IMG/VR virus record: IMGVR_UViG_3300050015_000276
Location: 64,001 to 128,000 of that record
Source of the DNA: a virus
DNA: 64,000 bases
Reading direction: 5' to 3' (one strand)
Both the position numbers and the translations under genes were made by a program. This document shows, in pieces, positions 1 to 64,000 of the stretch. The notes under the pieces were generated by a model that saw nothing but the letters and a program-made list of their open reading frames with translations, was not told where the DNA came from and made no database searches. Each line of letters begins with the position of its first letter. Positions within the stretch are counted from its first letter, which is position 1.

Positions 1-105
1 CAATAGCCAACACACCAAGGACGAGGACTTGCGTATTCATTGGTTTCTCCCGACACTATCGTGTTTCGGCTGGGGACCACCCAGCCTCATCGGGGGAGGC
101 GGCCC

Positions 106-474
106 CTATCGGGCCGCTTCTAGCTGCGCTTTCGCCTTCGCTTCGATCATGCGGACTAGCTGTTTACGGTATTTCCCGATTGTTATCACGGGGGTCTTCC
201 CGCGATGCCAAGGACGGCGGGCCTCTGCAAGCTGGTCTACTGAGAGGTGAGTCCCACTCATGATTTGACGCGCATATTGCCCGAATAGCTTAGCATCGGC
301 TTGTTGCATTCCCTTGTCATTGTCATCGATAGTGACGCCCGCTGCGCGTTCTAGTTCAGTCTGGCGCTTGTAGAGTGCAACAATGCTTTGTTCGACCCAC
401 GAATCAGATGTTTCGAGCATATACAGGACCTTGTCGGGGGTCCAGTCTGTCAGTTTGTTGTAGTTGACGTACAT
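106..474 (-). CDS. Hypothetical phage protein (122 aa)
   Basis: ORF track; strong SD (AAGGAGAG) upstream on the minus strand. Confidence 0.7.
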   Translation of the reverse strand: MYVNYNKLTDWTPDKVLYMLETSDSWVEQSIVALYKRQTELERAAGVTIDDNDKGMQQADAKLFGQYARQIMSGTHLSVDQLAEARRPWHRGKTPVITIGKYRKQLVRMIEAKAKAQLEAAR

Positions 475-486
475 TGTGTTCTCTCC

Positions 487-597
487 TTACTCGCACACTT
501 CAAGAGAATTGTCATTCAAAAATTCAATGACGTAACCGGCCAATGCGATATCATCGAGTACATTATCGGCTGTGTGTTCGAGCATGAATTGTTTCAT
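487..597 (-). CDS. Small acidic hypothetical protein (36 aa, MKQFMLEHTADNVLDDIALAGYVIEFLNDNSLEVCE)
   Basis: Read by hand; lies between a TTGACA/TAGAAT promoter and ORF 106-474, its stop abuts that gene's SD. Confidence 0.45.
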   Translation of the reverse strand: MKQFMLEHTADNVLDDIALAGYVIEFLNDNSLEVCE

Positions 598-609
598 GTG
601 ACTAGAACA

Positions 610-637
610 ATTCTAGCACAAGCTCGCGTTATGTCAA
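610..637 (-). promoter_or_regulatory. Sigma70-type early promoter (TTGACA-16-TAGAAT, extended -10 TG)
   Basis: Reverse complement of tgtcaa 632-637 and attcta 610-615. Confidence 0.55.
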
Positions 638-1786
638 CACATTTTTCACTTTATTTGACAAAGTGGAAAATAAAAGCGAACAAAAAGCGAAACTAGTGTT
701 TGCTGCGATTTGTAGACGTTTTAACACGTATTTAAGCTTTTTGCGCTATGACGTACTAGCTCGTTCTGGGCGATCGATCCTAGACGTGTTTCTGCGCGAT
801 TAACGAGCATTTGTAGCAGCGTACGCGTACGTGTGTTTTGAGAGTCTGCAAGAGTATAGTATACACTTGTTACGGGGTGTATGGGGTGTATAATGGCAGT
901 GTTATGCATATATTGCATTTTGCGATGTGGGGCGTTAACGGCATAATATGCATAATATACCCCCGTCAAATACGTCCTGGCGACTTTAGATACTATCAGT
1001 AAACTTCAAGTACAGTAGTACGTGTTATCGGACTTTCATATCCAAAAAATTTTTCTGGGTTTTAATCATCTATCGAGGCCTCGAATTAAGAACACTACAA
1101 TAATTACAATAAAAAGTATTACCATAATTTTCTTATCTGAAAAATTTTTGGAACCAAAAAGCTCTAAAACAAGGCCAATATTTACCTTTACTACCTTTAA
1201 AGTCCCATCCAGGATTAATGGCAATCATTAACAATAAAGGTATACAATTTAAAATAAAAATAAAGTTTTTCATATTAGGAAAATAAAATTTTAATAATTG
1301 AGAGCACTATTATTAAAAAACACAATACAAATAAAATATCAAACATATATTCCATTAAAACCAGTTTGGAAATTTTTTTCCCAATATCGATTTTCTATTA
1401 GCTTTTTAGCATCACAGAAATAAGGACTGAGTTCCATACCAGATGCGTCGAACCAACACTCACCTAGATTCTGTATACCGAAACCACCCAACACATCGAA
1501 TCAACTTCAACTCCATTTACTACAAAATAATTAATACCACCATCTGTTATCCATTCATAATTCATTTGCTTTACCTTTTCGTATCTTCATAATAGCATCA
1601 AGACAATAAAATAGCTATCATACAGAATCCTTTTAATATGTCATCGAATGCCATTCATCAATTTCCTGTAAAAGAGATGCAATCTTTCCAATCAAATCTC
1701 TACCTGTGTACTTACCAAGAATTTGGCGGCCGACTCGGCATACTCTTCTGGAATATCTACCCAGACAGTTCCATCTTTTAGAAACA

Positions 1787-1999
1787 TCATAGAACACCAA
1801 AACTCGTACAACCAGTAGTACATAGATAACGTGGCCACTCTATCAATTCCATCTCGTCATCCGTCTTTTCTGAAATATCATCCGTACGATGGATTTCAAC
1901 ACAAGGTTCATCAGTTGTAAACGTAACCTCAATTTCTAGATCTCTTGCAGCGGCGTTTGCGCGCCGTAAAAATTCGTCATAACGTTCTTGTATGCTCAT
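1787..1999 (-). CDS. Hypothetical protein, paralog of 55874-56065
   Basis: N-terminus MSIQERYDEFLRRANAAARDLEIEVTFT matches MTVKERYEEWLRRANKIAEDLEIEINFT. Confidence 0.65.
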   Translation of the reverse strand: MSIQERYDEFLRRANAAARDLEIEVTFTTDEPCVEIHRTDDISEKTDDEMELIEWPRYLCTTGCTSFGVL

Positions 2000-2433
2000 T
2001 ATTCCTCCATTAATATGTCTAGTTGCCGAACCAAAAGGTCCTGAACCAGTTTCATGTCTTCTACAGCCTTCACTAATGTTTCAAATTCGGCCACGGTAAT
2101 GAATTTACTCTTTCTATACTTTTCTGCACTATCAGTTTTGTCCTTTTCAAGTCTTTCATCTGCTATTTTCTGTAATCCGGGAGATAATGGACGCCAAAGT
2201 AACACCTTACTAAATTCTCCTGTAAACTTAATACCACTTACTGCACTCCATGACGTGTCCCATTTACCAATAACAAAGAGAGGATAATGTTGGTAATTCA
2301 TTAATGATTCTACAAAATCAACATTCCATTCACGTATACCGGTAAATATATTTTCTCTACCAAACCGGTCTGGATATACAACAGTTGCTTCTGTACCATC
2401 CATCATTACTATTGTAAAATTCGTATCCATCAT
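1999..2433 (-). CDS. Hypothetical protein (144 aa)
   Basis: ORF track; coupled to neighbours by TAATG overlap. Confidence 0.7.
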   Translation of the reverse strand: MMDTNFTIVMMDGTEATVVYPDRFGRENIFTGIREWNVDFVESLMNYQHYPLFVIGKWDTSWSAVSGIKFTGEFSKVLLWRPLSPGLQKIADERLEKDKTDSAEKYRKSKFITVAEFETLVKAVEDMKLVQDLLVRQLDILMEE

Positions 2434-2434
2434 A

Positions 2435-2824
2435 TTACCAACTCACCTGAAAAATCCATTCCGTATAAGCATCACGGCTATAGGCGAAACCGTCATCGAC
2501 TGATCCGGAATAGGCATCATGGTAAATTACTTCTGTTGGAGATGTCCAAAATCCTCTTCCAACAAGAATATTTTTGACTAAATTGGAAGTAATTTGGGAA
2601 ACAGTTGTTGAAATTTTACATGAACGTTTATTTTGATTAATCGCTTTTGGTAACCATTCATCGTTAAATTGTTTCGTTATAAAAATAACAGCATCTACTC
2701 TAATATATCTTTTGTGTTTTTCTTTTTCAATACGCTCTTTTTCGGCGGCAAGTTCTTTTTTATTTTTATTTTTCAAAGCCACTTTGTCAGATAATTCTTT
2801 CGCTTCTATTGCTGTCATGATCAT
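2435..2824 (-). CDS. Hypothetical protein (129 aa)
   Basis: ORF track; SD AGGAGA upstream. Confidence 0.75.
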   Translation of the reverse strand: MIMTAIEAKELSDKVALKNKNKKELAAEKERIEKEKHKRYIRVDAVIFITKQFNDEWLPKAINQNKRSCKISTTVSQITSNLVKNILVGRGFWTSPTEVIYHDAYSGSVDDGFAYSRDAYTEWIFQVSW

Positions 2825-2901
2825 ATTAATCTCCTAATAAATCCTTTCAAAATAAATTTAGTTATTTTCTGAATTTCTTTGATGGTCATCATTTCAGACC
2901 T

Positions 2902-2931
2902 ATTCTATCATAGACAAATACTGTTTGTCAA
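2902..2931 (-). promoter_or_regulatory. Sigma70-type early promoter (TTGACA-18-TAGAAT), divergent from a late promoter at 2945
   Basis: Reverse complement of tgtcaa 2926-2931 and attcta 2902-2907. Confidence 0.55.
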
Positions 2932-2955
2932 TACAAAAGACCCATAAATATTAAT

Positions 2956-3120
2956 ATGATTTATGAACAACTGTGGTTACCATTTGATTTGCCACAAAGT
3001 GAGGCATTTCGAAAACAAGATAATGTTAGTACTCCTAAGGAGGTGATCTATTCTCTGGATGATATCCAGTATACGTGTCCGCGTAATGTAGAAACCACTT
3101 ATAAGGAGGACAGGTGCTAG
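2956..3120 (+). CDS. Small hypothetical late protein (54 aa, MIYEQLWLPFDLPQSEAF...)
   Basis: Read by hand; ATG is 5 nt after TAAATA (2945-2950), the same spacing as six other late genes. Confidence 0.5.
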   Translation: MIYEQLWLPFDLPQSEAFRKQDNVSTPKEVIYSLDDIQYTCPRNVETTYKEDRC

Positions 3121-3190
3121 TAAGTTAAAAATGCTAAATAGTGTTGTATGTCCAAAGATATTGGAATACTAATTTAGAAAGGATCTAAAT

Positions 3191-3454
3191 ATGTTCAGGT
3201 TTCATATAAAGCAGTACGGCCTAAAAGGCGACGGTAGTGGACCCACAGGTACACTTCCTTATCAATTGATCTTGCGTGTTGTCGGAGTTACAGAAGCCAG
3301 TCCTAAAAATGTCTGGATGAAAGACTATGACACCGTTGCAGATGCAAAAGTCGGCGCGGCCGCATTATTTGCCACAGGCACAGTTACACCTTGGGTAGAT
3401 AGTGGTAGTCCAGTTGTGGAAAGCCTAAGCGCAATTTTCACACCAACATTCTAA
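3191..3454 (+). CDS. Hypothetical protein (87 aa)
   Basis: ORF track; SD AAAGGA; followed by a GC hairpin at about 3466-3487. Confidence 0.7.
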   Translation: MFRFHIKQYGLKGDGSGPTGTLPYQLILRVVGVTEASPKNVWMKDYDTVADAKVGAAALFATGTVTPWVDSGSPVVESLSAIFTPTF

Positions 3455-3484
3455 TTGCTTCATAGGGGCGGCTAATTAACCGCC

Positions 3485-3841
3485 TCACCTCCCCCTCCCA
3501 TAAGAACCTTTATTTTTCCTCATACGTATTAGTATGTCATTAGAAAGTCCTGGACAAAGTTCTTTTGGTTCTCCCCACCAGTCTGGAAGTAATGCTCTCT
3601 TATACCAATAATCTGTATTGTAAATATTAAAATTTGTCCGTAATCGATTTACAAAAGCATTATAATTGACCTGAATTTCATGTTTCTTAAACGGATGTAA
3701 TCTATGTTTACAAACTGGTCCAATCATCCTATATCTAGAATCAAAAGAATATCCATTATCACGAGTATAATTTTCTTCCCAACAATATAGACATTCTCCA
3801 AATTTGGGATGTTTTGTATTAATCGGGCCCATACTTGACAT
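3485..3841 (-). CDS. Hypothetical protein (118 aa)
   Basis: ORF track; part of a tightly packed minus-strand operon. Confidence 0.65.
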   Translation of the reverse strand: MSSMGPINTKHPKFGECLYCWEENYTRDNGYSFDSRYRMIGPVCKHRLHPFKKHEIQVNYNAFVNRLRTNFNIYNTDYWYKRALLPDWWGEPKELCPGLSNDILIRMRKNKGSYGRGR

Positions 3842-3842
3842 A

Positions 3843-4205
3843 TTAATATACCTGGTTAGTTATCAATGCTCGAATTGATTCGGCATTATGTGGCAAATCA
3901 ATACTTAAATATTTCACTGCCGCTTTTTCTACTAATTCATACTGAATTTCTGGAAACAATGCAATAGACGATGACCGTGCAATTTCTTCGAGTTGGGCGG
4001 CCTCATTTAAAATCTTCCAATACTCTTTTTCATTTTTGGTTCGGTATTCAGTATTACTCTTTCCGAGTTGATAAAATTCAAAAGAAGTTGTAACAAACAA
4101 TAAAAGTCCCCAAATGGGTGTCAACATACCAACTTGAACGGCCGACCAGATAACTACAATCGCTAGTAAAATACCAGATAATAGTGTAAGTCTAAATTTA
4201 AACAT
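3843..4205 (-). CDS. Hypothetical membrane protein (two N-terminal hydrophobic segments)
   Basis: LTLLSGILLAIVVIWSAVQVGMLTPIWGLLLFVTT. Confidence 0.7.
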   Translation of the reverse strand: MFKFRLTLLSGILLAIVVIWSAVQVGMLTPIWGLLLFVTTSFEFYQLGKSNTEYRTKNEKEYWKILNEAAQLEEIARSSSIALFPEIQYELVEKAAVKYLSIDLPHNAESIRALITNQVY

Positions 4206-4207
4206 CT

Positions 4208-4426
4208 TTAATCTCCTTCTTCAATTGTGCGTTCAATGTCCTCTTCTAGAATTTCATGGTATCTCTCCAAAGTCACTTCGTATTCTTGGAGAAGATCATT
4301 TAGACTATGATTGAACAAATCAATATTATCTTCGGAAAAATTATCATCCATCAAATTATAAAGATATTCAATTTCTTTTATTAGACAGCTTTCATTAAAG
4401 ATTTCAAAAAATGTATCTTCAAACAT
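4208..4426 (-). CDS. Acidic hypothetical protein (72 aa)
   Basis: ORF track; start overlaps stop of upstream ORF (TAATG). Confidence 0.7.
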   Translation of the reverse strand: MFEDTFFEIFNESCLIKEIEYLYNLMDDNFSEDNIDLFNHSLNDLLQEYEVTLERYHEILEEDIERTIEEGD

Positions 4427-4599
4427 TAAATTTTCCTAAAATTATATACCATTCCGTGTCCATCAGCAGATTGCATGGTACTCATATCAATTTTAATATA
4501 TCCTAGATTCTTGGGTTTGGGAGTCTTTGGAAGTTTTACTTTCTTCGTAACCTTCTTTTTATTCAAGACTTTTTCGATTTTTTTGGTTGTTTTTGACAT
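4426..4599 (-). CDS. Small Lys-rich basic protein (57 aa, MSKTTKKIEKVLNKKKVTKKVKLPKTPKPK...)
   Basis: Read by hand; 9 nt below a strong promoter; stop overlaps the next ATG. Confidence 0.65.
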   Translation of the reverse strand: MSKTTKKIEKVLNKKKVTKKVKLPKTPKPKNLGYIKIDMSTMQSADGHGMVYNFRKI

Positions 4600-4608
4600 T
4601 ACAAATCA

Positions 4609-4637
4609 ATTGTATCATATTCGTGAATGGATGTCAA
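4609..4637 (-). promoter_or_regulatory. Sigma70-type early promoter (TTGACA-17-TACAAT, extended -10 TG)
   Basis: Reverse complement of tgtcaa 4632-4637 and attgta 4609-4614. Confidence 0.75.
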
Positions 4638-4663
4638 CCCTAAATATTTGTGAGTTTTCTTTT

Positions 4664-5494
4664 ATGTTTTTAGACAATAAATATACCAAAACCTATTACC
4701 GAATCATACATCGTGCCAAAGCCAGGACTAAACCTGAAGGATATACCGAGAAACACCATATCATTCCAAAATGTAAACCTTTATGTGGTCCTAATACTCG
4801 GGAGAATTTAGTAGCACTTACATTTAAGGAGCACTGGGTTTGCCACCATTTATTGCTTAAGATGGTTGAAGGAATTCTAAAATCTAAAATGTATTGTGCT
4901 TTTAAACGTATGGGTCAAACTAATGGAAAACAAGATAAAGTAATAAATTCCAAAATGTTTGAGAGAATAAAAACCGCAAATAGAGCATTATGTTCTGGTA
5001 AAAATAATCCTAGATATGGCAAACATCACTCAGAAGAATCGAAACGAAAAATTAGTGAATCTAATAAAGGGAATAAACCTACAGAAGAACAGAGAAAAAA
5101 ATTAATAGAATCCCATAAAGGTTATGTTCCGTCAGAAGAATCAAAACGAAAAAATAGTGAATCTAATAAAGGCAAACATAATATAAAACGAACTGAAGAA
5201 GGCAAAAGGAATATGTCTTTAGCTCATAAAGGTCTAGATAATCATCAAACTGGAAGAAAACGCTCAGAAGAAACTAAACAAAAATTAATTTTAGCTTGGA
5301 AAAAAAGAAAATTAAAAGGAGAAATTCCTTGGAATAAAGGTGGTAAAAATCTATATTCGGATGAAATCCGAAAGAAAATGTCCGATTCGCATAAAGGAAA
5401 AAAATTATCGGAAGAACAAAAAAAGAAAATATCATTATCTTTATTAGGAAATAAAAGAGCTTTATCCCAGGAAAATAAGAATAAATTATGCTAA
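4664..5494 (+). CDS. HNH homing endonuclease with NUMOD3-type repeats
   Basis: YTEKHHIIPKC...NLVALTFKEHWVCHHLL; repeated HSEESKRKISESNKG motifs; start reassigned to MFLDNKY (4664), downstream of TAAATA 4641-4646. Confidence 0.9.
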   Translation: MFLDNKYTKTYYRIIHRAKARTKPEGYTEKHHIIPKCKPLCGPNTRENLVALTFKEHWVCHHLLLKMVEGILKSKMYCAFKRMGQTNGKQDKVINSKMFERIKTANRALCSGKNNPRYGKHHSEESKRKISESNKGNKPTEEQRKKLIESHKGYVPSEESKRKNSESNKGKHNIKRTEEGKRNMSLAHKGLDNHQTGRKRSEETKQKLILAWKKRKLKGEIPWNKGGKNLYSDEIRKKMSDSHKGKKLSEEQKKKISLSLLGNKRALSQENKNKLC

Positions 5495-6519
5495 ATCAAA
5501 ATTTTAATTTCCAAACTAGATTTTCTGAACAAGATCTCTATGAAAATTTAATTATTGAGAGTGTACAAACATATGGAATGGATATACAATATTGTCCCAA
5601 AACTCTCGTTAATTTTGATGCTCTACTGGGTGAGGATAACCAGCGAGCCTTTTTAAAATCCATCACTATAGAAGCTTACCAGGAAAATTTAGATGGATTT
5701 TTTGGCGATAAGAATTTCTTAAATAAACTAGGCCTCAACATTGACAAGGAAGCATCTTTTATTATTGCAAAACGCCGGTTTGATGAAGTTGTTCTTGGAT
5801 TAAATTGGCGGGATTTTTGGAAAGAAACAAATACCTATTCAGTTAATGATGCTGTTCATTATCAAGGTAAGGTGTATACTAATATTTCCGCGGTCCACAA
5901 CTTACAATTTACTTTAAGTGGTGTTTCTGGTATTTTTACTCAATTCGATCCTATTATAGGGTTGACTAGCGGTGCAACCGGTTTAGTTAGTAGTTTCGAT
6001 CCACTAACAAATATTCTAATATTGACTGACGTGGTAGGAACTTTTGTTGTTTCTGAAACAATAAACGATACATTTGGAAGTTTTCCTTCTCCAGAATCAA
6101 TTATAACAGACAGTTCGATTAATTTTATATTTCCTGGTACAGGAATAATAAATACAATCACAACCGGAACAAATATTTCACCTTTGAGCGATACAACACA
6201 TTGGAAAGTAATGCAACAGGTTCGTCCAATGGAAGGTGATTTGATTTATTTACCTATCACTGGAGATATATTTGAAATTTTATTTGCAGATCATGAAGAA
6301 GTATTTTATCAATTAGGTAAAATATATGTTTGGAAAATTACCGCAGAGAAATTCCGTTATTCACATGAAACTCTTGATACTGGTATTGATGCGATAGATG
6401 AAATAGCTACTCAATTAGAAAATGATGATAGTCTTATTAACGATCCTCTCGCGGACAATGATAATATTAGTGATTCTGTTGAAGCCTTTCTGAATTTGGA
6501 CAATAATCGACCCTTTTAA
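5488..6519 (+). CDS. gp14: T4-like neck protein gp14 with an internal ~135-aa insertion
   Basis: EQDLYENLIIESVQTYGMDIQYCPKT, RPMEGDLIYLP, FYQLGKIYVW, FRYSHETLDTGIDAID; position before gp15. Confidence 0.88.
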   Translation: MLNQNFNFQTRFSEQDLYENLIIESVQTYGMDIQYCPKTLVNFDALLGEDNQRAFLKSITIEAYQENLDGFFGDKNFLNKLGLNIDKEASFIIAKRRFDEVVLGLNWRDFWKETNTYSVNDAVHYQGKVYTNISAVHNLQFTLSGVSGIFTQFDPIIGLTSGATGLVSSFDPLTNILILTDVVGTFVVSETINDTFGSFPSPESIITDSSINFIFPGTGIINTITTGTNISPLSDTTHWKVMQQVRPMEGDLIYLPITGDIFEILFADHEEVFYQLGKIYVWKITAEKFRYSHETLDTGIDAIDEIATQLENDDSLINDPLADNDNISDSVEAFLNLDNNRPF

Positions 6520-6528
6520 AGGAAATAT

Positions 6529-7452
6529 ATGCTAGGTCAAAATATCTGGAACTTTCATACTATTGAGCGTATCACACGCGCATTCGGATATATTTTTGAA
6601 GATATTTCTATTCAAAGAATTAATCCTACAACATCTGCGGTACAGACCATAAAAATTCCTATAAGCCTGGCATCAAAAGATAAATGGGTAATACGAGCGG
6701 CCGAGGATCCTTCGGCCGGTGACGAAACCAAACAACGTCATGTACAAATTGTCCTTCCAAGGTTGGCATACGATTTGACAAATATTCGGTATGATTCTAA
6801 ACGAAAATTATCTACTATCAATTATCGTGCAAACTTATCAGGTGACGGCATCTTATCTCCGATGTTCCAATTAAATCCGGTACCGATGATTTTTGATTTT
6901 TCTTTGTATATGCAAGCTAGAACTTTAAGCGATTCGTATGCCATTCTTGAACAAATTCTAGCATTTTTCCGGCCAGATTATACAGTTCCCATTATGGATA
7001 TTCCCGAGATGAATATCAAACGTGATATCATTATAACATTAATGAATCAATCTCATAGTGATTCATATGAAGGATCATTTTTCGATAAAAGAGTTATTGA
7101 ATGGCAATTAGATTTTCAAGCACAAGGTCATATTTATCCTCCGGTAAAGACTAAACCGCTTATCAATACTGCTACCATTACAGATGGATATGGGGATACA
7201 CTTCTTACTGTTACCAATGCAACTCTTCCAATAAATTATACTTATTATGTTGATCCTCTGACAGGAAATGACTCTAATTCAGGTTTATCTATTGATAGTG
7301 CGTGGGCCACAACAACACCAGCAGATGCAGTTACTTTAACAATATCTCAGTCAATAGGGTATAAACTTAATGGTGTATGGTACTTATATCGAGCACTAGG
7401 AATGACAGCCGATTTAAATTTATTAAGTGCTGATATTGTGTCGGTACCATAA
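6529..7452 (+). CDS. gp15: Tail sheath stabilizer/tail terminator gp15 with C-terminal extension
   Basis: IKIPISLASKDKW, VQIVLPRLAYDLTNIRYDSKRKL, PVPMIFDFSL, EQILAFFRPDYT; synteny. Confidence 0.9.
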   Translation: MLGQNIWNFHTIERITRAFGYIFEDISIQRINPTTSAVQTIKIPISLASKDKWVIRAAEDPSAGDETKQRHVQIVLPRLAYDLTNIRYDSKRKLSTINYRANLSGDGILSPMFQLNPVPMIFDFSLYMQARTLSDSYAILEQILAFFRPDYTVPIMDIPEMNIKRDIIITLMNQSHSDSYEGSFFDKRVIEWQLDFQAQGHIYPPVKTKPLINTATITDGYGDTLLTVTNATLPINYTYYVDPLTGNDSNSGLSIDSAWATTTPADAVTLTISQSIGYKLNGVWYLYRALGMTADLNLLSADIVSVP

Positions 7453-7481
7453 AATAGTTTCTAAATGTTCTAAATATTACT

Positions 7482-8015
7482 ATGGCACAACGTGGAAGAC
7501 CAAAAAAACAACCTATAGACCAACGGATCTCTTCGAGTTTAGATATTGCTCAAAAAGAAGTGGATTCACTATTACCTGCTGTTATACAAAATGAAATCAT
7601 TCCTAAAATTGAATCACCAGAAGTTTTAAAAGCTAATCTTCCCATTCTTTCACAAGATGTATTTGATGATTATGAATTTGCAAGGAATAATCTACATAGT
7701 CTTTTAGAACGCGGGAATACTATATTAGATGGAATTGTCGCATTATCTGAAGATAGCGATCAACCCCGAACTTTTGAAGTTGCTGGTAATGTCCTTAAAG
7801 TATTATTAGAAGGAACCAGAGAACTTATGACACTTCAAAAGGATATTAGAGAGGTTGAAAAGAAAAGTAATAGTGAAATGTCTACTCCTGTAAATATTGA
7901 AAATGCCACAGGAGTAACAAACAACACCATGGTTATTGAAGGAACTACACTTGAAATGCTAGAAATGCTCCAAAAAATGAAACAACAGAAATTAGAACAA
8001 CAAAATAAAGATTAG
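7482..8015 (+). CDS. gp16: Terminase small subunit gp16
   Basis: DDYEFARNNL...DQPRTFEVAGNVLK; immediately before gp17. Confidence 0.85.
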   Translation: MAQRGRPKKQPIDQRISSSLDIAQKEVDSLLPAVIQNEIIPKIESPEVLKANLPILSQDVFDDYEFARNNLHSLLERGNTILDGIVALSEDSDQPRTFEVAGNVLKVLLEGTRELMTLQKDIREVEKKSNSEMSTPVNIENATGVTNNTMVIEGTTLEMLEMLQKMKQQKLEQQNKD

Positions 8016-8021
8016 AGTGAT

Positions 8022-8942
8022 ATGAATTCCTACCTCGGCAATCCGGCATTAAAAGACGCTAACGTAAAGGTGGTTTGGACTCCTAAACGTTTAGAAGAAC
8101 TCCAAAAGTGTCAAGAGGATCCGGTTTACTTCATTACTCATTATATTCAGGTAGTAACATTAGATGAAGGTGTTACTAATTTCAAATTGTGGGATTTTCA
8201 AGCTAAATTAATTAAGAATGTACACGAAAATCGGTATGTTATTACCGTTATGCCGAGACAGTCTGGGAAATCAACAACCATGATTGCCTACTTTCTTCAT
8301 TTTATTTTATTCAACAAGTATAAAAGTGTTGCAATTCTTGCCAATAAACGCGATACTGCGGTTGAATTGTTGTCACGTCTTCAACTTGCTTTCGAATTAT
8401 TACCGATGTGGCTTCAACAAGGTGTTAAAGTTTGGAATAAAACGAGGATTGAACTTGAAAATGGTTGTATTATAACGGCTCATGCTACATCAAGCGCATC
8501 AGTTCGTGGACAGACATACAATATCATTTTCTTAGATGAATTCGCACATATTGATCCTAAATTGGCAGATAAGTTCTGGACTTCGACTTACCCCGTAATT
8601 TCTTCTGGTAAAACGTCAAAGGTTATTATTGTTTCAACGCCCAATGGAATGAATTTATTTTACGAGATGTGGGTGAAAGCAAATTTAGCTCACGATCATA
8701 AAGATTGGAATCAATTCATACCTCTTGAAGTTCATTATACTGAGGTACCCGGGAGAGAAGATCATGCCTGGGCAGATAAAATTATTTCTATAATTGGACA
8801 GGACCGATTCGATCAGGAATTTGGTCCGTGCGTACTAAAAACCCCTATATACTTATATGATACCATTTTACAAAAATGTGTTATAATACCTATAGGACAA
8901 TTATATGAAAGATTATGCGAACCTGAATTACTGGATAAATGA
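8022..8942 (+). CDS. gp17: Terminase large subunit gp17, N-terminal half (ATPase) fused to a 38-aa intein N-fragment
   Basis: YLGNP, RQSGKST Walker A, IIFLDEFAH, IIVSTPNGMN, ends FDQEFG then PCVLKTPIY...IGQLYERL*. Confidence 0.95.
   Translation: MNSYLGNPALKDANVKVVWTPKRLEELQKCQEDPVYFITHYIQVVTLDEGVTNFKLWDFQAKLIKNVHENRYVITVMPRQSGKSTTMIAYFLHFILFNKYKSVAILANKRDTAVELLSRLQLAFELLPMWLQQGVKVWNKTRIELENGCIITAHATSSASVRGQTYNIIFLDEFAHIDPKLADKFWTSTYPVISSGKTSKVIIVSTPNGMNLFYEMWVKANLAHDHKDWNQFIPLEVHYTEVPGREDHAWADKIISIIGQDRFDQEFGPCVLKTPIYLYDTILQKCVIIPIGQLYERLCEPELLDK
8826..8939 (+). other. Split intein N-fragment (Pro1; 38 aa) of gp17
   Basis: PCVLKTPIYLYD...IPIGQLYERL fits the block-A pattern C-x4-T-x-I...I-x-x-LY-x-RL of TerL split inteins, with P in the C1 slot. 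Confidence 0.8.
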
Positions 8943-9069
8943 ACGTGGTTTAAATGAAACTGAAGCCCAACAACGAATAGAACAATATTTACAACGCCAA
9001 CATGATTCTGCAATACTTAATTCCGAAGACTTTTGGATTAACAAAAGAAATTTTAGAAAACGATTATAA
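8905..9069 (+). CDS. Short ORF (54 aa, MKDYANLNYWINERGLNETEAQQRIEQY...), possibly the frameshifted N-terminus of the 9002 endonuclease
   Basis: Read by hand; SD AGGA; YWINERG motif resembles YWIEKG/YWIERG repeats of the 42086 nuclease. Confidence 0.45.
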   Translation: MKDYANLNYWINERGLNETEAQQRIEQYLQRQHDSAILNSEDFWINKRNFRKRL

Positions 9070-9991
9070 AGAACTAAAATCTAAATACCAAGTTAAATTA
9101 AAATATGGAATTTCATTACATGTAATACAGAGATGGTTTAAAGAATTTGGAATAGAAACTACCTATTACAAGAAAATTGATAAAGTAAAAATGAAGGAAC
9201 TTTGTATTTCCGGAGAACCTGTTATTTATGCCGCAGACCAATTAGGTTGTCCAATTCATTATTATACAACAGAACGCAATAGATTAGGTTGGGTTTCAGA
9301 GCCAAAATTATTTGATTTTGAAACAACCAAAAAATTATGTGAAGAAATTGTAGGAATTTATTCGCAAGGAATAGACAAGGCTTTTCTTGCCGATCCAAAT
9401 TTAAGACACAGTGTAGAACATTACACTAAAGACCATTTTTTGGAATCGGATAAATTTACCGAAAGAGTATATCGAATAATACATAATTATAAACCAGATC
9501 AAAAAGATAAATGTAAAGTTACTGATGAACCTTTAAAATTCTATACAATCGTAAAAGGATATGGAGAATCTGAATTAAAAATTTCTAAACGAGGATCATT
9601 ATATTGTAAGTCTGCTGTTTCACAAAAAATGTTCAATGAAATTCACAAAAAACTTCCAAAAAAATTGCAAAAGAAGTGTAAGTTTTCTTCATTGAATAAA
9701 GAAGGACAAGTAAAAATAAATAAAAAAGATCAAAAACTTCCAGGAATGAATAAATTTCATTATCAATTAGATTTTTGTCTTGATAAACATAATATTGAAT
9801 TTGATGGAACTTATTGGCACTCCAACCGAAAAAACCAAGATAGTACAAGAGATAAATACTTACAAGGAAAAGGATATAAAATTCTTAGGATTACAGAATC
9901 CGAATATAATAAATACCCAAAAATTACCGTACAAAAATGTCTACAATTCTTGAAGGACTCCAACAAAATAACGGCCGCTACAAAATCTTAA
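9002..9991 (+). CDS. Free-standing homing endonuclease, VSR/DUF559-type, between the gp17 halves
   Basis: N-terminal HTH-like segments; C-terminal YQLDF...IEFDGTYWH...RDKYLQGKGYKILRITE. Confidence 0.85.
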   Translation: MILQYLIPKTFGLTKEILENDYKELKSKYQVKLKYGISLHVIQRWFKEFGIETTYYKKIDKVKMKELCISGEPVIYAADQLGCPIHYYTTERNRLGWVSEPKLFDFETTKKLCEEIVGIYSQGIDKAFLADPNLRHSVEHYTKDHFLESDKFTERVYRIIHNYKPDQKDKCKVTDEPLKFYTIVKGYGESELKISKRGSLYCKSAVSQKMFNEIHKKLPKKLQKKCKFSSLNKEGQVKINKKDQKLPGMNKFHYQLDFCLDKHNIEFDGTYWHSNRKNQDSTRDKYLQGKGYKILRITESEYNKYPKITVQKCLQFLKDSNKITAATKS

Positions 9992-10293
9992 CACCAAATG
10001 GATATGAAGATTTTTCTGGTATAAGAAAATTAAAAAAAGATAAAGTTATTCATATCACTTTCATGGATGGTAGTTCAATTTCTTCCGCAGAAAATCATAT
10101 TTTTGTACTTTGGAATACAAAACTCATTTTTGCTGGAACATTAAAAGTTGGAGATGCTTTATACGCCAAAGATAGTATTCAATATATTTCCTCTATTGTT
10201 ATCGAAGAAAAAGAAACTGATTTTTATTGTGTTGTGAATTCTGGAAAAGATCAAGTTTATTTTAATGGAGAAAACAAAGTACTTTCCCACAAT
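9937..10293 (+). other. Split intein C-fragment of gp17 (block F Cys at 10228-10230; terminal His-Asn; +1 Cys)
   Basis: Translation of ORF 9937; SHN ends at 10293, TGT (+1 Cys) at 10294. Confidence 0.88.
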
Positions 10294-11226
10294 TGTGAGT
10301 TCCTTGGTTCTGGAGCTACATTAATTAATGGAAGATTTTTAAAAGCGATGGTTATTCTACCTCCAAAATATTCACAAAATGGTTTGGATGTATATAAAGA
10401 TCCCGGAAGAACTTTAAATGAACCTCGAATTTATGTTATTGCAGTTGATACCGCAAGAGGTAGACAACTGGATTATTCAGCATTTACTATCATCGACGTG
10501 ACGGAATCTCCTTATGAAGTAGTGGCTAAATATAGAAGTAATACCATTCCACCTGTTTTATTTGCTGATGTAATTGTTCCAATTGCTCAAAAATATAATA
10601 ATGCTTATATTATGATGGAAAATGATGGACCGGGATATCAAGTAGCAGATGATTTACATCACATACATGAATATCCTAATATTTTAATGGTTGCAACAAA
10701 AGGTCGGTCAGGACAAATATTAGCAACTGGATTTGGAAATACAGGTAAGAATGTTCAACGTGGTGTTAAAATGAGTACTCCGGTCCGTCGGACTGGTTGT
10801 ACCAATTTAAAAACACTTATCGAAACAAAACGATTAATTATCTATGATAATGACATAAAAGGTGAATTAGCCTCATTCGAATTGAAAGGTGATAAGTATC
10901 AGGCAGCCGAAAATCATCATGACGATTTGGTAATGACTCTGGTAACTTTTAGTTGGCTGACAACCCAAAAGCATTTTAGAGATATGGTTGAGGCCGCATT
11001 ACGTGAAGATTTACAAGAAGAATATACCCCGCAATTTGACCACGATTTAACCCCTTATGGATGGATTGAAACACACCATGATGTTGAAGAAGTTATACTT
11101 ACCGACAGAGATATTTGGAAAAGTGCTCAAAACGATGTTTGGGAACATTATGCCGAACAAGAACGGATAAAAGCTACCATTGATATGGTGAAATTAAAGC
11201 GATTGCAAGAAGTTGGTTGGGGTTAA
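9937..11226 (+). CDS. gp17: Intein C-fragment (119 aa) fused to terminase gp17 C-terminal nuclease half
   Basis: YKILTPNGY..F.GI, SSAENH, FYCVVN, LSHN|CEFLGSG, then IAVDTARGRQLDYSAF, MENDGPG, HDDLVM. Confidence 0.93.
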   Translation: MSTILEGLQQNNGRYKILTPNGYEDFSGIRKLKKDKVIHITFMDGSSISSAENHIFVLWNTKLIFAGTLKVGDALYAKDSIQYISSIVIEEKETDFYCVVNSGKDQVYFNGENKVLSHNCEFLGSGATLINGRFLKAMVILPPKYSQNGLDVYKDPGRTLNEPRIYVIAVDTARGRQLDYSAFTIIDVTESPYEVVAKYRSNTIPPVLFADVIVPIAQKYNNAYIMMENDGPGYQVADDLHHIHEYPNILMVATKGRSGQILATGFGNTGKNVQRGVKMSTPVRRTGCTNLKTLIETKRLIIYDNDIKGELASFELKGDKYQAAENHHDDLVMTLVTFSWLTTQKHFRDMVEAALREDLQEEYTPQFDHDLTPYGWIETHHDVEEVILTDRDIWKSAQNDVWEHYAEQERIKATIDMVKLKRLQEVGWG

Positions 11227-11250
11227 ATGAAATTTCAAAAATTGTGGAAA

Positions 11251-11258
11251 TATAAATA
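11251..11258 (+). promoter_or_regulatory. T4-type late promoter TATAAATA (gp18 operon)
   Basis: Exact T4 late consensus; further exact copies at 14521, 17638, 19970, 24688, 63511. Confidence 0.85.
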
Positions 11259-11320
11259 TCTTCGAAGCAAAGATTAAGAAATAATCAAAGTTAGAGATTA
11301 TAAAATAAGGAGATACATAA

Positions 11321-13906
11321 ATGGCATTTCAATTATTGAGTCCGGGTGTTCAAACCACCGAAATTGATCTATCAACCGTTGTGACCAGTCTTGCCACAAC
11401 TGGTGGTGTTATTGCCGGTCCTCTACCATGGGGCCCAGGTGGTGTAAAAACATTAGTTGATAGTGAAATTACCTTGGTTAATACTTTCGGAAAACCTGAT
11501 AATGATTCCGCCAATGTTTTTTTCTCAGCAGCTTCGTTTTTGCAATATGGAAATAACTTAAATGTTGTCCGTGTATTGCCAAAGAATGCTCGAAATGCTG
11601 CGGAAATTAACGATGGCGTAACATTCATCACAATTACAGTTCCTGGTGTGGGATACGTACACACACCAACATTAACATTTTCTAGTGGTTCAGCAACCGC
11701 AACCGCCTCGGTAGCAAATGGTGAAATCGTTGCGGTAACGGTCACTGCTCCTGGTTCGGGATATTCAGTAGAACATCCTCCAACTATTACAGTCACACCT
11801 AATGGTGGAGATACAATTACACAAGCGGCGAGTTTGACGCCAAGAGTTGGCGTACAAATCGCAAATGATACAGATTATACCTTCAATTATGCTGGTGGTA
11901 CTGAAGGTGTTGGACAATTTGCTGCCAAATATGCTGGTGAATTAGGAAATGGATTACAAGTTTTTATTTGTGACAATCCTAGTCAGTATGCTTCGTGGAC
12001 TTATAAAAATCAATTTACTAGTGCTCCGGGAACATCAGATTATGTTGCTAATTTGGGTGGTAGTAATGATGAACTTCATATCGTAGTAGTTGATACGGTT
12101 GGTATCATTACCGGTACTGCTGGTGATGTTGTTGAAAAATTCGGTTTTGTGTCTAAAGCATCAGATGCCAAGAATGCACAAGGACAAAGTATTTATTATC
12201 CGCAGGTGCTAACAACCCAATCTCAATGGATTCGATGGATGAATTTTCCTTCAACTGTTTATAATTGGGGAACACCTTCAAGAAATACAGTATATGATGG
12301 TTACTTCGTGAATGGTGCGGCCGCGTATTTAACTGTTGGCGCGACAAATTCAGGTATTCGTTATGCCTCTAAAGTTCCTGGAACTGGTGGAAATGCGATT
12401 ACAGTTCAATATACAAATCCTGGAGTAAACAGTGCATTATCAGTTGCCGTTAATGGTACAGCAATCAATGTGACTTTAGCATATGCAACTGGTGCAGTTA
12501 CTTCAACTGCAAAAAACGTGCGTGATGCTATTTTAGCCTATCCTGCTGCCGCAGCTTTAGTTTCTGCTGAGTATGTGGTTGGTGGAAATGGTGCAGATCT
12601 TGTTGTTGCTTCTGGACCAACCAATTTGACCGGCGGTGTCAATGGTCCTGGAAATAAAGCAGTTCTTGACGTTTTTAGTGGAAATAAAGGAATAACATAC
12701 ACCGCAGTTAATTATGGTGCGAATGGTAACCTTGTCACTATAACCTATACTGATCCGGGTGGGGTCTCTGCAACACTAGGAGTGACCGTAACTGGAACAG
12801 CAATTAATGTAAATTTGGGCCGCGCTACGAGTGCAATTAATACAACGGCTGCTAATTTACAGACTCTATTAGCTGCCACTCCTGCTGTAACAGCTTTAGT
12901 AACAGCAACTCTTAATGGTGATGGTTCGTCATTATTGACAGCATCTAGTACAACTCCATTAGCAAATGGTGCCGATCCTGCCGTATATTCTGTATTGTTA
13001 GAGGGTGGACAATCTGTAGGATCTGAAGTAACTGATGGTGAAATTATCCTTGGTTATGACAAGTTCTTAGATGAAGAATTCCAATTTGCATTATTGATTA
13101 CGGCAGACCATAGTCCTACTGTTGTTCAGTATTGTATTTCTAATATCTCCGAATTTCGTAGAGATAACGTAACTTTCATTTCGCCACAGTATTCGTCTGT
13201 TGTGAACAATATTGGTAATGAATCAACAGATGTTATCACTGATCGTAATGTTTATGGCAGTTCAAGTTATGCCTTTATGGATGGCAATTGGCTTCAAATT
13301 TACGATAAATATAATGATTTGTACCGTTGGGTTCCAGCAAATGGTAGTGTAGCTGGACTCTGCGTGCGAACTGATTATACACGCGATCCATGGTTCTCAC
13401 CTGCTGGTTTGAATAGAGGAAACATCAAGAATGTGACCGGTTTGGCGTGGAATCCTCGCCAAGCATACCGCGATGTACTATATCAAGCGGGCGTAAACCC
13501 AATTGTTTCCTTCCCTGGTCAAGGTGCTGTATTATTTGGCGATAAGACCATGCAAGTGAAACCATCAGCATTTGACCGTATTAACGTTCGTAGGTTATTC
13601 ATTGTAATTGAACAAGCAATTGCCAAAGCAGCAAAATATGTTTTGTTCGAATTCAACGATGATGTTACCAGAACGCAGTTCCGTGGTTTGATCGATCCAT
13701 TCTTACGAGATATTCAAGGCCGTCGTGGTCTTTATGCTTATAAGATCGTTTGTGATTCTTCAAATAATACACCACAAATGATTGATACAAATCGATTCCA
13801 AGGTGATATTTATTTGCAGCCAGCGAGATCGATTAACTTTATTCAATTGAATTTCATCGCCACGCGTACAGGTGTTGATTTCAATACTATTGTCGGACAA
13901 TTCTAA
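11321..13906 (+). CDS. gp18: Tail sheath protein gp18 (861 aa, with duplicated inserted domains)
   Basis: LSPGVQTTEID, FGKPDNDSA, FLQYGNNL, DPWFSPAGLNRG, AFDRINVRRLF, VLFEFND, RSINFIQLNF. Confidence 0.97.
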   Translation: MAFQLLSPGVQTTEIDLSTVVTSLATTGGVIAGPLPWGPGGVKTLVDSEITLVNTFGKPDNDSANVFFSAASFLQYGNNLNVVRVLPKNARNAAEINDGVTFITITVPGVGYVHTPTLTFSSGSATATASVANGEIVAVTVTAPGSGYSVEHPPTITVTPNGGDTITQAASLTPRVGVQIANDTDYTFNYAGGTEGVGQFAAKYAGELGNGLQVFICDNPSQYASWTYKNQFTSAPGTSDYVANLGGSNDELHIVVVDTVGIITGTAGDVVEKFGFVSKASDAKNAQGQSIYYPQVLTTQSQWIRWMNFPSTVYNWGTPSRNTVYDGYFVNGAAAYLTVGATNSGIRYASKVPGTGGNAITVQYTNPGVNSALSVAVNGTAINVTLAYATGAVTSTAKNVRDAILAYPAAAALVSAEYVVGGNGADLVVASGPTNLTGGVNGPGNKAVLDVFSGNKGITYTAVNYGANGNLVTITYTDPGGVSATLGVTVTGTAINVNLGRATSAINTTAANLQTLLAATPAVTALVTATLNGDGSSLLTASSTTPLANGADPAVYSVLLEGGQSVGSEVTDGEIILGYDKFLDEEFQFALLITADHSPTVVQYCISNISEFRRDNVTFISPQYSSVVNNIGNESTDVITDRNVYGSSSYAFMDGNWLQIYDKYNDLYRWVPANGSVAGLCVRTDYTRDPWFSPAGLNRGNIKNVTGLAWNPRQAYRDVLYQAGVNPIVSFPGQGAVLFGDKTMQVKPSAFDRINVRRLFIVIEQAIAKAAKYVLFEFNDDVTRTQFRGLIDPFLRDIQGRRGLYAYKIVCDSSNNTPQMIDTNRFQGDIYLQPARSINFIQLNFIATRTGVDFNTIVGQF

Positions 13907-13924
13907 AAGTAAGGAGAATATTTA

Positions 13925-14509
13925 ATGCCAAGAAGTATTACGGGGTTTCGCTCGCAATTAGTTGGAAGCGGCGCAAGACCTAATTTATTCCAAATTTCCA
14001 TGACCTTTCCCTTGCTTGTTCCGATTGCTTCGGCAGCCGGGTTAGTCACATTCATGGCAGAATCTACATCGATTCCAGCAGATAAATTAGGTGAAATCGA
14101 AGTTCCCTACATGGGACGTAAGATTTATTACCCAGGTGATCGTGAATTTGATCCTTGGACAATTACAGTAATGAATGATGAAAACTTTGCTATCCGCGAT
14201 GCATTCGAATTATGGATGTCATCCCTGAATCAACACGAAGGTAATATCCGAGATTCAGCCGCGGCCGTTCCTGCGGGATATACAACCAATGCGATTGTGC
14301 AACAGTTCTCTAAGTTAGATTTACCACCATTAAAGCAATATGAGATGGTGTCTTTCTTCCCAACAGAATTGGGTGCAATTGAATTGGATTGGGGAACAAA
14401 CAACACCATTGAGAAATTTCAAGTAACTCTGCGTTATCAGTGGTGGAATGCTATTGGGCAATTTGGTCCTACAACTGATGGTGGGGCCGGAATATCATTG
14501 AATCCATAA
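13925..14509 (+). CDS. gp19: Tail tube protein gp19
   Basis: GARPNLF, IEVPYMGRKI..PGDREFDPWTIT, FPTELGAIELDW..NNTIEKFQVT. Confidence 0.96.
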   Translation: MPRSITGFRSQLVGSGARPNLFQISMTFPLLVPIASAAGLVTFMAESTSIPADKLGEIEVPYMGRKIYYPGDREFDPWTITVMNDENFAIRDAFELWMSSLNQHEGNIRDSAAAVPAGYTTNAIVQQFSKLDLPPLKQYEMVSFFPTELGAIELDWGTNNTIEKFQVTLRYQWWNAIGQFGPTTDGGAGISLNP

Positions 14510-14532
14510 TCCAAAACTCATATAAATATTAT

Positions 14533-14566
14533 CGCGCAATGAGGAGCTTCGGCTCCTCTATTCGCG
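14533..14566 (+). promoter_or_regulatory. C(UUCG)G hairpin in the leader of the GIY-YIG gene
   Basis: gaggagc-ttcg-gctcctc at 14541-14558 with an outer cgcg/cgcg stem; lies between late promoter 14521 and the SD. Confidence 0.7.
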
Positions 14567-14578
14567 GTTAGGAATATA

Positions 14579-15286
14579 ATGGAATATTATACGTATATTT
14601 GGTATCGAACAGATAAAGAAAAACCTGAACCATTTTATGTTGGAAAAGGTAAAGGAAAGAGATTCGAGAAATACCACAATAAACATTTTGACAATATTGT
14701 GAAGAAACATGAAAAATTAGGAATTAAACCTCTTGTAGGTTTTTATTATAAAGGTCCGTCGGAAGAAATGGCATATAAAAACGAAATGGCATTAATTGCA
14801 AAATTCGGAAGAAAATGTTTGGGTACTGGGCCTTTAATTAATTTAACTGAAGGAGGAGAAGGTGGTTGTCCTTCAGGTGATCAACATTGGAATTATGGTA
14901 AAAAAGCTTCTAAGGAAATGCGAAAAAAATTAAGTTTGGCGCATCTAGGTATTAAACCTTCTGAAGATTCAAAGAAAAAGAATAGTGAATCTAATAAAGG
15001 CAAACATAATTTTAAACACACTAAAGAATCTATAGAAAAAATGAGCCGAAACCGAAAGGGTATTGAAGCTTGGAATAAAGGTAAAACCTCTGAAGTTATT
15101 TCTAATGTTAAATCTCAAAATTGGGTAGTTATTTTTCCTGATAGTCACGAAGAACAAATTAAAAATCTAACAAAATTTTGTAAAGAATATAAATTAAATC
15201 AAGGAAAAATGAGTTCAGTTGCTTCAGGAAAAAGAAAGCAACATAAAGGATTTAAATGCAAAAAACTTGAGGTGATCGATGCCTAA
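14579..15286 (+). CDS. GIY-YIG homing endonuclease with NUMOD3 repeats and C-terminal HTH-like domain
   Basis: YYTY...FYVGKGKGKR, E..LIAKFGRK..G.GPLINLTEGGEG; NSESNKGKHN. Confidence 0.9.
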   Translation: MEYYTYIWYRTDKEKPEPFYVGKGKGKRFEKYHNKHFDNIVKKHEKLGIKPLVGFYYKGPSEEMAYKNEMALIAKFGRKCLGTGPLINLTEGGEGGCPSGDQHWNYGKKASKEMRKKLSLAHLGIKPSEDSKKKNSESNKGKHNFKHTKESIEKMSRNRKGIEAWNKGKTSEVISNVKSQNWVVIFPDSHEEQIKNLTKFCKEYKLNQGKMSSVASGKRKQHKGFKCKKLEVIDA

Positions 15287-16862
15287 TAAATTTTTAACTG
15301 AGGCCTTTAAATTACTCGGGTTCCAAATAGGCGATAAGGATCCTGTCCAAAAGTTTAAATCATTTGCCATACCTGCTAATCTCGATGGTGCAAGTCAGAT
15401 TGCATCCGGCGGAATTTATGGAACTTATGTGGATTTAGAGGGCACGGCAAAGAATGAAGCTGAACTTATTACCAGATACCGTGATATGGCAATGCAGCCT
15501 GAATGCGAACAGGCTATTGAAGATATCATAACTGATGCCATCGTACAAGAAGATAATCGTCCAGCAGTCCAAGTAAACCTCGAACAACTTGATGAACCTG
15601 AATCCATTAAAACCGACATTCGGGAATCTTTTGATGAAATTCAAAAACTTTTAAATTTTTCTGAAGATGCAATGGAAATATTTCGGCGCTGGTATGTTGA
15701 TGGACGATTATTCTACCATATTATGGTAGATGAAGAATCTCCGAGCGACGGTATTAAAGAACTTCGTTATTTAGATCCTCGTAGAGTCCGTAAAATTCGA
15801 GAAATTAAAAAGAAACTTGGAGAAGGTGGTGTTGAAGTTATTGATGCCATTCTCGAATATTATCTCTACAATGAACGTGGAATTGTAAACGTAGAATCCA
15901 CAACAGCCGTTGGTGTTAAAATTGCACCAGATTCTATTTGCTATGTACATTCTGGACAAATTGATAGTACAAGAAATATGGTTGTTAGCTACTTACACAA
16001 AGCTATTAAACCCCTAAATCAATTACGTGCGATGGAAGATGCTCATGTAATTTATCGTCTTAGCCGTGCCGCAGAACGCCGCGTATTTTATATCGATGTT
16101 GGTAATATGCCAACCAATCGCGCGGAACAATATATTAAAATGATTATGAATGATTTTAGAAATAAACTCGTTTATGATTCAAATACTGGTGAAGTTCGAG
16201 ACGATAAGAAATTCCTTTCAATGCAAGAGGACTTTTTCCTACCAAGACGTGAAGGTGGCAAAGGAACTGAAGTAACAACATTACCAGCCGGAACAAATCT
16301 CGGCCAAATTGAAGATATTATGTACTTCCAAGAACGGTTGTACAAAGCGTTGCATGTTCCGACATCAAGATTAAAATCTGATGGTGGTCTTGGTATGGGT
16401 CGAGAAGCTGAAATTTCACGCGACGAAGTTAAATTCTCCAGATTTATTACAAAACTTCGTAAGAGATTTGACCACGTATTCAAAGAATTATTGAAGATTC
16501 AGTTGATATTGAAACAAGTAATCGTCCTTGATGATTGGGATAGATTCCGTGAAAATATAACATTTGATTATGCCAAAGATTCAGTATTTACGGAAGCCAA
16601 ACAACAACAAATTTGGATGACTCGTTTGCAATTATTGCAGATGTTTGATCCAAATACTGAACCTGTGGGAACTTATGTTTCTAGAGAATGGGTAAAGAAA
16701 AATGTGCTTTCTCAAACTGACGAAGAAATTGAATTGATGGAAAAGCAAATGAAAGTAGAAGCCCCCGCAATCGAGGATGAAAAAGAAAAAGCCGCGGCTC
16801 TAGAAACCGGCACATTCTTTGAACCACCTGAACCAAAAAAGAAATCAGGAGATAAAAAATAA
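15279..16862 (+). CDS. gp20: Portal protein gp20
   Basis: LITRYRDMA, IFRRWYVDGR, SYLHKAIKPLNQLRAMEDA, RRVFYIDVGNMP, LPRREGGKGTEVTTLPAG, SRDEVKF. Confidence 0.97.
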   Translation: MPNKFLTEAFKLLGFQIGDKDPVQKFKSFAIPANLDGASQIASGGIYGTYVDLEGTAKNEAELITRYRDMAMQPECEQAIEDIITDAIVQEDNRPAVQVNLEQLDEPESIKTDIRESFDEIQKLLNFSEDAMEIFRRWYVDGRLFYHIMVDEESPSDGIKELRYLDPRRVRKIREIKKKLGEGGVEVIDAILEYYLYNERGIVNVESTTAVGVKIAPDSICYVHSGQIDSTRNMVVSYLHKAIKPLNQLRAMEDAHVIYRLSRAAERRVFYIDVGNMPTNRAEQYIKMIMNDFRNKLVYDSNTGEVRDDKKFLSMQEDFFLPRREGGKGTEVTTLPAGTNLGQIEDIMYFQERLYKALHVPTSRLKSDGGLGMGREAEISRDEVKFSRFITKLRKRFDHVFKELLKIQLILKQVIVLDDWDRFRENITFDYAKDSVFTEAKQQQIWMTRLQLLQMFDPNTEPVGTYVSREWVKKNVLSQTDEEIELMEKQMKVEAPAIEDEKEKAAALETGTFFEPPEPKKKSGDKK

Positions 16863-17032
16863 TGCCTATTAAAGTTTATGGAGCTACCGCAGCGCACGTT
16901 TTAAAAAATCAGCCTGTGAGGCCCACACCAATACCTAAAGTACCAGCATTAAAGGCTGGAATTGTAGAATTGAAACAAGAAATTGAAATCCCAGTTTTGG
17001 AGTCTGAAAATGTCAAACCAAAGAGTAAATAA
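16862..17032 (+). CDS. Small Pro/Lys-rich hypothetical protein (56 aa, MPIKVYGATAAHVLKNQPV...)
   Basis: Read by hand; ATG overlaps the gp20 stop (TAATG). Confidence 0.5.
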   Translation: MPIKVYGATAAHVLKNQPVRPTPIPKVPALKAGIVELKQEIEIPVLESENVKPKSK

Positions 17033-17642
17033 AATTGTTCTATCTTGTGAAAGTAGAGATCCAGAACAATTAGTAAAATCTGTAAATTTAGCATTAACTG
17101 AAAAAGTTATTGGCGCTTTACAGAATAAAAAAGCTACTATTGGTAAAAGTTTATTGGAGCATACAGGCTGCAAATCGGAAACTGATAATTACGAATCTTA
17201 TGAGCCTAAGGTCCAAGAAGCTATAGACTATGTTGTAGAAAGTATTCTAGAAAGTGAATTGGAATTAGAAAATACTATCTGTATAGCCTCAAAGCAATAT
17301 GCCGTTAAAGAAGAATCATTACGAGAATATTTTGATAGTTTATTAGAATCTGGAAGAACAGAGACACAAGTAGTTAGTACATCTTCCGACGACCACGATG
17401 AAAAAGGTGGAGTGAGAGATGACGAAGACACAAACAAACGTGTCCGATATGAATCGGCTACTCTCACATTTAAAGATGGCAAAACAATGGTAATTAAAGA
17501 AGGATTTTGGGAAAATAATATTGATCCAGTAATGCAACAATTATCAAAAGAAAATAAAAATTCTCTTATGGCATTATTGACTAGTAATAAAGCTGGTTTT
17601 ATGAAAGCTGTAGAATACTGTCATAAAGTTGCTTTAGTATAA
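17010..17642 (+). CDS. Putative prohead core protein (gp68-like position)
   Basis: Glu-rich, between gp20 and gp21; start reassigned to MSNQRV. Confidence 0.55.
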   Translation: MSNQRVNKIVLSCESRDPEQLVKSVNLALTEKVIGALQNKKATIGKSLLEHTGCKSETDNYESYEPKVQEAIDYVVESILESELELENTICIASKQYAVKEESLREYFDSLLESGRTETQVVSTSSDDHDEKGGVRDDEDTNKRVRYESATLTFKDGKTMVIKEGFWENNIDPVMQQLSKENKNSLMALLTSNKAGFMKAVEYCHKVALV

Positions 17643-17659
17643 ATATAAATGGAGACACC

Positions 17660-17896
17660 ATGCCACTAAGAAATATTGTCAATGCTATCGAACATAAGCA
17701 ATCTTTACAGGCCACAGAACTTTTAGAAAAAACTCTTTATATTAAAGCTGGTGTTTTTCTTGAAGAAAAGAAAAAACAAGTGGCCGCCAAAACTTGGCCT
17801 GCTCATAATATTAATGAATCTTCCGATAAATTAAAAACAAAAGCCGAACGCCGTAAAGAATTTGCAGAAAAATTAAAAAAGAAAACAAAGAAGTAA
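17660..17896 (+). CDS. Small prohead core protein (gp67-like)
   Basis: IVNAIE...A...LEK.L..KA...LEEKK.QVA pattern, size and position. Confidence 0.6.
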   Translation: MPLRNIVNAIEHKQSLQATELLEKTLYIKAGVFLEEKKKQVAAKTWPAHNINESSDKLKTKAERRKEFAEKLKKKTKK

Positions 17897-17900
17897 ATCT

Positions 17901-18587
17901 ATGACAACATTCAATGGCGAAAAAGCAGAAATACTAATCGAATCTTGTGAAAATTTCAATTTTTTAACTGAAGAGTTAAATGGTAAGAAATATCATATGG
18001 TTGAAGGTGTGTTTTTGCAACAGGAAATTCCTAACAAAAACCGTCGTAAGTATACGAAGGATGTTATGGAACCAGAAGTAAATCGCTATATCAATGAAAT
18101 GGTTGGAAGAAACCGGGCCGTAGGTGAATTAGGGCATCCTGAAGGACCAACTATTAATCCCGAGCGTGTATCCCATAAAATTATTTCATTAATTCAAGAT
18201 GGTAATAATTATATTGGTAGAGCGAGAGTTTCAAATTCACCATTTGGTAAAATTGTTCAGAATTTTTTGGATGAAGAAATTCAATTCGGTGTTTCTTCTC
18301 GTGGCATCGGCACTTTAAGGCGAGTTAGTGGTATTGACATGGTTCAAAAAGATTTTAGACTTGCCACTGCTGCTGATATAGTTTTAGATCCATCTGCTCC
18401 AGATGCGTTTGTAAGAGGTGTGACAGAAAATAAAGAATATATTTTTGCTGATGGATTAATTCAAGAAGAGAATTTGGAAATGTGGAAAAAAGCAATTAAA
18501 TCTGCTTCTAGTAATAATTTACACGAAACGATATTAAACTCTTACCACGAATTTCTGAATCAACTAGATTTGCAGTTTAAATTCTAA
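17901..18587 (+). CDS. gp21: Prohead protease gp21
   Basis: EGVFLQ..IPNKNRRKY, GELGHPEGP, GVSSRGIG, DIVLDPSAPDAFV. Confidence 0.96.
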   Translation: MTTFNGEKAEILIESCENFNFLTEELNGKKYHMVEGVFLQQEIPNKNRRKYTKDVMEPEVNRYINEMVGRNRAVGELGHPEGPTINPERVSHKIISLIQDGNNYIGRARVSNSPFGKIVQNFLDEEIQFGVSSRGIGTLRRVSGIDMVQKDFRLATAADIVLDPSAPDAFVRGVTENKEYIFADGLIQEENLEMWKKAIKSASSNNLHETILNSYHEFLNQLDLQFKF

Positions 18588-18625
18588 TATTTACTAAATA
18601 TGGATAAGAGATAATAAGGAGAAAT

Positions 18626-19957
18626 ATGACTTTTCAAGAGAAATTAGAAAGGATCCTCAGCGAAGATAAAAAGTCTGTACTAAAAGAGTCCGAAGAAGCT
18701 TATGGCACTCATAGTCCTACTCAGGTTAAACCTGAAAAGGGCCAGGAAGTTACCTCAAGTTTGGATGGTACAGGTAAAATCGACGCCACAGGTCCAATAC
18801 CAACTGGTGCAGAAGCGACATTGAAGACCACACCTGGCGTCTCGGCGTCTGAGGGTCCAACAGGTCATATTCCGCAAAATTCTGATCTTCCACGTAAACA
18901 ATTGGATGGTTTGGGAACTGATAATAAGGCCGCCGGTAAAAATAGTTTACCTCCAACTCCAAAAGTCTATGGACTTCATGAGGAAGAAGATGATGAAAAG
19001 AAAGAAGTAAAAGAAGAGAAGAAAGAACTTCCTCCTTTTATGAAGAAGAAAGAAGTAAAAGAGGAAACTGATGCTGCGAAAACTCTAAAGTCTCCTCCTT
19101 CTGGTGCTGGTGAAAAAGCTGAAAAGTTACAAGTAAAAGAAGAAACAGATCAAGAAGAAGGCGATAAAACCAAATCCAGTATTAAAGAAGAAGAAAAAGA
19201 GCCAGATGATGACAAAGACGACAAAAAAGCGGTAAAAGAAGCCACGGCCGCACTATTTGCCGGTGAAATGATTTCAGAAGTTTTGAGAGAGAAAACTTCA
19301 GTTATTTTTGAAGCTACTTTATCAGCCCGCATTAAAGATATTCGTGAAAAATTAACCCAACGATTTACCAAACAACTTAATGAACGTGTTGAAAAAATCC
19401 GCGAAGATTTAACAGAAGCCGTTAGTGGTCACCTTGATTTAGTAGTTGAGCATTGGGTAAAAGAAAATGAAGTTCCATTAGAGAGAGCAATTAAATCGGA
19501 ACTAGTAGAAGAATTTATTAGTGGTTTAAAAACTCTTTTCGAAGAAAACTACATTGAATTGCCTCAGGAAAAAGTTGATGTTGTTTCCGAAATGGTAACT
19601 CGCATTACTAAACTTGAAACAAGACTCAATGAGCAAATTGAAACAAACGTACAATTAAAGAATGCTGTAAAACTTCATGAGCGTTCGGATGTGTTCGAGA
19701 AAGTAACAAAGGGAATGGTAAGTACTAAAGCTGAAAAGTTAAGAAACTTATCAGAAAGCGTGGAATACAAAAATGCGAAACAATTTGAAACCGCGTTGAC
19801 CACTTTGAAAGAAAGTGTCGATAATTCCACACAAAAGACTGCACCGGCAAAGCAAACTTTGTCAGAGCAAACATTAGAGCAAAGTCCAGATCCTGTAGCT
19901 TCTAATATGATGAGTTCATTGAAAGCAACAGCGGCTCGAATGAAGGAAAATCGGTAA
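18626..19957 (+). CDS. gp22: Prohead scaffolding protein gp22 with long low-complexity N-terminus
   Basis: VIFEATL, VEHWVKENE, EEFISGLKTLFEENYI, EKLRNLSESVEY; position before gp23. Confidence 0.9.
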   Translation: MTFQEKLERILSEDKKSVLKESEEAYGTHSPTQVKPEKGQEVTSSLDGTGKIDATGPIPTGAEATLKTTPGVSASEGPTGHIPQNSDLPRKQLDGLGTDNKAAGKNSLPPTPKVYGLHEEEDDEKKEVKEEKKELPPFMKKKEVKEETDAAKTLKSPPSGAGEKAEKLQVKEETDQEEGDKTKSSIKEEEKEPDDDKDDKKAVKEATAALFAGEMISEVLREKTSVIFEATLSARIKDIREKLTQRFTKQLNERVEKIREDLTEAVSGHLDLVVEHWVKENEVPLERAIKSELVEEFISGLKTLFEENYIELPQEKVDVVSEMVTRITKLETRLNEQIETNVQLKNAVKLHERSDVFEKVTKGMVSTKAEKLRNLSESVEYKNAKQFETALTTLKESVDNSTQKTAPAKQTLSEQTLEQSPDPVASNMMSSLKATAARMKENR

Positions 19958-20028
19958 AAATTAAGGAAATATAAATAACTCCTGAAGAGTTAAATATATT
20001 ATCCATTTAGAGAATTTAAGGAGAATAC

Positions 20029-21381
20029 ATGATTACCACAGATAAGCTCGTTGACAAATGGGCCGAGGTTCTTGACGACGAAAATTTTGGCAAATTGACT
20101 AATCGCCACAAACGCCGTGTAGTTGCGACGGTTATGGAGAATCAGCAAGTTGAGTTTGAAAAGACTCGCCAAATTCTTTCAGAGTCCGCTCCAACCCTTA
20201 GTACAGGTGCTGGAATTGCAAACTTTGACCCCATTCTAATTTCATTGGTACGCCGGGCTATGCCCAACTTGATTGCTTATGATGTTTGCGGTGTTCAACC
20301 AATGGTTGGACCAACCGGACTCATTTTCGCAATGAAATCGCGTTATCAATCCAAACAAGGTACAGAAGCTCTATTCAATGAAGCGAATACCGCTTTCACT
20401 GGACAAGATCCTAATGGACCTTATGGCCAAACTTGGGGTGCGCCAAATTCAACCGGTGCAACACAAACATTCTCAGGTGCAACACCTCATGCCGGTACTG
20501 ATCCTGTAGCAACTGGATTTCCTCCAACCGCTTCTGGTTATACAACTGGCCGTGCGATGCGTACTCAAGAAGCCGAAGCATTAGGCGATGGTGTGGGAGC
20601 AGACTTTAATCAAATGGCATTCAGCATTGATAAAATTTCTGTCGAAGCAAAGACCCGTGCATTAAAAGCTGAGTATTCTGTAGAAGTTGCTCAAGACTTA
20701 AAAGCTATCCATGGTCTTGATGCCGAAACCGAATTAGCTAATATTCTTTCCGCTGAAATCTTAACCGAAATCAATAGAGAGATTATCCGCACAATCTATT
20801 ATATTGCTGTCCCTGGCGCCGCACAAACTACAAATCCTGGTGTGTTTGACTTGGATGTAGATGCAAATGGTCGTTGGTCAGTTGAGAAGTTTAAGGGTTT
20901 GATGTTCCAAGTGGAACGCGAAGCCAATGCGATTGCGAAGGCTACACGTAGAGGCCGTGGGAATGTTATCATCTGTTCTAGTGACGTGGCAAGCGCATTA
21001 GTAATGGCTGGTAAATTAGATTATACTCCTGCGCTTCAGAATGATTTAACTGTTGACGATACTGGCAATACCTTTGCTGGTGTATTAAATGGTAGATTCC
21101 GCGTATATATCGATCCTTACTTCGGTAATGGTGGTGTTAATGAGGAATTCTTATTGGTAGGATATAAGGGCGCCAATGCATACGACGCGGGCCTTTTTTA
21201 TTGTCCGTATGTACCCCTACAATTATTCCGCGCTCAGGATCCACACAGCTTCCAGCCAAAAATTGCATTCAAAACCCGTTACGCAGTTGCTCCAAATCCA
21301 TTCTGGTCGGATGCTAATGCCACTCTTCAAGCTAATAGTTCCGCTTATTATAGAATGATCCGAATTATAAATCTTCTATAA
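20029..21381 (+). CDS. gp23: Major capsid protein gp23
   Basis: FDPILISLVRRAMPNLIAYDVCGVQPM.GPTGLIFA, RALKAEYSVE.AQDLKAIHGLDAETELANILS, FYCPYVPL. Confidence 0.98.
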   Translation: MITTDKLVDKWAEVLDDENFGKLTNRHKRRVVATVMENQQVEFEKTRQILSESAPTLSTGAGIANFDPILISLVRRAMPNLIAYDVCGVQPMVGPTGLIFAMKSRYQSKQGTEALFNEANTAFTGQDPNGPYGQTWGAPNSTGATQTFSGATPHAGTDPVATGFPPTASGYTTGRAMRTQEAEALGDGVGADFNQMAFSIDKISVEAKTRALKAEYSVEVAQDLKAIHGLDAETELANILSAEILTEINREIIRTIYYIAVPGAAQTTNPGVFDLDVDANGRWSVEKFKGLMFQVEREANAIAKATRRGRGNVIICSSDVASALVMAGKLDYTPALQNDLTVDDTGNTFAGVLNGRFRVYIDPYFGNGGVNEEFLLVGYKGANAYDAGLFYCPYVPLQLFRAQDPHSFQPKIAFKTRYAVAPNPFWSDANATLQANSSAYYRMIRIINLL

Positions 21382-21408
21382 TCAGTAACTTACAGATATT
21401 TCTTTCGA

Positions 21409-21440
21409 AAGGGGAAACCTTTTGGTTTCCCCTTCTTTTT
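21409..21440 (+). terminator. Rho-independent terminator after gp23
   Basis: aaggggaaacc-tttt-ggtttcccctt (11-bp stem) followed by cttttt. Confidence 0.85.
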
Positions 21441-21556
21441 GATTAATATCAATTGAAGTCAAACATACAAAACCAACATAAAATCAAGTTCTTTTTGAAT
21501 TTTCTTGTTATTCATCCCACGATATGCTATAATCTAAATATGAGTAACACAATCAA

Positions 21557-22207
21557 ATGCAACCAAACATACAAAACTCATTCTTAAATAACAAATACAC
21601 TAAAACTTACATTCGTATCACAGAACGTGCCAAGGACAGGATAATTCCTTTTGGTTACACCGAAAAACATCATATAATTCCAAAATGTAAACCATTTTGT
21701 GGACCAAACACAAAAGAAAATCTGGTCTCCTTATCATTCAAAGAACATTTGGTCTGTCATCATCTGTTACTGAAAATGTGTAAAACAAAATTAGAGAAAA
21801 TGAAAATGTATTATGCATTTAACCGAATGGGGCAAACAAGTTCAAATAATAAAAGGATTATTAATCTTAAATCTTATGACAGAATTAAGACTTATTATTA
21901 TGAATTAGGTTTAGGACGAATACCTTGGAATAAAGGTAAAAAAGGTAATAACCTTAAAAAAGAAACATGTATAAAAATGTCTTTGAGCAGAATTGGAAAT
22001 AAAAATAATTTAGGAAATTTTTGGTCTAAAGAAACTTATAACAAAAATTGTTGCAATTATAAAATAACTTTTCCCGACGGACACACCGAAATTGTAAATA
22101 ATTTGAGGCAGTTTTGTAAATATAATAATTTAAATTCAGGAAATATGAATCAAGTAGCTTTAGGTAATTTTAAACAACATAAAGGTTTTAAAGCCACCAA
22201 ATTATGA
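21557..22207 (+). CDS. HNH homing endonuclease (paralog of 4664-5494)
   Basis: YTEKHHIIPKCKPFCGPNTKENLVSLSFKEHLVCHHLL. Confidence 0.9.
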   Translation: MQPNIQNSFLNNKYTKTYIRITERAKDRIIPFGYTEKHHIIPKCKPFCGPNTKENLVSLSFKEHLVCHHLLLKMCKTKLEKMKMYYAFNRMGQTSSNNKRIINLKSYDRIKTYYYELGLGRIPWNKGKKGNNLKKETCIKMSLSRIGNKNNLGNFWSKETYNKNCCNYKITFPDGHTEIVNNLRQFCKYNNLNSGNMNQVALGNFKQHKGFKATKL

Positions 22208-23568
22208 GAAGAAAAACAACCCAAGAATTTATTGAACAAGCAGAAAAATTATATCCGGGAAAATATTCTTATAAGAACACCGTTTATATAAAAAATTCTT
22301 CTTTAGTTAAAATACATTGTAACCTACATAATCTAGATTTTGAACAATCACCAGCAAATCATTTAAATTTTGAAGGATGTCCGGAATGTTTTTCTAACGC
22401 TCAACGAATAAAATTTTCCAAAACATCAGAACAATTTATAAAAGACGCTCAGGAAATTCATGGAAATAAATACGACTATTCTAAAACCAAATATAAATCT
22501 ATTTTAGAAAAAGTAGAAGTTATTTGTCCCGAACATGGTTCTTTTTTTGTATATCCGACAAATCATTTGAGAGGATGTGATTGTCAAAAGTGTGGTTATA
22601 ATAAAATTGCCGGAGGTTATTTTAATAAGTTTTTCCAAAAATATCCAGAAAAGAAAAATGAACCCGCAGTTATATATTTTTATAAATTTGAAAGACTAGA
22701 TGGAACTTATTTTTATAAATTAGGTATATCTACAAAAATTAAATATAGATATTCGGATAAACAATACAAAGCATTTAAAATTTCTATTATTTGGGAAGAA
22801 AATATGTCTTTATTCCAAACCTGGAATTATGAAAATATTTTAACTAAACTGTGGGAAAACTATCATTATACTCCACCAGAATCATTTAATGGAAAAACAG
22901 AATGTTATTCTAAAGAATTTTCTAAACCAAATTTTATTAATATATTTGATCATGAGTGGGAAAAGAAGAAAGAAATTATAATATCCAGATTTAATATCAA
23001 AAATCAAATAAACCAAAATATTATTCAAAAAATTCCTGCCAGAAAAACCACAATAAAAATAATTAATAAGACTGAGGCTTATAATTTTTTAGAACAAACA
23101 CATATTCAAGGATCTGTTAATTGTTCTATAGCTATAGGATTATATTTTAAAGAAAAATTAGTTTCTATAATGACTTTTGGTAAACCAAGATATTCTAAAT
23201 ATGACTGGGAATTATTACGTTTTTCGTCTGCACTAAATACTATTGTTGTTGGTGGTGCTTCTAGATTATTTCATTTTTTTACAAACGAATTTCATCCAAA
23301 AAATGTCATTTCGTATTCAGATAACAGATGGAATAAAGGAAATATATACGAAACTATTGGAATGAAATTTCTTCATAATTCTGATCCGAATTATTGGTAT
23401 ATTAAAGACGATAAGATATACTCAAGAATAAAATGTCAAAAACATAAATTACCAAAATTATTGGAAAATTTCAATCCAAACCAAACAGAATTACAAAACA
23501 TGACAAATAATGGTTTTAAAAAGGTAATTGATAATGGTAATAGTGTCTTCTTATTTGAAAATTCTTAA
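22204..23568 (+). CDS. Homing-endonuclease-like multidomain protein: DUF723-like Zn repeats + GIY-YIG-like segment + C-terminal Hef/Mom-like (GNAT-fold) domain
   Basis: KYDYSKTKY...ICPEHGSF...NHLRGCDCQKC; IYFYKF...YKLGIS; NFLEQTHIQG...ELLRF...VVGGASRLF...ISYSDNRW..GNIY. Confidence 0.7.
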   Translation: MRRKTTQEFIEQAEKLYPGKYSYKNTVYIKNSSLVKIHCNLHNLDFEQSPANHLNFEGCPECFSNAQRIKFSKTSEQFIKDAQEIHGNKYDYSKTKYKSILEKVEVICPEHGSFFVYPTNHLRGCDCQKCGYNKIAGGYFNKFFQKYPEKKNEPAVIYFYKFERLDGTYFYKLGISTKIKYRYSDKQYKAFKISIIWEENMSLFQTWNYENILTKLWENYHYTPPESFNGKTECYSKEFSKPNFINIFDHEWEKKKEIIISRFNIKNQINQNIIQKIPARKTTIKIINKTEAYNFLEQTHIQGSVNCSIAIGLYFKEKLVSIMTFGKPRYSKYDWELLRFSSALNTIVVGGASRLFHFFTNEFHPKNVISYSDNRWNKGNIYETIGMKFLHNSDPNYWYIKDDKIYSRIKCQKHKLPKLLENFNPNQTELQNMTNNGFKKVIDNGNSVFLFENS

Positions 23569-23611
23569 ATTTAAAATAACTCTAAATATTCTCAGAGGTT
23601 CGCCAAGTCAA

Positions 23612-24676
23612 ATGTTCAAAAAGATCTGGTATAAAATGTTGAAAAAACCTTTACCTAAAATTCCAAAAGTCTTAATAACTTTCAAACATCCAAAAACCGA
23701 TTTACCTACAGCTTGTCACGAAGGATTAGGAGTAACAGCATTACACCTAACAATGTCATTAAGAGAAATAAATGTTAATGTTGATTGTTTTCCTATTTCT
23801 AATGGCGAATTTCTCTGGAAAAAATTATTAAAAGAGTGGGCCTCATATACTCATGTTGTTATGTGCGCTCCTTTTATAGATTCTGTTTTCATAGAGAAGC
23901 TAGTATCTAATTTTCCTTCAATAAATTTCACTATCGTTTATCATTCTAATTTAGGATTCTTAAGCCAAGATCGTTTTGCAGTTTCTTCTTTACTTCCATT
24001 TTTTGAAATCGAATCAAAATATCCAAATTTTAGAGTAGGAACAAATTCAGAAGAATTCTCAAATGCTATTGAGCAGGCGTCAAATCGGAAATTCCTTTAT
24101 TTGCCAAATCTTATTCATTTGCCTTATGGTGTAAGGCGCCAACGCCCCAAAAACAAATCAAATGTAATTCATGTTGGTTTATTTGGAGCTTCTAGAGTAT
24201 TAAAAAATTGGTTAACGGCAACTGTGGCTGTTATGATTATTGCCAATAAAACAAAGAAACAAATAGTATTTCATGTATCTAGTAAACGAGATGAAGGTGC
24301 ACTCCATACTCGGTCAAATATGACAGATTTATTAAAATTGAATACTCATGTTAGTTTGGTAGATGTTCCTTGGTTAGATCATGATGATTTCATTCGTTAT
24401 TTATATTCAATGGATCTTTTATTACAGCCTAGTTTTACTGAAACATTCAATAATGTGACGGCCGAAGGATGTCTTTGTGGTGTGCCCAGTGTGGTTTCTG
24501 AAGCTATATTTTGGGTTCCTGATACTTGGAAAACAAATGCTGATAGTGCGGTAGATATTGCAAATGTAGGTATAAAATTACTAAACGACAAATCAGCTAA
24601 TTTAGATGGTTGGAAAGCATTAAATAATTACAATAAAAAATCTGAAAAGCAATGGTTAACCTGGATTAATTCTTAA
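23612..24676 (+). CDS. Glycosyltransferase, GT-B fold (GT4-like)
   Basis: DLLLQPSFTETFNNVTAEG...GVPSVVS (E-x7-E motif); start reassigned to MFKKIW after TAAATA 23583. Confidence 0.8.
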   Translation: MFKKIWYKMLKKPLPKIPKVLITFKHPKTDLPTACHEGLGVTALHLTMSLREINVNVDCFPISNGEFLWKKLLKEWASYTHVVMCAPFIDSVFIEKLVSNFPSINFTIVYHSNLGFLSQDRFAVSSLLPFFEIESKYPNFRVGTNSEEFSNAIEQASNRKFLYLPNLIHLPYGVRRQRPKNKSNVIHVGLFGASRVLKNWLTATVAVMIIANKTKKQIVFHVSSKRDEGALHTRSNMTDLLKLNTHVSLVDVPWLDHDDFIRYLYSMDLLLQPSFTETFNNVTAEGCLCGVPSVVSEAIFWVPDTWKTNADSAVDIANVGIKLLNDKSANLDGWKALNNYNKKSEKQWLTWINS

Positions 24677-24700
24677 GTTTTAATTCATATAAATACCTTT

Positions 24701-24916
24701 ATGACCTTAAATATACTTCATGGAACAGGATACCGAGTGGGTGAATCTGACAGAGTAATTGGATCCTCTATACCCAATCAACCTGATGGATTTATAGTTA
24801 TTAACCAACAAAATGGAAAAATATTCATATACTCTGGTGGTGTATGGACTGATGGTGGTACTTTTCCAAATGCATTTTTTACTCAAGACAATTTAGATTT
24901 GTGGATTTTAAGTTAA
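24701..24916 (+). CDS. Small late protein, paralog A
   Basis: YRVGESDRVIG...PDGFIVIN...SGGVW; follows TATAAATA-N5. Confidence 0.7.
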   Translation: MTLNILHGTGYRVGESDRVIGSSIPNQPDGFIVINQQNGKIFIYSGGVWTDGGTFPNAFFTQDNLDLWILS

Positions 24917-24918
24917 AT

Positions 24919-25203
24919 ATGTCTGTTGCTGCTTATCACACACCCAAATATCGCGTAGGAAATTCATCAAGAACATTAGGAGATTCTACTAATGATCCTG
25001 AAGGATTCATTGTGCTCAATTTAAGTACATTGCAATGTTTTCAGGTTTCTGGTGGTGTTTGGATTAATTTTGGGCTTGTACCTTTGGCTTTAGTTACTGT
25101 GTGGAATTTACCTGCTAGTTTGGCTAATCTTTCTTGGAGCGGTATAACCGAATCACAATGGGCTAATATGACATCTGACCAATGGTCTTCAATAAAAGAA
25201 TAA
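24919..25203 (+). CDS. Small late protein, paralog B
   Basis: [11 protein letters not shown]...PEGFIVLN...SGGVW; C-terminal W-rich repeat [19 protein letters not shown]. Confidence 0.7.
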
Positions 25204-25210
25204 GGAACAC

Positions 25211-26104
25211 ATGAAAATACTCTTACTTTTAATGGCTGCATCAGGTATTATGTGGGGACAATGCCCCACAATACCGGCCACACAATATTCAGCATTAAAT
25301 ACTTTTATTAGTTCCAAAATATGTGGACTTTCTGGAACAGTTGCACCAACAGCATCGTGGTGTACAACTGCATTAGTAGGACTTGCAACATATACAAATA
25401 CAACTACAAGTATAATTTATGATTGTACTGCAAATCTTACATGGACACCTCGATCCATACCAGTATCAATTATTAATCAGAGAGGAATATTTAATTCTAG
25501 TACAATATATTCTACTGGCGATGAAGTAGGATATGGTACTCCAACAACACTTTTCATTTCATTAATTGATAATAATAGTGGAAATACACCTTCCGGTAAT
25601 TCTATATACTGGGCAATTCCAGGTCCTCAAGGTCCTGTTGGAGCTACTGGACCTCAAGGGGATACTGGACCTCAAGGTCCTGTTGGAGCTACTGGACCTC
25701 AAGGAACTACAGGAGCTACTGGCCTTACTGGTCCACAAGGACCTACAGGAAATACCGGCCCACAAGGTGCCACTGGTCCTCAAGGTCCTGTTGGAGTTAC
25801 TGGATCTCAAGGGTCTACTGGACCTCAAGGAACTACAGGAGCTACAGGGCCTCAAGGAGCTACTGGCCTTACTGGTCCACAAGGACCTACAGGAAATACC
25901 GGCCCACAAGGTGCCACTGGTCCTCAAGGATCTACAGGGCTTGGATGGATAATAAATCATGGTATTGGTGTACCAAATAGTGTATGTTCTGCTTCTGCTC
26001 AATATTGGGACATTAGTGTAACTCCACAAACATTGTGGATTTGTTCTTACGGTACAACAGGAAATAATGGTGTTTGGCAACTTATAAATACAACAGTTCC
26101 TTAG
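25211..26104 (+). CDS. Collagen-like protein with N-terminal signal peptide
   Basis: [16 protein letters not shown]|Q; about 36 Gly-X-Y triplets ([10 protein letters not shown]...). Confidence 0.88.
25712..25929 (+). repeat. 74-bp exact direct repeat inside the collagen region (25712-25785 and 25856-25929)
   Basis: ggagctactggccttactggtccacaaggacctacaggaaataccggcccacaaggtgccactggtcctcaagg read twice. Confidence 0.9.
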
Positions 26105-26112
26105 GATTTAAT

Positions 26113-26880
26113 ATGAAATATATTTTTATATTACTTCTAATACCTTTTTCTTTATTGAGTCAACAATTGCGCACATGTGGTTATAGGGCATCAGATAAAC
26201 CAGGAGATTGTCTTGGTTGGGTTACTCAGGGATTAACAATAACACAAGTAACCAACCTACCTAAAGTTTCAATAATGTCGCCATTTTATGATGTGATTGA
26301 TGGTATATCTGAAACAGATTGTACTATAGGAAATAATGGTACACCATTGTATCACGTACTTTGTGGACCTAATTCTACCGGAACTTCTTGGGTAGCATAT
26401 GGTGGAAGTGGTGGAAGTGGTACTATGTCTTGGCCGAACAATATTGGTATTGCATTATATGGTGGTAATAATACATGGGGAAATTCTCTTGGATTAGTTA
26501 CTAACATAAATATTTTAGGGTCGGATAATAATATCCCAAGTGAAAAGGCTGTCCGTACAGCTATTGATGAAATTTCTTCGCCGCATTATTCTATTGTGGG
26601 GTGGTCAGCAACTCCCACAATAGATATGGCAATTGCTAAAAGTTTTAAAATTACATTAACTGGAGATGTAACCACCTTATCATTTCCTACAATAACGGCA
26701 GGTATCGGAGTTACCATTATTATTTGTCAAGATTCAACTGGAGGCCATTTTCTAACATGGCCAAGTACAATACATGGAGGAATTGTGATTGGATATCAAA
26801 AAAATAAATGTTCTGTACAAGATTTTATAAGTGATGGAGTAAACTTGTACGCTAGAACATTAGGAGTGATCGATCAATGA
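26113..26880 (+). CDS. Signal-peptide-bearing fibre-like protein
   Basis: MKYIFILLLIPFSLLS|Q; C-terminal ATPTID...ITLTGDVT...CQDSTGG..LTWP...DGVNLYA domain shared with 26877. Confidence 0.75.
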   Translation: MKYIFILLLIPFSLLSQQLRTCGYRASDKPGDCLGWVTQGLTITQVTNLPKVSIMSPFYDVIDGISETDCTIGNNGTPLYHVLCGPNSTGTSWVAYGGSGGSGTMSWPNNIGIALYGGNNTWGNSLGLVTNINILGSDNNIPSEKAVRTAIDEISSPHYSIVGWSATPTIDMAIAKSFKITLTGDVTTLSFPTITAGIGVTIIICQDSTGGHFLTWPSTIHGGIVIGYQKNKCSVQDFISDGVNLYARTLGVIDQ

Positions 26881-28139
26881 CGAAACAACTAACTAAATTA
26901 CTTATTTTTGGACTTTTAGGATTTTCTCTATATGGCCAAACTATTAACGGAGTACCTGTATCTAGCACTGGCATCGAACTTACAGCAAATAAAGATGCCG
27001 CGAGTGGATATGCCGGACTAACAGCGGGAACTCTTCTGAAAACGGCGGAGATGCCCGCGTTTACTGGTGATGCTACAACTGTAGCTGGTAACGTGGCGAT
27101 CACCGTAGCTAAGGTCAACGGGACTACAGTTCCGGTAAACTCGGCTGCCGACCAAGTGCTTCTAACGACAGCCTCGGCTACTGGGTCGTGGGGATCGATT
27201 GGTTCCTGTTCGGGGACCGGGCAGGCTTTGCAGTACAACACATCGACCCACGTTTTTGCCTGTGTGACTTTGGGCGTGGATGGATCAGGAACGGCGTCTC
27301 ACTTAGCCTACTATGCGGCAACAGGCTCAACCATTGCAGACGCTGGAGCCGATTTCACTTACGACGGGACGCACACGTGGTCCATGGGGGCATCTGGCAT
27401 CTTGGACTTACATGCTGCCGCTGTAGCCAACGTCAAGTTGCCGGGGGCGAGTACCACTGGGCTAGTGCGCGTGACAACCACAACAGGAGCCATAGGTAGC
27501 GCAGAGTTAAGTGGGGATGCTACGACCAATGCTTCTAATGCGGTTACGGTTGCTAAGATAAATGGAACATCTGTCCCAACTAATTCCGCTGCTGATCAGT
27601 TCCTTGGGACTACGGCGTCGGCAACTGGCGCGTGGGCATCTATAACAAATTGCCTAGACTCGGCTGGAAACCACTTAAATTACAACACCAGCACACATAC
27701 TTTTTCATGCGGTACTACTTCATCTGCGGCAGGCACAGTTACTTCGGTATCTGGAACTGCAAACCAGATAACCTCCAGCGGAACTTCTACTCCTACATTA
27801 TCTTTACCAGCTACAGTATTATTTCCCGGTATTTATCAGGATAAAGTTAATGCTGTTAGTTTCTCTGCTACTCCTGCCTTTGATCTGTCGGCAGGAAATA
27901 CAATCACTATTACTTTAACGGGTAATGTTACCGCTTCTACAATTACCAATCATGTTTCGGGCGAAAGAGTTAATTTCTTGGTTTGTCAAAATGGTACTGG
28001 TGGATATACATTTGCATGGCCCACAACTGTTAAAGGTGCGCCAACAGTAGGTACCACTTTAAGTACTTGTACTTCTGCTTCTTTTATTGATAATGGTACA
28101 AATCTTTATGCCACAGGTATCGGCAACGTCAACATGTAA
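26877..28139 (+). CDS. Signal-peptide-bearing fibre-like protein with two internal repeats
   Basis: MTKQLTKLLIFGLLGFSLYG|Q; GDATT...VAK.NGT.VP.NSAADQ.L.TTASATG.W...YNTSTH.F.C twice. Confidence 0.8.
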   Translation: MTKQLTKLLIFGLLGFSLYGQTINGVPVSSTGIELTANKDAASGYAGLTAGTLLKTAEMPAFTGDATTVAGNVAITVAKVNGTTVPVNSAADQVLLTTASATGSWGSIGSCSGTGQALQYNTSTHVFACVTLGVDGSGTASHLAYYAATGSTIADAGADFTYDGTHTWSMGASGILDLHAAAVANVKLPGASTTGLVRVTTTTGAIGSAELSGDATTNASNAVTVAKINGTSVPTNSAADQFLGTTASATGAWASITNCLDSAGNHLNYNTSTHTFSCGTTSSAAGTVTSVSGTANQITSSGTSTPTLSLPATVLFPGIYQDKVNAVSFSATPAFDLSAGNTITITLTGNVTASTITNHVSGERVNFLVCQNGTGGYTFAWPTTVKGAPTVGTTLSTCTSASFIDNGTNLYATGIGNVNM

Positions 28140-28154
28140 GAGCTAAATATGAAT

Positions 28155-28499
28155 ATGAAGATAATTTATACAATAATTTGCGTGATATTACTGTTTTCCC
28201 CGGTATTAGCACAAGCACAAAATAAACCTACAGAAGTAAAAACTACAGTGCCAAATATTAGTGAAGCGAAGCAAGTTAGTTATTGGTCAGCTAGAGCAGT
28301 AATGATGGATTCTAGGCTTCAATTGGCTAATTTACAACTATTAGGGGGTTCTGGAAAAGATTGGCAAACTGTTAATACTGATTTAAAAAATAGAGAAAGC
28401 AAATTTAATGAGATTGTAAAATCTATTGAAAATATTTGTACTATTGATATAAAATCTCTAAATTTGGGAGTATTAAAGTGCCAGGATACAACTCCATAA
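28155..28499 (+). CDS. Small secreted protein
   Basis: MKIIYTIICVILLFSPVLA|Q; ATG 5 nt after TAAATA 28144-28149. Confidence 0.75.
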   Translation: MKIIYTIICVILLFSPVLAQAQNKPTEVKTTVPNISEAKQVSYWSARAVMMDSRLQLANLQLLGGSGKDWQTVNTDLKNRESKFNEIVKSIENICTIDIKSLNLGVLKCQDTTP

Positions 28500-29443
28500 A
28501 GGTAGTATTAATATTAATATTATTAAGTGTTAGTTTGTATGGCCAGACCGTTAACGGGGTTCCAGTTATTATAACTGGAACCACGACCGTTAACGGTCAA
28601 ACCTGTAATTTAGGGTCATCATGCACCATTACTGCCAGTCCATCAGGTATTGTATCTGAAGCCTTAGGTGGAACTGGAACAAATAATACACCAGGGGCCG
28701 CCGGCCATATACTTCGTAGTAATGGCAGCCATTATATTGATTCGGCAATCCAGTCGGCCGATGTTCCTCCTATAATTGCTTATACTGTAACTACGGATTC
28801 TTCTACGGCCCGTACATTATCTGCAAATGATAATGCGACAATCATTTTATTTACATCTTCATCAACAATAACTGTAACTGTACCTGCAGGATTGGGTGCA
28901 GGATATAATGTTATTATAGAACAAGGTGGAACCGGAGTAATAAATTTTACAGGTTCGGGTACCACATTACATCAACTCATTGGATTTCCTAGTACTAATG
29001 GTCAATGGGCTAAAGTTCTCCTAACTTCTGATTCAGATACATCATGGGGATTAAGTGGTAATTTATTAGGAACCGTTACTCGTACCATAGGATGCGCTGT
29101 TGGAGATCCGGCTGGTTCAGCACTTGCTACGGGAATATTATGTTATGTTCCTGTACCGACAAGTTGCACGATTTCTTCCTGGGATATAAAAGTTGATTCT
29201 GGTACAGCAACAGTTGATATTTGGCAAACAGGATCAAGTACAACTTTGCCCACAATATCAAATACAATTACGGCTTCAGCTATACCAGCAATTGCAAGTA
29301 ATACAATGATAAATAGTACAACAACAACCGGTTGGGCAACTTCAAATGGTGGCCTTATATTATTAGCCAAAGATACTTTAGCTTTTAATTTGAAAACTAC
29401 CTCTGGACCGAAATACGTATACGCCGGTATACGTTGTGAATAA
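28478..29443 (+). CDS. Signal-peptide-bearing fibre-like protein; AT-rich paralog of the C-terminal half of 29464-31995
   Basis: GTG start with SD GGAG; VVLILILLSVSLYG|Q; shared AYTVTTD..TARTLS and IGC.VGDP.GSALATG.LCYV domains. Confidence 0.8.
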   Translation: MPGYNSIKVVLILILLSVSLYGQTVNGVPVIITGTTTVNGQTCNLGSSCTITASPSGIVSEALGGTGTNNTPGAAGHILRSNGSHYIDSAIQSADVPPIIAYTVTTDSSTARTLSANDNATIILFTSSSTITVTVPAGLGAGYNVIIEQGGTGVINFTGSGTTLHQLIGFPSTNGQWAKVLLTSDSDTSWGLSGNLLGTVTRTIGCAVGDPAGSALATGILCYVPVPTSCTISSWDIKVDSGTATVDIWQTGSSTTLPTISNTITASAIPAIASNTMINSTTTTGWATSNGGLILLAKDTLAFNLKTTSGPKYVYAGIRCE

Positions 29444-29463
29444 ATATGATTAGGAGATAATAA

Positions 29464-31995
29464 ATGAAATCGTTTCTATTAATATTTTGTGCCTTTTCTT
29501 TATGGGGACAAATTGTTGATCTACCGAACAATATACCCGTTAAGAATATACCTGCGGCAGTCAATCATAATATAACTGCTTTAAGAAATGCCGTTCCACA
29601 AAAATTCTTTGGAACTATAGCACCTGGTACAATTATTGGAAATCTTCCAGGAGATTGGTATTATGATACTTCGGCTCATAATGTTTATAAATGTGGCGCA
29701 CCTGCCAACACTGCCGCACCAGCATGTACTTCTGTAGATGTTGGAGGTTGGGAACAAATTGGTGCTGGAAGTGGAAATATAACTTATCCTGGTGCTGGTA
29801 TCCCACAATCTGTTGGTGGAACATCATGGGGCACGTCACTTGGTCTAGTAACTACAGTTGGTTCTCCTGGAACAGATACACATATAGCAACAGAAAAGGC
29901 AATTGCATCCGCTTTAAGTGGTAAGGCAAATGTGGGTTCTTACGCTCCTGCTACTAGTGGTTCGTCAATATTAAAAGGTAACGGTTCTGGAGGAACAGCA
30001 TCAGCAACTTATTCGGATATTGTTGGTTTATTCGCATCTGGATCTTGCAGCGGCTACCTAAAAAATGATGGAACATGCGGTTCTGGAGGAAGTGGGATGA
30101 CTTGGCCTACTGGATCTGGTATTGCGGTCTATAATGGAAGTGCATGGGGAACTTCACTTACAGCGCCGTCTAGTGCTTTAGTAGGCACTACCGACACACA
30201 AACACTTAGCAACAAAACAATAGATGGCGTGTCACCCACAACTTTAGCCTATGTAGACGCAACTTCAAGCGTCCAGACACAACTTAATAGCAAACAGGCA
30301 ACCATTAGCGGGGCCCCCAGCACGTGGCCCTCGCTAGGCACGGCCGCATCGCACGCAGTGGCCGATTTCGAGGCCGCACTTGGCAACCCCAGCGTAACGG
30401 GGTACATTCTGTCCTCCACCACGGGCGGGTCGCGCTCCTGGATTGCACCTGCTGCGGGCGGTGGAAGTATGACCTGGCCGGCGGCTGCCGGCGTCGCGGT
30501 GTATGGCGGCAGCAGCGCCTGGGGCTCATCGCTCCCAGTGGGCACGGGAGCCAATAATCTGGTGCAGCTTGATACGAGCGCGCACCTGCCAGCGGTCGAT
30601 GGATCGGCGCTTACGGGAGTAGTGGCGTCGGGTGTAGCTGGCCCTTCCGGTACCGCAGTCCTCGTAGAGGGCGCGGAGGGAGCGAAGCCCACAGCACCGG
30701 CCAGCGGCAGCGGGAATATCTGGTTCGATTCGACTAATCACCTCCCGCAGTACCAGGGAAGCGCGGGAACAATAATCGGCACGATGGTGGTTCCGGCAGC
30801 CGCGCGAACGGTGCATCAGTTCGCTACGCACATTCCGTCTACGGGGAGTGCGGGGACGGCGGCCATCGACAATTCCGATTTGCCAACCGCGGCGCTCAGT
30901 GGCGTGCTGATATACACCGCTGGCGTCCCGGCCGCTATCGGAACCTCGGCTACCAACTGCGTGCATGAGGATGGGAGCAGCGGCGGATGTGTGGCGTCGG
31001 TACCGGTGGCCTATACGGTTACGACGGACACCACCACGGCGCGCACGCTATCGAGCGGTGACAACGCCAGCGTGATCTCGTTCACGTCATCGTCACCCAT
31101 CACGCTGACCGTTCCCAGCGGACTCGGCGCGGGGTTCAACGCCATCGTGGAGCAGGCGGGCGCTGGCGTGGTGAGTCTGACGGGATCTGGCGCCACGCTA
31201 CACCAGCTTGCGGGAAGCGCCGCCACGGCGGGGCAGTGGGCCAAGGTGGGGATATATGCCACTACTGATACGAGTTGGCAACTGACCGGCGAGCTGGCGG
31301 GGACTTCCGGATTCGCCAATCCCATGACCGGAGTCGGTGATATGATTCGCGGCGGCGCATCGGGAGCGCCCACCGCGCTAGCCGCCGACACCAGCAATAC
31401 TCGCAAGTTCCTGCGGGAGCAATCGACCGGAGGAAGCCCCAACGCCCCGGCGTGGGACACGCTGCAATCTGGAGACATCCCGAATAATGCCGCCAATACG
31501 AGCGGTACAGCGGCCGACCTGTCCGCGACGCTCTCTATCGCCCACGGCGGTACGGCGCAGACCTCCGTGCCGGGTAGCAGTGGCAATTACGTCTACAACA
31601 ACGGGGGAGCGTACGGGGCGAAGGCGCTTACGCAGACCCACGCCATCGGGTGCGGCGTTGGAGATCCGCCGGGATCGGCGCTCGCTACCGGCGTGCTCTG
31701 TTATGTGGTGGCTGCCGCGGCCTGCACAATCCAATCCTGGGACATCCTGGTAGATGCGGGGACGGCGACGGTGGACGTCTGGAAAGTGGCCAGCGGCACG
31801 GCCGTACCCACGGTGAGTAATAGCATCGTGTCATCGGCGGCTCCAGCCATCAGCACGGGGACTTCGCTGCATTCGACCACGCTGACCGGCTGGACGACTG
31901 CCGTGGAGCAGTATGACCGGATCGGGTTCAACCTGACGACAACCTCGGGTCCTAAATATATTTACGTGGGGGTAAACTGCGATGAGAGTAAGTAA
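29464..31995 (+). CDS. Large signal-peptide-bearing Gly/Ser/Thr/Ala-rich fibre-like protein (843 aa), GC-chimeric
   Basis: MKSFLLIFCAFSLWG|Q; repeated MTWP..GIAVY.G..WG.SL motif; GC jumps near 30290. Confidence 0.85.
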   Translation: MKSFLLIFCAFSLWGQIVDLPNNIPVKNIPAAVNHNITALRNAVPQKFFGTIAPGTIIGNLPGDWYYDTSAHNVYKCGAPANTAAPACTSVDVGGWEQIGAGSGNITYPGAGIPQSVGGTSWGTSLGLVTTVGSPGTDTHIATEKAIASALSGKANVGSYAPATSGSSILKGNGSGGTASATYSDIVGLFASGSCSGYLKNDGTCGSGGSGMTWPTGSGIAVYNGSAWGTSLTAPSSALVGTTDTQTLSNKTIDGVSPTTLAYVDATSSVQTQLNSKQATISGAPSTWPSLGTAASHAVADFEAALGNPSVTGYILSSTTGGSRSWIAPAAGGGSMTWPAAAGVAVYGGSSAWGSSLPVGTGANNLVQLDTSAHLPAVDGSALTGVVASGVAGPSGTAVLVEGAEGAKPTAPASGSGNIWFDSTNHLPQYQGSAGTIIGTMVVPAAARTVHQFATHIPSTGSAGTAAIDNSDLPTAALSGVLIYTAGVPAAIGTSATNCVHEDGSSGGCVASVPVAYTVTTDTTTARTLSSGDNASVISFTSSSPITLTVPSGLGAGFNAIVEQAGAGVVSLTGSGATLHQLAGSAATAGQWAKVGIYATTDTSWQLTGELAGTSGFANPMTGVGDMIRGGASGAPTALAADTSNTRKFLREQSTGGSPNAPAWDTLQSGDIPNNAANTSGTAADLSATLSIAHGGTAQTSVPGSSGNYVYNNGGAYGAKALTQTHAIGCGVGDPPGSALATGVLCYVVAAAACTIQSWDILVDAGTATVDVWKVASGTAVPTVSNSIVSSAAPAISTGTSLHSTTLTGWTTAVEQYDRIGFNLTTTSGPKYIYVGVNCDESK

Positions 31996-32743
31996 ACCGA
32001 TTTCCTTGGCGGCATTGGTGCTGTGCTGTATGTGCTCAGTGTCTCAGGGCGCGATACGCTTTGTGGCGAGTGCTGTCGCACTTCGCTGTTCGCCAGCATT
32101 CTGCACTGCGACCACATCCGGCATCGACACGACCGGCGCGACTTTGCTCGTGGTCGCAGTGCAGCAGTACGCTATGTCTACCACTGGCGGTTATGCGGTT
32201 GTGGTTTCCGATTCCGTCGGCGGGTCCAGTAATACATGGACGGTCCTGACCAACTATGCGTCCAACGGCTCGGAGAACACCACGCTGTTCTACGCGGTTC
32301 CCACGCACACAGGCAGCGGTCACACCTTTAGCGTGTACGGATATTACGCATCGCTTGTCGTGGGGTCGTGGTCTGGAACGCTCGCGGCGTCGCCGCTAGA
32401 CGGCCAGGTTGGCTCGGGTAGTACGGGTGCTGTTGTGTCGTTTCAACCCGGCGCGCTGCTCCCCAGCGAAGACGGAGGCCTAGTTGTTGTGGCGGCCGTG
32501 GCCAATGCGGGGACGGACACTGCGATTGCGGTGGATGGGCCGTTCGCTGACAATCTGTTCGCGGAGGATGAGTCAGGGCAAACGCTAGCCATGTCATACG
32601 AGATTCAGACTACGGCCACATCCCGCAATCCAACTTGGTCCGGCCCAGGTAATTATGTTTATGCAGCAATCTCAGCAGTGTTTAAGCCAGCGGCGGGGGG
32701 CGGCGGGCCTGCGCCGCGCCGGAGGGTGGTGATCGTACAATGA
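31982..32743 (+). CDS. Secreted beta-rich protein (253 aa)
   Basis: MRVSKPISLAALVLCCMCSVSQG|A; IDTTGATLLVVAV..., ends GGGGPAPRRRVVIVQ. Confidence 0.75.
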   Translation: MRVSKPISLAALVLCCMCSVSQGAIRFVASAVALRCSPAFCTATTSGIDTTGATLLVVAVQQYAMSTTGGYAVVVSDSVGGSSNTWTVLTNYASNGSENTTLFYAVPTHTGSGHTFSVYGYYASLVVGSWSGTLAASPLDGQVGSGSTGAVVSFQPGALLPSEDGGLVVVAAVANAGTDTAIAVDGPFADNLFAEDESGQTLAMSYEIQTTATSRNPTWSGPGNYVYAAISAVFKPAAGGGGPAPRRRVVIVQ

Positions 32744-35598
32744 GAGCAGCTTTCTTGTTGCTCGCCTGCGCGATTGTGACATGGGCGCAAACGCCGGCGC
32801 ACACGCCGCACTATCCCAATACTTCAAACGGCCTCGTGATCTATGGGGCGATGCACCAGGAATCCTCGAATCTCTGGCCCTCCGTTAACACTTGGCTGGG
32901 TGCGCACTTCGACTGGATCGTAGGCGGCCCCGATCAGTACATCGGCTGGCAAAGTACGGGAGACCCTCATGGGTCTTATCCGACTAAGACGTATTGGGCC
33001 GCTTACCAGGACATTCCTTCCCAGCGGCCTACGGAGATGTATCAGCTTCAGGAGTCGGCGGTAGCCAGCTCCTTGACGCTGGAGGATATGTTTCTGCACT
33101 CCAGCGTGGATATGGCGTACGCGAGCGGCCAGAGCTACACATCTCGAACGAGCCAGTTCGACTTCATGGAGCCCTACTACCAGAACACCGGGAATGTGTA
33201 CCAAGGAGGCGTCTTCCTCTACAACGGGAGCGTCTATACGGACGTGACCTCGGACACGTGGCTAGGAGGCGCCACGACGATCTCCAATACGCTTTGCGTT
33301 GGTTCCATGGAACCATTCGATCAGATGAACCTAGTCATGGTGACGCCGCGCGCTGGCGGAACGGTGACATACAAGTATTGGAATGGAACCGCTTGGAGCG
33401 TCTTGACGCCGAACTCGGACGGGACTTCCGGCCTCACGACAGCGGGCAAGATTTACTTCTACCCGCCCCCGGACTGGACGGCGCGTACCCTGCCCGTCAA
33501 GGAGACGACGCCAGTCGCGATCCCCGTGACCACTTCCAAGTTCTGGGTACAGATCGTGGTGTCTGGCGCCACCACCGCGCCGGTATACTCGACAATCAAA
33601 GGTGATGACTGGTCGGTTTCTTCGAGCGGAAATAACTCTCGGGGTTGGAGCGCCACCGATTCGCATCGTATCAACGTGGGGACGCGTCTGGAGTACAACC
33701 CCACTCCACCGGCGAACGCTTCCGCCAAGTTCCGCTACCAGGCCCGCATTACCGGGTACGGGCTGAACCTCGCGTATGGGAACCCGGCCAATGTGCAGCG
33801 GGGCGTATATTCCTGGGGTCGATACCTGGCCGACATGATTGATAGCCACATTTCCCCGAGCGCGGATTGGGCGCAGCGCACCGGGGCGTTGAGCAATAAC
33901 TACGATGGGGCGTTCTTCGACGACGCCGGGCAAACCCCACCGACTCCGACTACGCCAGCGAATGCCACGCAATACTACGACAACTACACCAACTCGGCCG
34001 CATGGGTTTCAGCCTGGGCGGGAGCCTACGCGCAGACTATCTCAGATCTCAAGACCAGACATGGGACGGCATTTTCGGTGAGCACTAATGGGTCGATCCC
34101 GTGGAGTCCCGATGGTGTTGCGACATTGGGCGATGCCTCCCTGGTGGAGTGGAACTATAGCGGAGCGGGTTCTCCGGCCACGTGGTCCCCCTACCCGACG
34201 TACGGCTACGGCGCAGGGACAATCTATTACGACTGGGGCCTTCCGGCGCACAACCCAAACAGCACGAAGTTTTATTTCCAGTGCATCGACAATTGGAGCC
34301 TCGGGTTCTCTTGGTCGTACCGGCTTGGCACGACGAATTGGCACTATGGAGACAGCGGAAATCGGACTCCGCTTATGTGCTTGGCGATGCACTATCTAGG
34401 GTGGAATTCGAACACGGGTTTCAGCTACGACGGCAGCGGCGCGACGTTTGCCAATTATAGCACCGTCGATCAGGTCTACACGTACCTTCCGGCAACAACG
34501 CTGACATCCCCGGTATCTCCGAACAATACGTCTTGCAACTGGGGAAGCCTCACGTGCGATGCGCGGACGGTAACGTTAGCGAGCGCCGCCGGCTGCGGAA
34601 CATACATCCGTCTCGGACCAACGACCGGCGGCGACGACGTCTACGCGCTGCCAGCCGGGGTTAAAGTGTACGTCTACGGACCTACCGACGTCACGAATGC
34701 CAGTCTCACTGGATCGGGACGAATCGCTTTGCAGAGCGGCCCTGCAAGTTGGGCGGGAAGCGCTTCGAAATTTGCGAGCCTGACCTTTGGCGGAATTACC
34801 CCCGTGGCCGGACAATCCGTGACGTGGCAGTACTGGAATGGAAGCGCGTGGGCAGCTCTTTCCATGACCTCCGACGCCACATCCGGCCTGACGACGGACG
34901 GAACGGTGTCCTGGACGGCTCCCAGCGACTGGGCCGCCACAACTATCAGCGGGACGACGGCGTATTTCGTGCAATGGACCATCACGACTTCTGGGCCGTA
35001 CTTCTACTACTCCACTCTGCGTTCCGCCGATTGGAAGACATTCAGCACTACATACCCGATCTGGAACTCTTACTCCTCCGGCGACTCGGCGTCCTGCATT
35101 CAACAGCAGCACTTATCCACCATGGCGGACCCGCCAGCGTCAAGCGTGTACAGTTGGACGCGCTGGTTCCCCGCCATGGGGGTGGATATCGGAACCCCCG
35201 ATCCAAGCGGCCTCAACGGCGGCGCGCGCATGGTCGAGGCTCCCTGGAAGAAGGGCGGCTCGCCGGATTACATTTCCGGCCAGAGCCATGGGACGTGCGA
35301 CGCGTCCGGCTGTTCGGACCTGTGGCGGCGCGATTTCACGCAAGCGCTCGTCCTGTTCCGCCCGTGGAAAAACACGCTTTCCGAGGCCGAACTAGACACG
35401 CCCTCGCAGTCCATCGCGCTCGGTGGGACCTACTACCCACTGAGCGCGGATGGAACGATTGGCGGCGGCGTGACCAGCGTGGCGCTCCGGGGCGGGGAGG
35501 GAGCCATCCTGATGAAGTCCGGGGGAGCGCCGCCGGTAGTGTCCGGCGGGGCGGGCTCGATCCGGGGGACTCGGATCACGGGCGTTGTGATCCGCTGA
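32740..35598 (+). CDS. Large secreted protein, putative glycoside-hydrolase-like barrel with two inserted YWNG.AW repeats
   Basis: MRAAFLLLACAIVTWA|Q; YDGAFFDD, DLWRRDFTQALVLFRP (GHL15-like pattern); YWNGTAWSVL...SGLTT and YWNGSAWAAL...SGLTT. Confidence 0.7.
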   Translation: MRAAFLLLACAIVTWAQTPAHTPHYPNTSNGLVIYGAMHQESSNLWPSVNTWLGAHFDWIVGGPDQYIGWQSTGDPHGSYPTKTYWAAYQDIPSQRPTEMYQLQESAVASSLTLEDMFLHSSVDMAYASGQSYTSRTSQFDFMEPYYQNTGNVYQGGVFLYNGSVYTDVTSDTWLGGATTISNTLCVGSMEPFDQMNLVMVTPRAGGTVTYKYWNGTAWSVLTPNSDGTSGLTTAGKIYFYPPPDWTARTLPVKETTPVAIPVTTSKFWVQIVVSGATTAPVYSTIKGDDWSVSSSGNNSRGWSATDSHRINVGTRLEYNPTPPANASAKFRYQARITGYGLNLAYGNPANVQRGVYSWGRYLADMIDSHISPSADWAQRTGALSNNYDGAFFDDAGQTPPTPTTPANATQYYDNYTNSAAWVSAWAGAYAQTISDLKTRHGTAFSVSTNGSIPWSPDGVATLGDASLVEWNYSGAGSPATWSPYPTYGYGAGTIYYDWGLPAHNPNSTKFYFQCIDNWSLGFSWSYRLGTTNWHYGDSGNRTPLMCLAMHYLGWNSNTGFSYDGSGATFANYSTVDQVYTYLPATTLTSPVSPNNTSCNWGSLTCDARTVTLASAAGCGTYIRLGPTTGGDDVYALPAGVKVYVYGPTDVTNASLTGSGRIALQSGPASWAGSASKFASLTFGGITPVAGQSVTWQYWNGSAWAALSMTSDATSGLTTDGTVSWTAPSDWAATTISGTTAYFVQWTITTSGPYFYYSTLRSADWKTFSTTYPIWNSYSSGDSASCIQQQHLSTMADPPASSVYSWTRWFPAMGVDIGTPDPSGLNGGARMVEAPWKKGGSPDYISGQSHGTCDASGCSDLWRRDFTQALVLFRPWKNTLSEAELDTPSQSIALGGTYYPLSADGTIGGGVTSVALRGGEGAILMKSGGAPPVVSGGAGSIRGTRITGVVIR

Positions 35599-35715
35599 CA
35601 AGCGTATGAAGGGATTTATGTTAAGCAAACTTACGATGAGTTGTCAATCCTTATAAAGAGTTAATAAATTAGTATATTAAATTCTTAACTTAAAGTTGGA
35701 CTCATAAATATATTT

Positions 35716-36294
35716 ATGAGTCCAACTTTAAGTGGTATTTATACACGTCAACAAAAAAATGTAAATCCTTTATTACCAAATAAATTTACATTTATGCTCA
35801 CCAAGTTACCAGAATTATCAATGGCAGCTACAAGCTGTAATATTCCTGGTATTACTTTGCCAAATTGGAAACAATTGAGTCAATTTAATCCCATTCCACG
35901 ATCCGGTCTTAATCTTGAATATGAAGATTTAGAAGTCCGGTTCATTGTTGATGAAGATTTCAATAATTGGAGTGAACTTAATAATTGGATGAGATTGATG
36001 GCACTCTCAAAAGATAGTACTGAATATCAACAAGTAAAATTAGAACAATTACAACCTGGTCCTGAAGGTGGATTAGTATCAGATGCCCAAGTTGTTGTTC
36101 TCACTAACCAATCAGTTGCTAATATGGTATTTTACTTTCGTGATGCTTTCCCAGTTTATCTCAGTGAAATAGCTTTAACAAATTCAACAGATGATCCTAG
36201 TGTAATCGAATGTGTTGTACGTTTTGCCTACTCATACTACGAGTTCGAAAATGTTAATCCAGAACCATTAGACCCAACAGAACAGTCCTCATAA
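35716..36294 (+). CDS. gp3: Tail completion/tube-like protein gp3
   Basis: NPLLPNKFTF, SCNIPGITL, LEYEDLEVRFIVDEDFNNWSELNNWM, FRDAFPVYLS; synteny before uvsY. Confidence 0.85.
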   Translation: MSPTLSGIYTRQQKNVNPLLPNKFTFMLTKLPELSMAATSCNIPGITLPNWKQLSQFNPIPRSGLNLEYEDLEVRFIVDEDFNNWSELNNWMRLMALSKDSTEYQQVKLEQLQPGPEGGLVSDAQVVVLTNQSVANMVFYFRDAFPVYLSEIALTNSTDDPSVIECVVRFAYSYYEFENVNPEPLDPTEQSS

Positions 36295-36302
36295 ATAGTT
36301 TT

Positions 36303-36494
36303 ATGAATGATATTTTATGGATTGTTTTTAAAGTTTCTGAAGTGGTGGAGTTTCAAGGTGTTTTTGAAAATGAGAAAGATGCTATTGACGCTTGCCGTGA
36401 TGAACGATATTGCATTGGTCCGGTAAAATTAAATGTTTCATTACCTGATAAGTGTGAAGTATGGCCTGGTTCTTATTTTCCAAAACAATTATAA
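36303..36494 (+). CDS. Hypothetical protein (63 aa)
   Basis: ORF track; TAAATA-N5-ATG. Confidence 0.65.
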   Translation: MNDILWIVFKVSEVVEFQGVFENEKDAIDACRDERYCIGPVKLNVSLPDKCEVWPGSYFPKQL

Positions 36495-36508
36495 TTATGG
36501 AGTAATAA

Positions 36509-36946
36509 ATGAATCTTAAAGAATTGCAAGATAAGATTAAAATTGATTTAAAAATACAAAGCGATGAACTAGTATATGAATCTGTGAGAACACCTGATCT
36601 ACATAATGAATATTCCAAAATATACATGTCTGAAAAAATGGCCTTTAAAAAGCTAGAACGTGAATATGACATCTTATATCTCCAACAGTGGGAATATTAC
36701 AGAAAAAAGGCACCAGAAAGTTCCTATGTTGCAAAACCTCTATTAAAGAAGATATTGGATTCTGATATTAAAATTTATCTTGCGGCAGATCCTGAAATGC
36801 AAGAACTTAGAGCCCAAATAGATTCAAAAGAAGAAATAGTTGATTTATTGAAGCGTGCCTTAGACCAAATATCCAACCGACAATGGATTATTCGTAATTC
36901 TATTGAATATCTAAAGTATCTTGGAAATGAAAAGGGCCCTGCATAA
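36509..36946 (+). CDS. uvsY: Recombination mediator UvsY
   Basis: DLKI..DEL..ES.RTP.LH..Y, WEYY..KA, DIKIYL.AD, I.NRQW.IRNSIE. Confidence 0.9.
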   Translation: MNLKELQDKIKIDLKIQSDELVYESVRTPDLHNEYSKIYMSEKMAFKKLEREYDILYLQQWEYYRKKAPESSYVAKPLLKKILDSDIKIYLAADPEMQELRAQIDSKEEIVDLLKRALDQISNRQWIIRNSIEYLKYLGNEKGPA

Positions 36947-37059
36947 ATTAAAAATAACGCATTTTTATTCAATTTTAATTAAATACACAGTAAATTACCC
37001 CGTGTTTGTATAAACAATTCACTGGTGAGTCTAGGAATGTCAAGGAAAGTACTTTTATA

Positions 37060-38595
37060 ATGTTGCCTGAAAACACAATAATGGTCCGTAAGAAAAACGA
37101 AACCTATTTAGAAGTTCTTGCGGTCGATTCTATTATGATGACCCTCCGTGATTTTTTCAGTTTCTTTGTACCTGGTCATCAGTTCATGGAGAAATTTCGT
37201 AAAAAATTCTGGGATGGTAAAATTTATCTTCTGAATAGAAATAATGGTGAATTGTATTGTGGTCTCCTCCAACATTTGAAGGAATTCGCACGTCAACATG
37301 AATATGAAATTGTATATACAGATGGTGATCTGGATATCGAAGAAGAATTTTCTATCCAAGAAGCCGAAGACTTTGCAACCAAGTTAAATCTTCATGTAAA
37401 ACGTATAGAGGATGGTAAAGAAGTTTATATACCTATCACGCCACACGATTATCAAATAGCCGCTTTCAGACATGCAGTACAAACAAAACGGTGTTTGTTA
37501 TTATCTCCCACTGCTTCCGGAAAATCTGCCATTTTATACCTTCTCATTCGCTACTATCAAGAACAAATAGAATCAAATCGTAAGATTTTACTTATTGTTC
37601 CTACAGTAAATTTGGTAAGTCAAATGTATACGGATTTTGGTGAATATTCTTATGATAATACCTGGGATGTACGAAATGAAGTACATATGGTTTATCAAGG
37701 AAAAGAAAAAGGATCCGAAAAACAAATTATAATTTCCACATGGCAATCATTATATCAATTACCTCTTTCTTATTTTGAACAATTTGACGTGATCTTAGGT
37801 GATGAATGCCATCTTGCCAAAGCACAATCTATTTCATCAATGTTACAAAAGTCCTATAAAGCCCAATATCGTATAGGAACTACAGGAACTCTTGATGGAT
37901 CAAAATGTAATAAATTAGTTTTGGAAGGACTTTTTGGTAAGGTATATAAAGTAACCACAACTGTACAATTACAAGAAAAAGGTACCTTGGCACAAATGAT
38001 GATTAATTGTTTGATGCTTCATTATCCTGAAGATGTTTGTAAGAAAATGAAAGGTGCCAAATACCAAGATGAGGTTTCTTTTATTGTTGAACACGAAGGA
38101 CGAAATAAATTTATTCGAAATCTATCACTTTCACTAAAAGGAAACACATTAGTACTTTTCAATCTCGTTGAACGCCATGGAAAAATATTATACGAAGACA
38201 TTTTAAACCATGCCAAAGATGGTAGGAAAGTTTTCTTTATTTCAGGAAAGGTTGATGTTGTAGACCGAGAATTATTCCGTAAAATTGTCGAAACTGAATC
38301 CGATGCCATTATTGTGGCGAGTCTGGGAACATTTTCTACTGGTGTAAATCTCAGAAATCTTCACAATATTGTGTTGGCATCACCATCTAAATCTAGAATC
38401 CGTGTATTGCAGAGTTTAGGACGAGGATTACGTCTTGGAGAAACTAAAGACACCTTATATCTTTTTGACATATCAGATGATCTCCAATATAAAACATATA
38501 AGAACCACGGACTAAAACATTTTCTTGAACGGATGAAAATTTATAACAGCGAGAAATTTTTGTATAAAATCTACAAAGTGAGATTAAAATCCTAA
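37060..38595 (+). CDS. uvsW: SF2 DNA helicase UvsW
   Basis: PHDYQ, SPTASGKS, LLIVPT, GDECHLAK, GTTGT, TFSTGVN, LQSLGRGLR. Confidence 0.95.
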   Translation: MLPENTIMVRKKNETYLEVLAVDSIMMTLRDFFSFFVPGHQFMEKFRKKFWDGKIYLLNRNNGELYCGLLQHLKEFARQHEYEIVYTDGDLDIEEEFSIQEAEDFATKLNLHVKRIEDGKEVYIPITPHDYQIAAFRHAVQTKRCLLLSPTASGKSAILYLLIRYYQEQIESNRKILLIVPTVNLVSQMYTDFGEYSYDNTWDVRNEVHMVYQGKEKGSEKQIIISTWQSLYQLPLSYFEQFDVILGDECHLAKAQSISSMLQKSYKAQYRIGTTGTLDGSKCNKLVLEGLFGKVYKVTTTVQLQEKGTLAQMMINCLMLHYPEDVCKKMKGAKYQDEVSFIVEHEGRNKFIRNLSLSLKGNTLVLFNLVERHGKILYEDILNHAKDGRKVFFISGKVDVVDRELFRKIVETESDAIIVASLGTFSTGVNLRNLHNIVLASPSKSRIRVLQSLGRGLRLGETKDTLYLFDISDDLQYKTYKNHGLKHFLERMKIYNSEKFLYKIYKVRLKS

Positions 38596-38596
38596 T

Positions 38597-39019
38597 ATGA
38601 CCATGAATGAAGAAATCACAAATGAAATCCTCAATTTACTTCCATGTTTTACAGAAGATGAATTGCATAATCTCCGAGCCATTAAATTAAATAATGGTAA
38701 TGATATTATTGGCTGTATTCTCACAATAGATTCGGAAAAATTAATTGTCAAGAGGCCTTGCCAAATATTCCGTATTTCTGATGAACATAATAACGTTTCA
38801 TTATTATTAACAAAATGGCAACCATTTTCCGATGATATCAATTTTGTTATTTCCAAAATATCACTTGTTACATATTGTAAAGTTAATGATTATATGAAAG
38901 AATCATATATCGATACTATACAAAAACAAATAGAAGATGATAATATTCCTAAAACCATTAATGATTTTGGCTGGCCAGCCAGGATTGGCCAATCCATCGA
39001 TTTATCAAAAATTAATTAA
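38597..39019 (+). CDS. Conserved T4-like hypothetical protein after uvsW (Sm-like fold possible)
   Basis: IKLNNGNDIIG...LIVKRP...KWQPFSDD; position. Confidence 0.6.
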   Translation: MTMNEEITNEILNLLPCFTEDELHNLRAIKLNNGNDIIGCILTIDSEKLIVKRPCQIFRISDEHNNVSLLLTKWQPFSDDINFVISKISLVTYCKVNDYMKESYIDTIQKQIEDDNIPKTINDFGWPARIGQSIDLSKIN

Positions 39020-39159
39020 AGAGAAAATAGAAACCACAATGCTCCTGCTGCAAGTGCCAATATACCAAAGAAAACAAATAAGGCTCCAAATACATATGTG
39101 AAACCTTTCTTCCAACCAAAAAGGAATACTGCCACAATTAATGCAATCAGGATCGTCAT
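39016..39159 (-). CDS. Small two-TM membrane protein (47 aa, MTILIALIVAVFLFGWKKGFTYVFGALFVFFGILALAAGALWFLFSL)
   Basis: Read by hand; SD AGGAGA 8 nt upstream; convergent with 38597 gene. Confidence 0.7.
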   Translation of the reverse strand: MTILIALIVAVFLFGWKKGFTYVFGALFVFFGILALAAGALWFLFSL

Positions 39160-39371
39160 AATAAATTTCTCCTAAGGCCTTTAAGGTTCTTAAAGGTTTA
39201 AAGAACTTTAAATAACCTTTATCAATAGGCTACACAAGCATTGTAGCATGTGTCAAGCTGGAAAGCAAGTGTTTATTTTAGAAAATGAATGAAATTGCTG
39301 TAAGTTATTGAAAACAAAAGAAAGATAGTTCCGAGAAATATTGTGGATTATAAAAATATTTTATAATATAC

Positions 39372-39400
39372 TTGATTTCCTGTAGTAATCGTGCTATAAT
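39372..39400 (+). promoter_or_regulatory. Sigma70-type promoter of gp55 (TTGATT-17-TATAAT, extended -10)
   Basis: Direct reading. Confidence 0.75.
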
Positions 39401-39443
39401 AGAACAATAACAATTAGTCCCTCAGAGGCTATGCAAGGATTAC

Positions 39444-40091
39444 ATGGCATTAAAAAACACCAAACATTATGTTGACAACACCCTTTTCTTAGAGGCTCTT
39501 AAAAAATATTTACCATTGTTGAAAACTCTTAGAGTCGAACACACCAAGGTATGTAAGAAATTGATAAAGCAAGGAACATCAGAGGAAGATTTGCCTTCAT
39601 TTGTTAGACCACAAACACCAGATTACAATTATATTGGTGAATGCCTGATGAAGATTGCTAACCATCTATCATATAGTCCAAAATTCTTTCCTAATTTTAA
39701 TAACCAAAGTCTCCGTGAGGAAATGATTGGTGACGCATTAGAGAATGCTATTAAATGTTTGGAGAATTTTGATGTTAAAAAATATAAAAATCCTTTTGCT
39801 TATTTCACTCAGGTGATGTGGTATTCATTCTATAGAACAATAACTGAGGAATCTTATCATTCTTATATTAAACAAAAGAGTTTGGCGAGTGCTATTGAAT
39901 TCTTTTCAACACAAAATGATGATGATGGAGAATATAAAAATACATATGTCAAATTCTTAAGAGAACATCAAAATGATGTGATTGTTGATTTCGAGAAAAG
40001 AAAAGAAGATAAGAAAAAGGCTTCTATATCAACAAGGACTCGTAAGAAAATAGATAATCCTGGTATTGAAAAATTTATGGTGGTTGTATGA
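39444..40091 (+). CDS. gp55: Late-transcription sigma factor gp55
   Basis: HYVDN..FLEAL, YIGECLMKIANHLS, REEMIGDALEN, NPFAYFTQ. Confidence 0.95.
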   Translation: MALKNTKHYVDNTLFLEALKKYLPLLKTLRVEHTKVCKKLIKQGTSEEDLPSFVRPQTPDYNYIGECLMKIANHLSYSPKFFPNFNNQSLREEMIGDALENAIKCLENFDVKKYKNPFAYFTQVMWYSFYRTITEESYHSYIKQKSLASAIEFFSTQNDDDGEYKNTYVKFLREHQNDVIVDFEKRKEDKKKASISTRTRKKIDNPGIEKFMVVV

Positions 40092-40438
40092 AATTTAATG
40101 ATGTTGCCGATATTTGTTTAATAGTAGAAGAAATATTAGGAATTGAACCGATCAAAGTATTACATTTCTTATCCAAAGAAACTGATATGTGTATGTCAAC
40201 TTTCGATTTTGCATATGATATTATTACAGATAAGAGTACAAGTTATAAAGGAACAATAAATTCTAATATTTTACGGCGTCAAAAATCACCAAAAGGAAAT
40301 TGGGTTAATATAGATGGAAATAAAGAACAAAATTTAAATGCTCTTGATATGGCTCAGAAATATGGATTGTCGCCTCATTATTTTCGTTTAATTTTACGTG
40401 GAGAAAAAGAAACATACAAAGGTTGGCATCTTGAATAA
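40088..40438 (+). CDS. Hypothetical protein with endonuclease-like C-terminal HTH (possible homing endonuclease remnant)
   Basis: A.KYGLS...ILRGEKETYKGW resembles C-termini of 14579 and 21557. Confidence 0.5.
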   Translation: MKFNDVADICLIVEEILGIEPIKVLHFLSKETDMCMSTFDFAYDIITDKSTSYKGTINSNILRRQKSPKGNWVNIDGNKEQNLNALDMAQKYGLSPHYFRLILRGEKETYKGWHLE

Positions 40439-41489
40439 AATAGCAATTTTGACAGACCAACATTTTGGAGCCAGATCTGATAGTTTAGTTTTCTTAGATT
40501 ATTTTGAAAGATTTTACCAAGATATATTTTTTCCTTTTCTAAAGAAAAATAAAATTACTGAAATAATTTCTTTAGGTGATATGTTTGAGAGAAGGAAATT
40601 TTGTAATTTCTTAACATTAAAGAGAACACGCAAAATGTGGCTTGAACCATTATTAGAAAATAATTTTAAAGTTCACTGTTTATTAGGAAACCATGATGTT
40701 TATTATAAAAATACTAATGATGTTAATTCAATAAAAGAAATTCTTGGAAATTATTCAAATTTTATAATTTATAATGAAACTGAAGAAATAATGATCGATG
40801 ATACCAAGGTACTATTAGTTCCTTGGATTAACGATGAAAATCGAGAAACTTCTTTAAAAATCATTAATGAAACTGATGCCAAATATTGTTTTGGACATTT
40901 AGAACTTAACGGATTTTTAATGAATCGAGGTCAAAAATCAGAAGTTGGATTTGATGCTGAGCCTTTCAAAAAATTTGAAATGGTTGCAACGGGACATTAC
41001 CATCACAAATCGGATAAAGAAAACATTCATTATCTAGGATCCCCATATGAGATGACCTTTGCAGATATTAATGATCCTCGGGGTTTTCATATCTGGAATA
41101 CCAATACAAAAGAATTGGATTTTCATAAAAATCCCTATAAGATGTTTTATAAGATTTTCTATGATGATAAGGATCAACCTCTTTCTTCGTTGTTAAAGAA
41201 AATAACCGACAGATATCAAGATACCTATGTCAAAGTGGTAGTACATAACCGAACCAATCCTGAATATTTTGACAAATTCATGGAACATTTGTTTTCTATG
41301 CAACCTGCCGATATTAAAATTGAAGAGGATATATCAATAGATGCACCAGATATAATTGTGGATATGGCTGAAGACACACTTACCATTTTAAATAAGTATG
41401 TTGATACTTTGGAAGTTGATATTGACAAAGATAAAATTAAAGAGGAATTACGTTTGCTTCATATGGAAGCCGTAAATATGGAAAGATAA
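40431..41489 (+). CDS. gp47: Recombination nuclease gp47 (Mre11/SbcD-like)
   Basis: ILTDQHFG, SLGDMFERRK, LGNHDVYY, FGHLEL, GHYHHKS, YLGSPYE; likely TTG start at 40431. Confidence 0.95.
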   Translation: MNKIAILTDQHFGARSDSLVFLDYFERFYQDIFFPFLKKNKITEIISLGDMFERRKFCNFLTLKRTRKMWLEPLLENNFKVHCLLGNHDVYYKNTNDVNSIKEILGNYSNFIIYNETEEIMIDDTKVLLVPWINDENRETSLKIINETDAKYCFGHLELNGFLMNRGQKSEVGFDAEPFKKFEMVATGHYHHKSDKENIHYLGSPYEMTFADINDPRGFHIWNTNTKELDFHKNPYKMFYKIFYDDKDQPLSSLLKKITDRYQDTYVKVVVHNRTNPEYFDKFMEHLFSMQPADIKIEEDISIDAPDIIVDMAEDTLTILNKYVDTLEVDIDKDKIKEELRLLHMEAVNMER

Positions 41490-41846
41490 ATGACAGTTCC
41501 TACTTTTACCGCATCAATTTTTATTGGTCTCAAACGTGGTTATACTGGTAAGGAGATGACAGTACAAGAAGTTGAAGACTTTTTGCAAGAAAAAGTAGAT
41601 AAAATTGGTTTGTGTGTTTCTATTACACCCACGCGATATGTCTATACTAATGGAAACGAAAATGGTTTAATAATTGGTCTGATAAATTATCCACGTTTTC
41701 CGTCTGATGAATATAAGATCCGTATGTGTGCTCTGGAATTAGCTGGCGATTTAATGTTGTTTTGTAAACAAATGCGTGTTTGTGTTGTATTTCCTGATAA
41801 AACTATTATGCTTTCTAATAGTGAAGAAATTGAAAAAGTAAAATGA
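41490..41846 (+). CDS. Conserved hypothetical phage protein (118 aa)
   Basis: ORF track; coupled to gp47 and gp46. Confidence 0.7.
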   Translation: MTVPTFTASIFIGLKRGYTGKEMTVQEVEDFLQEKVDKIGLCVSITPTRYVYTNGNENGLIIGLINYPRFPSDEYKIRMCALELAGDLMLFCKQMRVCVVFPDKTIMLSNSEEIEKVK

Positions 41847-42061
41847 CAATCTTTAAACGTATAAAGTGGAAGAATTTACTCGGAACTGGTGACCAATTTA
41901 CAGAAATTGACCTTAATAAATCACCAACTACTTTAATTTATGGAACCAACGGAACTGGAAAGTGCCTTGCAAATTCCACAATTGTTAGTATCTTTGAAAG
42001 TGAAGAAAATAAAGCATTTAAAGAATTTAGAAATTTTATTAAAAATAAGTCTCTTTCTTAA
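41843..42061 (+). CDS. gp46: gp46 (Rad50/SbcC-like) N-terminal 40 aa fused to a 32-aa intein N-fragment
   Basis: IFKRIKWKNLLGTG...LIYGTNGTGK|CLANSTIVSI...; break falls inside Walker A. Confidence 0.9.
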   Translation: MTIFKRIKWKNLLGTGDQFTEIDLNKSPTTLIYGTNGTGKCLANSTIVSIFESEENKAFKEFRNFIKNKSLS

Positions 42062-42085
42062 ACCGTTATAAGCATAAATATATGT

Positions 42086-43186
42086 ATGAATTTTAAAAGA
42101 AATCGTACATATGAAGAAAAATTAATTGATGCGTTGGACAATAATATTAAAAATATTGAACCTTCCAAAAGAGAAAATATTTTACAGGAAATGAAAACAA
42201 ATCTCGTAAGTGAAAATGTTATCAAAATACGAAAATATATTGTAGAAAAATATTTTGGAAGTCTACCTGAAAATGGAGCAAACACAGCGATTTATTGGAT
42301 TGCAAGAGGCTGGGAAGAATATACAGCAAAACGAAAATCTTCAGAATTTTTAGCCAAGAAAGGAAAGAGAAAATCACCTTTTCAAGTTTCGTTTTGGTTA
42401 GAAAAAGAAAATCCAAATACAGGTAAAAAGTTTACTGAACAGGAAGCAGAATATAAAGTAAGATCTCAAAGACCAATTAATTCAGAATATTGGATAGAAA
42501 AAGGATATTCTGAAGAGGAATCAATTAAATTAGCTTTAGATAAAAAAGATTCTAACAATAAAAGTGGTGCAAAAGCTAGTAGGAATAGATCTGGATTATC
42601 TATACGAAAAAGCAGTAAACGATGTGCTGAATATTGGATAGAACGAGGTAAGACAAAAGAAGAGGCTATTGAAGAAGTTAAAAAAAGTCAAAGTACTTTT
42701 TCTTTGGAAAAATGTATACTTAAGTTTGGTGAGGAAGAAGGAACTAAAAAGTGGCAAAAAAGACAAGACAAATGGATAAAAACTTTAAATTCTAAACCTC
42801 AAGAAGAAAAAGATAGAATTAATAGATCAAAAGTTGCTTTCGGTGGTATTTCAAAAGCCGAAAAATTTATAATGTCTAAAATAATTGATATTATTCCAGA
42901 ATTGCAAGTTCAATATAATATTGGAAATTATATTTGTGATTTTGTTTTGAACAAAAATGCTGTGGAATATTTTGGAGATTATTGGCATTGTAATCCTAAA
43001 AAATATAAACCAAAATTCATTAATAAAGTTAGTGGTTTGTCTGCTGAAGAAATTTGGGAAAAAGATAAGAAGCGAATAAAAGTTTATGAAGAAAATGGAT
43101 TCACAGTTAAAATTATTTGGGAAGATGACTTTAAAAAAAATCCTGAAAAAATTATATTGGATATTTTAAGTTTTTTGAAATCATAA
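42086..43186 (+). CDS. Free-standing VSR/DUF559-type homing endonuclease between the gp46 halves
   Basis: YWIARG/YWIEKG/YWIERG repeats; YICDF...VEYFGDYWHCNP...KDKKRI...GFTVKIIWE; own late promoter TAAATA 42075-42080. Confidence 0.88.
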   Translation: MNFKRNRTYEEKLIDALDNNIKNIEPSKRENILQEMKTNLVSENVIKIRKYIVEKYFGSLPENGANTAIYWIARGWEEYTAKRKSSEFLAKKGKRKSPFQVSFWLEKENPNTGKKFTEQEAEYKVRSQRPINSEYWIEKGYSEEESIKLALDKKDSNNKSGAKASRNRSGLSIRKSSKRCAEYWIERGKTKEEAIEEVKKSQSTFSLEKCILKFGEEEGTKKWQKRQDKWIKTLNSKPQEEKDRINRSKVAFGGISKAEKFIMSKIIDIIPELQVQYNIGNYICDFVLNKNAVEYFGDYWHCNPKKYKPKFINKVSGLSAEEIWEKDKKRIKVYEENGFTVKIIWEDDFKKNPEKIILDILSFLKS

Positions 43187-43187
43187 A

Positions 43188-45143
43188 ATGATTTGTACAC
43201 TTCAAGATATTTATAACTTTTATAAAGAGTTTCCACAATATAGGGGACAACTTTCGGTTGAAACTCGTTTTGGATATTATCCAATTTTAGCTTGCGAATA
43301 TACGGCATACAATTCAGATGTTTATTTGGTAGAAATAGAAAATAATCATCTACTTTGTTCGCCAGAACATGAATTGTTTGTCAACGATTCATGGAAACAT
43401 GTTAGGGATATTCATTTAGGAGATAATATAAAAACTAAAGATGGTAATGAGAAAGTGAAAATATCCTTACTTCCGCAAAAAATGGATTTAATGGATTTAC
43501 AAGTTGCTGAAGTACATGAATTTTATGCCAATGATATTGTTTCTCATAATTCAACTTTATTGGATGCATTAACATTTGTATTGTTTGGAGTACCCTTTAG
43601 GAATGTTAATATTCCTATGTTAGTAAATGATACTAATGAAAGGGACATGGTTGTTGAGATTGAATTTAATTCTGGAAGAACAAACTATAAAGTCCGACGT
43701 GGATTAAAACCGCGAGTATTTGAAATTTATGCAAATAATGTGATGCTAGACCAGGAGTCTAAGGCAAAGGATTATCAGAAGTATCTTGAACAAAATATCC
43801 TTAAGTTAAATTTGAAATCATTCAAACAGGTTGTGGTACTTGGAAGTGCATCTTTTACACCATTTTTACAATTGTCTGCGGTTGAACGCCGAAATATTAT
43901 TGAAGATCTTTTAGATATTCAGATTTTTTCAGCCATGAATCTTGCACTTAAAGTAAAAGTGGCAGAAATGAAAGAGGAATACATTTCTCTTTCTAATTCT
44001 ATCGAATTACAAACGGAAAAGATTGCGCTTATAAATGCTTATCTTAATAAATTAAAATCGGATAATGTGAATGCTATATCTGATAAGCGTTTAATTATTA
44101 ATGATAATAATCAACAAATAGAAACAATTTCAGATCAGATCAGAGGTATTGAGGAAGAAATTTCAGAGTTATTTACAACAATCGATGATAAGGAAAAAGT
44201 TCAGGGTAGAATTCAAAAATTACAATCTGCGGAAGACAAATTAGAGACCAATAAAATTAAGGTTGTTAAAGAAAAAAAGTTTTATGAAGAAACAAGTAAT
44301 TGCCCAACATGTAAACAAGGTATTGATGATACATTTAAAAATGATATAATATCTCAAAAAACAGTTTTAATAAAAGATATTGAAAAGGCTTTGGTATCTT
44401 TAACAAAAGATCTGAATACTTCAGAGGCTAGGTTAGTTGAGATTTTGGAAATTACAAAAAATATTGAGAACAAAACAAATGAGATTAGACATTTGGAAAG
44501 TACTGTCCGCGCCATCGATTCCTTCATTAATAAAGTCGAAGTTGAGATTGAAGATCTCCAAAAGAATAATGGTAACACGAAAGAACAGGAAACTAAATTA
44601 CAAGATCTTGAAAGTGATATGATTTCTTTGGCATCGGAACGTGATATTTTGATTTCTAGAAAGCATTCATTGGATATTATTTCTGTGTTATTGAAAGATA
44701 CTGGAATTAAGACCAAGATTATTAGACAGTATCTTCCAATCATGAATAAATATGTCAATAGGTATTTGGCCGATATGGATTTCTTTGCCAACTTTGCACT
44801 GGATGAAAATTTTCGAGATACAATTCACATTCGTGGAAGTAAAGAAAGAACCTATTACCAATTAAGTGAAGGACAAAAATTAAGAATTGATTTGGCACTT
44901 TTATTTTGTTGGCGGGATATAGCTAAAATTAAAAATAGTGCAAGTACTAATCTTCTCATAATGGATGAGATATTTGAACGTAGTATGGATGCTACCGGTC
45001 TTGAGGATTTATTAAAAGTAATTCATAGTTTGAGTAGGGATATTAATATTTTTATTCTCAGTCCTCAGGGTGATTTGTTGATTGATAAGTTTATCAATAC
45101 TATTAAGTTTGTAGAAGATCATGGATTTTCCGTGATTGAATGA
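43188..45143 (+). CDS. gp46: Intein C-fragment (121 aa) fused to gp46 remainder
   Basis: LLCSPEH, DLMDLQV, IVSHN|STLLDAL; CPTC zinc hook; LSEGQK signature; LIMDE Walker B. Confidence 0.93.
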   Translation: MICTLQDIYNFYKEFPQYRGQLSVETRFGYYPILACEYTAYNSDVYLVEIENNHLLCSPEHELFVNDSWKHVRDIHLGDNIKTKDGNEKVKISLLPQKMDLMDLQVAEVHEFYANDIVSHNSTLLDALTFVLFGVPFRNVNIPMLVNDTNERDMVVEIEFNSGRTNYKVRRGLKPRVFEIYANNVMLDQESKAKDYQKYLEQNILKLNLKSFKQVVVLGSASFTPFLQLSAVERRNIIEDLLDIQIFSAMNLALKVKVAEMKEEYISLSNSIELQTEKIALINAYLNKLKSDNVNAISDKRLIINDNNQQIETISDQIRGIEEEISELFTTIDDKEKVQGRIQKLQSAEDKLETNKIKVVKEKKFYEETSNCPTCKQGIDDTFKNDIISQKTVLIKDIEKALVSLTKDLNTSEARLVEILEITKNIENKTNEIRHLESTVRAIDSFINKVEVEIEDLQKNNGNTKEQETKLQDLESDMISLASERDILISRKHSLDIISVLLKDTGIKTKIIRQYLPIMNKYVNRYLADMDFFANFALDENFRDTIHIRGSKERTYYQLSEGQKLRIDLALLFCWRDIAKIKNSASTNLLIMDEIFERSMDATGLEDLLKVIHSLSRDINIFILSPQGDLLIDKFINTIKFVEDHGFSVIE

Positions 45144-45151
45144 TATTTAAC

Positions 45152-45180
45152 TTGTTCTCCTTAGAATTTTGTGTTATAAT
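45152..45180 (+). promoter_or_regulatory. Sigma70-type promoter (TTGTTC-17-TATAAT) of the modification cluster
   Basis: Extended -10 TG; ATG 9 nt downstream. Confidence 0.7.
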
Positions 45181-45189
45181 AGTTAATGT

Positions 45190-46149
45190 ATGAATATTTC
45201 TTTGCCCAAATATACTCCAAATAATTATGAAAATTTAATGTCCTCGATAGATCCGATTGATGAATATTTGGGATTTTCACTGAAAATGGGAGATAATTTT
45301 CATCTTGGACCAATTGTTGGCTCGAAGGCGCGCCAATGTTTGCATGTTGTACATTCTAATTTGGAATATATCAAAAATAAATGTAACGGTGGTATTTTAA
45401 CTGCCGCAGGATTGCCATCTCCTCAAACAATGATTGTCTCGGCGGTTGCTAAATATTTTGGTTTAAAATGTGTTATTACGATTCCCAAATACGATAATAC
45501 TAAACGAGATTTTAATCGTATTAATGCTTCAATGGCGCAGAAATTTGGAGCGATTGTATACGGTGTGGGAAATCCAAATCCGGCTGGTCCAGAACATGAT
45601 GCAAAAGAATTATCAAAACAATTAGGATATTTTCAAGTTAAATTTGGTATGACAGGTGATGTTGCAATGCAGCCCGTATCTAATCAAGTTCAAAATATTC
45701 CAGAATATGTTAAAGATATTGTAATTATTAGTGGATCTGGTTTATCGGCATTGAGTGTCCTATTAGGTACAGCAATGTTCGATAATAATATTGAGACTCT
45801 CCATACTGTGTGTTTGAGCAATCATATATTAAAGAATAAAGAAAAGTGGTATGATTCTAATCCACTTTCATGTAAAGTAAAAACTAAGTTACATTTGATT
45901 CCTTCAGATATTAATTATCGAACAGAATATAAATGGAATAAATCTTTCGACTTTGATTTGATTTATGAGAGTAAAGCATTTTTGTGGATGGTTGAGAATT
46001 TTAAGCCTTCGAAGGAAGTTTTGTTTTGGGTTGTTGGAAAAAGATTATATGATTTGACTTTGATTGAGGATATAAACTGGCATATGTCCAATCATGAAAA
46101 AGAGTTAAGAGAAGAACCGACAGATTTTATGGAACAATTTTTCGTATGA
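45190..46149 (+). CDS. PLP-dependent fold-type II enzyme (D-cysteine desulfhydrase/ACC deaminase-like)
   Basis: GSKARQ Schiff-base Lys motif, SPQTMIVS..A...G, SGSGLS, DLIYESK, LFWVVG. Confidence 0.7.
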   Translation: MNISLPKYTPNNYENLMSSIDPIDEYLGFSLKMGDNFHLGPIVGSKARQCLHVVHSNLEYIKNKCNGGILTAAGLPSPQTMIVSAVAKYFGLKCVITIPKYDNTKRDFNRINASMAQKFGAIVYGVGNPNPAGPEHDAKELSKQLGYFQVKFGMTGDVAMQPVSNQVQNIPEYVKDIVIISGSGLSALSVLLGTAMFDNNIETLHTVCLSNHILKNKEKWYDSNPLSCKVKTKLHLIPSDINYRTEYKWNKSFDFDLIYESKAFLWMVENFKPSKEVLFWVVGKRLYDLTLIEDINWHMSNHEKELREEPTDFMEQFFV

Positions 46150-46628
46150 GTTTACTAAGACTAGCAAAAATAGAGGAAGTTCCACAAATACATAAAGAGT
46201 TTCAAAAGTTTGAAAAGAAACAAAAGTTGGAGGGTAAACCTCCAGTATTTGCTTTTATTAGACAAGATTATTTAAAGCGGTGTGTTGCTGATGCAACATT
46301 GTATTTTGATGATGGAATTATTGCCGTATTGAAACAATATAAAGTGAGAACGAAATACGGTAATGAAAAAGGTGAGTGGGGTTTATTGGAACTTTTAAAT
46401 ACTAATTTATCGAATAATTTTACTATATTGAAATTCATGCATAAGTTATTAGATGAAAAGGTTAAAAATAGTAAACTTTATGCTACTATTAGAGATGATA
46501 ATGTAGCGTCAATAAAATTTCATACGGCGTTTGGATATAAACGTACAAAAGATATTATGTGGTCTAATGGTACGTTACCTGGTGGAGTTTATGTTTTTAA
46601 CAATATGAAAGATAAGGATTGGTTTTAA
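46146..46628 (+). CDS. GNAT-family acetyl/acyltransferase
   Basis: IRDDNVASIKFHTAFGY C-terminal GNAT motif. Confidence 0.7.
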   Translation: MSLLRLAKIEEVPQIHKEFQKFEKKQKLEGKPPVFAFIRQDYLKRCVADATLYFDDGIIAVLKQYKVRTKYGNEKGEWGLLELLNTNLSNNFTILKFMHKLLDEKVKNSKLYATIRDDNVASIKFHTAFGYKRTKDIMWSNGTLPGGVYVFNNMKDKDWF

Positions 46629-46631
46629 ATA

Positions 46632-46934
46632 ATGGAAAAAACCTGTGTAGAAACACTTTGTGATATTTATTCGCGGTTTATACCTACCGGACAAGTATAC
46701 GTTGCAACTGCTAACACTAAGATTTTTGGATGTGATACTGTTTTGGATTCTTTTGGATTAGTTTCTTTCCTGGTAGATGTCGAACAGCATTTTAATGATT
46801 TGTATGATGCCAATATTGTTGTGACAGATAGTAAAGCTATGTCACAAAAACATAGTCCTTTCCGTACAATTGATACGTTATCCAAATATATAATTAAATT
46901 GTTGTCAGAAAAAGGTATCGCCAATGTTGTCTGA
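46632..46934 (+). CDS. Acyl carrier protein
   Basis: LDSFGLVSFLVDVEQ (phosphopantetheine Ser40), KAMSQKHSPFRT. Confidence 0.85.
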   Translation: MEKTCVETLCDIYSRFIPTGQVYVATANTKIFGCDTVLDSFGLVSFLVDVEQHFNDLYDANIVVTDSKAMSQKHSPFRTIDTLSKYIIKLLSEKGIANVV

Positions 46935-47628
46935 TTTACCGATTGCTCTTGTTACTGGTAGCAGAACTGGTTTGGGAGAATTCATTGCTAAAGGTCTTGT
47001 TTCCAAAGGTTTTTATGTTGTTGGATGCAGTCGCAATCAACCAAATTGGTCATTGAAAGGATACGAACATATTATTGCTGATGTGAGTGATGAAAATTCT
47101 GTATTAGATTTGATGAAGTATATTAGAGTTGAGTATGGACGTTTGGATGCCACTATTAATAATGCTGGAATAGCTTCCATGAACCATTCATTATTAACAC
47201 CTACGAAAACAGTGGAACATCTTCTTGGTGTAAATGTTTGTGGTACATTTACAGTATGCCGAGAAAGTGCAAAAATTATGCAAAAACAGAAATATGGACG
47301 TATTGTTAATTTTACTACCGTTGCGGTTCCTATGCATATTGAAGGTGAAGCTTTATATGCTGCCAGTAAAAGTGCTGTAGAAACTCTTACTAAAGTATTG
47401 GCATTTGAATTGGGTAGTTATGGTATTACTATTAACGCTGTAGGTCCTACTCCTATTGATACTAATTTAATACTTAATGTTCCTGAATATCGAACAAATC
47501 AGGTTATTCAGAAATTGGCAATTAAACGGATGGGTACGCGCGAGGACGTTTTTAATGTTATTGAGTTTTTTATACGTCCAGAAAGTAGTGCCATTACAGG
47601 GCAAGTTATATATTTGGGTGGGGTATAA
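46924..47628 (+). CDS. Short-chain dehydrogenase, 3-oxoacyl-ACP reductase-like
   Basis: TGSRTGLG, INNAG, YAASK. Confidence 0.9.
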   Translation: MLSDLPIALVTGSRTGLGEFIAKGLVSKGFYVVGCSRNQPNWSLKGYEHIIADVSDENSVLDLMKYIRVEYGRLDATINNAGIASMNHSLLTPTKTVEHLLGVNVCGTFTVCRESAKIMQKQKYGRIVNFTTVAVPMHIEGEALYAASKSAVETLTKVLAFELGSYGITINAVGPTPIDTNLILNVPEYRTNQVIQKLAIKRMGTREDVFNVIEFFIRPESSAITGQVIYLGGV

Positions 47629-48968
47629 TGAATCATCTTGATTGGTTGTTTGATATATTTAAACAAAATGCTGGCCGGACTTTCATGGTTTGGGGTGGCC
47701 TTCCTATTACATATTCAAATTTAATACGTTATATACAATATTATAAAGAGAAATTTATTGAATCTGGAATTAAAGGTGGAAAAGTAATAGCTTTACATGG
47801 GGATTATTCACCTAATAATGTGGCCGCTTTGTTAGCTTTGGTTGATGATGGAAATATTGTAGTTCCTTTAGCATCAATTAAAGAAGAATTTATAGATATT
47901 GCTGAAGTTCAGGCTATTTGTTCTTTTGATGAATATGGAAAAATACAACTTAAGTGGTTTCCTAGAGAAGTACATCACCAACTTAATTTGGATATAATTG
48001 CTAGTGGTAATCCGGGTTTGATTTTGTTTAGTTCAGGATCTACTGGAAAATGTAAAGCGTCAATGCATGATTTTTTGCAAGTATTGAATAAATTTAAAAT
48101 TCCTAGACGACAATTGGTAACATTACCTTTTCTTAAATTTGACCATATGGGAGGAATCAATACACTTTTTGGTGTATTATCAAATGCTGGTACTCTAGTT
48201 CTTAGTTCTAATCGAGATCCAGAATTTGTGTGTTCGGCTATTGAAAAGTATAGAGTTGAATTGTTGCCAACTTCACCTACTTTCCTTAATCTTTTGTTGG
48301 TTTCCGAGGCATATCAGAAATATGATTTATCTTCTCTCAAATTTATTAGTTATGGATCTGAAATGATGCCTCAGGTGACCTTATTACGTATTGCAGAACT
48401 TTTTCCCAATGTTAAGTTATTACAAACTTATGGACTTTCTGAGGTTGGTGTTTTAAGATCAAAGAGTGAGAGTTCCAATTCTTTGTGGCTCAAAGTTGGT
48501 GGTGAAGATTTTCAAACTAAAGTTGAGGATGGAATATTATTCATTAAGGCAAATTCTGCGATGAAAGGATATTTTAATGCTCCTTCTCCTTTTGTTGATG
48601 GTTGGATGAATACTGGCGACCGAGTAGAAGTGAAGGGAGAATATATACGTTTTCTTGGTCGTGATTCAGAAATCATTAATGTTGGTGGACAAAAAGTTTA
48701 TCCGGCAGAAGTTGAAAATGTTTTACTGTCTATGAGTAATGTTTGTGATGTTACCGTTTCGGCTGAATCTAATTTTTTAATGGGTTATATAGTAGTAGCT
48801 CGATTTAATCTAATTGATAATGAAGATTTCTTATCATTTAAATCCAGAGTGAGAGAATATTGTAAGTCGCGTCTTGAGTCATTTAAAATACCAACTCGAA
48901 TAGAGATAGTAGAAAAAGAACTATTTAATAGTCGTTTTAAGAAAATAAGGTTTCAGGAGCAAATGTGA
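47628..48968 (+). CDS. AMP-forming acyl-CoA/acyl-ACP ligase (adenylation enzyme)
   Basis: LFSSGSTGKCK, YGLSE, TGD, GR..EIINVGGQKVYPAEVE, KIP. Confidence 0.92.
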   Translation: MNHLDWLFDIFKQNAGRTFMVWGGLPITYSNLIRYIQYYKEKFIESGIKGGKVIALHGDYSPNNVAALLALVDDGNIVVPLASIKEEFIDIAEVQAICSFDEYGKIQLKWFPREVHHQLNLDIIASGNPGLILFSSGSTGKCKASMHDFLQVLNKFKIPRRQLVTLPFLKFDHMGGINTLFGVLSNAGTLVLSSNRDPEFVCSAIEKYRVELLPTSPTFLNLLLVSEAYQKYDLSSLKFISYGSEMMPQVTLLRIAELFPNVKLLQTYGLSEVGVLRSKSESSNSLWLKVGGEDFQTKVEDGILFIKANSAMKGYFNAPSPFVDGWMNTGDRVEVKGEYIRFLGRDSEIINVGGQKVYPAEVENVLLSMSNVCDVTVSAESNFLMGYIVVARFNLIDNEDFLSFKSRVREYCKSRLESFKIPTRIEIVEKELFNSRFKKIRFQEQM

Positions 48969-50674
48969 ATAACCAACCAAAGTATTATTATGATAGAAAT
49001 TCTTATATTATCGATGATTATAACATTAATAAAACTTTTGAAGAATTGTTGTTAATGTCAGTTACAGAATTTGAAGGGTGGGTTGACCACATGCGTTCAA
49101 GTGTTTTGAAGGTGTGGGATGAAAAAGGAATACCACCTCTTTCTGGAATGACTGAAGATGATATGTCTGAAGAATTCCGTAAAATGAGCGGAACGCCTGG
49201 TAAAACTATTTCATTATATAAACCAAAATCTGGAAGTACTAAGCCATATATTGATGAATTAGATGGTAAGGCTAATGTGATTATCAATGATGGTTATATG
49301 GGAAGTTGTGTAAATCAGTTCTTTCCAACAATGGCCCAGACAAAGATTAATTATCAGACAAAGATTAATGATGAAGGTAGTTTTTCTGGATATGCCGTAT
49401 ATGATCTTTTTGCTAATGATAAATTTCGAAATAGAATGCAAAAGGGATGTCGGAGACATTTTAAACGAGACTCATTCTACCGTTATTCAGCATCTATTCT
49501 CAAAAATAGTAATTTAGGGCTCGTACCAGCAGAAACCGGCAAAGAGTGGGTTCAATTATTTAAAAGAGATTTTGTCCGATTTGTAGATTATGGATATTGG
49601 CTCAATAGAGTAGAACCGACAGAAGAAGGTGAAACTGGTAGCGGATATACAGAAGTTGATGCTTCTAATTTCTTGTGGTTATCTAAAGCCGAGATTTTGG
49701 AATTATATCATTTAGGAATTATTAATGATGAAAATCTTACTAATTTGGTTGATTTGAGATCATATGAATTACTTCCTAAATTTGTTTGTTGGACTCCAGA
49801 ATTGGAATTAGAAAGACATTTGAAAGAGGATGAACAATATCATATTCGATTTTATAAGAAATCAACACGAATATTTCCAATAGGATTTACCGCTTTTAAA
49901 ATAGGTTACATACAAGTTGCAGTTAATTTTCCACCTATGATTGCTAAGTATTTGTATGAAAAATACACAGATAATTGTAAAGGACAGCATGTTATTAATG
50001 TTTACGACCCATCATCCGGATGGGGCGGCCGCATAGCTGGTGCTATGACAGTTCAGGAAGATCGGCATATTAATTATATTGGAACCGATCCGAATACAGA
50101 TAATTTTATTGATGAACTTGGTATTACTCGTTATGAGTATTTGGCACAATTTATTAATCAATCGCTTTCATCAGGATGGGGGTATGAACCTCATACTTAT
50201 GATGTTTATCAATTGGGTTCCGAAGTAATTGGAAAAGATAAGAAATTTAAAAAGTATAAAGGTAAATTAGATTTGGTGTTCACCTCTCCGCCATATTTTA
50301 ATCGTGAAGGTTATTCTGAAGATGAAACTCAATCTTTGAAGAAATTCCCTCAGTATGATGCCTGGCGAGAAGGATTTTTGAAGCCAACGCTGACAACAGC
50401 ATATACTTATTTAAAACCAGACCGGTATCTTTTATGGAATATTGCCGACATTAAAACATCTGAAGGATATTATCCTCTTGAACAAGATAGTAAAGATATT
50501 TTAAAATCTCTGGGAGCCGAATTTGTTGGAGTGGAAAAGATGGTTTTGGCAAATATGCCTGGAACTAATCGGGTAGGTGAAGATGGTAAACCTACATGCA
50601 AAAATTTCTGCAAAGTAAATGGTCGTTGGCATAAAACTGAATTGATTTTTATTTTTAGGAAACCAAAGATATAA
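48965..50674 (+). CDS. Amino-group (N6A/N4C) DNA methyltransferase-like protein with long N-terminal region
   Basis: YDPSSGWGGR, YIGTDPN, VFTSPPYF. Confidence 0.85.
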   Translation: MNNQPKYYYDRNSYIIDDYNINKTFEELLLMSVTEFEGWVDHMRSSVLKVWDEKGIPPLSGMTEDDMSEEFRKMSGTPGKTISLYKPKSGSTKPYIDELDGKANVIINDGYMGSCVNQFFPTMAQTKINYQTKINDEGSFSGYAVYDLFANDKFRNRMQKGCRRHFKRDSFYRYSASILKNSNLGLVPAETGKEWVQLFKRDFVRFVDYGYWLNRVEPTEEGETGSGYTEVDASNFLWLSKAEILELYHLGIINDENLTNLVDLRSYELLPKFVCWTPELELERHLKEDEQYHIRFYKKSTRIFPIGFTAFKIGYIQVAVNFPPMIAKYLYEKYTDNCKGQHVINVYDPSSGWGGRIAGAMTVQEDRHINYIGTDPNTDNFIDELGITRYEYLAQFINQSLSSGWGYEPHTYDVYQLGSEVIGKDKKFKKYKGKLDLVFTSPPYFNREGYSEDETQSLKKFPQYDAWREGFLKPTLTTAYTYLKPDRYLLWNIADIKTSEGYYPLEQDSKDILKSLGAEFVGVEKMVLANMPGTNRVGEDGKPTCKNFCKVNGRWHKTELIFIFRKPKI

Positions 50675-50703
50675 TTGACATCCTAGAATTTTCTTGATAA
50701 AAT
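50675..50703 (+). promoter_or_regulatory. Sigma70-type promoter (TTGACA-17-TAAAAT) of denV-like gene
   Basis: Extended -10 TG; ATG 7 nt downstream. Confidence 0.8.
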
Positions 50704-50710
50704 TGTTATT

Positions 50711-51184
50711 ATGAATATCTTTGTTTTGGATACTGATTTTGAAAAGTGTGCTAATTACATGGTAGATTCTCATGTGGTTAAAATGCCAACAGAACATACG
50801 CAGATTTTGTCCACAGTTTGTAGAGTTAATGGTTTAGATGTTGGAATGAAATCAACGCACCAACATCATCCCTGTACTTTGTGGGCCGGTAAATCTAAAC
50901 AAAATTATATTTGGTTACGTGATCTTACTCTGGTTATTGGTGAAGAATGGTGTACAAGATTTAATCATATTTGTGCGGATGAACATAAGAGTATTGCGGT
51001 ACTTAAAACTCTTCCAATACCAAATCTTCCTAATATTGGGTTGACAGAGCACGCATTGGCCATGCCGGAAGAATATCGGGAGTGTGATCCTGTTAAGGCC
51101 TATCGCAAATATTACATCGGAGCCAAACAGCATTTGGCTAAATGGAAGCACGGGATTACTCCTTCTTGGTATACAACCAAATAA
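50711..51184 (+). CDS. Pyrimidine-dimer DNA glycosylase-like protein (DenV/Pyr_excise family)
   Basis: MNIFVLD...D.HVVKM..E..QILST...HQHHPCTLWAG, AMPEEY...AYRKYY. Confidence 0.8.
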   Translation: MNIFVLDTDFEKCANYMVDSHVVKMPTEHTQILSTVCRVNGLDVGMKSTHQHHPCTLWAGKSKQNYIWLRDLTLVIGEEWCTRFNHICADEHKSIAVLKTLPIPNLPNIGLTEHALAMPEEYRECDPVKAYRKYYIGAKQHLAKWKHGITPSWYTTK

Positions 51185-51238
51185 TAGTAATTATGATGAT
51201 TAAATTAAAGTTCGTTGATTTTTAGGAAACCAAAATAA

Positions 51239-52684
51239 ATGCAAAACCCCTTAGTATCCTGTATAACTGTTACGACCGCAAACCGTAAAGAATTCTTTCC
51301 GCAATTACTTCGTTGTTGGTGGGAACAGACATATCTAAACACGGAACTTGTAATTGTTTCGGAAGATGATATGTCTGATGTTATTCCAGTTCATCCGAGA
51401 ATTCGTTTTATTTCATGTCCATCCGGAACGTCCTTGGGACAAAAACGTAATATTGCATGTGAAAATTCTCAAGGTGAAATTATTGCTCATTTTGATGATG
51501 ATGATTGGAGTGCACCTATCCGAATTGAGGAATGTGTAAAGGCTTTAATTAAACATAAAGTCTTTATTACAGGTTATAGAAATGCTCGTTTCTATGAAGT
51601 TGATACTAAATTAACGCGTGTGTGGGATGGTGGTCCAAATCTTATTATTGGATCGAGTTTAGTATATGCTAAGAATTTTTGGCAAACTCATAAATTTGAA
51701 GATATTCCAACAGGAGAAGATCTTAAGTTTTTAGCATCTTCAGGTTTAATATATGCTATGAATGGTATGGAAAGAATGATTTTCCGAGATCATTCGAACA
51801 ATACGTGGCCACGTGCAGAAAAATATAATAAAGCTTGGAAAATTGTTGATTCTATTGAAACTCAAGAATTGTTATATAGTCAGAAACCTATTAAAATTGT
51901 AATGGGTATGTTGTCTTGGAATGATAAGGAAACAACACTCAATAATCTTGATACTTTATATGCTGAAGCAAAGAGATTACGACAATTTAATTTTGATTCG
52001 GAGGTTGTTGTAGTTGATAATGGATCTACTGATGGTACAAAACAGGCCCTTAGAAAAGTAAAGAATATTCATGTTATATCCAATAAAACTAATTTGGGTA
52101 TTGCGCCGGCTCGTAATCAATTGTTTGAATATGCCAAAGTCTTCGATTCGGAATTTACATTTTCTGTAGATTGTGATATTGCTGTAGTTCCATTTTCAGT
52201 TTTAGAAATGCTACGTTGGTTACGTTTACGGGCGAATATTGCAGCGTGTATTGGAACTGAATGGGATTTATGCACTGAAGATCCAACAAAAGTGGCCACT
52301 TGGTGTCCTACTATTACTATTAATACGCACATTCAACCACATCAGGCACCATTAGGATATGGTTTGTGGTTTACAAATGTTTTGAATCGATATAGATTTG
52401 ATGAACGATTTGGACCTGGTTGGGGTGGGGAAGATAATGATTTAGCATTGACAATTGAGTCTGAAACATATTTGAAAATGTTTGTATTTCCTTTAAAGTA
52501 TTTACATTTACATCCACATAAATCTATAGATTTACTTAAAGTTGATGGTGTGGATCCTGAAAAGGTTGTTCGTGAACGCTACCAAATACTTATTGATAAA
52601 TGGGTAGAAATTCCAGAGTTTAAACCTTTTATTAAAAGGTTAGTGCAATCTAAGAATTTGGAAAGTAATATTTTACCAACATGA
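51239..52684 (+). CDS. Double-domain family 2 glycosyltransferase
   Basis: VSCITVT...RNIAC...IAHFDDDD; second domain VVDNGSTDGT...ARNQ...SVDCD...GGEDND. Confidence 0.88.
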   Translation: MQNPLVSCITVTTANRKEFFPQLLRCWWEQTYLNTELVIVSEDDMSDVIPVHPRIRFISCPSGTSLGQKRNIACENSQGEIIAHFDDDDWSAPIRIEECVKALIKHKVFITGYRNARFYEVDTKLTRVWDGGPNLIIGSSLVYAKNFWQTHKFEDIPTGEDLKFLASSGLIYAMNGMERMIFRDHSNNTWPRAEKYNKAWKIVDSIETQELLYSQKPIKIVMGMLSWNDKETTLNNLDTLYAEAKRLRQFNFDSEVVVVDNGSTDGTKQALRKVKNIHVISNKTNLGIAPARNQLFEYAKVFDSEFTFSVDCDIAVVPFSVLEMLRWLRLRANIAACIGTEWDLCTEDPTKVATWCPTITINTHIQPHQAPLGYGLWFTNVLNRYRFDERFGPGWGGEDNDLALTIESETYLKMFVFPLKYLHLHPHKSIDLLKVDGVDPEKVVRERYQILIDKWVEIPEFKPFIKRLVQSKNLESNILPT

Positions 52685-53397
52685 AACCTATAATTTGGGT
52701 TTATTGGGAAAATAAACCAGGACAGTCTGATCCATTAATAGTTCAGAGATGCAAAGAGATTTTTAGACAATATAAAAATGTAATTATTCTCAATGAAAAT
52801 ACAATTAAAAATTATGTGAATTTGATAGATTGTAGTCATATAAAAATTCTAGCATATAAAGGTGATTATTATCGTGCCAAATTACTTTCTGAATATGGTG
52901 GAATTTGGTTTGATGCTGATTCTATTTTGTTGGATGATTTTAGTGATTTGTATGATCAATTATTAAATAGTGATTTTGAGATGTGCGCAGAGAATTCGGC
53001 CGAAAGTTGTAGTCCATCTTGTTTGTTATTTAAACCTAAAAGTGTTATTGCGAAGAAATGGAGTTTATATTGTGAAGAAATGATACTTGCTGGAAAATGT
53101 ATGGATTTAAATGATTGGGGACAACTTGCTGGATATGCTCTTGCTAGAATTATTAAAGAAACTAATAATAGTGTGATGGAATTTCCTGGAAGATATATGT
53201 TTTCTCTTGGTTACGAAAATAGAATTTTTATGAATTATTATAGTCAAGATGCCAGATATATTAAACAACAATTGCAACAAATTAAAACACAAGGAGCCAA
53301 AGTTATCACATTATATGGTACGTTTATGTATAATCTTATTATACCAAACCAATGCTTATTAGAACAGATGTGGACAATGGCAAAAATAAATGAATAA
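52681..53397 (+). CDS. DXD glycosyltransferase (GT32/capsular polysaccharide synthesis-like)
   Basis: IIWVYWE, DYYRAKLLSEYGGIWFDAD. Confidence 0.85.
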   Translation: MKPIIWVYWENKPGQSDPLIVQRCKEIFRQYKNVIILNENTIKNYVNLIDCSHIKILAYKGDYYRAKLLSEYGGIWFDADSILLDDFSDLYDQLLNSDFEMCAENSAESCSPSCLLFKPKSVIAKKWSLYCEEMILAGKCMDLNDWGQLAGYALARIIKETNNSVMEFPGRYMFSLGYENRIFMNYYSQDARYIKQQLQQIKTQGAKVITLYGTFMYNLIIPNQCLLEQMWTMAKINE

Positions 53398-53961
53398 TAA
53401 CGAAGATGTTTCGGTATCGGGTGTTGGTTCCTCTCGGGCCGCTACTAAAAAATTAGATTAGAAATTCCTGAATTATTAAAAACTTTTAAGGTTAAGACAT
53501 TATTGGATTTACCGTGTGGGGATTATCATTGGATGCAACATGTTAATTTGTACGGTATATTGTATACTGGGGCCGATATAAATGAGGAAAGAATTGTGGA
53601 TAACAAACAAAAGTATCCAGAAATTCACTTTGAAGTATTAGATATTACTTCAGATCCTCTTCCTAAAAGTGATGTTGTTTTGGTGAGAGATTGTTTGGTT
53701 CATTTGGACAATAAGAGTATTTGGAAGACTATCAAAAATCTGAAGAAGAGTGGATCAACATATCTATTAACTACGAATTTTCCAGTCATTATTCATTCTA
53801 CTTTAAATAATAATATTAAAACCGGTGGTTGGCGTCCATTAAATTTTCAATTAAAACCTTTTAATTTTCCAGAACCTATTGGCGTGATTGTAGAGAATTG
53901 TACTGAGGAACCTTGGATTGATAAATCATTGTGCCTTTGGAAAATTGAAAATCTTTCTTGA
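53390..53961 (+). pseudogene. Class I SAM methyltransferase interrupted by a frameshift in an A6 run (53447-53452)
   Basis: Frame A: MNNNEDVSVSGVGSSRAATKK; frame B continues IRLEIPELLKTFKVKTLLDLPCGDYHWM...DVVLVRDCLVHL. Confidence 0.7.
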
Positions 53962-53986
53962 CATTTAATTGTGTTTGTGATATACT
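53958..53986 (+). promoter_or_regulatory. Sigma70-type promoter (TTGACA-17-TATACT)
   Basis: Extended -10 TG; ATG 6 nt downstream. Confidence 0.85.
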
Positions 53987-53992
53987 TTATGT

Positions 53993-54841
53993 ATGGTACC
54001 TTTGAAGAATCGAAATCGAAAGGCGTATTCATTCGCCAATATTAATTTATTGGGAAAATGTAATGCTGATTGTTATTTTTGTCTCGGTAAAGATATTCCT
54101 TCTGAATTGGTCGGAAAGAATCAACTTTCGGTTCATTTTACACAATGGAAGAATTTTAAGAGTTTCTTAACGCAGTGCCGAGATAATGACATTTCGAAAT
54201 TATATTTAACTGGACAAACGGCCGACGGACTTCAATATGTTTACCTAGATGAATTAATTGATTATCTTCAGGATAAATGTGGATTTTCTGTTGGTATTCG
54301 AACGAATGGTTATCTCGCTTTAAAAAGGATGACAACCATTCGTAAGATGAAAGATGAAATCGGGTACAGTATTCACACCCTGAATTGTACTAATAATAAC
54401 CTTATTATGGGTAGACGAGATTTGCCAGAGTGGAATAAGATTATACCACAAAGTGGTGATAATGTACGAGTTGCCATTGTATTGAATCGTTATAATGTTT
54501 TAGAATTTTATTCTCTTTGTGAATATATTTCTCAATTTCCAAATGTTAATTATATTCAGGTTCGCCGGGTTTCAACAGATACTCGAATGGTATTTCTTAA
54601 TGAAGATATTGATATTTTTGAAAAGTTTTACCAATGCTTTATTTCTTACAATAAACCTATCCGCGAATATTATGGTGCTCCTATTTTCAAACTTTTTGGT
54701 AAGGATATTGTATTTTGGAGAACAGTTGAGACTTCAATAAATTCCTTAAACTACTTTACAGACGGAACGTGTTCCGATGAGTATTTTGTGGTAGAAGGAT
54801 ATCTTAAGAATCAGGATGTAAATAATGCAGAAGGCACTTAG
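53993..54841 (+). CDS. Radical SAM protein of unknown specificity
   Basis: CNADCYFC (CxxxCxxC), LTGQTAD, IRTNG. Confidence 0.85.
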   Translation: MVPLKNRNRKAYSFANINLLGKCNADCYFCLGKDIPSELVGKNQLSVHFTQWKNFKSFLTQCRDNDISKLYLTGQTADGLQYVYLDELIDYLQDKCGFSVGIRTNGYLALKRMTTIRKMKDEIGYSIHTLNCTNNNLIMGRRDLPEWNKIIPQSGDNVRVAIVLNRYNVLEFYSLCEYISQFPNVNYIQVRRVSTDTRMVFLNEDIDIFEKFYQCFISYNKPIREYYGAPIFKLFGKDIVFWRTVETSINSLNYFTDGTCSDEYFVVEGYLKNQDVNNAEGT

Positions 54842-55871
54842 TTTTGATGATACACTATTAGTTCCAAAAAGAACATTTGGTGGCAGTCGTGGGCAGGTTG
54901 ATATATCCACAAATATTTGTGGATATAATATGAAAATTCCTATTTTTTCGGCTAATATGTCTTCGGTAACTGAATCAGAAATGGCTATTGCAATGCGGCG
55001 AAATGGTGGCCTTGGAGTTCTTCATCGAATGTGTGATCCTGCCGAAAATATTAAAATGGTGAAAAATGTGTATTTGGGACTTTCAGAAGACGACTATACT
55101 AAAACTCCAGTATTTGTTTCTTTGCCATCTAATGGATTTGATGCTCTCAATAGAATAAAGGATACTCTTGAATTTAAACCTTATGGTTATTGCATAGATG
55201 TAGCACATGCTGATTCTCCTGATGTGGAAGAAACTGTAAAACGAATTATACAAGAATATCCGGAATTAAATTTGATTGTTGGTAATTATGCGACACCCGA
55301 AGGTATTAGAAATCTTATCAATATAATTGATAAAAAAGATCTTTCTAGAGTTGCATTTAAAGTGGGAATTGGTAGCGGAAGCCAATGTTCTACACGTATT
55401 GTTACCGGTTGTGGTATTCCTACATTAGAAAGTATATTTCGAATTAGAAATAATGATTATATACCAAAAGATATTAAATTGATTGCTGATGGTGGAATTC
55501 GTAATTCTGGTGATATTGTAAAAGTTTTGGCCTCTGGCGCGGATGCAGTTATGTTAGGTAGTTTGTTGGCTGGAACTAAAGAGGCTCCCGGTAATGTTAT
55601 TAAAAATTCTGGTGGTCTTTATAAGATTTATAGAGGCAGCGCCTCATATGGACAGAAGTTTGAAGTGGGAAAACAAGGATATATTGAAGGAACAGAAACT
55701 TTAGTGCCATACAAAGGCCATGTTACAACTATTCTTACTCAATTGGTAGAGGGAATCAAATCAGGATTTTCCTATTGTGGTTCCCTTAATCTTGAAGAAT
55801 TGCAAGATAATGCGGAATTTGTCGAAATATCAAATGCTGGATATAGAGAAAGTACACCTCATGGGGTTTAA
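54825..55871 (+). CDS. IMP dehydrogenase/GMP reductase family enzyme (no CBS domains)
   Basis: LSFDDTLLVP, SANMSSV, IDVAH, KVGIGSGSQCSTR, IADGGIRNSGD, YRGSAS, EG, GIKSGFSYCG. Confidence 0.92.
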   Translation: MQKALSFDDTLLVPKRTFGGSRGQVDISTNICGYNMKIPIFSANMSSVTESEMAIAMRRNGGLGVLHRMCDPAENIKMVKNVYLGLSEDDYTKTPVFVSLPSNGFDALNRIKDTLEFKPYGYCIDVAHADSPDVEETVKRIIQEYPELNLIVGNYATPEGIRNLINIIDKKDLSRVAFKVGIGSGSQCSTRIVTGCGIPTLESIFRIRNNDYIPKDIKLIADGGIRNSGDIVKVLASGADAVMLGSLLAGTKEAPGNVIKNSGGLYKIYRGSASYGQKFEVGKQGYIEGTETLVPYKGHVTTILTQLVEGIKSGFSYCGSLNLEELQDNAEFVEISNAGYRESTPHGV

Positions 55872-55873
55872 AT

Positions 55874-56065
55874 ATGACAGTAAAAGAACGATATGAAGAG
55901 TGGTTGCGGCGAGCAAATAAAATTGCCGAAGATTTGGAAATTGAAATAAATTTCACTGTAGAAGTTCGAGATTATACACCAGAAGCCTGTGTGGACGTTT
56001 GTCAAAAATATACAGATTGTGGTTTTTATTCAAAACCTGGCAATACTTATATTAATTGTTGTTGA
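55874..56065 (+). CDS. Hypothetical protein, paralog of 1787-1999
   Basis: Shared N-terminal 28-aa pattern. Confidence 0.65.
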   Translation: MTVKERYEEWLRRANKIAEDLEIEINFTVEVRDYTPEACVDVCQKYTDCGFYSKPGNTYINCC

Positions 56066-56090
56066 CATTCCCGGTCGTTTGTGCTAACAT
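56062..56090 (+). promoter_or_regulatory. Sigma70-type promoter (TTGACA-17-TAACAT)
   Basis: Extended -10 TG; ATG 6 nt downstream. Confidence 0.8.
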
Positions 56091-56096
56091 ATTAGT

Positions 56097-58415
56097 ATGT
56101 CTGAAGAAACTAATATTGTAAATGTCCAAGCTAAAAAACTCCTGGCTCGATTGTTAGTAACGGAAGCTATAACAGTTATTCATGCAGGAACTAGGACAGC
56201 ATCATTTGATCCAAAACGAAGAATATTGACTCTTCCAATTTGGAAAACAATGAGTGGCGACCTTTATGACCTTTTTGTTCTTCATGAAGTATCTCATGCA
56301 CTTTATACTCCACAAGGAAGTAAACCTTTAATTGATGCGTGTAACCGGGTTGCTTCCAAATATCCAAAAGCAGCAAAAAGATTTGTTAATATTGTGGAAG
56401 ATGCCAGGATTGAACGACTTATTAAAGTAACATATCCGGGTGGTCGTGGTGCATTTATTCGTGGTTATACGGAACTGGTTGAACGTGATTTCTTCGGCAC
56501 AAAAGGAAGAGATATAAACGATTTTGGTATCATTGATAGGATAAACATTTATTTCAAAACTGGTAATAATGATATTCAGTTTACTGATTACGAAATGCAA
56601 TTTATTCATGATATTGAAAAGGTTTTAACTTTCGATGAAGTTATTGGAATTTGTGAAAGATTGTATACTTATGCCAAAGAGGAAAGAGATAAGAAAAAGG
56701 CTGAATCAGAAGAGGACTGCCAAGAAACAGAGAATGACGATCCAGAATCTGGAAATGAAGAATTGGATCCAAATTCTAAAACCTCAAAATCTTCCATGAA
56801 TGATTCGGAAGATGACGACGATTCTGATGTAGATGTCGATCCAGATACGGATGATGACGAAGATATACCGGATGAAAATGATGAATCTATACCGGATGAA
56901 AATGAAGAAACTTCAGGAGATGCTGATAATGGCGAAGAAACTAATTCGGACGAAAAGACCGATGAGGACAAGAAACCCGAAAAAGCCTTTAAAGACTCTG
57001 AAGCCGAAGCACCCAAAATAAATGATGATCCTATTGAATCTGTAACAGATAAAACTTGGGAAGAAAAACAGGAAGAGTTGTGTGATTTATATGCACGTCC
57101 AATTCGGTATTTGGGTATTCCTAAACCAATATTAGAAAATATAATTGTTCCTTATAAGAAAGTTCATTCTAATATTCGAAAACATTATTTGAATGCTGGT
57201 GTAGGTTTTGTAACGAGTCATTCAGAAGAATTTGCACGTTTCAAAGATGAAAATAAAACAGTTGTTGATTGGCTTATTAAAGAATTTGAAATGCGTAAGG
57301 CTGCCAATCAATATTCTAGATCATTATCTGCTAAGACTGGTATATTGGATATGAATAAATTGAACCAGTATAGGTTTGCGGATGATATCATGAAGAAGGT
57401 GACTTCAATTATTGGTGGAAAGAATCATGCGCTTGAGATATTTGTTGACTGGTCAGGTTCTATGGTCCAACATGCATTGGGAACAATACATCAATTAATA
57501 AATATTGCGATGTTTTGTCGTAAAGAACAAATACCATTTAATGCTTATACTTTTGGTGCCGAGACTGTCCATAGCCAAGAACTCAGAGGTAAAACAGGTC
57601 AGTGTGGCAATGCTGATGTTTTCCAATTTGAAATTGAGGATTTTGGTTTCTTTTATGGTTTTTCTTTACACCAAGTGCTTTCGAGTACAATGTCCGCAAT
57701 GGAATTTAATGATGCATGTATTAATTTATTCATGATGGCATCTTCTTGTGGTTCGGGACAAAGAGGACTTCCAAAAGCTGAAAAAATGAGTGGAACACCT
57801 TTGAATGAAGCCATTGTTTCTGCCATTGAAATTGTAAATCGCCTTCGTAAGAAAACTAATATTCAAGTTATAAATACAGTTTTTATTACTGATGGTGAGG
57901 CAACTACAGATGGCCGGTATATTCACGAAGTTAAAACATTATTTGAAACCACCTATATTGATTATGGAAAAGAAGATGTGTTTTTGCGAGATTCAGTAAC
58001 ACATATAGATTATCCGTTAAGCAATATAAAAAGGGATACTACAAAGGCATTTCTTCAAATATTTCGAAATAGAACTAAGACTAATGTAATTGGGTTTTTT
58101 ATTTCGGGAGGTGACAAATATAGTCAAAAGATTGACATCGCTACATTATATCCAGAACGTTGGGGTAAAGGTGAATTTGAACAAAATAAAATTGAAAAGG
58201 AATTAGAAGAAAATAATTTTGTTCTCGTGCCAAATATGGGTTATACTGAATTTTATATAATTCCTGGTGGAAGAGAATTACGAATTTCTTTACCAGGTTC
58301 ACCGTTAACTGGAATTATGGGAAATGGAAAAATGGTTACGGCGATGTCTGCACATGGTTTAAAGCAACGAAAGCAACGAATTTGTTTGAACCGTTTTATA
58401 AAAATTATTTCATAA
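56097..58415 (+). CDS. CobT-like protein: N-terminal HEXXH metallopeptidase-like domain, acidic linker, VWA domain
   Basis: TASFD...LTLPIW, HEVSHALYTP, NIVEDARIE; DWSGS MIDAS, TPLNEA, FITDGE. Confidence 0.85.
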   Translation: MSEETNIVNVQAKKLLARLLVTEAITVIHAGTRTASFDPKRRILTLPIWKTMSGDLYDLFVLHEVSHALYTPQGSKPLIDACNRVASKYPKAAKRFVNIVEDARIERLIKVTYPGGRGAFIRGYTELVERDFFGTKGRDINDFGIIDRINIYFKTGNNDIQFTDYEMQFIHDIEKVLTFDEVIGICERLYTYAKEERDKKKAESEEDCQETENDDPESGNEELDPNSKTSKSSMNDSEDDDDSDVDVDPDTDDDEDIPDENDESIPDENEETSGDADNGEETNSDEKTDEDKKPEKAFKDSEAEAPKINDDPIESVTDKTWEEKQEELCDLYARPIRYLGIPKPILENIIVPYKKVHSNIRKHYLNAGVGFVTSHSEEFARFKDENKTVVDWLIKEFEMRKAANQYSRSLSAKTGILDMNKLNQYRFADDIMKKVTSIIGGKNHALEIFVDWSGSMVQHALGTIHQLINIAMFCRKEQIPFNAYTFGAETVHSQELRGKTGQCGNADVFQFEIEDFGFFYGFSLHQVLSSTMSAMEFNDACINLFMMASSCGSGQRGLPKAEKMSGTPLNEAIVSAIEIVNRLRKKTNIQVINTVFITDGEATTDGRYIHEVKTLFETTYIDYGKEDVFLRDSVTHIDYPLSNIKRDTTKAFLQIFRNRTKTNVIGFFISGGDKYSQKIDIATLYPERWGKGEFEQNKIEKELEENNFVLVPNMGYTEFYIIPGGRELRISLPGSPLTGIMGNGKMVTAMSAHGLKQRKQRICLNRFIKIIS

Positions 58416-58483
58416 AGGTCTTGCTTTTTAGACCAAAATGTAGTACAATAGTAATGATGAAAGGTATACAAGAAGGTTAATGA

Positions 58484-58936
58484 ATGGCAAAAGATAAAGT
58501 TGTTAATAAGAATCAACCAAAGAGTTTGACTTCCGCACAACATATGTTTGTGGAGCAACTTCAGGCGCGTTTTGGTGAGCAATTTACAAATGTTAAACGC
58601 AATGAATTGTTGAAGGCATCTCAAGATATTTTGAAGGCCGCTACAATTCCAGCTTGGATTGCAAGAAATTTGAAAGTTCGTAATAAGGAGAAGCGTGGAA
58701 GATATGATCTTAGTGTACTTCTTAAGTTGCCTGTTGTAGCCTTTGAAGAGGTGAAGACGGCAAAAGTAAAGAAGACTCCTAAGGTTGTTGCAAAGAAGGC
58801 TACTAAGGCACCTAAGGTTCCAAAAACTACTAAGAAAACTAAAGAAACAGGGATTGTTGATACTGAGACGGCATTGGCAGATTTAAATACGCCGGCAATT
58901 CAAGATGATCCTTTTTCCGAAGAAATAGCCGAGTAA
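58484..58936 (+). CDS. Basic protein: N-domain homologous to the CobS-like N-terminus plus K/A/P/T-rich histone-like tail
   Basis: QHMFVEQL..RFG...PAWI...RGRYDL vs QENFVSIV..QYG...PTWL...RGKYKL; KTAKVKKTPKVVAKKATKAPK. Confidence 0.65.
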   Translation: MAKDKVVNKNQPKSLTSAQHMFVEQLQARFGEQFTNVKRNELLKASQDILKAATIPAWIARNLKVRNKEKRGRYDLSVLLKLPVVAFEEVKTAKVKKTPKVVAKKATKAPKVPKTTKKTKETGIVDTETALADLNTPAIQDDPFSEEIAE

Positions 58937-58961
58937 TACCATTTATATTGGCGAGTAATAT

Positions 58962-60188
58962 ATGACACTTAAACAAAAACAAGAGAATTTTGTTTCCATT
59001 GTTCAGAAACAATATGGAATTAATAGAGATTATATTACTCGCCAAGAAGTTATTTGGTTAATTAAGAATATTGGAATTAAAAGTCCAACCTGGTTAGTAA
59101 ACGATCTTCAATATAAAATTGCAAGAGGAAAGTATAAATTGCCGAATTTGTTACTTGGCCAAACTGCGCCACAATCCTCAGATGATGAAGATTTGACAAC
59201 TGTAGCCGAAGAAATATTTAATCCAAAACCAAAAAAAGAAGTAAAAAGGATTTTTCCAAAACATATTTCATATGTTCCTAGTGAAGGACTTGTTCCTGGT
59301 GCAGAACCTACATTTGTTCCTTTTGGTTGTTTTCAGGATGTGAAATCCATTATTGAAAGTGGTGTGTTTCTTCCAATTTATATTTCTGGACCGACACGTT
59401 CTGGAAAAACCTTAACGCCTATTCAAGTTTGTTCTCAACTCAAGAAAAATTTGTATCGTGTTAATATTACTATTGAGACAGATGAGAGTGATCTCTTAGG
59501 TGGATATAAATTGATTAACGGAGAAACAGTATGGGAGGATGGACCAGCAGTTAAAGCTATTGAAGATCCTACTGGTGCTGTATTGTTGCTAGATGAAATT
59601 GATTTGGGTTCTAATAAACTTCTTTGTCTCCAACCTATTTTAGAAGGAAATGGAATTTACATTAAGAAAACAAATAGGTGGGTTCGTCCTTCAGAAGGAT
59701 TTAATGTTATTGCGACAGCTAATACAAAAGGACGTGGTAGTGAAGATGGCCGATATATTGGTACTAATGTAATGAATGAAGCTATGTTAGAGCGGTTTCC
59801 TATTACATATGACCAAGGATATGCAAATAAGAAAATTGAGGCATCGATCCTTAAAAAGAATCTTAAAATGTATGGTGAAGAATCTCCGCAATTTATAGAT
59901 TGTTTGTGCCAATGGGCTGATAATATAAGGAAAACAAATGCTAACGGCGGCGTTGATGAAACTATTTCAACGGGGCGTTTGGTATACATTATTAAAACTT
60001 ATGTAGTTTTTGGACGTAATCGTATGAAAGCTATCAAAGATAATATTGCCCGATTTGATTTGAATACACAGACTAGTTTTTTGGATATGTATACCAAGAT
60101 TGATGAACATGCCGTAGATGGTCCAGACGACCAAATAGTTTTGGGAGTCGATCTTCAAACTCCTGTTGTGAAAAAAGTTTGTTGGTAG
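58962..60188 (+). CDS. CobS/MoxR-like AAA+ ATPase
   Basis: GPTRSGKT, NITIETDESDLLG, LLLDEID, ATANTKGRG, NEAMLERF. Confidence 0.92.
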   Translation: MTLKQKQENFVSIVQKQYGINRDYITRQEVIWLIKNIGIKSPTWLVNDLQYKIARGKYKLPNLLLGQTAPQSSDDEDLTTVAEEIFNPKPKKEVKRIFPKHISYVPSEGLVPGAEPTFVPFGCFQDVKSIIESGVFLPIYISGPTRSGKTLTPIQVCSQLKKNLYRVNITIETDESDLLGGYKLINGETVWEDGPAVKAIEDPTGAVLLLDEIDLGSNKLLCLQPILEGNGIYIKKTNRWVRPSEGFNVIATANTKGRGSEDGRYIGTNVMNEAMLERFPITYDQGYANKKIEASILKKNLKMYGEESPQFIDCLCQWADNIRKTNANGGVDETISTGRLVYIIKTYVVFGRNRMKAIKDNIARFDLNTQTSFLDMYTKIDEHAVDGPDDQIVLGVDLQTPVVKKVCW

Positions 60189-60226
60189 TTGACTTCCAAT
60201 AGAAAATTGTGTTATAATTGATCAAT

Positions 60227-60643
60227 ATGAATAGTGCTGTGTGGGTCAAAGAACCTGACCCAGTAAAAAATAATTTACCTGCCGTGTGGGATCTGGTTTT
60301 GTCGGACCTTGAATTGTCACGGAAGAATCTTTCTAATGCTCCTCAATATCAAATATTGGATCTGTTAATAGCAGATATTCATTTGAGAGATATTACAGGC
60401 GAGAAGAAATATGGAGTTCGTCTTCAACCATTTAATGGTAGGAAGAATCTCAAAGATGCATATGAGGAGTTCTTGGATGCTGTTGTATATTTGCGTGCTG
60501 AATACTTCGAAATGACTTCTGGTGAGAAGACCGAAGAAATTGAAAGTTATGCCAGAAGTATTGGAGTTTTGTATACGACGGCACTGGATGCTTCTCTTAA
60601 ATTAAGATATTTAATGGAATTGAAAAAGGAACAGAATGGCTAA
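60227..60643 (+). CDS. Hypothetical all-alpha protein, possibly MazG-like nucleotide pyrophosphatase
   Basis: RD..G.KKYG..L...NGR...DAYEE.LD...YL; preceded by TTGACT-18-TATAAT at 60189-60218. Confidence 0.45.
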   Translation: MNSAVWVKEPDPVKNNLPAVWDLVLSDLELSRKNLSNAPQYQILDLLIADIHLRDITGEKKYGVRLQPFNGRKNLKDAYEEFLDAVVYLRAEYFEMTSGEKTEEIESYARSIGVLYTTALDASLKLRYLMELKKEQNG

Positions 60644-61352
60644 AGCGAAATCGAAAATGGTAACAGAAATTACACCGGCAACAATTGAAGTTTTAAAGAA
60701 TGCTGCCCAGATTAATCAAACTCTGCTATTTCCTGTGGGAAATAAGTTGATAACGCGTTCAGTGAAAAAGCATACTTATTTGGAGACAGTTGTTGCTGAA
60801 TCTTTTCCAAAGAGGTTTACTATTTATGATTTGAATCAATTTCTTTCGGTAGTTACCCAATTTGAGAAACCAACATTGAATTTTGGTGATGCTGAGGAAT
60901 ATGTTAAGATCAGTGATGACGGTGGAGGAATGTCTGTTAAGTTTCATTATGGTGATGAATCGTTAGCATATATTCCTGATCCCAATAAGAGTGTTGCATT
61001 GCCAAGTACAGAAGTGACTGTGAAATTAACTGAAAAGGATTTCCGTCAAATTACAAATATGGCTCGTACTTTAGGCACTCCAGAACTTGCCCTCGAAAGT
61101 GATGGAAAAGTGTTAAAGTTGGTAACGATGGATAGTAAGAATTCGGCAACGAACACTACTGACCTACCAATTGGTGATGCTCCTTCAGATATTCCTTTTA
61201 CGTTTGTATGGAAGATTGAGTATCTAAAACTTATACCTGGAACCTATGAATTGGCAGTGAGTAAAGCGGGCTTGAGCCGATTCAAGCATTCGGATATGCA
61301 AATTGTATATCATATTGTCCTTGAGGCTGCTAGTACTAAATACGGAGAATAA
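60636..61352 (+). CDS. gp45: Sliding clamp gp45
   Basis: VLKNAAQINQTL, FTIYDLNQFLSV, L..PG.YE; position before gp44. Confidence 0.9.
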   Translation: MAKAKSKMVTEITPATIEVLKNAAQINQTLLFPVGNKLITRSVKKHTYLETVVAESFPKRFTIYDLNQFLSVVTQFEKPTLNFGDAEEYVKISDDGGGMSVKFHYGDESLAYIPDPNKSVALPSTEVTVKLTEKDFRQITNMARTLGTPELALESDGKVLKLVTMDSKNSATNTTDLPIGDAPSDIPFTFVWKIEYLKLIPGTYELAVSKAGLSRFKHSDMQIVYHIVLEAASTKYGE

Positions 61353-61354
61353 TT

Positions 61355-61594
61355 ATGACAACAGAAGAGATTTTGAATATTTTAGAATTCATTCAGAAAT
61401 CTGCTGGTAGTGATACGGCGCATTTTATCGTATATGCTGATGGTAGTGGACATTTTGCGGCAGGTTATACGGAGGATTTTCCTCGAAAGACTTCTTGTTA
61501 TTTTAACCATGTTTCGTCAGTTAAATTGACTACGGTAGAAACAGAAATTTTAGAAAGTGATTCTTCATCTTTGATTCTTCCTTCAGAAAATTAA
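61355..61594 (+). CDS. Hypothetical protein (79 aa)
   Basis: ORF track. Confidence 0.6.
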   Translation: MTTEEILNILEFIQKSAGSDTAHFIVYADGSGHFAAGYTEDFPRKTSCYFNHVSSVKLTTVETEILESDSSSLILPSEN

Positions 61595-61602
61595 TAGTTT
61601 AA

Positions 61603-61678
61603 GGGGATGTCTGCCAACTGGTAAAGCAAGCGGACCTTCAATCCATTAATCCGAGTTCGAGTCTCGGCGTCCCTACCA
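61603..61678 (+). tRNA. tRNA with UUC anticodon (Glu), non-canonical C33, encoded CCA
   Basis: GGGGATG/CGTCCCT acceptor, D loop with GG, anticodon loop CC-TTC-AA, T arm CCGAG-TTCGAGT-CTCGG, ACCA end. Confidence 0.8.
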
Positions 61679-61683
61679 AAAAT

Positions 61684-61959
61684 ATGCCCAAATCAAATAA
61701 TGGTCGAGATACAAAACTCCACTGTCAAACATGTGGAAAGAAGCGAAATATGATTCAGTTTTTCGCTATCAACACGGATCAAAAGGATGAAAAGAGTAAG
61801 GTTTATCCTTTTGATCTTAAGAGGTTCTTGGAACTTATTAATTCTAATGAAATGGTAAAGTTGCCAAAGTATTATGTCGGAGTTTGCGGTATGTGTTATC
61901 AGAAGACATTTTTTCGTGGTAAGAATCATGGAAAGAAATTAGAAATTGTTGATGTATAA
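61684..61959 (+). CDS. Hypothetical protein with two CxxC motifs
   Basis: CQTC, CGMC. Confidence 0.6.
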   Translation: MPKSNNGRDTKLHCQTCGKKRNMIQFFAINTDQKDEKSKVYPFDLKRFLELINSNEMVKLPKYYVGVCGMCYQKTFFRGKNHGKKLEIVDV

Positions 61960-61984
61960 TTTTCTTTATTGAGGATATTTTATT

Positions 61985-62929
61985 ATGATTAGATCTGAAA
62001 TTATCTGGACAGAAAAGTTTAGACCACATACAATTAAAGATTGTGTTTTGCCAGAATCTTTACAACAAATTTTTCGGGCGTATGTGGATAAAAATATTAT
62101 TCCTAATATGGTGTTATCTGGTGGTCCAGGTATTGGAAAAACTACTGTGGCTCGCGCTCTATGCGATGAATTAGATGCTGATTTTTTATATATCAACGCA
62201 TCAGAAAATGGTAATATTGATACCATCCGAACTGATATCCGAGGATTTGCCTCTACGGTTAGTATGACTGGTGGACGTAAAGTTATTTTGTTGGATGAAG
62301 CTGACGGACTCACGGCTGTGGCGCAGCAGGCTCTCCGTGGTTTTATTGAAGAATTTGCAGGTAATGCCTCATTTATTTTGACTTGTAATTTTAAAAACAA
62401 AATTATTGATGCATTACAATCAAGATGCCCTGTAATTGAATTCAAACCAACCAAAGCTGACAAACCCAAAATGGCAAGGCAAATGCATTTGCGAGCCGTT
62501 GATATCCTCAAGAGAGAAAATATACCTTATGAGGATAAGGTCCTTGCTCAATTGATTATGAGATTCTTTCCTGATTTTAGGGAAACTATTGGAGTACTTC
62601 AGAAATATTCGATTGTTGGAAAAATTGATTCGGGTATCATTTCTGCCCTTGATGATTTTCCAATCAAGACTCTTATGGCGTCAATGAAAGAAAAAGATTT
62701 CACCAAGGTTCGTAGATGGGTTGCAGATAATTCAGATAATGAGCCAACTAGGATTTATCGCCAATTGTTTGATGCTATGAATGATCTATTAGAACCACGT
62801 TCTATTCCTCCTTTTGTATTGATATTAGGTGATTTTTTGGACCAAGCTAGTAGGTCATTGGACCAAGAAGTTTGTTTACTTGCTTTTCTTACAAGAATTA
62901 TGATTGAAGAGGATATCAATTGGAAATGA
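61985..62929 (+). CDS. gp44: Clamp loader large subunit gp44
   Basis: WTEKFRP..IKDCVLP, GPGIGKTT, LDEAD, LQSRC, FPDFR. Confidence 0.96.
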   Translation: MIRSEIIWTEKFRPHTIKDCVLPESLQQIFRAYVDKNIIPNMVLSGGPGIGKTTVARALCDELDADFLYINASENGNIDTIRTDIRGFASTVSMTGGRKVILLDEADGLTAVAQQALRGFIEEFAGNASFILTCNFKNKIIDALQSRCPVIEFKPTKADKPKMARQMHLRAVDILKRENIPYEDKVLAQLIMRFFPDFRETIGVLQKYSIVGKIDSGIISALDDFPIKTLMASMKEKDFTKVRRWVADNSDNEPTRIYRQLFDAMNDLLEPRSIPPFVLILGDFLDQASRSLDQEVCLLAFLTRIMIEEDINWK

Positions 62930-63117
62930 AAGAACTTCACTTGCTCAGAGATGCTATAGTAAATGCCATTGATTATATGCATCATGACAGATTTTGTGAC
63001 ATAGATCAATGTGATGTTTGTACTTGCTATATGGAAAGGGCCGCCGAAGAATTGCGAATGGCATTTAATGCCGTTAATGCACAGGTATATAAATGCCGGA
63101 CCTCGGACAAATTTTAA
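62920..63117 (+). CDS. Hypothetical protein (65 aa, Cys-containing)
   Basis: ORF track; overlaps gp44 end and gp62 start. Confidence 0.5.
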   Translation: MEMKELHLLRDAIVNAIDYMHHDRFCDIDQCDVCTCYMERAAEELRMAFNAVNAQVYKCRTSDKF

Positions 63118-63506
63118 ATTCTATACACCATGTCAAGAATGATCTTTTTCGAGAAGAAGGTTCCGATCCTCAACTTGTAGAAAAAGAATATAAAAAATTG
63201 GCATTTGTGGTAAACCGATGCCTTTCATATTTTATCGATACGGTTTTCCACGCCCAAGAAATGAACCAACGTTCTTCCTTAGATGGTAAACCACAATATC
63301 AATACCACCTTCATGCCATTAAAAAAGGCAAGAGATTTTCTAGAGGAATGAAAATTGAGAATCCGGAGAATTTGAAAATTGTAAAAGAGTATTACAATTT
63401 TTCAGATAAGAAGGCAAGAAAAGCTTTACAGATATTGTCTCCTGAAGATATTGAATTTATTAAAGCGAGATTGTATCAGGGTGGAACTGGTAAGAAGAAA
63501 ATGTGA
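63093..63506 (+). CDS. gp62: Clamp loader small subunit gp62
   Basis: FVVNRCLSYF.DTV..A.EMN, VKEYYNFS..KA..AL.IL, QGG. Confidence 0.92.
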   Translation: MPDLGQILNSIHHVKNDLFREEGSDPQLVEKEYKKLAFVVNRCLSYFIDTVFHAQEMNQRSSLDGKPQYQYHLHAIKKGKRFSRGMKIENPENLKIVKEYYNFSDKKARKALQILSPEDIEFIKARLYQGGTGKKKM

Positions 63507-63600
63507 ATGATATAAATATCCATGTACTCTTTGTGGAATATTATTGAGTCTTTCAACCTTCATTATACCATGAGGAGAATTTGACCGAAGGAATAAAGAT

Positions 63601-64000
63601 ATGTTATTTGACGATGTTGGAATTGAAATTAGATTGAAAGCCGAAGATGATTTTTTGAAGGTGAGAGAAACATTAACTCGGATTGGTATAGCTTCAAGAA
63701 AAGAACCAAAATTATTTCAATCGGCACATATATTACACAAGCAGGGTAGATATAAGATTCTCCATTTTAAGGAACTTTTTAAGTTAGATGGTAAACCTAC
63801 AAATTTATCCGAAGAAGATATTGCACGGCGCAATACCATTGCAAATTTATTGGGCGATTGGGGTTTAGTAGTATTGTTAGATCCCGAAAAATCGGCTGCT
63901 CCTGTTGTATCTATTAACGTTTTAAAAATAGTATCCTTTAAGGATAAAGTAAATTGGGAATTGGTTCCGAAGTATAACATTGGTCGTAAAAAAGTTATTT
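63601..64000 (+). CDS. regA: Translational repressor RegA (runs off the window end)
   Basis: Read by hand: DDFLKVRETLTRIGIASRK...LFQSAHILHKQGRYKILHFKELF.LDG...RRNTIANLL.DWGL. Confidence 0.95.
   Translation, partial: MLFDDVGIEIRLKAEDDFLKVRETLTRIGIASRKEPKLFQSAHILHKQGRYKILHFKELFKLDGKPTNLSEEDIARRNTIANLLGDWGLVVLLDPEKSAAPVVSINVLKIVSFKDKVNWELVPKYNIGRKKVI

Follow-up and report, generated by a model that had tools for sequence, protein, structure and literature searches.

A naturally split intein with proline as its first residue and a block F cysteine in the TerL of a T4-like phage: a candidate class-3-like intein within a class 1 family

The stretch of viral DNA analyzed here (64,000 nt; referred to as the window) belongs to a T4-like phage genome of 180 kb, which is 100% complete, has terminal repeats, and encodes a single TerL. 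A split intein interrupts this sole TerL copy, and the halves of TerL are encoded in two ORFs, at 8022-8942 (N-half) and 9937-11226 (C-half), on the plus strand, as are all features described below. An earlier note on this DNA had described such a division of TerL into two ORFs, each with an intein half, and on re-reading both its coordinates and its residues agreed. The N-half starts with the N-extein (8022-8825, residues 1-268), which contains the ATPase part, ends with ...DQEFG (Pfam Terminase_6N, E = 4e-21), and shows 54-56% identity to the TerL proteins of T4-like cyanophages, pelagiphages, and Melnitz (tblastn). It is followed by IntN, 38 aa and a stop codon (8826-8942), delimited by intein-free alleles and by the register shared with related IntN pieces; its first two residues are Pro1 (CCG, 8826-8828) and Cys2 (TGC, 8829-8831). 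The C-half starts with IntC (9937-10293, 119 aa), recognized by its match to CatC (PDB 6DSL_B, E = 9e-16) and by the clade alignment. IntC ends with the residues SHN, with His118-Asn119 at 10288-10293, directly followed by Cys+1 (10294-10296) of CEFLGSG. The C-extein (10294-11226, 310 aa and a stop codon) contains the nuclease part (Pfam Terminase_6C, E = 1e-12) and matches the gp17 structures of T4 and RB49 (E = 1e-27). Within IntC, alignments locate the core of block B at 10087-10104, with Ala51 (B:7), His54 (B:10), and Phe56 (B:12), and a cysteine at block F:4, Cys98 (TGT, 10228-10230), the counterpart of the F:4 Asp in Cat and gp41-1 and the proposed initiating nucleophile.

Between the two intein halves lies a free-standing gene for a Vsr-like (DUF559/MTES_1575) homing endonuclease (8905-9991; Pfam DUF559, E = 2e-7), which shares 38 nt with IntN and 55 nt with IntC. 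The gene is frameshifted, with 8905-9069 in one frame and 9002-9991 in another; compared with the related lineage L012, it has an extra base in a T run at about position 9040. Intact homologues of 354 aa and 356 aa are present in the lineages L012 and L052. The arrangement is that of the fractured genes described by Dassa et al. 2009 (PMC2677866), a gp17 terminase locus being among the original cases: the host gene is divided into two ORFs, each with an intein half, and a Vsr-like endonuclease ORF between them overlaps the downstream ORF. The frameshift in the endonuclease is the sole difference. A promoter and terminator scan of 7300-11500 gave no signal exceeding shuffled controls.

The boundary at the N-terminus of the intein could be located by comparison with uninterrupted genes. 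In this TerL lineage, roughly eight different alleles lack the intein; with 66-89% identity, they read DQEFG|CEF[LI]GS at this site, and more distant intein-free TerLs read EFE|CEFLGS. The insert is therefore taken to run exactly from Pro to Asn, and the proposal that only a start at Pro restores the host motif was borne out against real intein-free sequences. Furthermore, Pro is in register with the Cys1 or Ser1 of every related split TerL intein that was readable, IntN fits the register [C/S]1-x4-[T/S]6-x-[I/V/L]8 of the related IntN pieces, and no indel is found from Pro1 to Asp12 in comparison with the nearest outgroup, L020, which has Cys1. The alignment of Pro with C1 of the C-x4-T-x-I pattern, also proposed in the earlier note, thus held across the related split TerL inteins. 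Taken together, the comparisons identify Pro as residue 1 of the intein. The alternative that the ancestral intein began with Cys and that Pro was residue -1 of the extein was also considered and was ruled out by the empty-site alleles and the register. The Cys or Ser nucleophile that is typical of residue 1 in atypically split TerL inteins is thus absent here, replaced by Pro (CCG).

IntC matches chain B of PDB 6DSL, that is, CatC of the consensus atypical TerL intein Cat, at E = 9e-16 (residues 11-124), and gp41-1 at E = 1e-6 (PDB search). The homology to inteins as judged from these matches is far beyond chance; 88 relatives lie at E <= 1e-10. The insertion precedes the Cys of the TerL CEFLGS motif, a site common to the relatives L020, L021, and L030-L032. 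Like GOS-TerL, AceL-TerL, and Cat (PDB 6DSL), the intein resides in TerL at EFx|CEFLGS, has Cys at +1, and is split after the first helix, which leaves a short IntN and a long IntC; the 38 + 119 aa of the window compare with 37 + 115 aa published for GOS-TerL and 25 + 104 aa for AceL-TerL. CatC homology, insertion site, and fragment lengths all agree with its previous assignment to the atypically split TerL inteins of this kind. An origin in a class 1 lineage had also been proposed, and indeed homology was found to class 1 TerL inteins and none to canonical class 3 inteins: no class 3 structure turned up when the PDB was searched with IntC up to E = 10, whereas a true class 3 intein in the TerL of a relative matches 6RIX/6BS8 with E values of 1e-26 to 5e-27. 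On this basis, an origin in the canonical class 3 lineage (DnaB1-type) was rejected. By sequence comparison the intein of the window thus belongs, by descent, to the class 1 Cat/AceL-TerL/GOS-TerL family, and a class-3-like state would therefore be an independent and recent acquisition.

GOS-TerL, AceL-TerL, and Cat have Cys1 or Ser1 together with F:4 Asp and follow the class 1 route, whereas the intein of the window has Pro1, F:4 Cys, and B:7 Ala. The claim that F:4 is Cys where relatives carry Asp was upheld: Asp occupies the F:4 column in 173 of the 198 aligned stretches of relatives. Among the best 150 of 561 relatives, F:4 Cys is confined to the small clade of the window, and its TGT codon is invariant in the five clade lineages. 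Besides the F:4 Asp of Cat and gp41-1, Cys98 also aligns with the engineered Cys107 of gp41-1_WCT (6RIZ), which its authors superimposed on the class 3 nucleophile Cys124 (PMC7664689). Operationally, class 3 inteins have been defined by the lack of Cys at residue 1 together with Cys at C2:4 (PMC7891396). The window has Cys98 at F:4 (motif C2:4) in place of the Asp of class 1 TerL inteins, and Pro1 leaves residue 1 without Cys, Ser, or Thr. The Trp and Thr that belong to the WCT triplet in class 3 inteins are absent; the clade alignment confirmed the reported triplet Phe-Cys-Ser, formed by Phe56 at B:12, Cys98, and Ser117 at G:5. About 5-6% of class 3 inteins deviate from WCT, and AceL NrdHF has Met at B:12 (PMC7891396).

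A sequencing or assembly error in codon 8826-8828 would be a trivial explanation for Pro1 and can practically be dismissed. A second, diverged lineage, L012, whose protein is 75-78% identical to that of the window, likewise combines Pro1-Cys2 with F:4 Cys, and it was found in three separate assemblies (JGI, ENA, and Logan). Because it encodes the Pro at this position by a different codon, CCT instead of CCG, the Pro codon is not an assembly error. The two Pro1 lineages diverged at a dS of 0.5-0.8, the dN/dS of the intein between them is about 0.22-0.27, and in the clade alignment His54, His118, Asn119, and Cys+1 are invariant. In this comparison, the intein shows purifying selection. At synonymous sites the intein has diverged less than the flanking extein (Fisher p = 2e-4), and a possible explanation that fits this difference is that the Pro1 intein was moved by homing. 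Only two Pro1 lineages are known, and a single event may be behind both.

These data also bear on the possibility that no covalent splicing occurs, with the Pro1 variant being dead or capable of cleavage only and the TerL halves being held together by the intein fragments, or with the variants being non-viable. Splicing is read from sequence, an ordinary class 1 intein would be inactivated by Pro1 (PMC2807308), and the endonuclease of the window is frameshifted, so that the element is no longer fully intact. Nevertheless, two lineages separated by this much synonymous divergence keep the intein at low dN/dS, the C-terminal splice residues and the B:10 His are invariant, which mere association would not need, and the complete genome has no second TerL. 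We therefore regard a loss of splicing as rather unlikely.

The composition of the clade indicates how the present state might have arisen. Two sister lineages, L005 and L052, combine Ser1 with F:4 Cys, in each case on one contig. Thus, F:4 Cys is a feature of the whole clade and is not tied to the loss of the position-1 nucleophile, and the previously suggested coupling of the C1-to-P and D-to-C changes does not hold. Instead, Pro1 travels with Cys at position 2 and with Ala for Thr at B:7: both Pro1 lineages have Ala at this position, the Ser1 lineages have Thr, and most relatives with F:4 Asp have Ser. B:7 is not conserved in class 3 inteins (PMC7891396). The Ser1 sisters use two unrelated codon families, AGY and TCA, which suggests that the position-1 nucleophile is still selected in spite of F:4 Cys. 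In the alignments, forms with Ser1 and F:4 Cys are thus still extant beside the Pro1 form. The series from Cys1 with F:4 Asp (outgroup) via Ser1 with F:4 Cys (sisters) to Pro1 with F:4 Cys and loss of the B:7 Thr (window) may reflect a transition from class 1 to class 3, a reading to which we give slightly less than an even chance. In the IntC tree the two Pro1 rows form successive basal branches with weak support, and Pro1 monophyly was not rejected (AU test, p = 0.36); the change may have gone from Ser to Pro or from Pro to Ser. For the lineages L007/L008 no N-half partner was recovered, and for L015 no C-half partner, as the contigs end; L069 and L008 are from one sample and may possibly represent a single phage. 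A compensated frameshift was considered as an explanation for residues 2-4. GTACAAAA occurs in both the Ser1 and the Pro1 forms, shifted in frame by one base, but a shift in the frame of GTACAAAA would change Cys-Thr to Val-Gln at residues 3-4 and yields neither Pro1 nor Cys2.

We infer that the split intein splices and that the F:4 Cys, rather than another thiol, starts the reaction. The 38-aa IntN would dock on the 119-aa IntC and thereby rebuild the HINT fold. As residue 1 is Pro, the usual first step, the N-S or N-O acyl shift by residue 1, would be impossible. Instead, the thiol of Cys98 in the C-half would attack the Gly268-Pro269 peptide bond and take over the N-extein as a thioester, that is, as the block F branched intermediate of the class 3 route. 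The N-extein would then be handed to Cys+1, and cyclization of Asn119 and an S-N shift would yield ...DQEFG-CEFLGSG..., matching the intein-free alleles. A start at Pro1 is compatible with splicing in the class 3 prototype, the MP-Be DnaB intein (PMC2807308). That the F:4 Cys initiates such a class-3-like route, and that this route has arisen independently inside a class 1 family, appears to us about as likely to be right as wrong. When W, C, and T were grafted onto gp41-1, a related class 1 intein, no splicing class 3 intein resulted (PMC7664689), and thus Cys at F:4 is not sufficient by itself. Cys at +1 differs from the Ser or Thr usual for class 3 inteins.

Class 2 inteins (KlbA type) have a non-nucleophilic residue 1 and rely on direct attack by the +1 residue; in the window, residue 1 is not a nucleophile and +1 is Cys. 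In a class 2-like mechanism, Cys+1 would attack the Gly-Pro bond directly and the F:4 Cys would be a tolerated replacement of Asp; as seen in the Ser1 sisters, F:4 Cys can coexist with an arrangement that is class 1 in other respects. Yet Cys+1 carries no signal, because it is part of the CEFLGS motif of the host protein and is there regardless, and the family's only F:4 Asp-to-Cys change, in just the clade that loses the residue-1 chemistry, would be left unexplained. We consider such a mechanism improbable.

The new Cys2 always accompanies Pro1 and could be a replacement nucleophile. In this case, the intein would have remained class 1, Cys2 would be its N-terminal nucleophile, and the splice site would have moved by one residue to give a mature TerL with ...EFGP-CEF.... 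The change of Phe2 to Cys2 in exactly those lineages in which Ser1 became Pro would be accounted for, many relatives begin with Cys-Val, and the site lies in the hinge between the gp17 domains, which might accommodate one additional residue. However, Gly and Cys are directly adjacent in all of the roughly eight different intein-free alleles. Residue 1 keeps its distance to Thr6, Ile8, and Asp12, so that Cys2 would lie one strand position out of register, probably facing away from the active site. In addition, Pro at -1 resulted in no detectable splicing in one split intein (PMC13014065), the Pro1 lineages have lost the B:7 Thr, a helper in the acyl shift of class 1, and relatives of the L009 type have a junction-adjacent Cys that is not residue 1. 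A shifted junction thus seems unlikely, though it is retained as an alternative for the mechanism.

Initiation by the F:4 Cys at a Pro1 junction has a precedent in the mycobacteriophage Bethlehem DnaB intein (Tori et al. 2010, PMC2807308), which likewise is of phage origin and has Pro1 and F:4 Cys. Unlike the intein of the window, it is cis-splicing, has 341 aa, the full WCT triplet, and Thr+1, and belongs to the canonical class 3 lineage, in which the IntC of the window has no PDB match. The statement in the earlier note that no naturally split class 3 intein had been described has to be corrected, since AceL NrdHF has been in print since 2020 (Hoffmann et al., PMC7891396). Both inteins are naturally split and phage-like, with a fractured gene and a free-standing endonuclease, and both combine a non-nucleophilic residue 1 with F:4 Cys and an incomplete WCT triplet (MCT in AceL NrdHF, FCS in the window). 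However, AceL NrdHF has the typical split site (98 + 48 aa), Ala1, Ser+1, and a GIY-YIG endonuclease, interrupts another host gene, and shows little similarity to other inteins, whereas the intein of the window is split near the N-terminus and lies inside a well-studied class 1 family. The mechanism has been proven for AceL NrdHF (PMC7891396), whereas that of the intein of the window is deduced from sequence.

For class 3 inteins, divergence from class 1 and a separate origin are both under debate; one group, whose WCT graft failed to convert gp41-1, argued for a separate, protease-like origin (PMC7664689). The intein described here may show one splicing chemistry turning into another, as the class 3 signature appears within a class 1 family that is biochemically well known. 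If the proposed route is true, no class-3-type intein before this one would have had an atypical split with a short IntN, and it would show that divergence from class 1 can give rise to class 3 chemistry even when the W-C-T triplet is absent. If Cys2 turned out to be the nucleophile, the one-residue migration of a splice junction would be documented, which is also unusual. The natural Ser1/F:4-Cys and Pro1/F:4-Cys forms, with about 70% identity, are directly comparable at the bench. Should the intein splice as proposed, its 38-aa IntN tag would need no N-terminal nucleophile and would be useful for protein ligation.

The large terminase (TerL, gp17) of the window is of the T4 type and is spread over two ORFs, an N-half of 306 aa (8022–8942; Terminase_6N, E 4e-21) and a C-half of 429 aa (9937–11226; Terminase_6C, E 1e-12; T4/RB49 gp17 structures, E 1e-27). 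The last 38 residues of the N-half (IntN) and the first 119 residues of the C-half (IntC) are not terminase sequence; IntC matches chain B of PDB 6DSL, that is, Cat, the consensus atypical TerL split intein (E 9e-16), as well as the gp41-1 intein (E 1e-6). Between the two halves, and overlapping both, lies a gene for a DUF559/MTES_1575 (Vsr-like) endonuclease, the "fractured gene" layout of Dassa et al. (PMC2677866). The source genome is a virus record of 179,687 bp with terminal repeats and a completeness rating of 100%, in which Terminase_6N and Terminase_6C are each matched exactly once, so that the split gene is the sole TerL of the phage. By descent and architecture, the intein is an atypically split TerL intein. 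However, GOS-TerL (Ser1/Cys+1, 37 + 115 aa) and AceL-TerL (Cys1, 25 + 104 aa) are class 1 inteins, and the window intein departs from them in two defining catalytic features.

The earlier note had placed the start of the intein at a Pro residue, and two lines of evidence agree on this boundary. In about eight distinct intein-free sequences of the same TerL lineage (L016/P0012, with 88% identity, contigs L053–L065 and proteins P0164–P0166), the site reads DQEFG|CEF[LI]GS, with no residue between Gly and Cys, and the spacing is identical in distant intein-free TerLs (EFE|CEFLGS in pelagiphage HTVC008M, S-CREM1, Melnitz and a marine SAG virus). Therefore, the insert extends exactly from Pro (CCG, 8826–8828) to Asn119. 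The motif [C/S]1-x4-[T/S]6-x-[I/V/L]8 is present in every related IntN that could be read, and P-C-V-L-K-T-P-I of the window fits this register, so that Pro is residue 1; through Asp12, there are no indels relative to the nearest outgroup, contig L020 (Cys1-Phe2; IntC identity 46%). The boundary is thus well supported and the Pro1 split TerL intein is real; a sequencing error in the Pro codon is essentially excluded.

Other variants of the insertion site were seen among the relatives. In two intein-free alleles (L066:3501–3614 and L067:1886–1993), Gly or Asn replaces the usual Cys that is the +1 residue of the intein (DQEFG-G/N-EFLGS). In a relative with Asp at block position F:4 (L009:1991–2872; also L010 and L037–L040), the extein ends in QEF-Cys and Ser-Val-Leu comes next; judging by spacing and register, Ser is residue 1 and Cys the extein −1 residue, a GOS-TerL-like Ser1/Cys+1 arrangement and the mirror image of Pro1-Cys2.

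At F:4, the window has Cys98 (TGT, 10228–10230), which aligns with the F:4 Asp of Cat and gp41-1 and also with the engineered Cys107 of 6RIZ (gp41-1_WCT), a residue superimposed by its authors on Cys124, the class 3 nucleophile of MchDnaB1 (PMC7664689). When 1.84 billion representatives were searched exhaustively, without a profile, 561 relatives emerged. Among the best 150 of these 561, the F:4 column is Asp in 173 of the 198 aligned stretches, and a true Cys occurs only in the small clade of the window. Two further apparent cases were dismissed as one-column slips adjoining a Tyr-Asp. A few related inteins (P0025, P0118 and P0129) combine Thr or Ser at F:4 with Lys in place of the penultimate His.

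The N- and C-halves of the relatives were paired by retrieving their contigs. The window (codon 1 CCG, endonuclease frameshifted) and L012 (CCT, endonuclease intact; the same as L013, L014, L017, L019, L027 and L049, from JGI, ENA and Logan assemblies) both start with Pro-Cys-Val and have Ala at B:7 and Cys at F:4. Ser-Phe-Cys is found in L052/L050 (TCA; B:7 Thr, F:4 Cys and an intact endonuclease in L052) and in L005/L006/L028 (AGT; B:7 Thr, F:4 Cys, no endonuclease). Single halves accompanied by an endonuclease are available for L015 (N-half, Ser-Phe-Ser, AGT), L069 (N-half, Ser-Phe-Thr, AGC) and L007/L008 (C-half, B:7 Thr, F:4 Cys). The outgroup L020 has Cys-Phe-His (TGT), B:7 Ser, F:4 Asp and no endonuclease. 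Because Ser1 lineages carry the F:4 Cys, it is a clade-wide trait compatible with Ser1; the changes accompanying Pro1 are Phe2 to Cys2 and B:7 Thr to Ala. The Ser1 codons belong to both Ser families, implying either a route via Cys or Thr or two independent derivations from Cys; both cases suggest that these lineages still select for a nucleophile at residue 1. In the IntC tree, support for the clade is 97/99, and Pro1 may be either the derived or the ancestral state inside the clade. IntN codons 1–5 of the Ser1 form (L052:2539–2766) and of the Pro1 form (L012:3401–3445 and window 8826–8843) both contain the sequence GTACAAAA, but with the reading frame offset by one base, which suggests a compensated frameshift that changed IntN residues 3–4 from Cys-Thr to Val-Gln.

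In L020 (1998–3973; the same as L029), the closest outgroup with Asp at F:4, the N-half of TerL is broken up as well: matches to window TerL residues ~61–169 and ~169–267 are separated by 1.2 kb, and the upstream frame continues into basic sequence that resembles an endonuclease. This terminase may therefore consist of three parts. Right after the split TerL C-half, three contigs (L009:5300–6070, L010:3319–4089 and L011:1764–2534) carry a 256-aa Terminase_6N-like second ORF; as its stop falls just past an ECEF motif, it represents an additional, shortened copy of the N-domain of TerL. The portal gene (Portal_T4) of another relative (L007:4764–5735) contains an intein (PF14890, precomputed Pfam hits).

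With Pro at residue 1, an acyl shift at this residue is impossible. Standard inteins with a non-conservative residue-1 replacement show neither splicing nor N-terminal amide cleavage, and the prototype of class 3, an intein with Pro1, splices via an obligate F:4 Cys (Tori et al., PMC2807308). In the AceL NrdHF structure, the modelled F:4 thiol takes the place that the F:4 Asp has in class 1, with the scissile carbonyl 3.0 Å away (PMC7891396). Therefore, the most economical reading, with about an even chance of being correct, is a class-3-like route whose chemical steps we infer: Cys98 would attack the Gly-Pro bond, the N-extein would be passed from Cys98 to Cys+1, and Asn119 would cyclise. The loss of B:7 Thr, exactly in the Pro1 lineages, fits initiation by Cys98: B:7 is not conserved in class 3 inteins (PMC7891396), and N-cleavage in MP-Be DnaB is independent of it (PMC2807308). 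The same loss speaks against Cys2 as a shifted nucleophile, for which its co-occurrence with Pro1 is suggestive. This alternative is unlikely, given also that the register is unchanged, that no intein-free allele has Gly-Pro-Cys, and that Pro at −1 of a split intein reportedly abolished all splicing (PMC13014065). Direct attack by Cys+1, in the style of class 2, would leave the unique F:4 Cys unexplained and is very improbable.

Comparison of the two Pro1 lineages gives a dN/dS of 0.27 in IntN and 0.22 in IntC (dS 0.5–0.8), and of 0.08 in the N-extein; His54 (B:10), Cys98, His118, Asn119 and Cys+1 are invariant throughout the clade. An absence of covalent splicing appears improbable, as it agrees poorly with the selection acting on catalytic residues at the C-terminus. 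The fraction of differing synonymous sites is 0.47 for the intein and thus lower than the 0.71 of the N-extein (a value near saturation; Fisher p 2e-4), and there is modest support for a transfer of the intein-endonuclease cassette between phages after it had gained Pro1. Relative to L012, where the 354-aa gene is intact, the window endonuclease (8905–9991) carries a single additional base within a run of T at about 9036–9040 and is therefore in two frames, through either decay or a homopolymer error; the intein halves are unaffected.

Under the operational definition of class 3, a residue 1 other than Cys together with Cys at C2:4 (PMC7891396), the intein qualifies, as judged from its residues. 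However, it differs from class 3 inteins by the absence of Trp B:12 and Thr G:5 and by Cys at +1, and is unrelated to the canonical class 3 lineage; there is no class 3 structure among the PDB matches of its IntC. A genuine class 3 intein, of ~330 aa with a LAGLIDADG domain, is found in the TerL N-half of Ser1 relatives (L005:1385–3289, the same as P0162; L006, L028 and L069/P0163), at the P-loop, after GK and before STTM. It has an Ala start, Trp B:12, Cys F:4 and Thr G:5 and matches the class 3 DnaB1 inteins 6RIX/6BS8 (~E 1e-26). Thus, one terminase harbors a canonical class 3 intein and a Ser1/F:4-Cys split intein; the window TerL lacks the former.

The view in the earlier note that a class 3 intein with a natural split was yet to be described is outdated: AceL NrdHF is such an intein, which is split at the typical site, begins with Ala1 and has MCT as its triplet (Hoffmann et al. 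2020, PMC7891396). In the literature searched, mostly outside subscription journals and hence weak evidence, no class-3-type intein was reported either with an atypical (short IntN) split or inside the TerL family. A 2026 paper (PMC13014065) names PolB16 and VidaL and cites natural inteins with an atypical split, AceL-TerL and GOS-TerL among them (its refs 27 and 31–33), but mentions no class 3 case. The interest of the Pro1 clade lies in a possible natural transition from class 1 to class 3 with living intermediates.

Follow-up and report, generated by a model that had tools for sequence, protein, structure and literature searches.

The tail fibres of phage T4 carry no leader and are assembled in the cytoplasm with gp57A, gp38 and gp63, and to our knowledge all T4-like fibres studied assemble in that compartment. 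T5 Llp and Cor, small lipobox lipoproteins encoded beside adsorption genes, are exported and act on the host's own surface; with T4 Imm/Sp they belong to the lytic-phage exclusion proteins, which are early-made and small. Leader-bearing fibres have been described in bacteria, where the MAT (mosaic adhesive trimer) fibres of Bdellovibrio bacteriovorus combine a signal peptide, a mosaic stalk resembling phage tail fibres and swappable glycan-binding tips (Caulton et al. 2024, PMC10769870). Signal peptidase I substrates of Bacteroidota obey a Q-rule, with Gln at +1: the cut exposes Gln, which a periplasmic cyclase converts to pyroglutamate (Bochtler et al. 2018, PMC5837995; PMC10653852). Prophages of Porphyromonas gingivalis carry Q-rule leader proteins, read by the authors as envelope modifiers (PMC10367356). 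The virion set of two Cellulophaga phages, annotated from MS/MS of particles, includes a 'tail fiber protein' and a 'pectate lyase'; the products concerned, phi18:3 gp085-087 (NC_021794) and phi10:1 gp091-094 (NC_021802), all have leaders with Gln at or beside the predicted cut, and neither record notes these leaders. The MS/MS signal in these virions could stem from co-purifying envelope material, and cleavage of the leaders is predicted from sequence. We found no published description of a Sec-exported route for tailed-phage fibres.

The locus studied here lies in a 64,000-nucleotide window (positions 64,001 to 128,000 of IMG/VR record IMGVR_UViG_3300050015_000276) of a T4-like phage from peat soil, whose genome of 179,687 bp has 274 ORFs, is closed by direct terminal repeats and carries a completeness rating of 100%. 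Behind gp23 lies an accessory insertion with two homing endonucleases, a glycosyltransferase-like gene, a pair of small leaderless paralogues and eight leader-bearing genes (g1-g8). The eight are consecutive ORFs on the + strand (25211-35598), with gaps of at most 20 nt or short overlaps. The features are, in window coordinates:

21382..35715, + strand: accessory insertion between gp23 (20029-21381) and a gp3-like gene (35716-36294), from PHROG context
24688..24695, + strand: T4-type late-promoter-like motif TATAAATA, upstream of the eight-gene block
24701-24916 and 24919-25203, + strand: two small leaderless ORFs, paralogues with 45% mutual identity
25211-26104, + strand: g1, leader of 16 aa (WG|Q) followed by a fibre-like protein with collagen repeats; mature part with 6 Cys
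26083..26090, + strand: second late-promoter-like motif TATAAATA, immediately before g2
26113-26880, + strand: g2, leader (LS|Q), 6 Cys, C-terminal domain common to g3
26877-28139, + strand: g3, leader (YG|Q), G/S/T/A-rich repeats, 6 Cys
28155-28499, + strand: g4, leader (LA|Q), mature part of 95 aa, 2 Cys
28478-29443, + strand: g5, GTG start with GGGAG 8 nt upstream, leader (YG|Q), 6 Cys
29464-31995, + strand: g6, leader (WG|Q), 843-aa mosaic fibre-like protein, 10 Cys
31982-32743, + strand: g7, leader (QG|A), 2 Cys in the mature part
32740-35598, + strand: g8, leader (WA|Q), (beta/alpha)8 glycoside-hydrolase-like barrel
30200..35600, + strand: high-G+C segment, 60-68% G+C, GC3 0.64-0.8 (phage background 0.2-0.33)
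35693..35730, no strand: perfect 18-bp inverted repeat 3' of g8, overlapping the gp3 start codon, read directly

The eight-gene block is accessory. In a sister phage (contig L086; gp23 94.7% and gp3 87% identical), gp23 directly adjoins gp3 with no block between them, which makes the block dispensable for building this particle type. Motif TATAAATA also precedes gp18, gp20 and gp23, and its count across the window is not above chance. The inverted repeat is a possible terminator or regulatory hairpin, and a family search with the two leaderless paralogues gave no match.

Leaders were called with our own n/h/c-region heuristic, applied to all 274 ORFs. It returned 20 loose matches, among which the eight block genes are consecutive; such a run occurred in 0 of 1e6 permutations (analytic bound 4.7e-8 for 274 genes). 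The eight consecutive Sec-leader genes reported in the earlier note are thus confirmed by heuristic, with a chance expectation below 5e-8, as is its claim that the cuts fall mostly before Gln (seven of eight predicted cuts; g7, with G|A, is the exception). Every leader combines K/R in the n-region with an uncharged hydrophobic core, about 8-14 residues long, and ends in a small residue at -1. We consider it highly probable that the eight proteins are exported via Sec. Because all eight genes start with secretion signals, folding is expected outside the cytoplasm, away from the site of tailed-phage particle assembly. The phage genome lacks genes for a cyclase, DsbA or a signal peptidase.

The mature proteins are largely fibre-like. 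G1 matches the Pfam collagen repeat (E 5e-16). The C-terminal domain of g2 and g3 (37% identity over 93 aa) shows a weak match in g2 to tail-fibre family phrog_9017, and in g3 its nearest ESM Atlas clusters are viral, of the 'phage tail fibre C-terminal' type. G5 shares its leader and first mature residues with g3 and two C-terminal domains with g6 (57-64% identity), and ends in a jelly-roll tip (residues 200-321) whose matches to phage fibre tips and carbohydrate-binding modules are weak (Z no higher than 8). The nearest ESM Atlas clusters of the block's fibre-like proteins are all viral, 'phage tail fibre C-terminal domain' included. G4 and g7 are not fibre-like: g4 gave no match in family searches and is possibly a periplasmic partner or chaperone, and g7 falls in a family whose members are about 230 aa long and mostly lack leaders, with an N-terminus that agrees with the G|A cut. 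A g7-g8 fusion protein is known (P0006). The collagen, fibre, shared-domain and glycanase content proposed earlier therefore stands for g1, the g2-g3 and g5-g6 domains and the g8 barrel, and falls for g4 and g7. Among the annotated large ORFs, the only other recognised fibre candidate is a 1873-aa protein encoded next to the baseplate genes. The sequence that follows the leaders shows no conserved N-terminal adaptor domain, and homologues of T4 gp9-gp12 and gp34-37 were not found, so that no docking site can be named.

The g8 barrel resembles GH168 endo-fucanases (VIA, Z 14.6) and, at Z about 10, Sph3 and TM1410-type barrels; two beta-sandwich domains are inserted in the modelled barrel (about 138-320 and 640-765), and no sequence-level membership in Pfam or CAZy-type families was found. 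Relatives of g8 sit in exopolysaccharide loci of Acidobacteriota and have leaders there too, and g8 descends from such a leader-bearing bacterial family. Elsewhere, the phage genome codes for a PEP-CTERM protein. Two sampled Acidobacteriota genomes both have exosortase genes, one has a glutaminyl cyclase, and 28-34% of their crude leader calls place Gln at +1; the Q-rule pattern of Bacteroidota appears in Acidobacteriota too. The host is probably an exopolysaccharide-rich Acidobacteriota bacterium.

We tentatively favour the reading that the block is a swappable, Sec-exported and periplasm-matured kit that recognises and cuts host glycan, and whose fibres dock on particles at lysis; docking at lysis, taken as a claim of its own, is held just as tentatively. 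Judging from the promoter motifs, transcription would be late, alongside the structural genes. The products would be translocated by Sec and cut by host signal peptidase I, a step strongly indicated by the leaders, and by analogy with the Q-rule a host glutaminyl cyclase would turn the new N-terminal Gln into pyroglutamate. Cysteine parity and pairing suggest that disulfides then form in the periplasm with folding or trimerisation, perhaps with g4 as a small partner. More speculatively, holin and endolysin would merge the compartments, g1-g3, g5 and g6 would dock as side or tip fibres, and g8 with g7 would cut host exopolysaccharide, either particle-bound or free. The leader-bearing tail-end proteins in the Cellulophaga virion proteomes favour docking. 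It is weakened by the missing adaptor, the blockless sister phage, the bacterial g7 and g8 families without a virion link, and leader-bearing fibre-like relatives in a plain bacterial chromosome context (contig L002).

It is also possible, at somewhat lower probability, that the products act off the virion: exported and never virion-bound, on the envelope or soluble at lysis, the fibres would bind host surface glycan and so mask it, with g8 trimming exopolysaccharide, whether nascent or surrounding. Progeny would then be kept from sticking to debris and slime, or competing phages would be blocked. The missing adaptor, the sister phage and the chromosomal, non-phage relatives count for this alternative as well, as do the g8 family, a component of bacterial exopolysaccharide loci with the same leader there, the MAT fibres, which work on the cell surface (PMC10769870), and the envelope-modifier reading of the P. 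gingivalis prophage proteins (PMC10367356). However, the block has a late, structural-type placement with promoter motifs, whereas known exclusion proteins of lytic phages are early and small; its six fibres differ from one another and, with their collagen stalks and exchangeable tips, resemble adsorption gear; and their nearest clusters are viral tail-fibre families. The homologous Cellulophaga designs occur in virion proteomes, and none of the eight proteins has an outer-membrane sorting signal (PEP-CTERM or lipobox).

The block proteins are unlikely to be ordinary cytoplasmic virion fibres whose hydrophobic N-termini reflect misplaced starts or serve as an assembly tether or as a propeptide that is taken off by another route. 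Cytoplasmic assembly is the precedent in studied T4-like fibres, the automatic g5 call (P0283) begins 19 residues downstream and skips the leader, and the sister phage encodes a leaderless collagen fibre at another locus. Against this, the n/h/c leaders are canonical in all eight, with cores too short for a membrane anchor, and a Shine-Dalgarno-like motif precedes each of the eight leader-including starts. Between g3 and g5, 15 of 22 leader residues are kept although the codons are 4 identical, 11 synonymous and 7 non-synonymous, a pattern of purifying selection on this leader. GC3 is fully phage-like (0.13-0.22) in g1, g2, g4 and g5, whose leaders are nonetheless kept. Given the run of eight, the Shine-Dalgarno motifs, the synonymous changes and the phage-like GC3, we count the leaders as real and selected. 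The cysteine counts of mature g1-g7 (listed above) are all even (P = 0.008), and the residues are locally paired. A homolog search for co-conserved leaders, as the earlier note had proposed, bears this out: among 150 diverse representatives of the g5 family (3804 matches in all), the heuristic finds leaders in 106 (about 70%), 78 of them cut before Gln, and leaders occur in about two thirds of g6 relatives and nearly all full-length g8 relatives. Family-conserved leaders, leader selection, paired cysteines and g8 ancestry together lend good support to the view that these are exported appendage-like proteins.

The block is a mosaic rather than one unit. Its high-G+C segment (5.4 kb) runs from about residue 245 of g6, where the reading frame is preserved and the most widely shared fibre module lies, to immediately past the g8 stop; g3 residues about 60-250 form a further internal island of raised G+C. 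The segment appears, from its composition, to have been captured recently from high-G+C DNA, and the cassette may be undergoing remodelling through recombination at shared fibre modules, with host or prophage DNA of high G+C as the partner. Of the 10-kb single late operon first proposed, the tight spacing stands, lateness is read only from the TATAAATA motifs at 24688 and 26083, and unity gives way to a mosaic whose last 5.4 kb, at 60-65% G+C, are of foreign composition. We consider it improbable that the block is passenger or 'auxiliary metabolic' cargo, that is, Acidobacteriota surface-protein and glycoside-hydrolase genes with no dedicated infection role or simply boosting host polysaccharide use. 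The segment is unadapted to phage composition, the block sits at a hyperplastic site beside homing endonucleases and is missing from the sister phage, and glycoside hydrolases of peat viruses have been interpreted as metabolic genes (PMC6172770). However, g1, g2, g4, g5 and the 5' parts of g3 and g6 are fully phage-like in codon use, which marks them as long-term residents under selection; the genes are packed operon-style behind late-promoter motifs, and similar blocks recur on other phage contigs. An assembly artefact, in which the high-G+C part was fused chimerically via a shared fibre repeat of a type able to mislead assemblers at the left junction, is very improbable, since the frame is open across that junction, the right boundary returns to phage sequence exactly past the g8 stop without a shared repeat, the genome is closed and rated complete, and g3 holds the second, smaller island.

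Leader-bearing relatives lie between a J-like tail protein and an endolysin on a siphophage contig (L031), and occur on two further contigs, L032 with terminase and portal genes of phage type and L030 with a portal gene. Two phage-like contigs of unestablished viral nature (L033, L035) carry further consecutive leader-bearing gene clusters. As the same design is widespread in uncultured soil phages, the block is not one unique system; the idea of an undescribed system survives in that no published description was found. G5 and g6 have no match in 50,697 GenBank phage records.

Like the long and short tail fibres of T4 (gp34-37, gp12), its whiskers (wac) and the collagen-like fibres of T4-like cyanophages, the block encodes late fibre-like proteins of a T4-like myovirus, and the g1 collagen repeats resemble those of many phage fibres; no homology to T4 fibre families was found. 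Unlike T5 Llp and Cor, none of the block proteins has Cys at +1, and the majority are large fibre-like proteins. The barrel fold of the g8 core is that of Sph3/GH135, TM1410-type and GH168 enzymes, and g8 relatives lie within exopolysaccharide gene clusters, but g8 differs in its two inserted beta-sandwiches, of a kind known from phage-tail and injection-system baseplates. As with the P. gingivalis prophage proteins, phage genes take up the host's cleavage rule, although those are single unknown genes and not a fibre operon (PMC10367356), and the host evidence here points to Acidobacteriota, a phylum outside the 2018 Q-rule survey of Bacteroidota (PMC5837995). The MAT fibres, folded outside the cytoplasm, share the order of leader, then mosaic fibre, but are bacterial, with a conserved ~130 aa domain after the leader and, in many, an S74 chaperone (PMC10769870), neither of which was found in g1-g6. 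The Cellulophaga phages are podo- and siphoviruses of Bacteroidota and not T4-like myoviruses, with no detectable sequence similarity to the block, yet they too encode consecutive large fibre-like or polysaccharide-cutting proteins with Sec-type leaders and Gln, near their lysis genes.

The virus record is complete (179,687 bp, with direct terminal repeats), and the window spans its bases 64001–128000. By PHROG matches, the fibre-gene block is preceded by genes for a tail sheath, a portal, a scaffold and the major head protein, and followed by genes for a gp3-like tail-tube-family protein, UvsY, a UvsW-type helicase and gp46. This gene set, together with a head protein 57–58% identical to those of marine T4-like phages, identifies the phage, as judged from its sequence, as a T4-like myovirus whose genes are ordered as in the cyanophage/pelagiphage group. 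A scan of viral contigs returned no gp3 relatives. The block lies between the major head protein and the gp3-like gene and contains eight genes, g1–g8, all on the + strand and separated by gaps of ≤20 nt or joined by short overlaps:

20029–21381, gp23, major head protein
25211–26104, + strand, g1, collagen-repeat protein
26113–26880, + strand, g2, fibre-like protein
26877–28139, + strand, g3, fibre-like protein
28155–28499, + strand, g4, small protein
28478–29443, + strand, g5, fibre-like protein
29464–31995, + strand, g6, fibre-like protein
31982–32743, + strand, g7, partner candidate of g8
32740–35598, + strand, g8, glycanase-like protein
35716–36294, gp3-like gene

The earlier note had claimed that all eight genes carry Sec-type signal peptides (leaders), cut mostly before Gln, and both parts hold. 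Our own n/h/c-region heuristic, run on all 274 ORFs of the genome, gave 20 loose hits, among which g1–g8 are consecutive; such a run of eight arose zero times in 1e6 permutations, with an analytic bound of 5e-8. In each predicted leader a basic n-region precedes a short hydrophobic core free of charged residues, and position −1 is taken by a small residue (G, A or S), with L, V, T, M or S at −3. The +1 residue is Gln in seven of the eight and Ala in g7. None of the eight has a lipobox Cys at +1 or a twin-arginine (Tat) motif. A Shine-Dalgarno-like motif precedes every leader-including start, including the GTG of g5, a start that one automatic gene call skipped along with its leader. Among 22 aligned codons covering the leader and first mature residues of g3 and g5, 4 are identical, 11 synonymous and 7 non-synonymous, on which basis the leader is read as translated and under selection. 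The mature parts of g1–g7 contain 6, 6, 6, 2, 6, 10 and 2 Cys residues, all even numbers (P = 0.008) and arranged in local pairs; in this phage's recognised structural proteins, Cys mostly makes up 0–1% of residues, with one exception at 2%. The Cys pattern of g1–g7 looks like that of disulfide-bonded extracytoplasmic proteins. A T4 late-promoter motif occurs at 24688 and 26083, and the same motif precedes gp18, gp20 and gp23; its count in the window is not above chance. Export of the g1–g8 products by the Sec route, followed by cleavage, is very probable.

The mature parts largely have the character proposed for them, with collagen repeats in g1, a C-terminal domain in common between g2 and g3, and a modelled glycanase-like barrel in g8. 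Gly-X-Y triple-helix repeats are found in g1 only (PF01391, E 5.3e-16), which also matches the collagen-type tail-fibre families phrog_819, 5073 and 6320 with E down to 3e-35. The nearest ESM Atlas clusters of the domain shared by g2 and g3 are all viral and include a 'phage tail fibre C-terminal domain'. Two C-terminal domains are common to g5 and g6 (57–64% identity), the last of which adopts a jelly-roll in a confident model; the g5 model is confident at residues 200–321 only. Fold matches of the g5 tip are weak and scattered (Z ≤8), comprising XepA/YomS, the phage 7-7-1 fibre and carbohydrate-binding modules, and at this strength a family name for the tip was dropped. Sequence searches of Pfam, NCBIfam and the PDB with g2–g8 gave nothing beyond a weak TIG match for g5 and a weak Pvc11 match in the PDB for the g8 profile (E 0.21). 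Mature g4 has 95 residues, and no relatives of it were found, including among small leader-bearing neighbours in other loci. The family of g7 consists of ~230-residue, mostly leaderless proteins, whose usual N-terminus coincides with the G|A cut site of g7. A metagenome protein of 1238 aa (P0006) is a natural fusion of g7-like and g8-like parts behind a single leader, which argues that g7 and g8 may work together.

The AlphaFold model of g8 (pLDDT 76) contains a (β/α)8 barrel, whose best fold match is to GH168 endo-fucanases (9jos, VIA Z 14.6, 320 residues aligned, rmsd 3.8); other glycosidase barrels come next, among them Sph3 and TM1410 at Z ~10. Two β-sandwich domains are inserted in the modelled barrel and resemble a domain of phage LME-1 tail and injection-system baseplate proteins. 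G8 has no Pfam or NCBIfam match. The family alignment reveals five invariant acidic residues (E115, D168, D227, D394 and D498), and nearly all full-length members among the ~40 relatives have a leader cut before Gln and then a conserved His-Thr-x-His motif. In two independent loci, g8 relatives sit among glycosyltransferases, a Wzy-type polymerase and an initiating transferase, the setting of exopolysaccharide loci. On the model and these neighbours, g8 is best described as a putative glycosidase-type barrel from an exopolysaccharide-locus family.

Homologue searches, which the earlier note had suggested for leader conservation and host lineage, bear on both. An exhaustive search with g5 returned 3804 representative proteins; among the best 150, the heuristic finds a leader in 106 (more by eye), with Gln at the cut in 78 of these. 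The >140 relatives of g6 are mosaic, with short modules in common at 60–80% identity, and about two-thirds have leaders, most of them cut before Gln. As for lineage, the g8 family in reference genomes is confined to Acidobacteriota (Bryobacteraceae, Terriglobia, Acidobacteriaceae) and one Fibrobacterota genome. Several relatives clearly belong to phages. In a siphophage (L031), P0133 has a J-like tail protein on one side and the endolysin on the other, and three further leader-bearing genes come after it; terminase and portal flank P0075 together with a leader-bearing neighbour (L032); and an 83-kb contig that carries a portal gene encodes P0046 (L030). Viral-classified or phage-like contigs of less certain viral nature carry three leader-bearing genes ahead of a g8-like gene (L018, from IMG/VR) and four or five exported genes in a row (L033 and L035). 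The row at L033:9971-17217 consists of five consecutive exported proteins, one lipoprotein-like and one with a twin-arginine signal. Other relatives have bacterial contexts: P0052 adjoins a glycosyltransferase in a plain chromosomal setting (L002), and P0087 comes from a Terracidiphilus genome, where it lies behind Mu-like early genes. That Terracidiphilus locus (L003:525-15948) runs from a Mu-like repressor, a transposase and a MuB-like ATPase through three leader-bearing genes to host genes, and has no head or tail genes. The contigs named here all have 53–62% G+C. The region has no DNA match among 50,697 GenBank phage records, where tblastn with g5 and g6 also found nothing.

How such proteins would act depends on whether they reach the particle. 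We lean slightly, and tentatively, towards fibres that dock onto particles once lysis merges the compartments. The block would be expressed late, its products exported by Sec and cleaved by signal peptidase, their new N-termini capped as pyroglutamate and their chains folded oxidatively in the periplasm, until holin and endolysin bring fibres and particles together. Glutaminyl cyclase, DsbA and signal peptidase were searched for in the phage genome and none was found. The lean is due to the adsorption-gear look of the proteins, their fibre-like placement in other phages, the scarcity of other fibre candidates and the virion proteins of Cellulophaga phages. Among the annotated large ORFs, the only other fibre-like candidate is an 1873-residue protein encoded beside the baseplate genes. 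In Cellulophaga phages phi18:3 (gp085-087, L083:1892-7584) and phi10:1 (gp091-094, L084:1848-8879), tail-end proteins annotated as virion components from particle MS/MS include a 'tail fiber protein' and a 'pectate lyase', both in phi10:1; the virion annotation of phi10:1 gp095 is by similarity. Reading their N-termini, which the records do not describe, we found Sec-type leaders with Gln at or next to the cut in phi18:3 gp085-087 and phi10:1 gp091-095. The main rival, a real possibility if short of probable, is that the products stay off the particle and act on the surface glycan of the host itself, by masking or cutting it. Pointing that way are the bacterial descent of g8, the relatives in chromosomal settings and the parallel of the Bdellovibrio MAT (mosaic adhesive trimer) fibres (PMC10769870); the Cellulophaga virion proteins favour docking. 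That the leaders are present but unused is less likely.

Comparison with a sister phage defines the block as an accessory element. In this 175-kb metagenome contig (L086, OCTA010000023.1), gp23, gp20 and gp3 are 94.7%, 91% and 87% identical to those of the present phage and gp3 directly follows gp23, so the entire stretch 21382–35715 is read as an insertion. The sister has a leaderless 861-residue collagen-type fibre and a 119-aa gene between uvsY and uvsW (L086:8535-15522), a site that is empty in the window. The two phages appear to hold alternative fibre cassettes at neighbouring hyperplastic sites. That the block is passive cargo is less likely than docking or action off the particle. The left part of the same insertion (21557–24676) contains two homing/HNH endonuclease genes and a glycosyltransferase-like gene. 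Immediately beyond g8, a perfect 18-bp inverted repeat (35693–35730) overlaps the gp3-like start codon. GC3 has phage-like values (0.13–0.22) in g1, g2, g4 and g5 and over the first 240 residues of g6. Within g6, where the most widely shared fibre module lies, it rises abruptly to 0.7–0.8, remains high across g7 and g8 and falls right behind the g8 stop; a smaller stretch of raised G+C lies within g3. The simplest interpretation has leader-bearing genes, long resident in the phage, recombining via shared modules with high-G+C DNA of a host or prophage. An assembly error in the high-G+C part is less likely.

The host is probably an exopolysaccharide-rich acidobacterium, as indicated by the taxonomy of the g8 family, the G+C content of the captured DNA, the PEP-CTERM protein that the phage encodes and exosortase genes in both Acidobacteriota genomes sampled. 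The PEP-CTERM protein (186 aa, L026:3165-3725, genome 43165–43725, outside the window) has an N-terminal leader, scores 17.6 bits against TIGR02595 (cut-off 16) and ends in a clear Pro-Glu-Pro, a helix and a basic tail; the presence of such cargo in a phage implies that its host has an exosortase. Adjoining it is a leader-bearing gene with a cut at MA|Q and no family match (L026:2516-3133, genome 42516–43133). Bacteroidota are a less likely host because the contigs of leader-bearing relatives have 53–62% G+C, the named relatives belong to Acidobacteriota or Desulfobaccales, and a PEP-CTERM protein is among the phage's own products. In random 400-kb samples of the two Acidobacteriota genomes, Gln occupies +1 in 11 of 40 crude leader calls (28%, Acidobacteriaceae, L037-L056) and 15 of 44 (34%, Bryobacteraceae, L058-L077), values to be set against published ones, since the heuristic made two leader calls only on a 50-kb E. 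coli sample. Published frequencies are ~71% in Bacteroidota and mostly below 9–20% in Chlorobi, Chlamydiae and Spirochaetes (PMC5837995). A Glu_cyclase_2 gene, for a plant-type glutaminyl cyclase, is present in one of the two genomes, that of the Acidobacteriaceae (L078). The Q-rule, by which Gln follows the signal peptidase I cut in Bacteroidota, may extend in weaker form to Acidobacteriota.

Textbook tailed-phage assembly is wholly cytoplasmic, a view that a fibre cassette with genuine-looking leaders in a T4-like phage challenges. It is conceivable, though somewhat doubtful, that host-recognition fibres, in this phage as in many uncultured phages that infect Acidobacteriota and Bacteroidota, are Sec-exported, cut, pyroglutamate-capped and disulfide-bonded in the periplasm and join cytoplasmic particles only at lysis. 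If the fibres do join the particle, virion assembly would have a second, extracytoplasmic branch, the disulfides and blocked N-termini would suit acidic peat, and infectivity would be tied to lysis timing. If they do not, they would represent a large undescribed class of phage-made proteins acting on envelope and slime. The data would also carry the Gln-at-+1 habit from Bacteroidota to Acidobacteriota, offer a host clue for an abundant soil phage group, and appear to catch a fibre cassette mid-recombination with high-G+C host-type DNA. The cultured Cellulophaga phages make the question already testable.

Sec leaders, the Q-rule, mosaic fibres and polysaccharide hydrolases are known kinds, and exported phage proteins are also known. 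T4 tail fibres and whiskers (gp34-37, gp12, wac) are leaderless and assemble in the cytoplasm, whereas all eight genes here have predicted leaders; g1–g8 have no Pfam or PHROG match to those families, and the PHROG families that they do match are collagen-type or generic tail-fibre ones only. Like MAT proteins, the fibre-like proteins of the block join a leader to a mosaic fibre with variable, swapped C-terminal tips, and module mosaicism extends over >100 relatives. However, the MAT superfamily has a conserved β-rich domain of ~130 aa directly after the signal peptide, and g1–g6 lack a common N-terminal domain, only g3 and g5 sharing ~10 mature N-terminal residues. None of the eight proteins matches TIGR02595, as PEP-CTERM/exosortase cargo would. 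Llp/Cor receptor-blocking lipoproteins are small and have a lipobox, whereas here no Cys stands at +1 and six of the eight proteins exceed 250 aa. The nearest published case is that of single unknown Q-rule genes in Porphyromonas prophages (PMC10367356), and we found no paper describing fibre cassettes with export leaders. To these, the present analysis adds a T4-like myovirus with a probable Acidobacteriota host, a sister genome pointing to a swappable cassette, and an apparent in-frame recombination junction.

Follow-up and report, generated by a model that had tools for sequence, protein, structure and literature searches.

A bacterial acyl-carrier cassette beside a viral methyltransferase-like/PLP/GNAT core in a T4-like phage, with a proposed role in DNA-base acylation

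Six consecutive phage genes, denoted g1 to g6, combine an acyl-carrier cassette of bacterial origin with a viral gene trio, the most likely product of which is an acylated, larger-than-methyl group on DNA bases. We propose that the six form one pathway around a conserved viral core, acylating phage DNA bases via acyl-ACP, and give this reading a probability of about 45%. DNA as the target, the transferred group and the exact chemistry are inferred. Among the three targets offered by a sequence-only reading of this region, transfer by the GNAT onto DNA bases is the best supported.

Layout of the six-gene block

The source phage is an uncultured soil T4-like phage, and the genes lie in a 64,000-nt stretch of its genome, here called the window. 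All six proposed ORFs were found on the plus strand at positions 45190-50674, and the view that they make up one unit of overlapping or abutting genes is borne out by their tight junctions: g1/g2 and g5/g6 overlap by 4 nt, g3/g4 by 11 nt and g4/g5 by 1 nt, and 3 nt separate g2 from g3. The gene identities hold as well, those of g4 and g5 being strong in Pfam, and those of g1, g2 and g6 weak there but confirmed by profiles. The phosphopantetheinyl transferase (PPTase) reported as missing from the window is missing throughout: a PF01648 search of the complete genome (179.7 kb) gave no match. The phage region also lacks genes for a sugar aminotransferase or nucleotidyltransferase.

A single promoter had been placed before g1. 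This candidate sigma70-type site (45152..45180, +), read directly, consists of TTGTTC, a 17-nt spacer and the extended -10 element TGtTATAAT (45172-45180), which is perfect. However, the -35 element matches at only 3/6 positions, for which reason the site was not listed by a promoter scan of the region, and promoter-like sites in that scan were no commoner than in shuffled sequences (36 vs 33.4). The site lies 10 nt from the g1 ATG, which would leave a transcript almost without a leader, and in the sibling locus L044 just 5 nt separate g1 from the 70-aa ORF that precedes it, too little for a promoter. We regard a promoter at this position as no more than plausible. The best promoter-like site of the region (50675..50703, +; TTGACA, 17-nt spacer, TAAAAT, with TG; 11/12 matches) lies directly 3' of the g6 stop codon and 5' of denV (50711-51184). 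By sequence and position, this predicted promoter closes the six-gene unit and starts the next one with denV. Both denV and this strong site set the downstream glycosyltransferases apart from the block, and the earlier suggestion that a glycan made by these enzymes is the acylation target fits poorly with such an arrangement.

The viral core

The methyltransferase-like protein g6 (48965..50674, +; 569 aa) shows a weak, profile-confirmed match to Pfam N6_N4_Mtase (E 1e-6). A conserved N-terminal part of ~300 aa precedes a SAM-binding domain of class I, whose motif I (DPSSGWGGR) lies at residue 348 and motif IV (SPPY) at residue 441. More than 2000 homologues were found, and the sequence family is that of DNA N6_N4 methylases (Pfam, PHROG). 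The structural model (pLDDT 86.6) has a class I fold of the amino-methyltransferase type, whose nearest folds are Trm11, TrmN and Trm14 (Z 15-15.6), followed by METTL5 and PrmC (overall Z 13-15.6). The first three are tRNA m2G (N2-guanine) methyltransferases, METTL5 forms m6A in rRNA, and PrmC acts on glutamine in proteins.

The product of g1 (45190..46149, +; 319 aa) was assigned by profile and hhalign comparisons to the fold-type II PLP enzymes of the M6 gp52 / ViI gp226 kind. Its weak PALP match in Pfam was confirmed by profiles: among PDB entries, the A1 profile matched cysteine synthase and ACC deaminase at E 4e-8 to 1e-6, K46 falling on the PLP lysine, and g1 also matches phrog_3650. Comparison with gp52 of Pseudomonas phage M6 gave a probability of 99.1% (E 2e-18, 260 columns), K46 aligning with K36, and a profile of g1-type proteins only (A6) gave 97.5% (E 8e-12). 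Furthermore, the gp52-specific C-terminal motifs YD/E-x-KAW and FWxVG occur in g1, and the 243-aa partners belong to gp52's PHROG 7093 (E 2e-43). By these comparisons, g1 is a full-length relative of M6 gp52. Both gp52 and ViI gp226 are PLP enzymes acting on DNA-attached amino acids, and gp52 is a proven decarboxylase of such amino acids (PMC8989533). We predict that g1 decarboxylates or trims an amino-acid-like group on a polymer.

The constant partner of the g1-type gene, on ~70 viral contigs, is a g6-type gene. The latter lies just after gp46 in many T4-like phages and is syntenic just after gp47-gp46 in 39 IMG/VR loci. In 15 of these the preceding slot is occupied by a PALP gene and in 4 by a GNAT gene; one locus has both together with an ACP, and 19 have none of these. 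In a GNAT-seeded scan, the g2-type gene abutted or overlapped the methyltransferase-like gene in 30 of 35 loci. Gene fusions join the same partners: methyltransferase-PALP in Erythrobacter phage R6L gp1, methyltransferase-GNAT in P0242, P0283 and P0321, and GNAT-x-PALP in P0335. The methyltransferase-GNAT order is opposite to the adjacency in T4-like phages, so these three fusions are not merged ORFs. P0321 adjoins a ParB-N6_N4 DNA methylase, and in relatives of the methyltransferase-like protein DNA-binding ParB domains occur as fusion partners or neighbours. This comparison of sequences shows that g6, g1 and g2 are linked across many viruses by adjacency and gene fusions, and their trio is a widespread but unstudied viral core. 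We found no published description of a pathway around the methyltransferase and PLP genes, or of its FkbH variant described below. It should be noted that homing endonucleases and a peptide deformylase are encoded in the slot after gp46 as well, and part of the adjacency could be incidental in such an insertion hotspot. In addition, no alignment column was found that separates solo from partnered methyltransferase-like proteins; given the 19 partnerless loci, g6 may simply methylate, which speaks against the proposed pathway.

The GNAT-fold acyltransferase g2 (46146..46628, +; 160 aa) matched Pfam Acetyltransf_4 below the cut-off (E 3e-4) and PDB N-acetyltransferases at E 2e-4, and its best NCBIfam match, a weak one, is the sugar N-acetyltransferase PseH. 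It belongs to an ACP-linked subclade without the Gly-rich motif-A loop, the normal CoA-binding element of GNATs: the G-x-G loop is absent from 6/6 ACP-linked GNATs and present in 25/28 others. The ACP-linked GNATs form one clade (100/99 support), with the ligase-type pair nested among FkbH-type members. Loop loss and clade speak for the pathway; against it stands that the link of loop loss with ACP is a single evolutionary event.

The carrier-protein cassette and its variants

The carrier protein g3 (46632..46934, +; 100 aa) was recognized by its cassette identity and motif. It has no Pfam match, and its PDB sequence matches are limited to DltC and ACP-like proteins, none significant. The LDS motif (L38-D39-S40) with the predicted phosphopantetheine Ser40 is invariant and stands at the start of helix II; helix II also begins at S40 in the model (pLDDT 76), whose best Foldseek rows are ACPs, not significant. 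The FabG-like SDR g4 (46924..47628, +; 234 aa) matched Pfam adh_short_C2 at E 1e-42 and TIGR01830 at E 3e-45, under the equivalog cut-off. The ANL-superfamily adenylating ligase g5 (47628..48968, +; 446 aa; Pfam AMP-binding, E 5e-30) is predicted to charge g3 with an acid. It shares 55-65% identity with a large family of bacterial proteins; no relatives were found in an IMG/VR search, nor was a specific relative among solved structures.

The sequence-only reading had traced the ACP, SDR and ligase trio to bacterial glycan loci, which is confirmed by an orthologous block of the same gene order in Acidobacteria and other bacteria (ACP 43-48%, SDR 64-70%, ligase 59% identity). This block adjoins GT2, PMT_2 and DegT genes (e.g., Acidobacteria GCA_016185425.1), and in every bacterium examined the g5-type ligase lay downstream of ACP-SDR. 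The full cassette comprises a WecD-like N-acyltransferase, a ~100-aa carrier protein, a FabG-like SDR and a ~450-aa ANL ligase, and no PALP gene was present in the cassette loci examined. Since the N-acyltransferase precedes the trio, the native job of the latter is acyl supply to this enzyme, which speaks for the proposed pathway. Orthology and gene order indicate that g3-g5 were acquired as one block from a bacterial cassette for amino-sugar N-acylation, of which we found no published characterisation. The bacterial homologues of the trio serve glycans, a point against the proposed pathway. However, the bacterial acyltransferase was not taken, and a viral GNAT stands in its position: g2 gave an hhalign probability of 0.1% with it and, by sequence, belongs to a viral GNAT family. 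The phage neighbours also differ, being DNA-metabolism genes and the methyltransferase-like gene, with no sugar aminotransferase.

ACP-SDR-ligase together with the core was found in the window and one sibling soil-phage lineage only (L044-L046). The expected co-occurrence of the trio with the PLP, GNAT and methyltransferase genes is seen in this sibling lineage alone; other relatives carry FkbH and ACP, and most are carrier-free. FkbH (TIGR01686, above cut-off) and ACP lie beside the same GNAT subclade in L055, L006, L001 and L095, resembling glyceryl-ACP loading of the methoxymalonyl-ACP type; the window has the ligase and SDR cassette in the loader's stead, and, unlike methoxymalonyl-ACP pathways, none of these phages shows a polyketide synthase context. 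L055 additionally has a TylF-like O-methyltransferase. The association of two unrelated carrier modules (ACP-SDR-ligase; FkbH and ACP) with one GNAT subclade speaks for the pathway. All three of the closest ACP-bearing phages (the window, L044 and L055) have a GT2 gene close to the cassette.

Proposed pathway and alternative explanations

In the proposed pathway, g6 would use SAM to modify a phage DNA base at its exocyclic amino group with an amine-bearing group, the simplest candidate being the 3-amino-3-carboxypropyl end of SAM. This group would be trimmed by g1, most likely through a decarboxylation that leaves an aminopropyl arm, as by gp52 on glycinyl-thymine. Meanwhile, g5 would adenylate a small oxo- or hydroxy-acid and load it onto holo-g3, the formation of which would need a host PPTase; g4 would reduce the keto group, and g2 would then transfer the hydroxyacyl, capping the free amine with acyl-ACP rather than acyl-CoA as donor. 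The g3-g5 block would have taken the place of the FkbH and ACP (glyceryl-ACP) loader of the nearest relatives. Neither ADDT nor a thymidylate-synthase-like hydroxymethylase was found in the genome, so the known route to gp52's substrate is absent, and a SAM-derived amino acid would be the simplest source of g1's substrate.

Loading of an acid on a carrier, its reduction and its handing to an N-acyltransferase are shared with the bacterial cassette, to which the V. cholerae O1 RfbKLMNO tetronate module is presumably comparable in logic. A GNAT fold acting on a DNA base has a precedent in phage Mu Mom (adenine N6 modification), and TYW2, Tsr3 and TapT are methyltransferase-like folds that transfer SAM's amino-acid end. 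Both resemblances are mechanistic only: no sequence link of window genes to Mom was seen in Pfam and PHROG searches, and the aminocarboxypropyl transferases act on RNA, whereas the target of g6 would be DNA. Thymidine hypermodification in phages M6, ViI and PaMx11 is post-replicative and works on an amino-acid-derived group carried by a DNA base (Lee et al. 2018, 2021; PMC5889632, PMC8989533). The likeness lies in g1, a homologue of the PLP decarboxylases gp52 and gp226, and in PaMx11 gp48, a GNAT acetylating an exposed amine on DNA (PMC8989533), which parallels the role proposed for g2. However, our phage lacks the dUMP hydroxymethylase, 5-hmdU kinase and amino acid:DNA transferase; its installing enzyme would be a SAM-dependent protein of amino-methyltransferase fold, a carrier protein would take the place of acetyl-CoA as acyl donor, and g2 shows no specific kinship with gp48 (probability 19%).

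Separate modules could also lie side by side in the insertion hotspot, with g6 an orphan DNA N6-A/N4-C methyltransferase and g2-g5, perhaps together with g1, keeping to their bacterial task of amino-sugar N-acylation. The downstream glycosyltransferases would then use the acylated sugar to decorate the host surface, a protein of the virion or a glycosylated base. We consider this unlikely. Although the trio comes from a cassette with a WecD-like sugar N-acyltransferase and g2 weakly resembles PseH, the phage GNAT is a different protein, of a family fused to or overlapping the methyltransferase-like gene. GT2 accompanies the three closest cassettes, but L006 (ACP-FkbH-GNAT-PALP-MTase) has none, the phage region lacks the sugar aminotransferase and nucleotidyltransferase genes, and denV with its promoter-like site intervenes before the glycosyltransferases. 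The homing endonucleases and deformylase in the slot, and the partnerless half of g6 homologues with the same core, remain in favour of separate modules. The deamination originally envisaged is very unlikely: g1 would deaminate an amino acid, and the resulting 2-oxo acid would be available for loading by g5, reduction by g4 and transfer by g2, with g6 only methylating. The gene order permits this, and the fold family of g1 includes ACC deaminase, D-cysteine desulfhydrase and threonine/serine dehydratases, the products of which are 2-oxo acids. However, g1 homologues adjoin the methyltransferase-like gene in at least 15 loci without ligase, SDR or ACP, and are fused to it in R6L, the bacterial cassette works without PALP, FkbH-type relatives need no oxo acid, and g1 carries the gp52-specific motifs.

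The same pathway acting on an RNA base (tRNA/rRNA) or a protein amide is quite unlikely, even though the best structural neighbours of g6 modify such substrates and, to our knowledge, RNA and protein are so far the only acceptors known for the aminocarboxypropyl group of SAM. In L095, ACP-FkbH-GNAT is surrounded by genes for RNA repair (RNA ligase, RlaP, Ro60-like gene), with no methyltransferase or PALP gene within 7 kb. The sequence family of g6, its ParB-linked relatives, the action of g1's only characterised relatives on DNA and the location in a replication/recombination block point to DNA instead. If the acylation of DNA bases proposed here is true, its likely role would be to shield phage DNA from host nucleases.

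Genomic setting and layout of the six-gene block

The source record is a complete genome of 179,687 bp with direct terminal repeats, of which the window spans bases 64001-128000, and it belongs to a T4-like phage. The six-gene block is flanked by UvsW, gp47, an upstream-interrupted gp46 (SbcC-like), and DenV. UvsW shares only about 47-49% identity with that of the closest cultured phages (Pelagibacter, Methylophilales, and Synechococcus myoviruses). Among GenBank phages, neither a nucleotide match to the block and its flank nor a tblastn match to its first gene was found, and a sibling phage is present in soil metagenomes (PRJEB10725).

The six open reading frames were found where the sequence-only reading had placed them, overlapping or abutting: g1 (45190-46149), a fold-type II PLP enzyme (PALP); g2 (46146-46628), a GNAT; g3 (46632-46934), a putative carrier protein (ACP); g4 (46924-47628), a FabG-like SDR; g5 (47628-48968), an ANL ligase; and g6 (48965-50674), a methyltransferase-like (MTase-like) protein of 569 aa. 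Strong Pfam matches confirmed the identities of g4 and g5, and profile comparisons upheld those of g1, g2, and g6, whose Pfam matches are weak. The promoter proposed at 45152-45180 was borne out only in part, since it has a perfect extended -10 element but a poor -35 element, lies 10 nt from the start codon, and is without statistical support. Only 5 nt separate the upstream ORF from g1 in the sibling phage, so read-through from gp46 may also transcribe the block. The promoter-like site at 50675-50703, between g6 and denV with the glycosyltransferase genes, is far better; a motif common to it and 45152-45180 failed at the same spacing.

Several other features of the window were observed. Within the phage's GC content of about 30-35%, a block of 55-62% GC (30001-36000) carries three long ORFs of 843, 253, and 952 aa without Pfam matches. 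The interrupted gp46 (41843-45143) comprises a 651-aa C-terminal piece that matches gp46 only from residue ~120, with a 366-aa DUF559/Vsr-like endonuclease ORF directly upstream, and gp46 of the sibling phage is intact (570 aa). The region beyond denV (51239-55871) encodes a GT2 of two domains (481 aa), a Caps_synth-like glycosyltransferase, a radical SAM protein whose viperin/MoaA-like matches are weak, and a GMP reductase/IMPDH-family protein, along with a methyltransferase-like ORF of 152 aa. A single tRNA-Glu gene (anticodon TTC) lies at 61603-61678.

A bacterial carrier-protein cassette beside a viral GNAT

The motif L38-D39-S40 of g3 is invariant among six homologues, and in the structural model the helix at residues 40-58, predicted to be helix II, begins at S40. 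No match to g3 was found in Pfam, NCBIfam, or PHROG. Its profile matches in the PDB were carrier proteins only, at non-significant E-values of 0.018-0.6, and its top Foldseek rows were ACPs with TM scores of 0.53-0.68 but non-significant E-values of at least 0.87. The sequence-only reading had seen no phosphopantetheinyl transferase in the window, and none is encoded in the whole phage genome, so the predicted phosphopantetheinylation of g3 would need a host enzyme. The g4 product (Pfam E 1e-42) carries the cofactor motif TGSRTGLG (TGxxxGxG) and the catalytic motif YAASK (YxxxK), and its score of 155 bits, under the 298-bit FabG equivalog cut-off, marks it as an SDR of the FabG kind rather than FabG itself. 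In g5, the AMP-binding core (PF00501, E 5e-30), a C-terminal domain (PF13193, E 6e-5), and the motif SSGSTGKCK were recognized. Homologues with 55-65% identity to g5 occur in many bacteria, and its matches among GenBank phages were limited to host-like contigs at 20-27% identity and were dismissed.

The occurrence of such ACP, SDR, and ligase trios in bacterial glycan loci, as the sequence-only reading had stated, was confirmed by orthologous blocks in Acidobacteria and three other bacterial contigs. These blocks encode, in order, proteins of ~285 aa and ~100 aa, an SDR, and a ligase, the last of which ends the array or sits within it, and genes for GT2, GT87, PMT_2, methyltransferase, and DegT sugar-aminotransferase proteins lie around them. 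The phage genes keep this order, and their products share 43-48% (g3), 64-70% (g4), and 59% (g5) identity with the bacterial ones. The 285-aa protein is weakly similar to WecD/RffC-like sugar N-acyltransferases, which suggests that in the native logic of the cassette an acid would be loaded on the carrier, reduced, and passed to an N-acyltransferase. Judged from gene order and identity, the bacterial origin of the putative loader g3-g5 is demonstrated; the phage took up the three supply genes without the acyltransferase, and they stand straight after its own viral GNAT.

PDB matches of the g2-family profile (A5) were confined to N-acetyltransferases (best E 1.6e-4), and the Pfam match of g2 to Acetyltransf_4 (E 3e-4) is under the curated cut-off. 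In GNATs, the Gly-rich loop of motif A (Q/R-x-x-G-x-G/A) holds the CoA pyrophosphate. This loop is missing from g2, which reads LSNNF there. In the alignment, none of six ACP-linked GNATs has the G-x-G loop, versus 25 of 28 family members without an ACP neighbour, and its loss in g2 would fit a donor other than CoA. Two other relationships of g2 were ruled out, namely a specific link to PaMx11 gp48, a GNAT of known phage thymidine hypermodification (Prob 19%), and kinship with the bacterial 285-aa acyltransferase (Prob 0.1%).

The sequence-only reading had treated the trio as part of one unit with the PALP, GNAT, and MTase-like genes. Among relatives, this array of six genes is confined to the sibling from soil (L044-L046), at 70-86% identity. 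Other ACP-bearing loci carry an FkbH gene. Locus L055, whose g6 homologue is 76% identical, reads gp46, ACP, FkbH, TylF-like O-methyltransferase, MTase, PALP, and GNAT; L006 reads ACP, FkbH, GNAT, an 87-aa ORF, PALP, nucleotidase, and MTase; L001 reads an ACP-FkbH fusion, GNAT, a 292-aa protein, and PALP; and L095 reads ACP, FkbH, and GNAT. The FkbH domains of L055, L006, and L001 exceed the TIGR01686 cut-off. The 87-aa ORF of L006 was rejected as a carrier protein, the real ACP of that locus being upstream of FkbH. In L095 (2470-13667), no MTase-like or PALP gene was found within 7 kb, and the neighbours encode an RNA ligase, RlaP (RNA repair polymerase-beta family), and a Ro60/TROVE-vWA protein. 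IMG/VR searches with the ligase, the ACP profile, and a single FkbH sequence found no new relatives.

The six ACP-linked GNATs form one clade (support 100/99) with the topology ((L006,L095),(L001,(L055,(L044,window)))), from which it follows that one GNAT subfamily would have stayed with carrier proteins while the loader changed. In the lineage of the window, this change appears to have been from FkbH to the bacterial ligase and SDR cassette. Although the association counts statistically as one origin and one swap rather than many independent events, a GNAT clade with a swapped loader is the strongest evidence that g3-g5 serve g2.

The MTase-like protein and its variable partners

Gene order across relatives indicates that g6, accompanied by g1 and/or g2, makes up the conserved core, and that the ACP, SDR, and ligase trio does not. 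At 39 IMG/VR loci, a g6 homologue comes next after gp47-gp46. The slot between gp46 and g6 holds a PALP gene (243-320 aa) at 15 of these loci, a GNAT gene at four, and PALP, GNAT, and ACP genes together at one; none of the three partner genes is present at the remaining 19, where most gaps are empty. Half of the sampled g6 homologues have no partner gene, which weakens the reading of the block as a hypermodification pathway. In a separate scan seeded with the GNAT motif, the GNAT gene abuts or overlaps an MTase-like gene at 30 of 35 loci. An MTase-PALP fusion occurs in Erythrobacter phage vB_EliS_R6L (gp1), and Microcystis phage Mae-JY30 has adjacent MTase and PALP genes, in that order, behind a ParB-like gene. 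Among GNAT-family proteins, P0242, P0283, and P0321 are MTase-GNAT fusions and P0335 is a GNAT-x-PALP fusion. The MTase-GNAT fusions are not mis-called adjacent ORFs, since their domain order is reversed relative to the T4-like gene order. P0321 adjoins a ParB-N6_N4 methylase. For the extra domains of the fusions P0249 and P0335, sequence comparison found no relatives among solved structures.

Further genes were observed near these pairs. Beside the PALP and MTase genes of relatives are a glutamine-synthetase-like ligase (L043:6165-7987), a RimK-type ATP-grasp enzyme (L002:3192-4094), and a second, small canonical N6_N4 methylase (L022:6447-7109). Loci L077 (5795-6963) and L071 (2909-4320) have a short MTase-like gene (~360 aa), and one or two Asp/Asn-hydroxylase-like 2OG oxygenases precede the GNAT, as does a peptide deformylase in L077. 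Two proteins without a family match adjoin g1 homologues, one of 564 aa (L004:752-2446) and the 292-aa protein of L001 (7119-7997), which has just a very weak DpdB-like match (E 0.006).

More than 2000 homologues of g6 were found, and the family has thousands of members in uncultured T4-like phages of soil, freshwater, and marine origin. Motif I (D348-P-S-S-G-W-G-G-R356) and motif IV (S441-P-P-Y444) of g6 are invariant or nearly so among 41 sequences, and its Pfam match to N6_N4_Mtase (E 1e-6) reaches 29.2 bits against a cut-off of 26.7 bits. These are motifs of DNA N6-adenine or N4-cytosine methyltransferases, and methyl transfer to DNA is a candidate activity of g6. In the confident g6 model (pLDDT 86.6), the C-terminal part adopts a class I fold whose nearest neighbours are exocyclic-amine methyltransferases such as Trm11, TrmN, Trm14, METTL5, and PrmC, enzymes of RNA or protein substrates. 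A sequence search of solved structures with the full-length g6 profile gave no relative, and Foldseek returned generic class I methyltransferases only. No residue was found that separates solo from partnered MTase-like proteins. Either all g6 homologues install the same non-methyl group, or all methylate and the partners act otherwise.

A possible pathway of DNA hypermodification

The g1-family profile matched cysteine synthase, ACC deaminase, and D-cysteine desulfhydrase in the PDB. K46 of g1 is invariant among 13 homologues; its counterpart in cysteine synthase is the PLP lysine, and in M6 gp52 it is K36, a residue named in PMC8989533. Both gp52 and ViI gp226 were shown to decarboxylate amino acids on thymine in DNA, and PaMx11 gp48, a GNAT, acetylates the amine left on DNA (Lee et al., PMC8989533). 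The g1-family profile A1 aligned with gp52 end to end (hhalign Prob 99.1%, E 2e-18), as did A6, built from g1-type sequences alone, at 97.5% (E 8e-12); the alignment of about 260 columns extends to a common C-terminal FWxVG motif. g1 matches phrog_3650 (E 2e-18) and not phrog_7093, the PHROG of gp52, which itself weakly matches phrog_3650. The 243-aa PALP partners of g6 homologues match phrog_7093 (E 2e-43), and the short PALP partners have tblastn matches in Bordetella phages CN1, CN2, FP1, LK3, and MW2. In CN2, the one inspected, the PALP gene belongs to an ADDT, PALP, radical SAM, kinase, and dUMP hydroxymethylase cluster, an M6-type thymidine hypermodification locus. Neither an amino acid:DNA transferase nor a thymidylate-synthase-like hydroxymethylase was found in our phage, so another installer would be needed if g1 acts on a polymer-bound amino acid.

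The sequence-only reading had proposed a route from an amino acid through a reduced acyl group on the carrier protein to GNAT transfer onto DNA bases, a glycan, or a virion protein. The gene set is confirmed, and the interpretation is supported in part, with DNA bases the best supported of its three targets. The best reading of the block is a modular cassette for nucleobase hypermodification, with a viral GNAT that would be fed by an acyl-carrier supply captured from bacteria. We give a probability of about 0.45 to a single pathway that includes all six genes and has phage DNA as its final target. SAM carries an alpha-amino acid, and the constant companion of g1 has a SAM-binding amino-transferase fold; from these two points we infer that the installed group may derive from SAM. 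In this scheme, g6 would not be a methyltransferase and would move the 3-amino-3-carboxypropyl end of SAM onto the exocyclic amine of a DNA base, g1 would decarboxylate the aminocarboxypropyl group while on DNA, and g2 would pass a hydroxyacyl group from the phosphopantetheinyl carrier protein to the new amine. This specific aminocarboxypropyl/aminopropyl-acyl chemistry is considered unlikely.

Several observations weaken the reading of the block as a DNA pathway: the nearest folds to g6 belong to enzymes of RNA or protein, L095 has an RNA-repair context, and GT2 genes are found in each of the three closest ACP-bearing phages, although not in L006. Within the window, GT2 is set apart from the block by denV and the promoter-like site. 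The reading is also weakened by the presence of homing endonucleases and a peptide deformylase in the gp46-g6 slot. If g6 only methylates, the case would be an ordinary one, in which an orphan methylase has a captured glycan-acylation cassette as its neighbour.

To our knowledge, known phage DNA hypermodifications begin from hydroxymethyl-pyrimidines, 7-deazaguanines, or Mom-type chemistry, whereas the entry point of the proposed hypermodification cassette would be a SAM-using amino-methyltransferase fold. Our literature search found no paper on an MTase-like, PLP, and GNAT module or on carrier-protein-dependent nucleic-acid modification, and nothing relevant on aminocarboxypropyl DNA modification in phages or on the bacterial acyl-carrier cassette. 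If true, the scheme would represent the first case of a nucleic acid modified with the help of a carrier protein, and also the first of aminocarboxypropyl chemistry on DNA. The tailoring set appears modular, with a PLP enzyme, a GNAT, hydroxylases, and here also a carrier-protein acyl supply. The swap of FkbH for a ligase and SDR indicates an exchange of acyl-donor cassettes between phages and the glycan loci of bacteria, and such exchange would diversify the adduct. The pathway, if confirmed, would provide new DNA chemistries and new strategies against restriction, as well as enzymes to functionalise DNA at specific sites.
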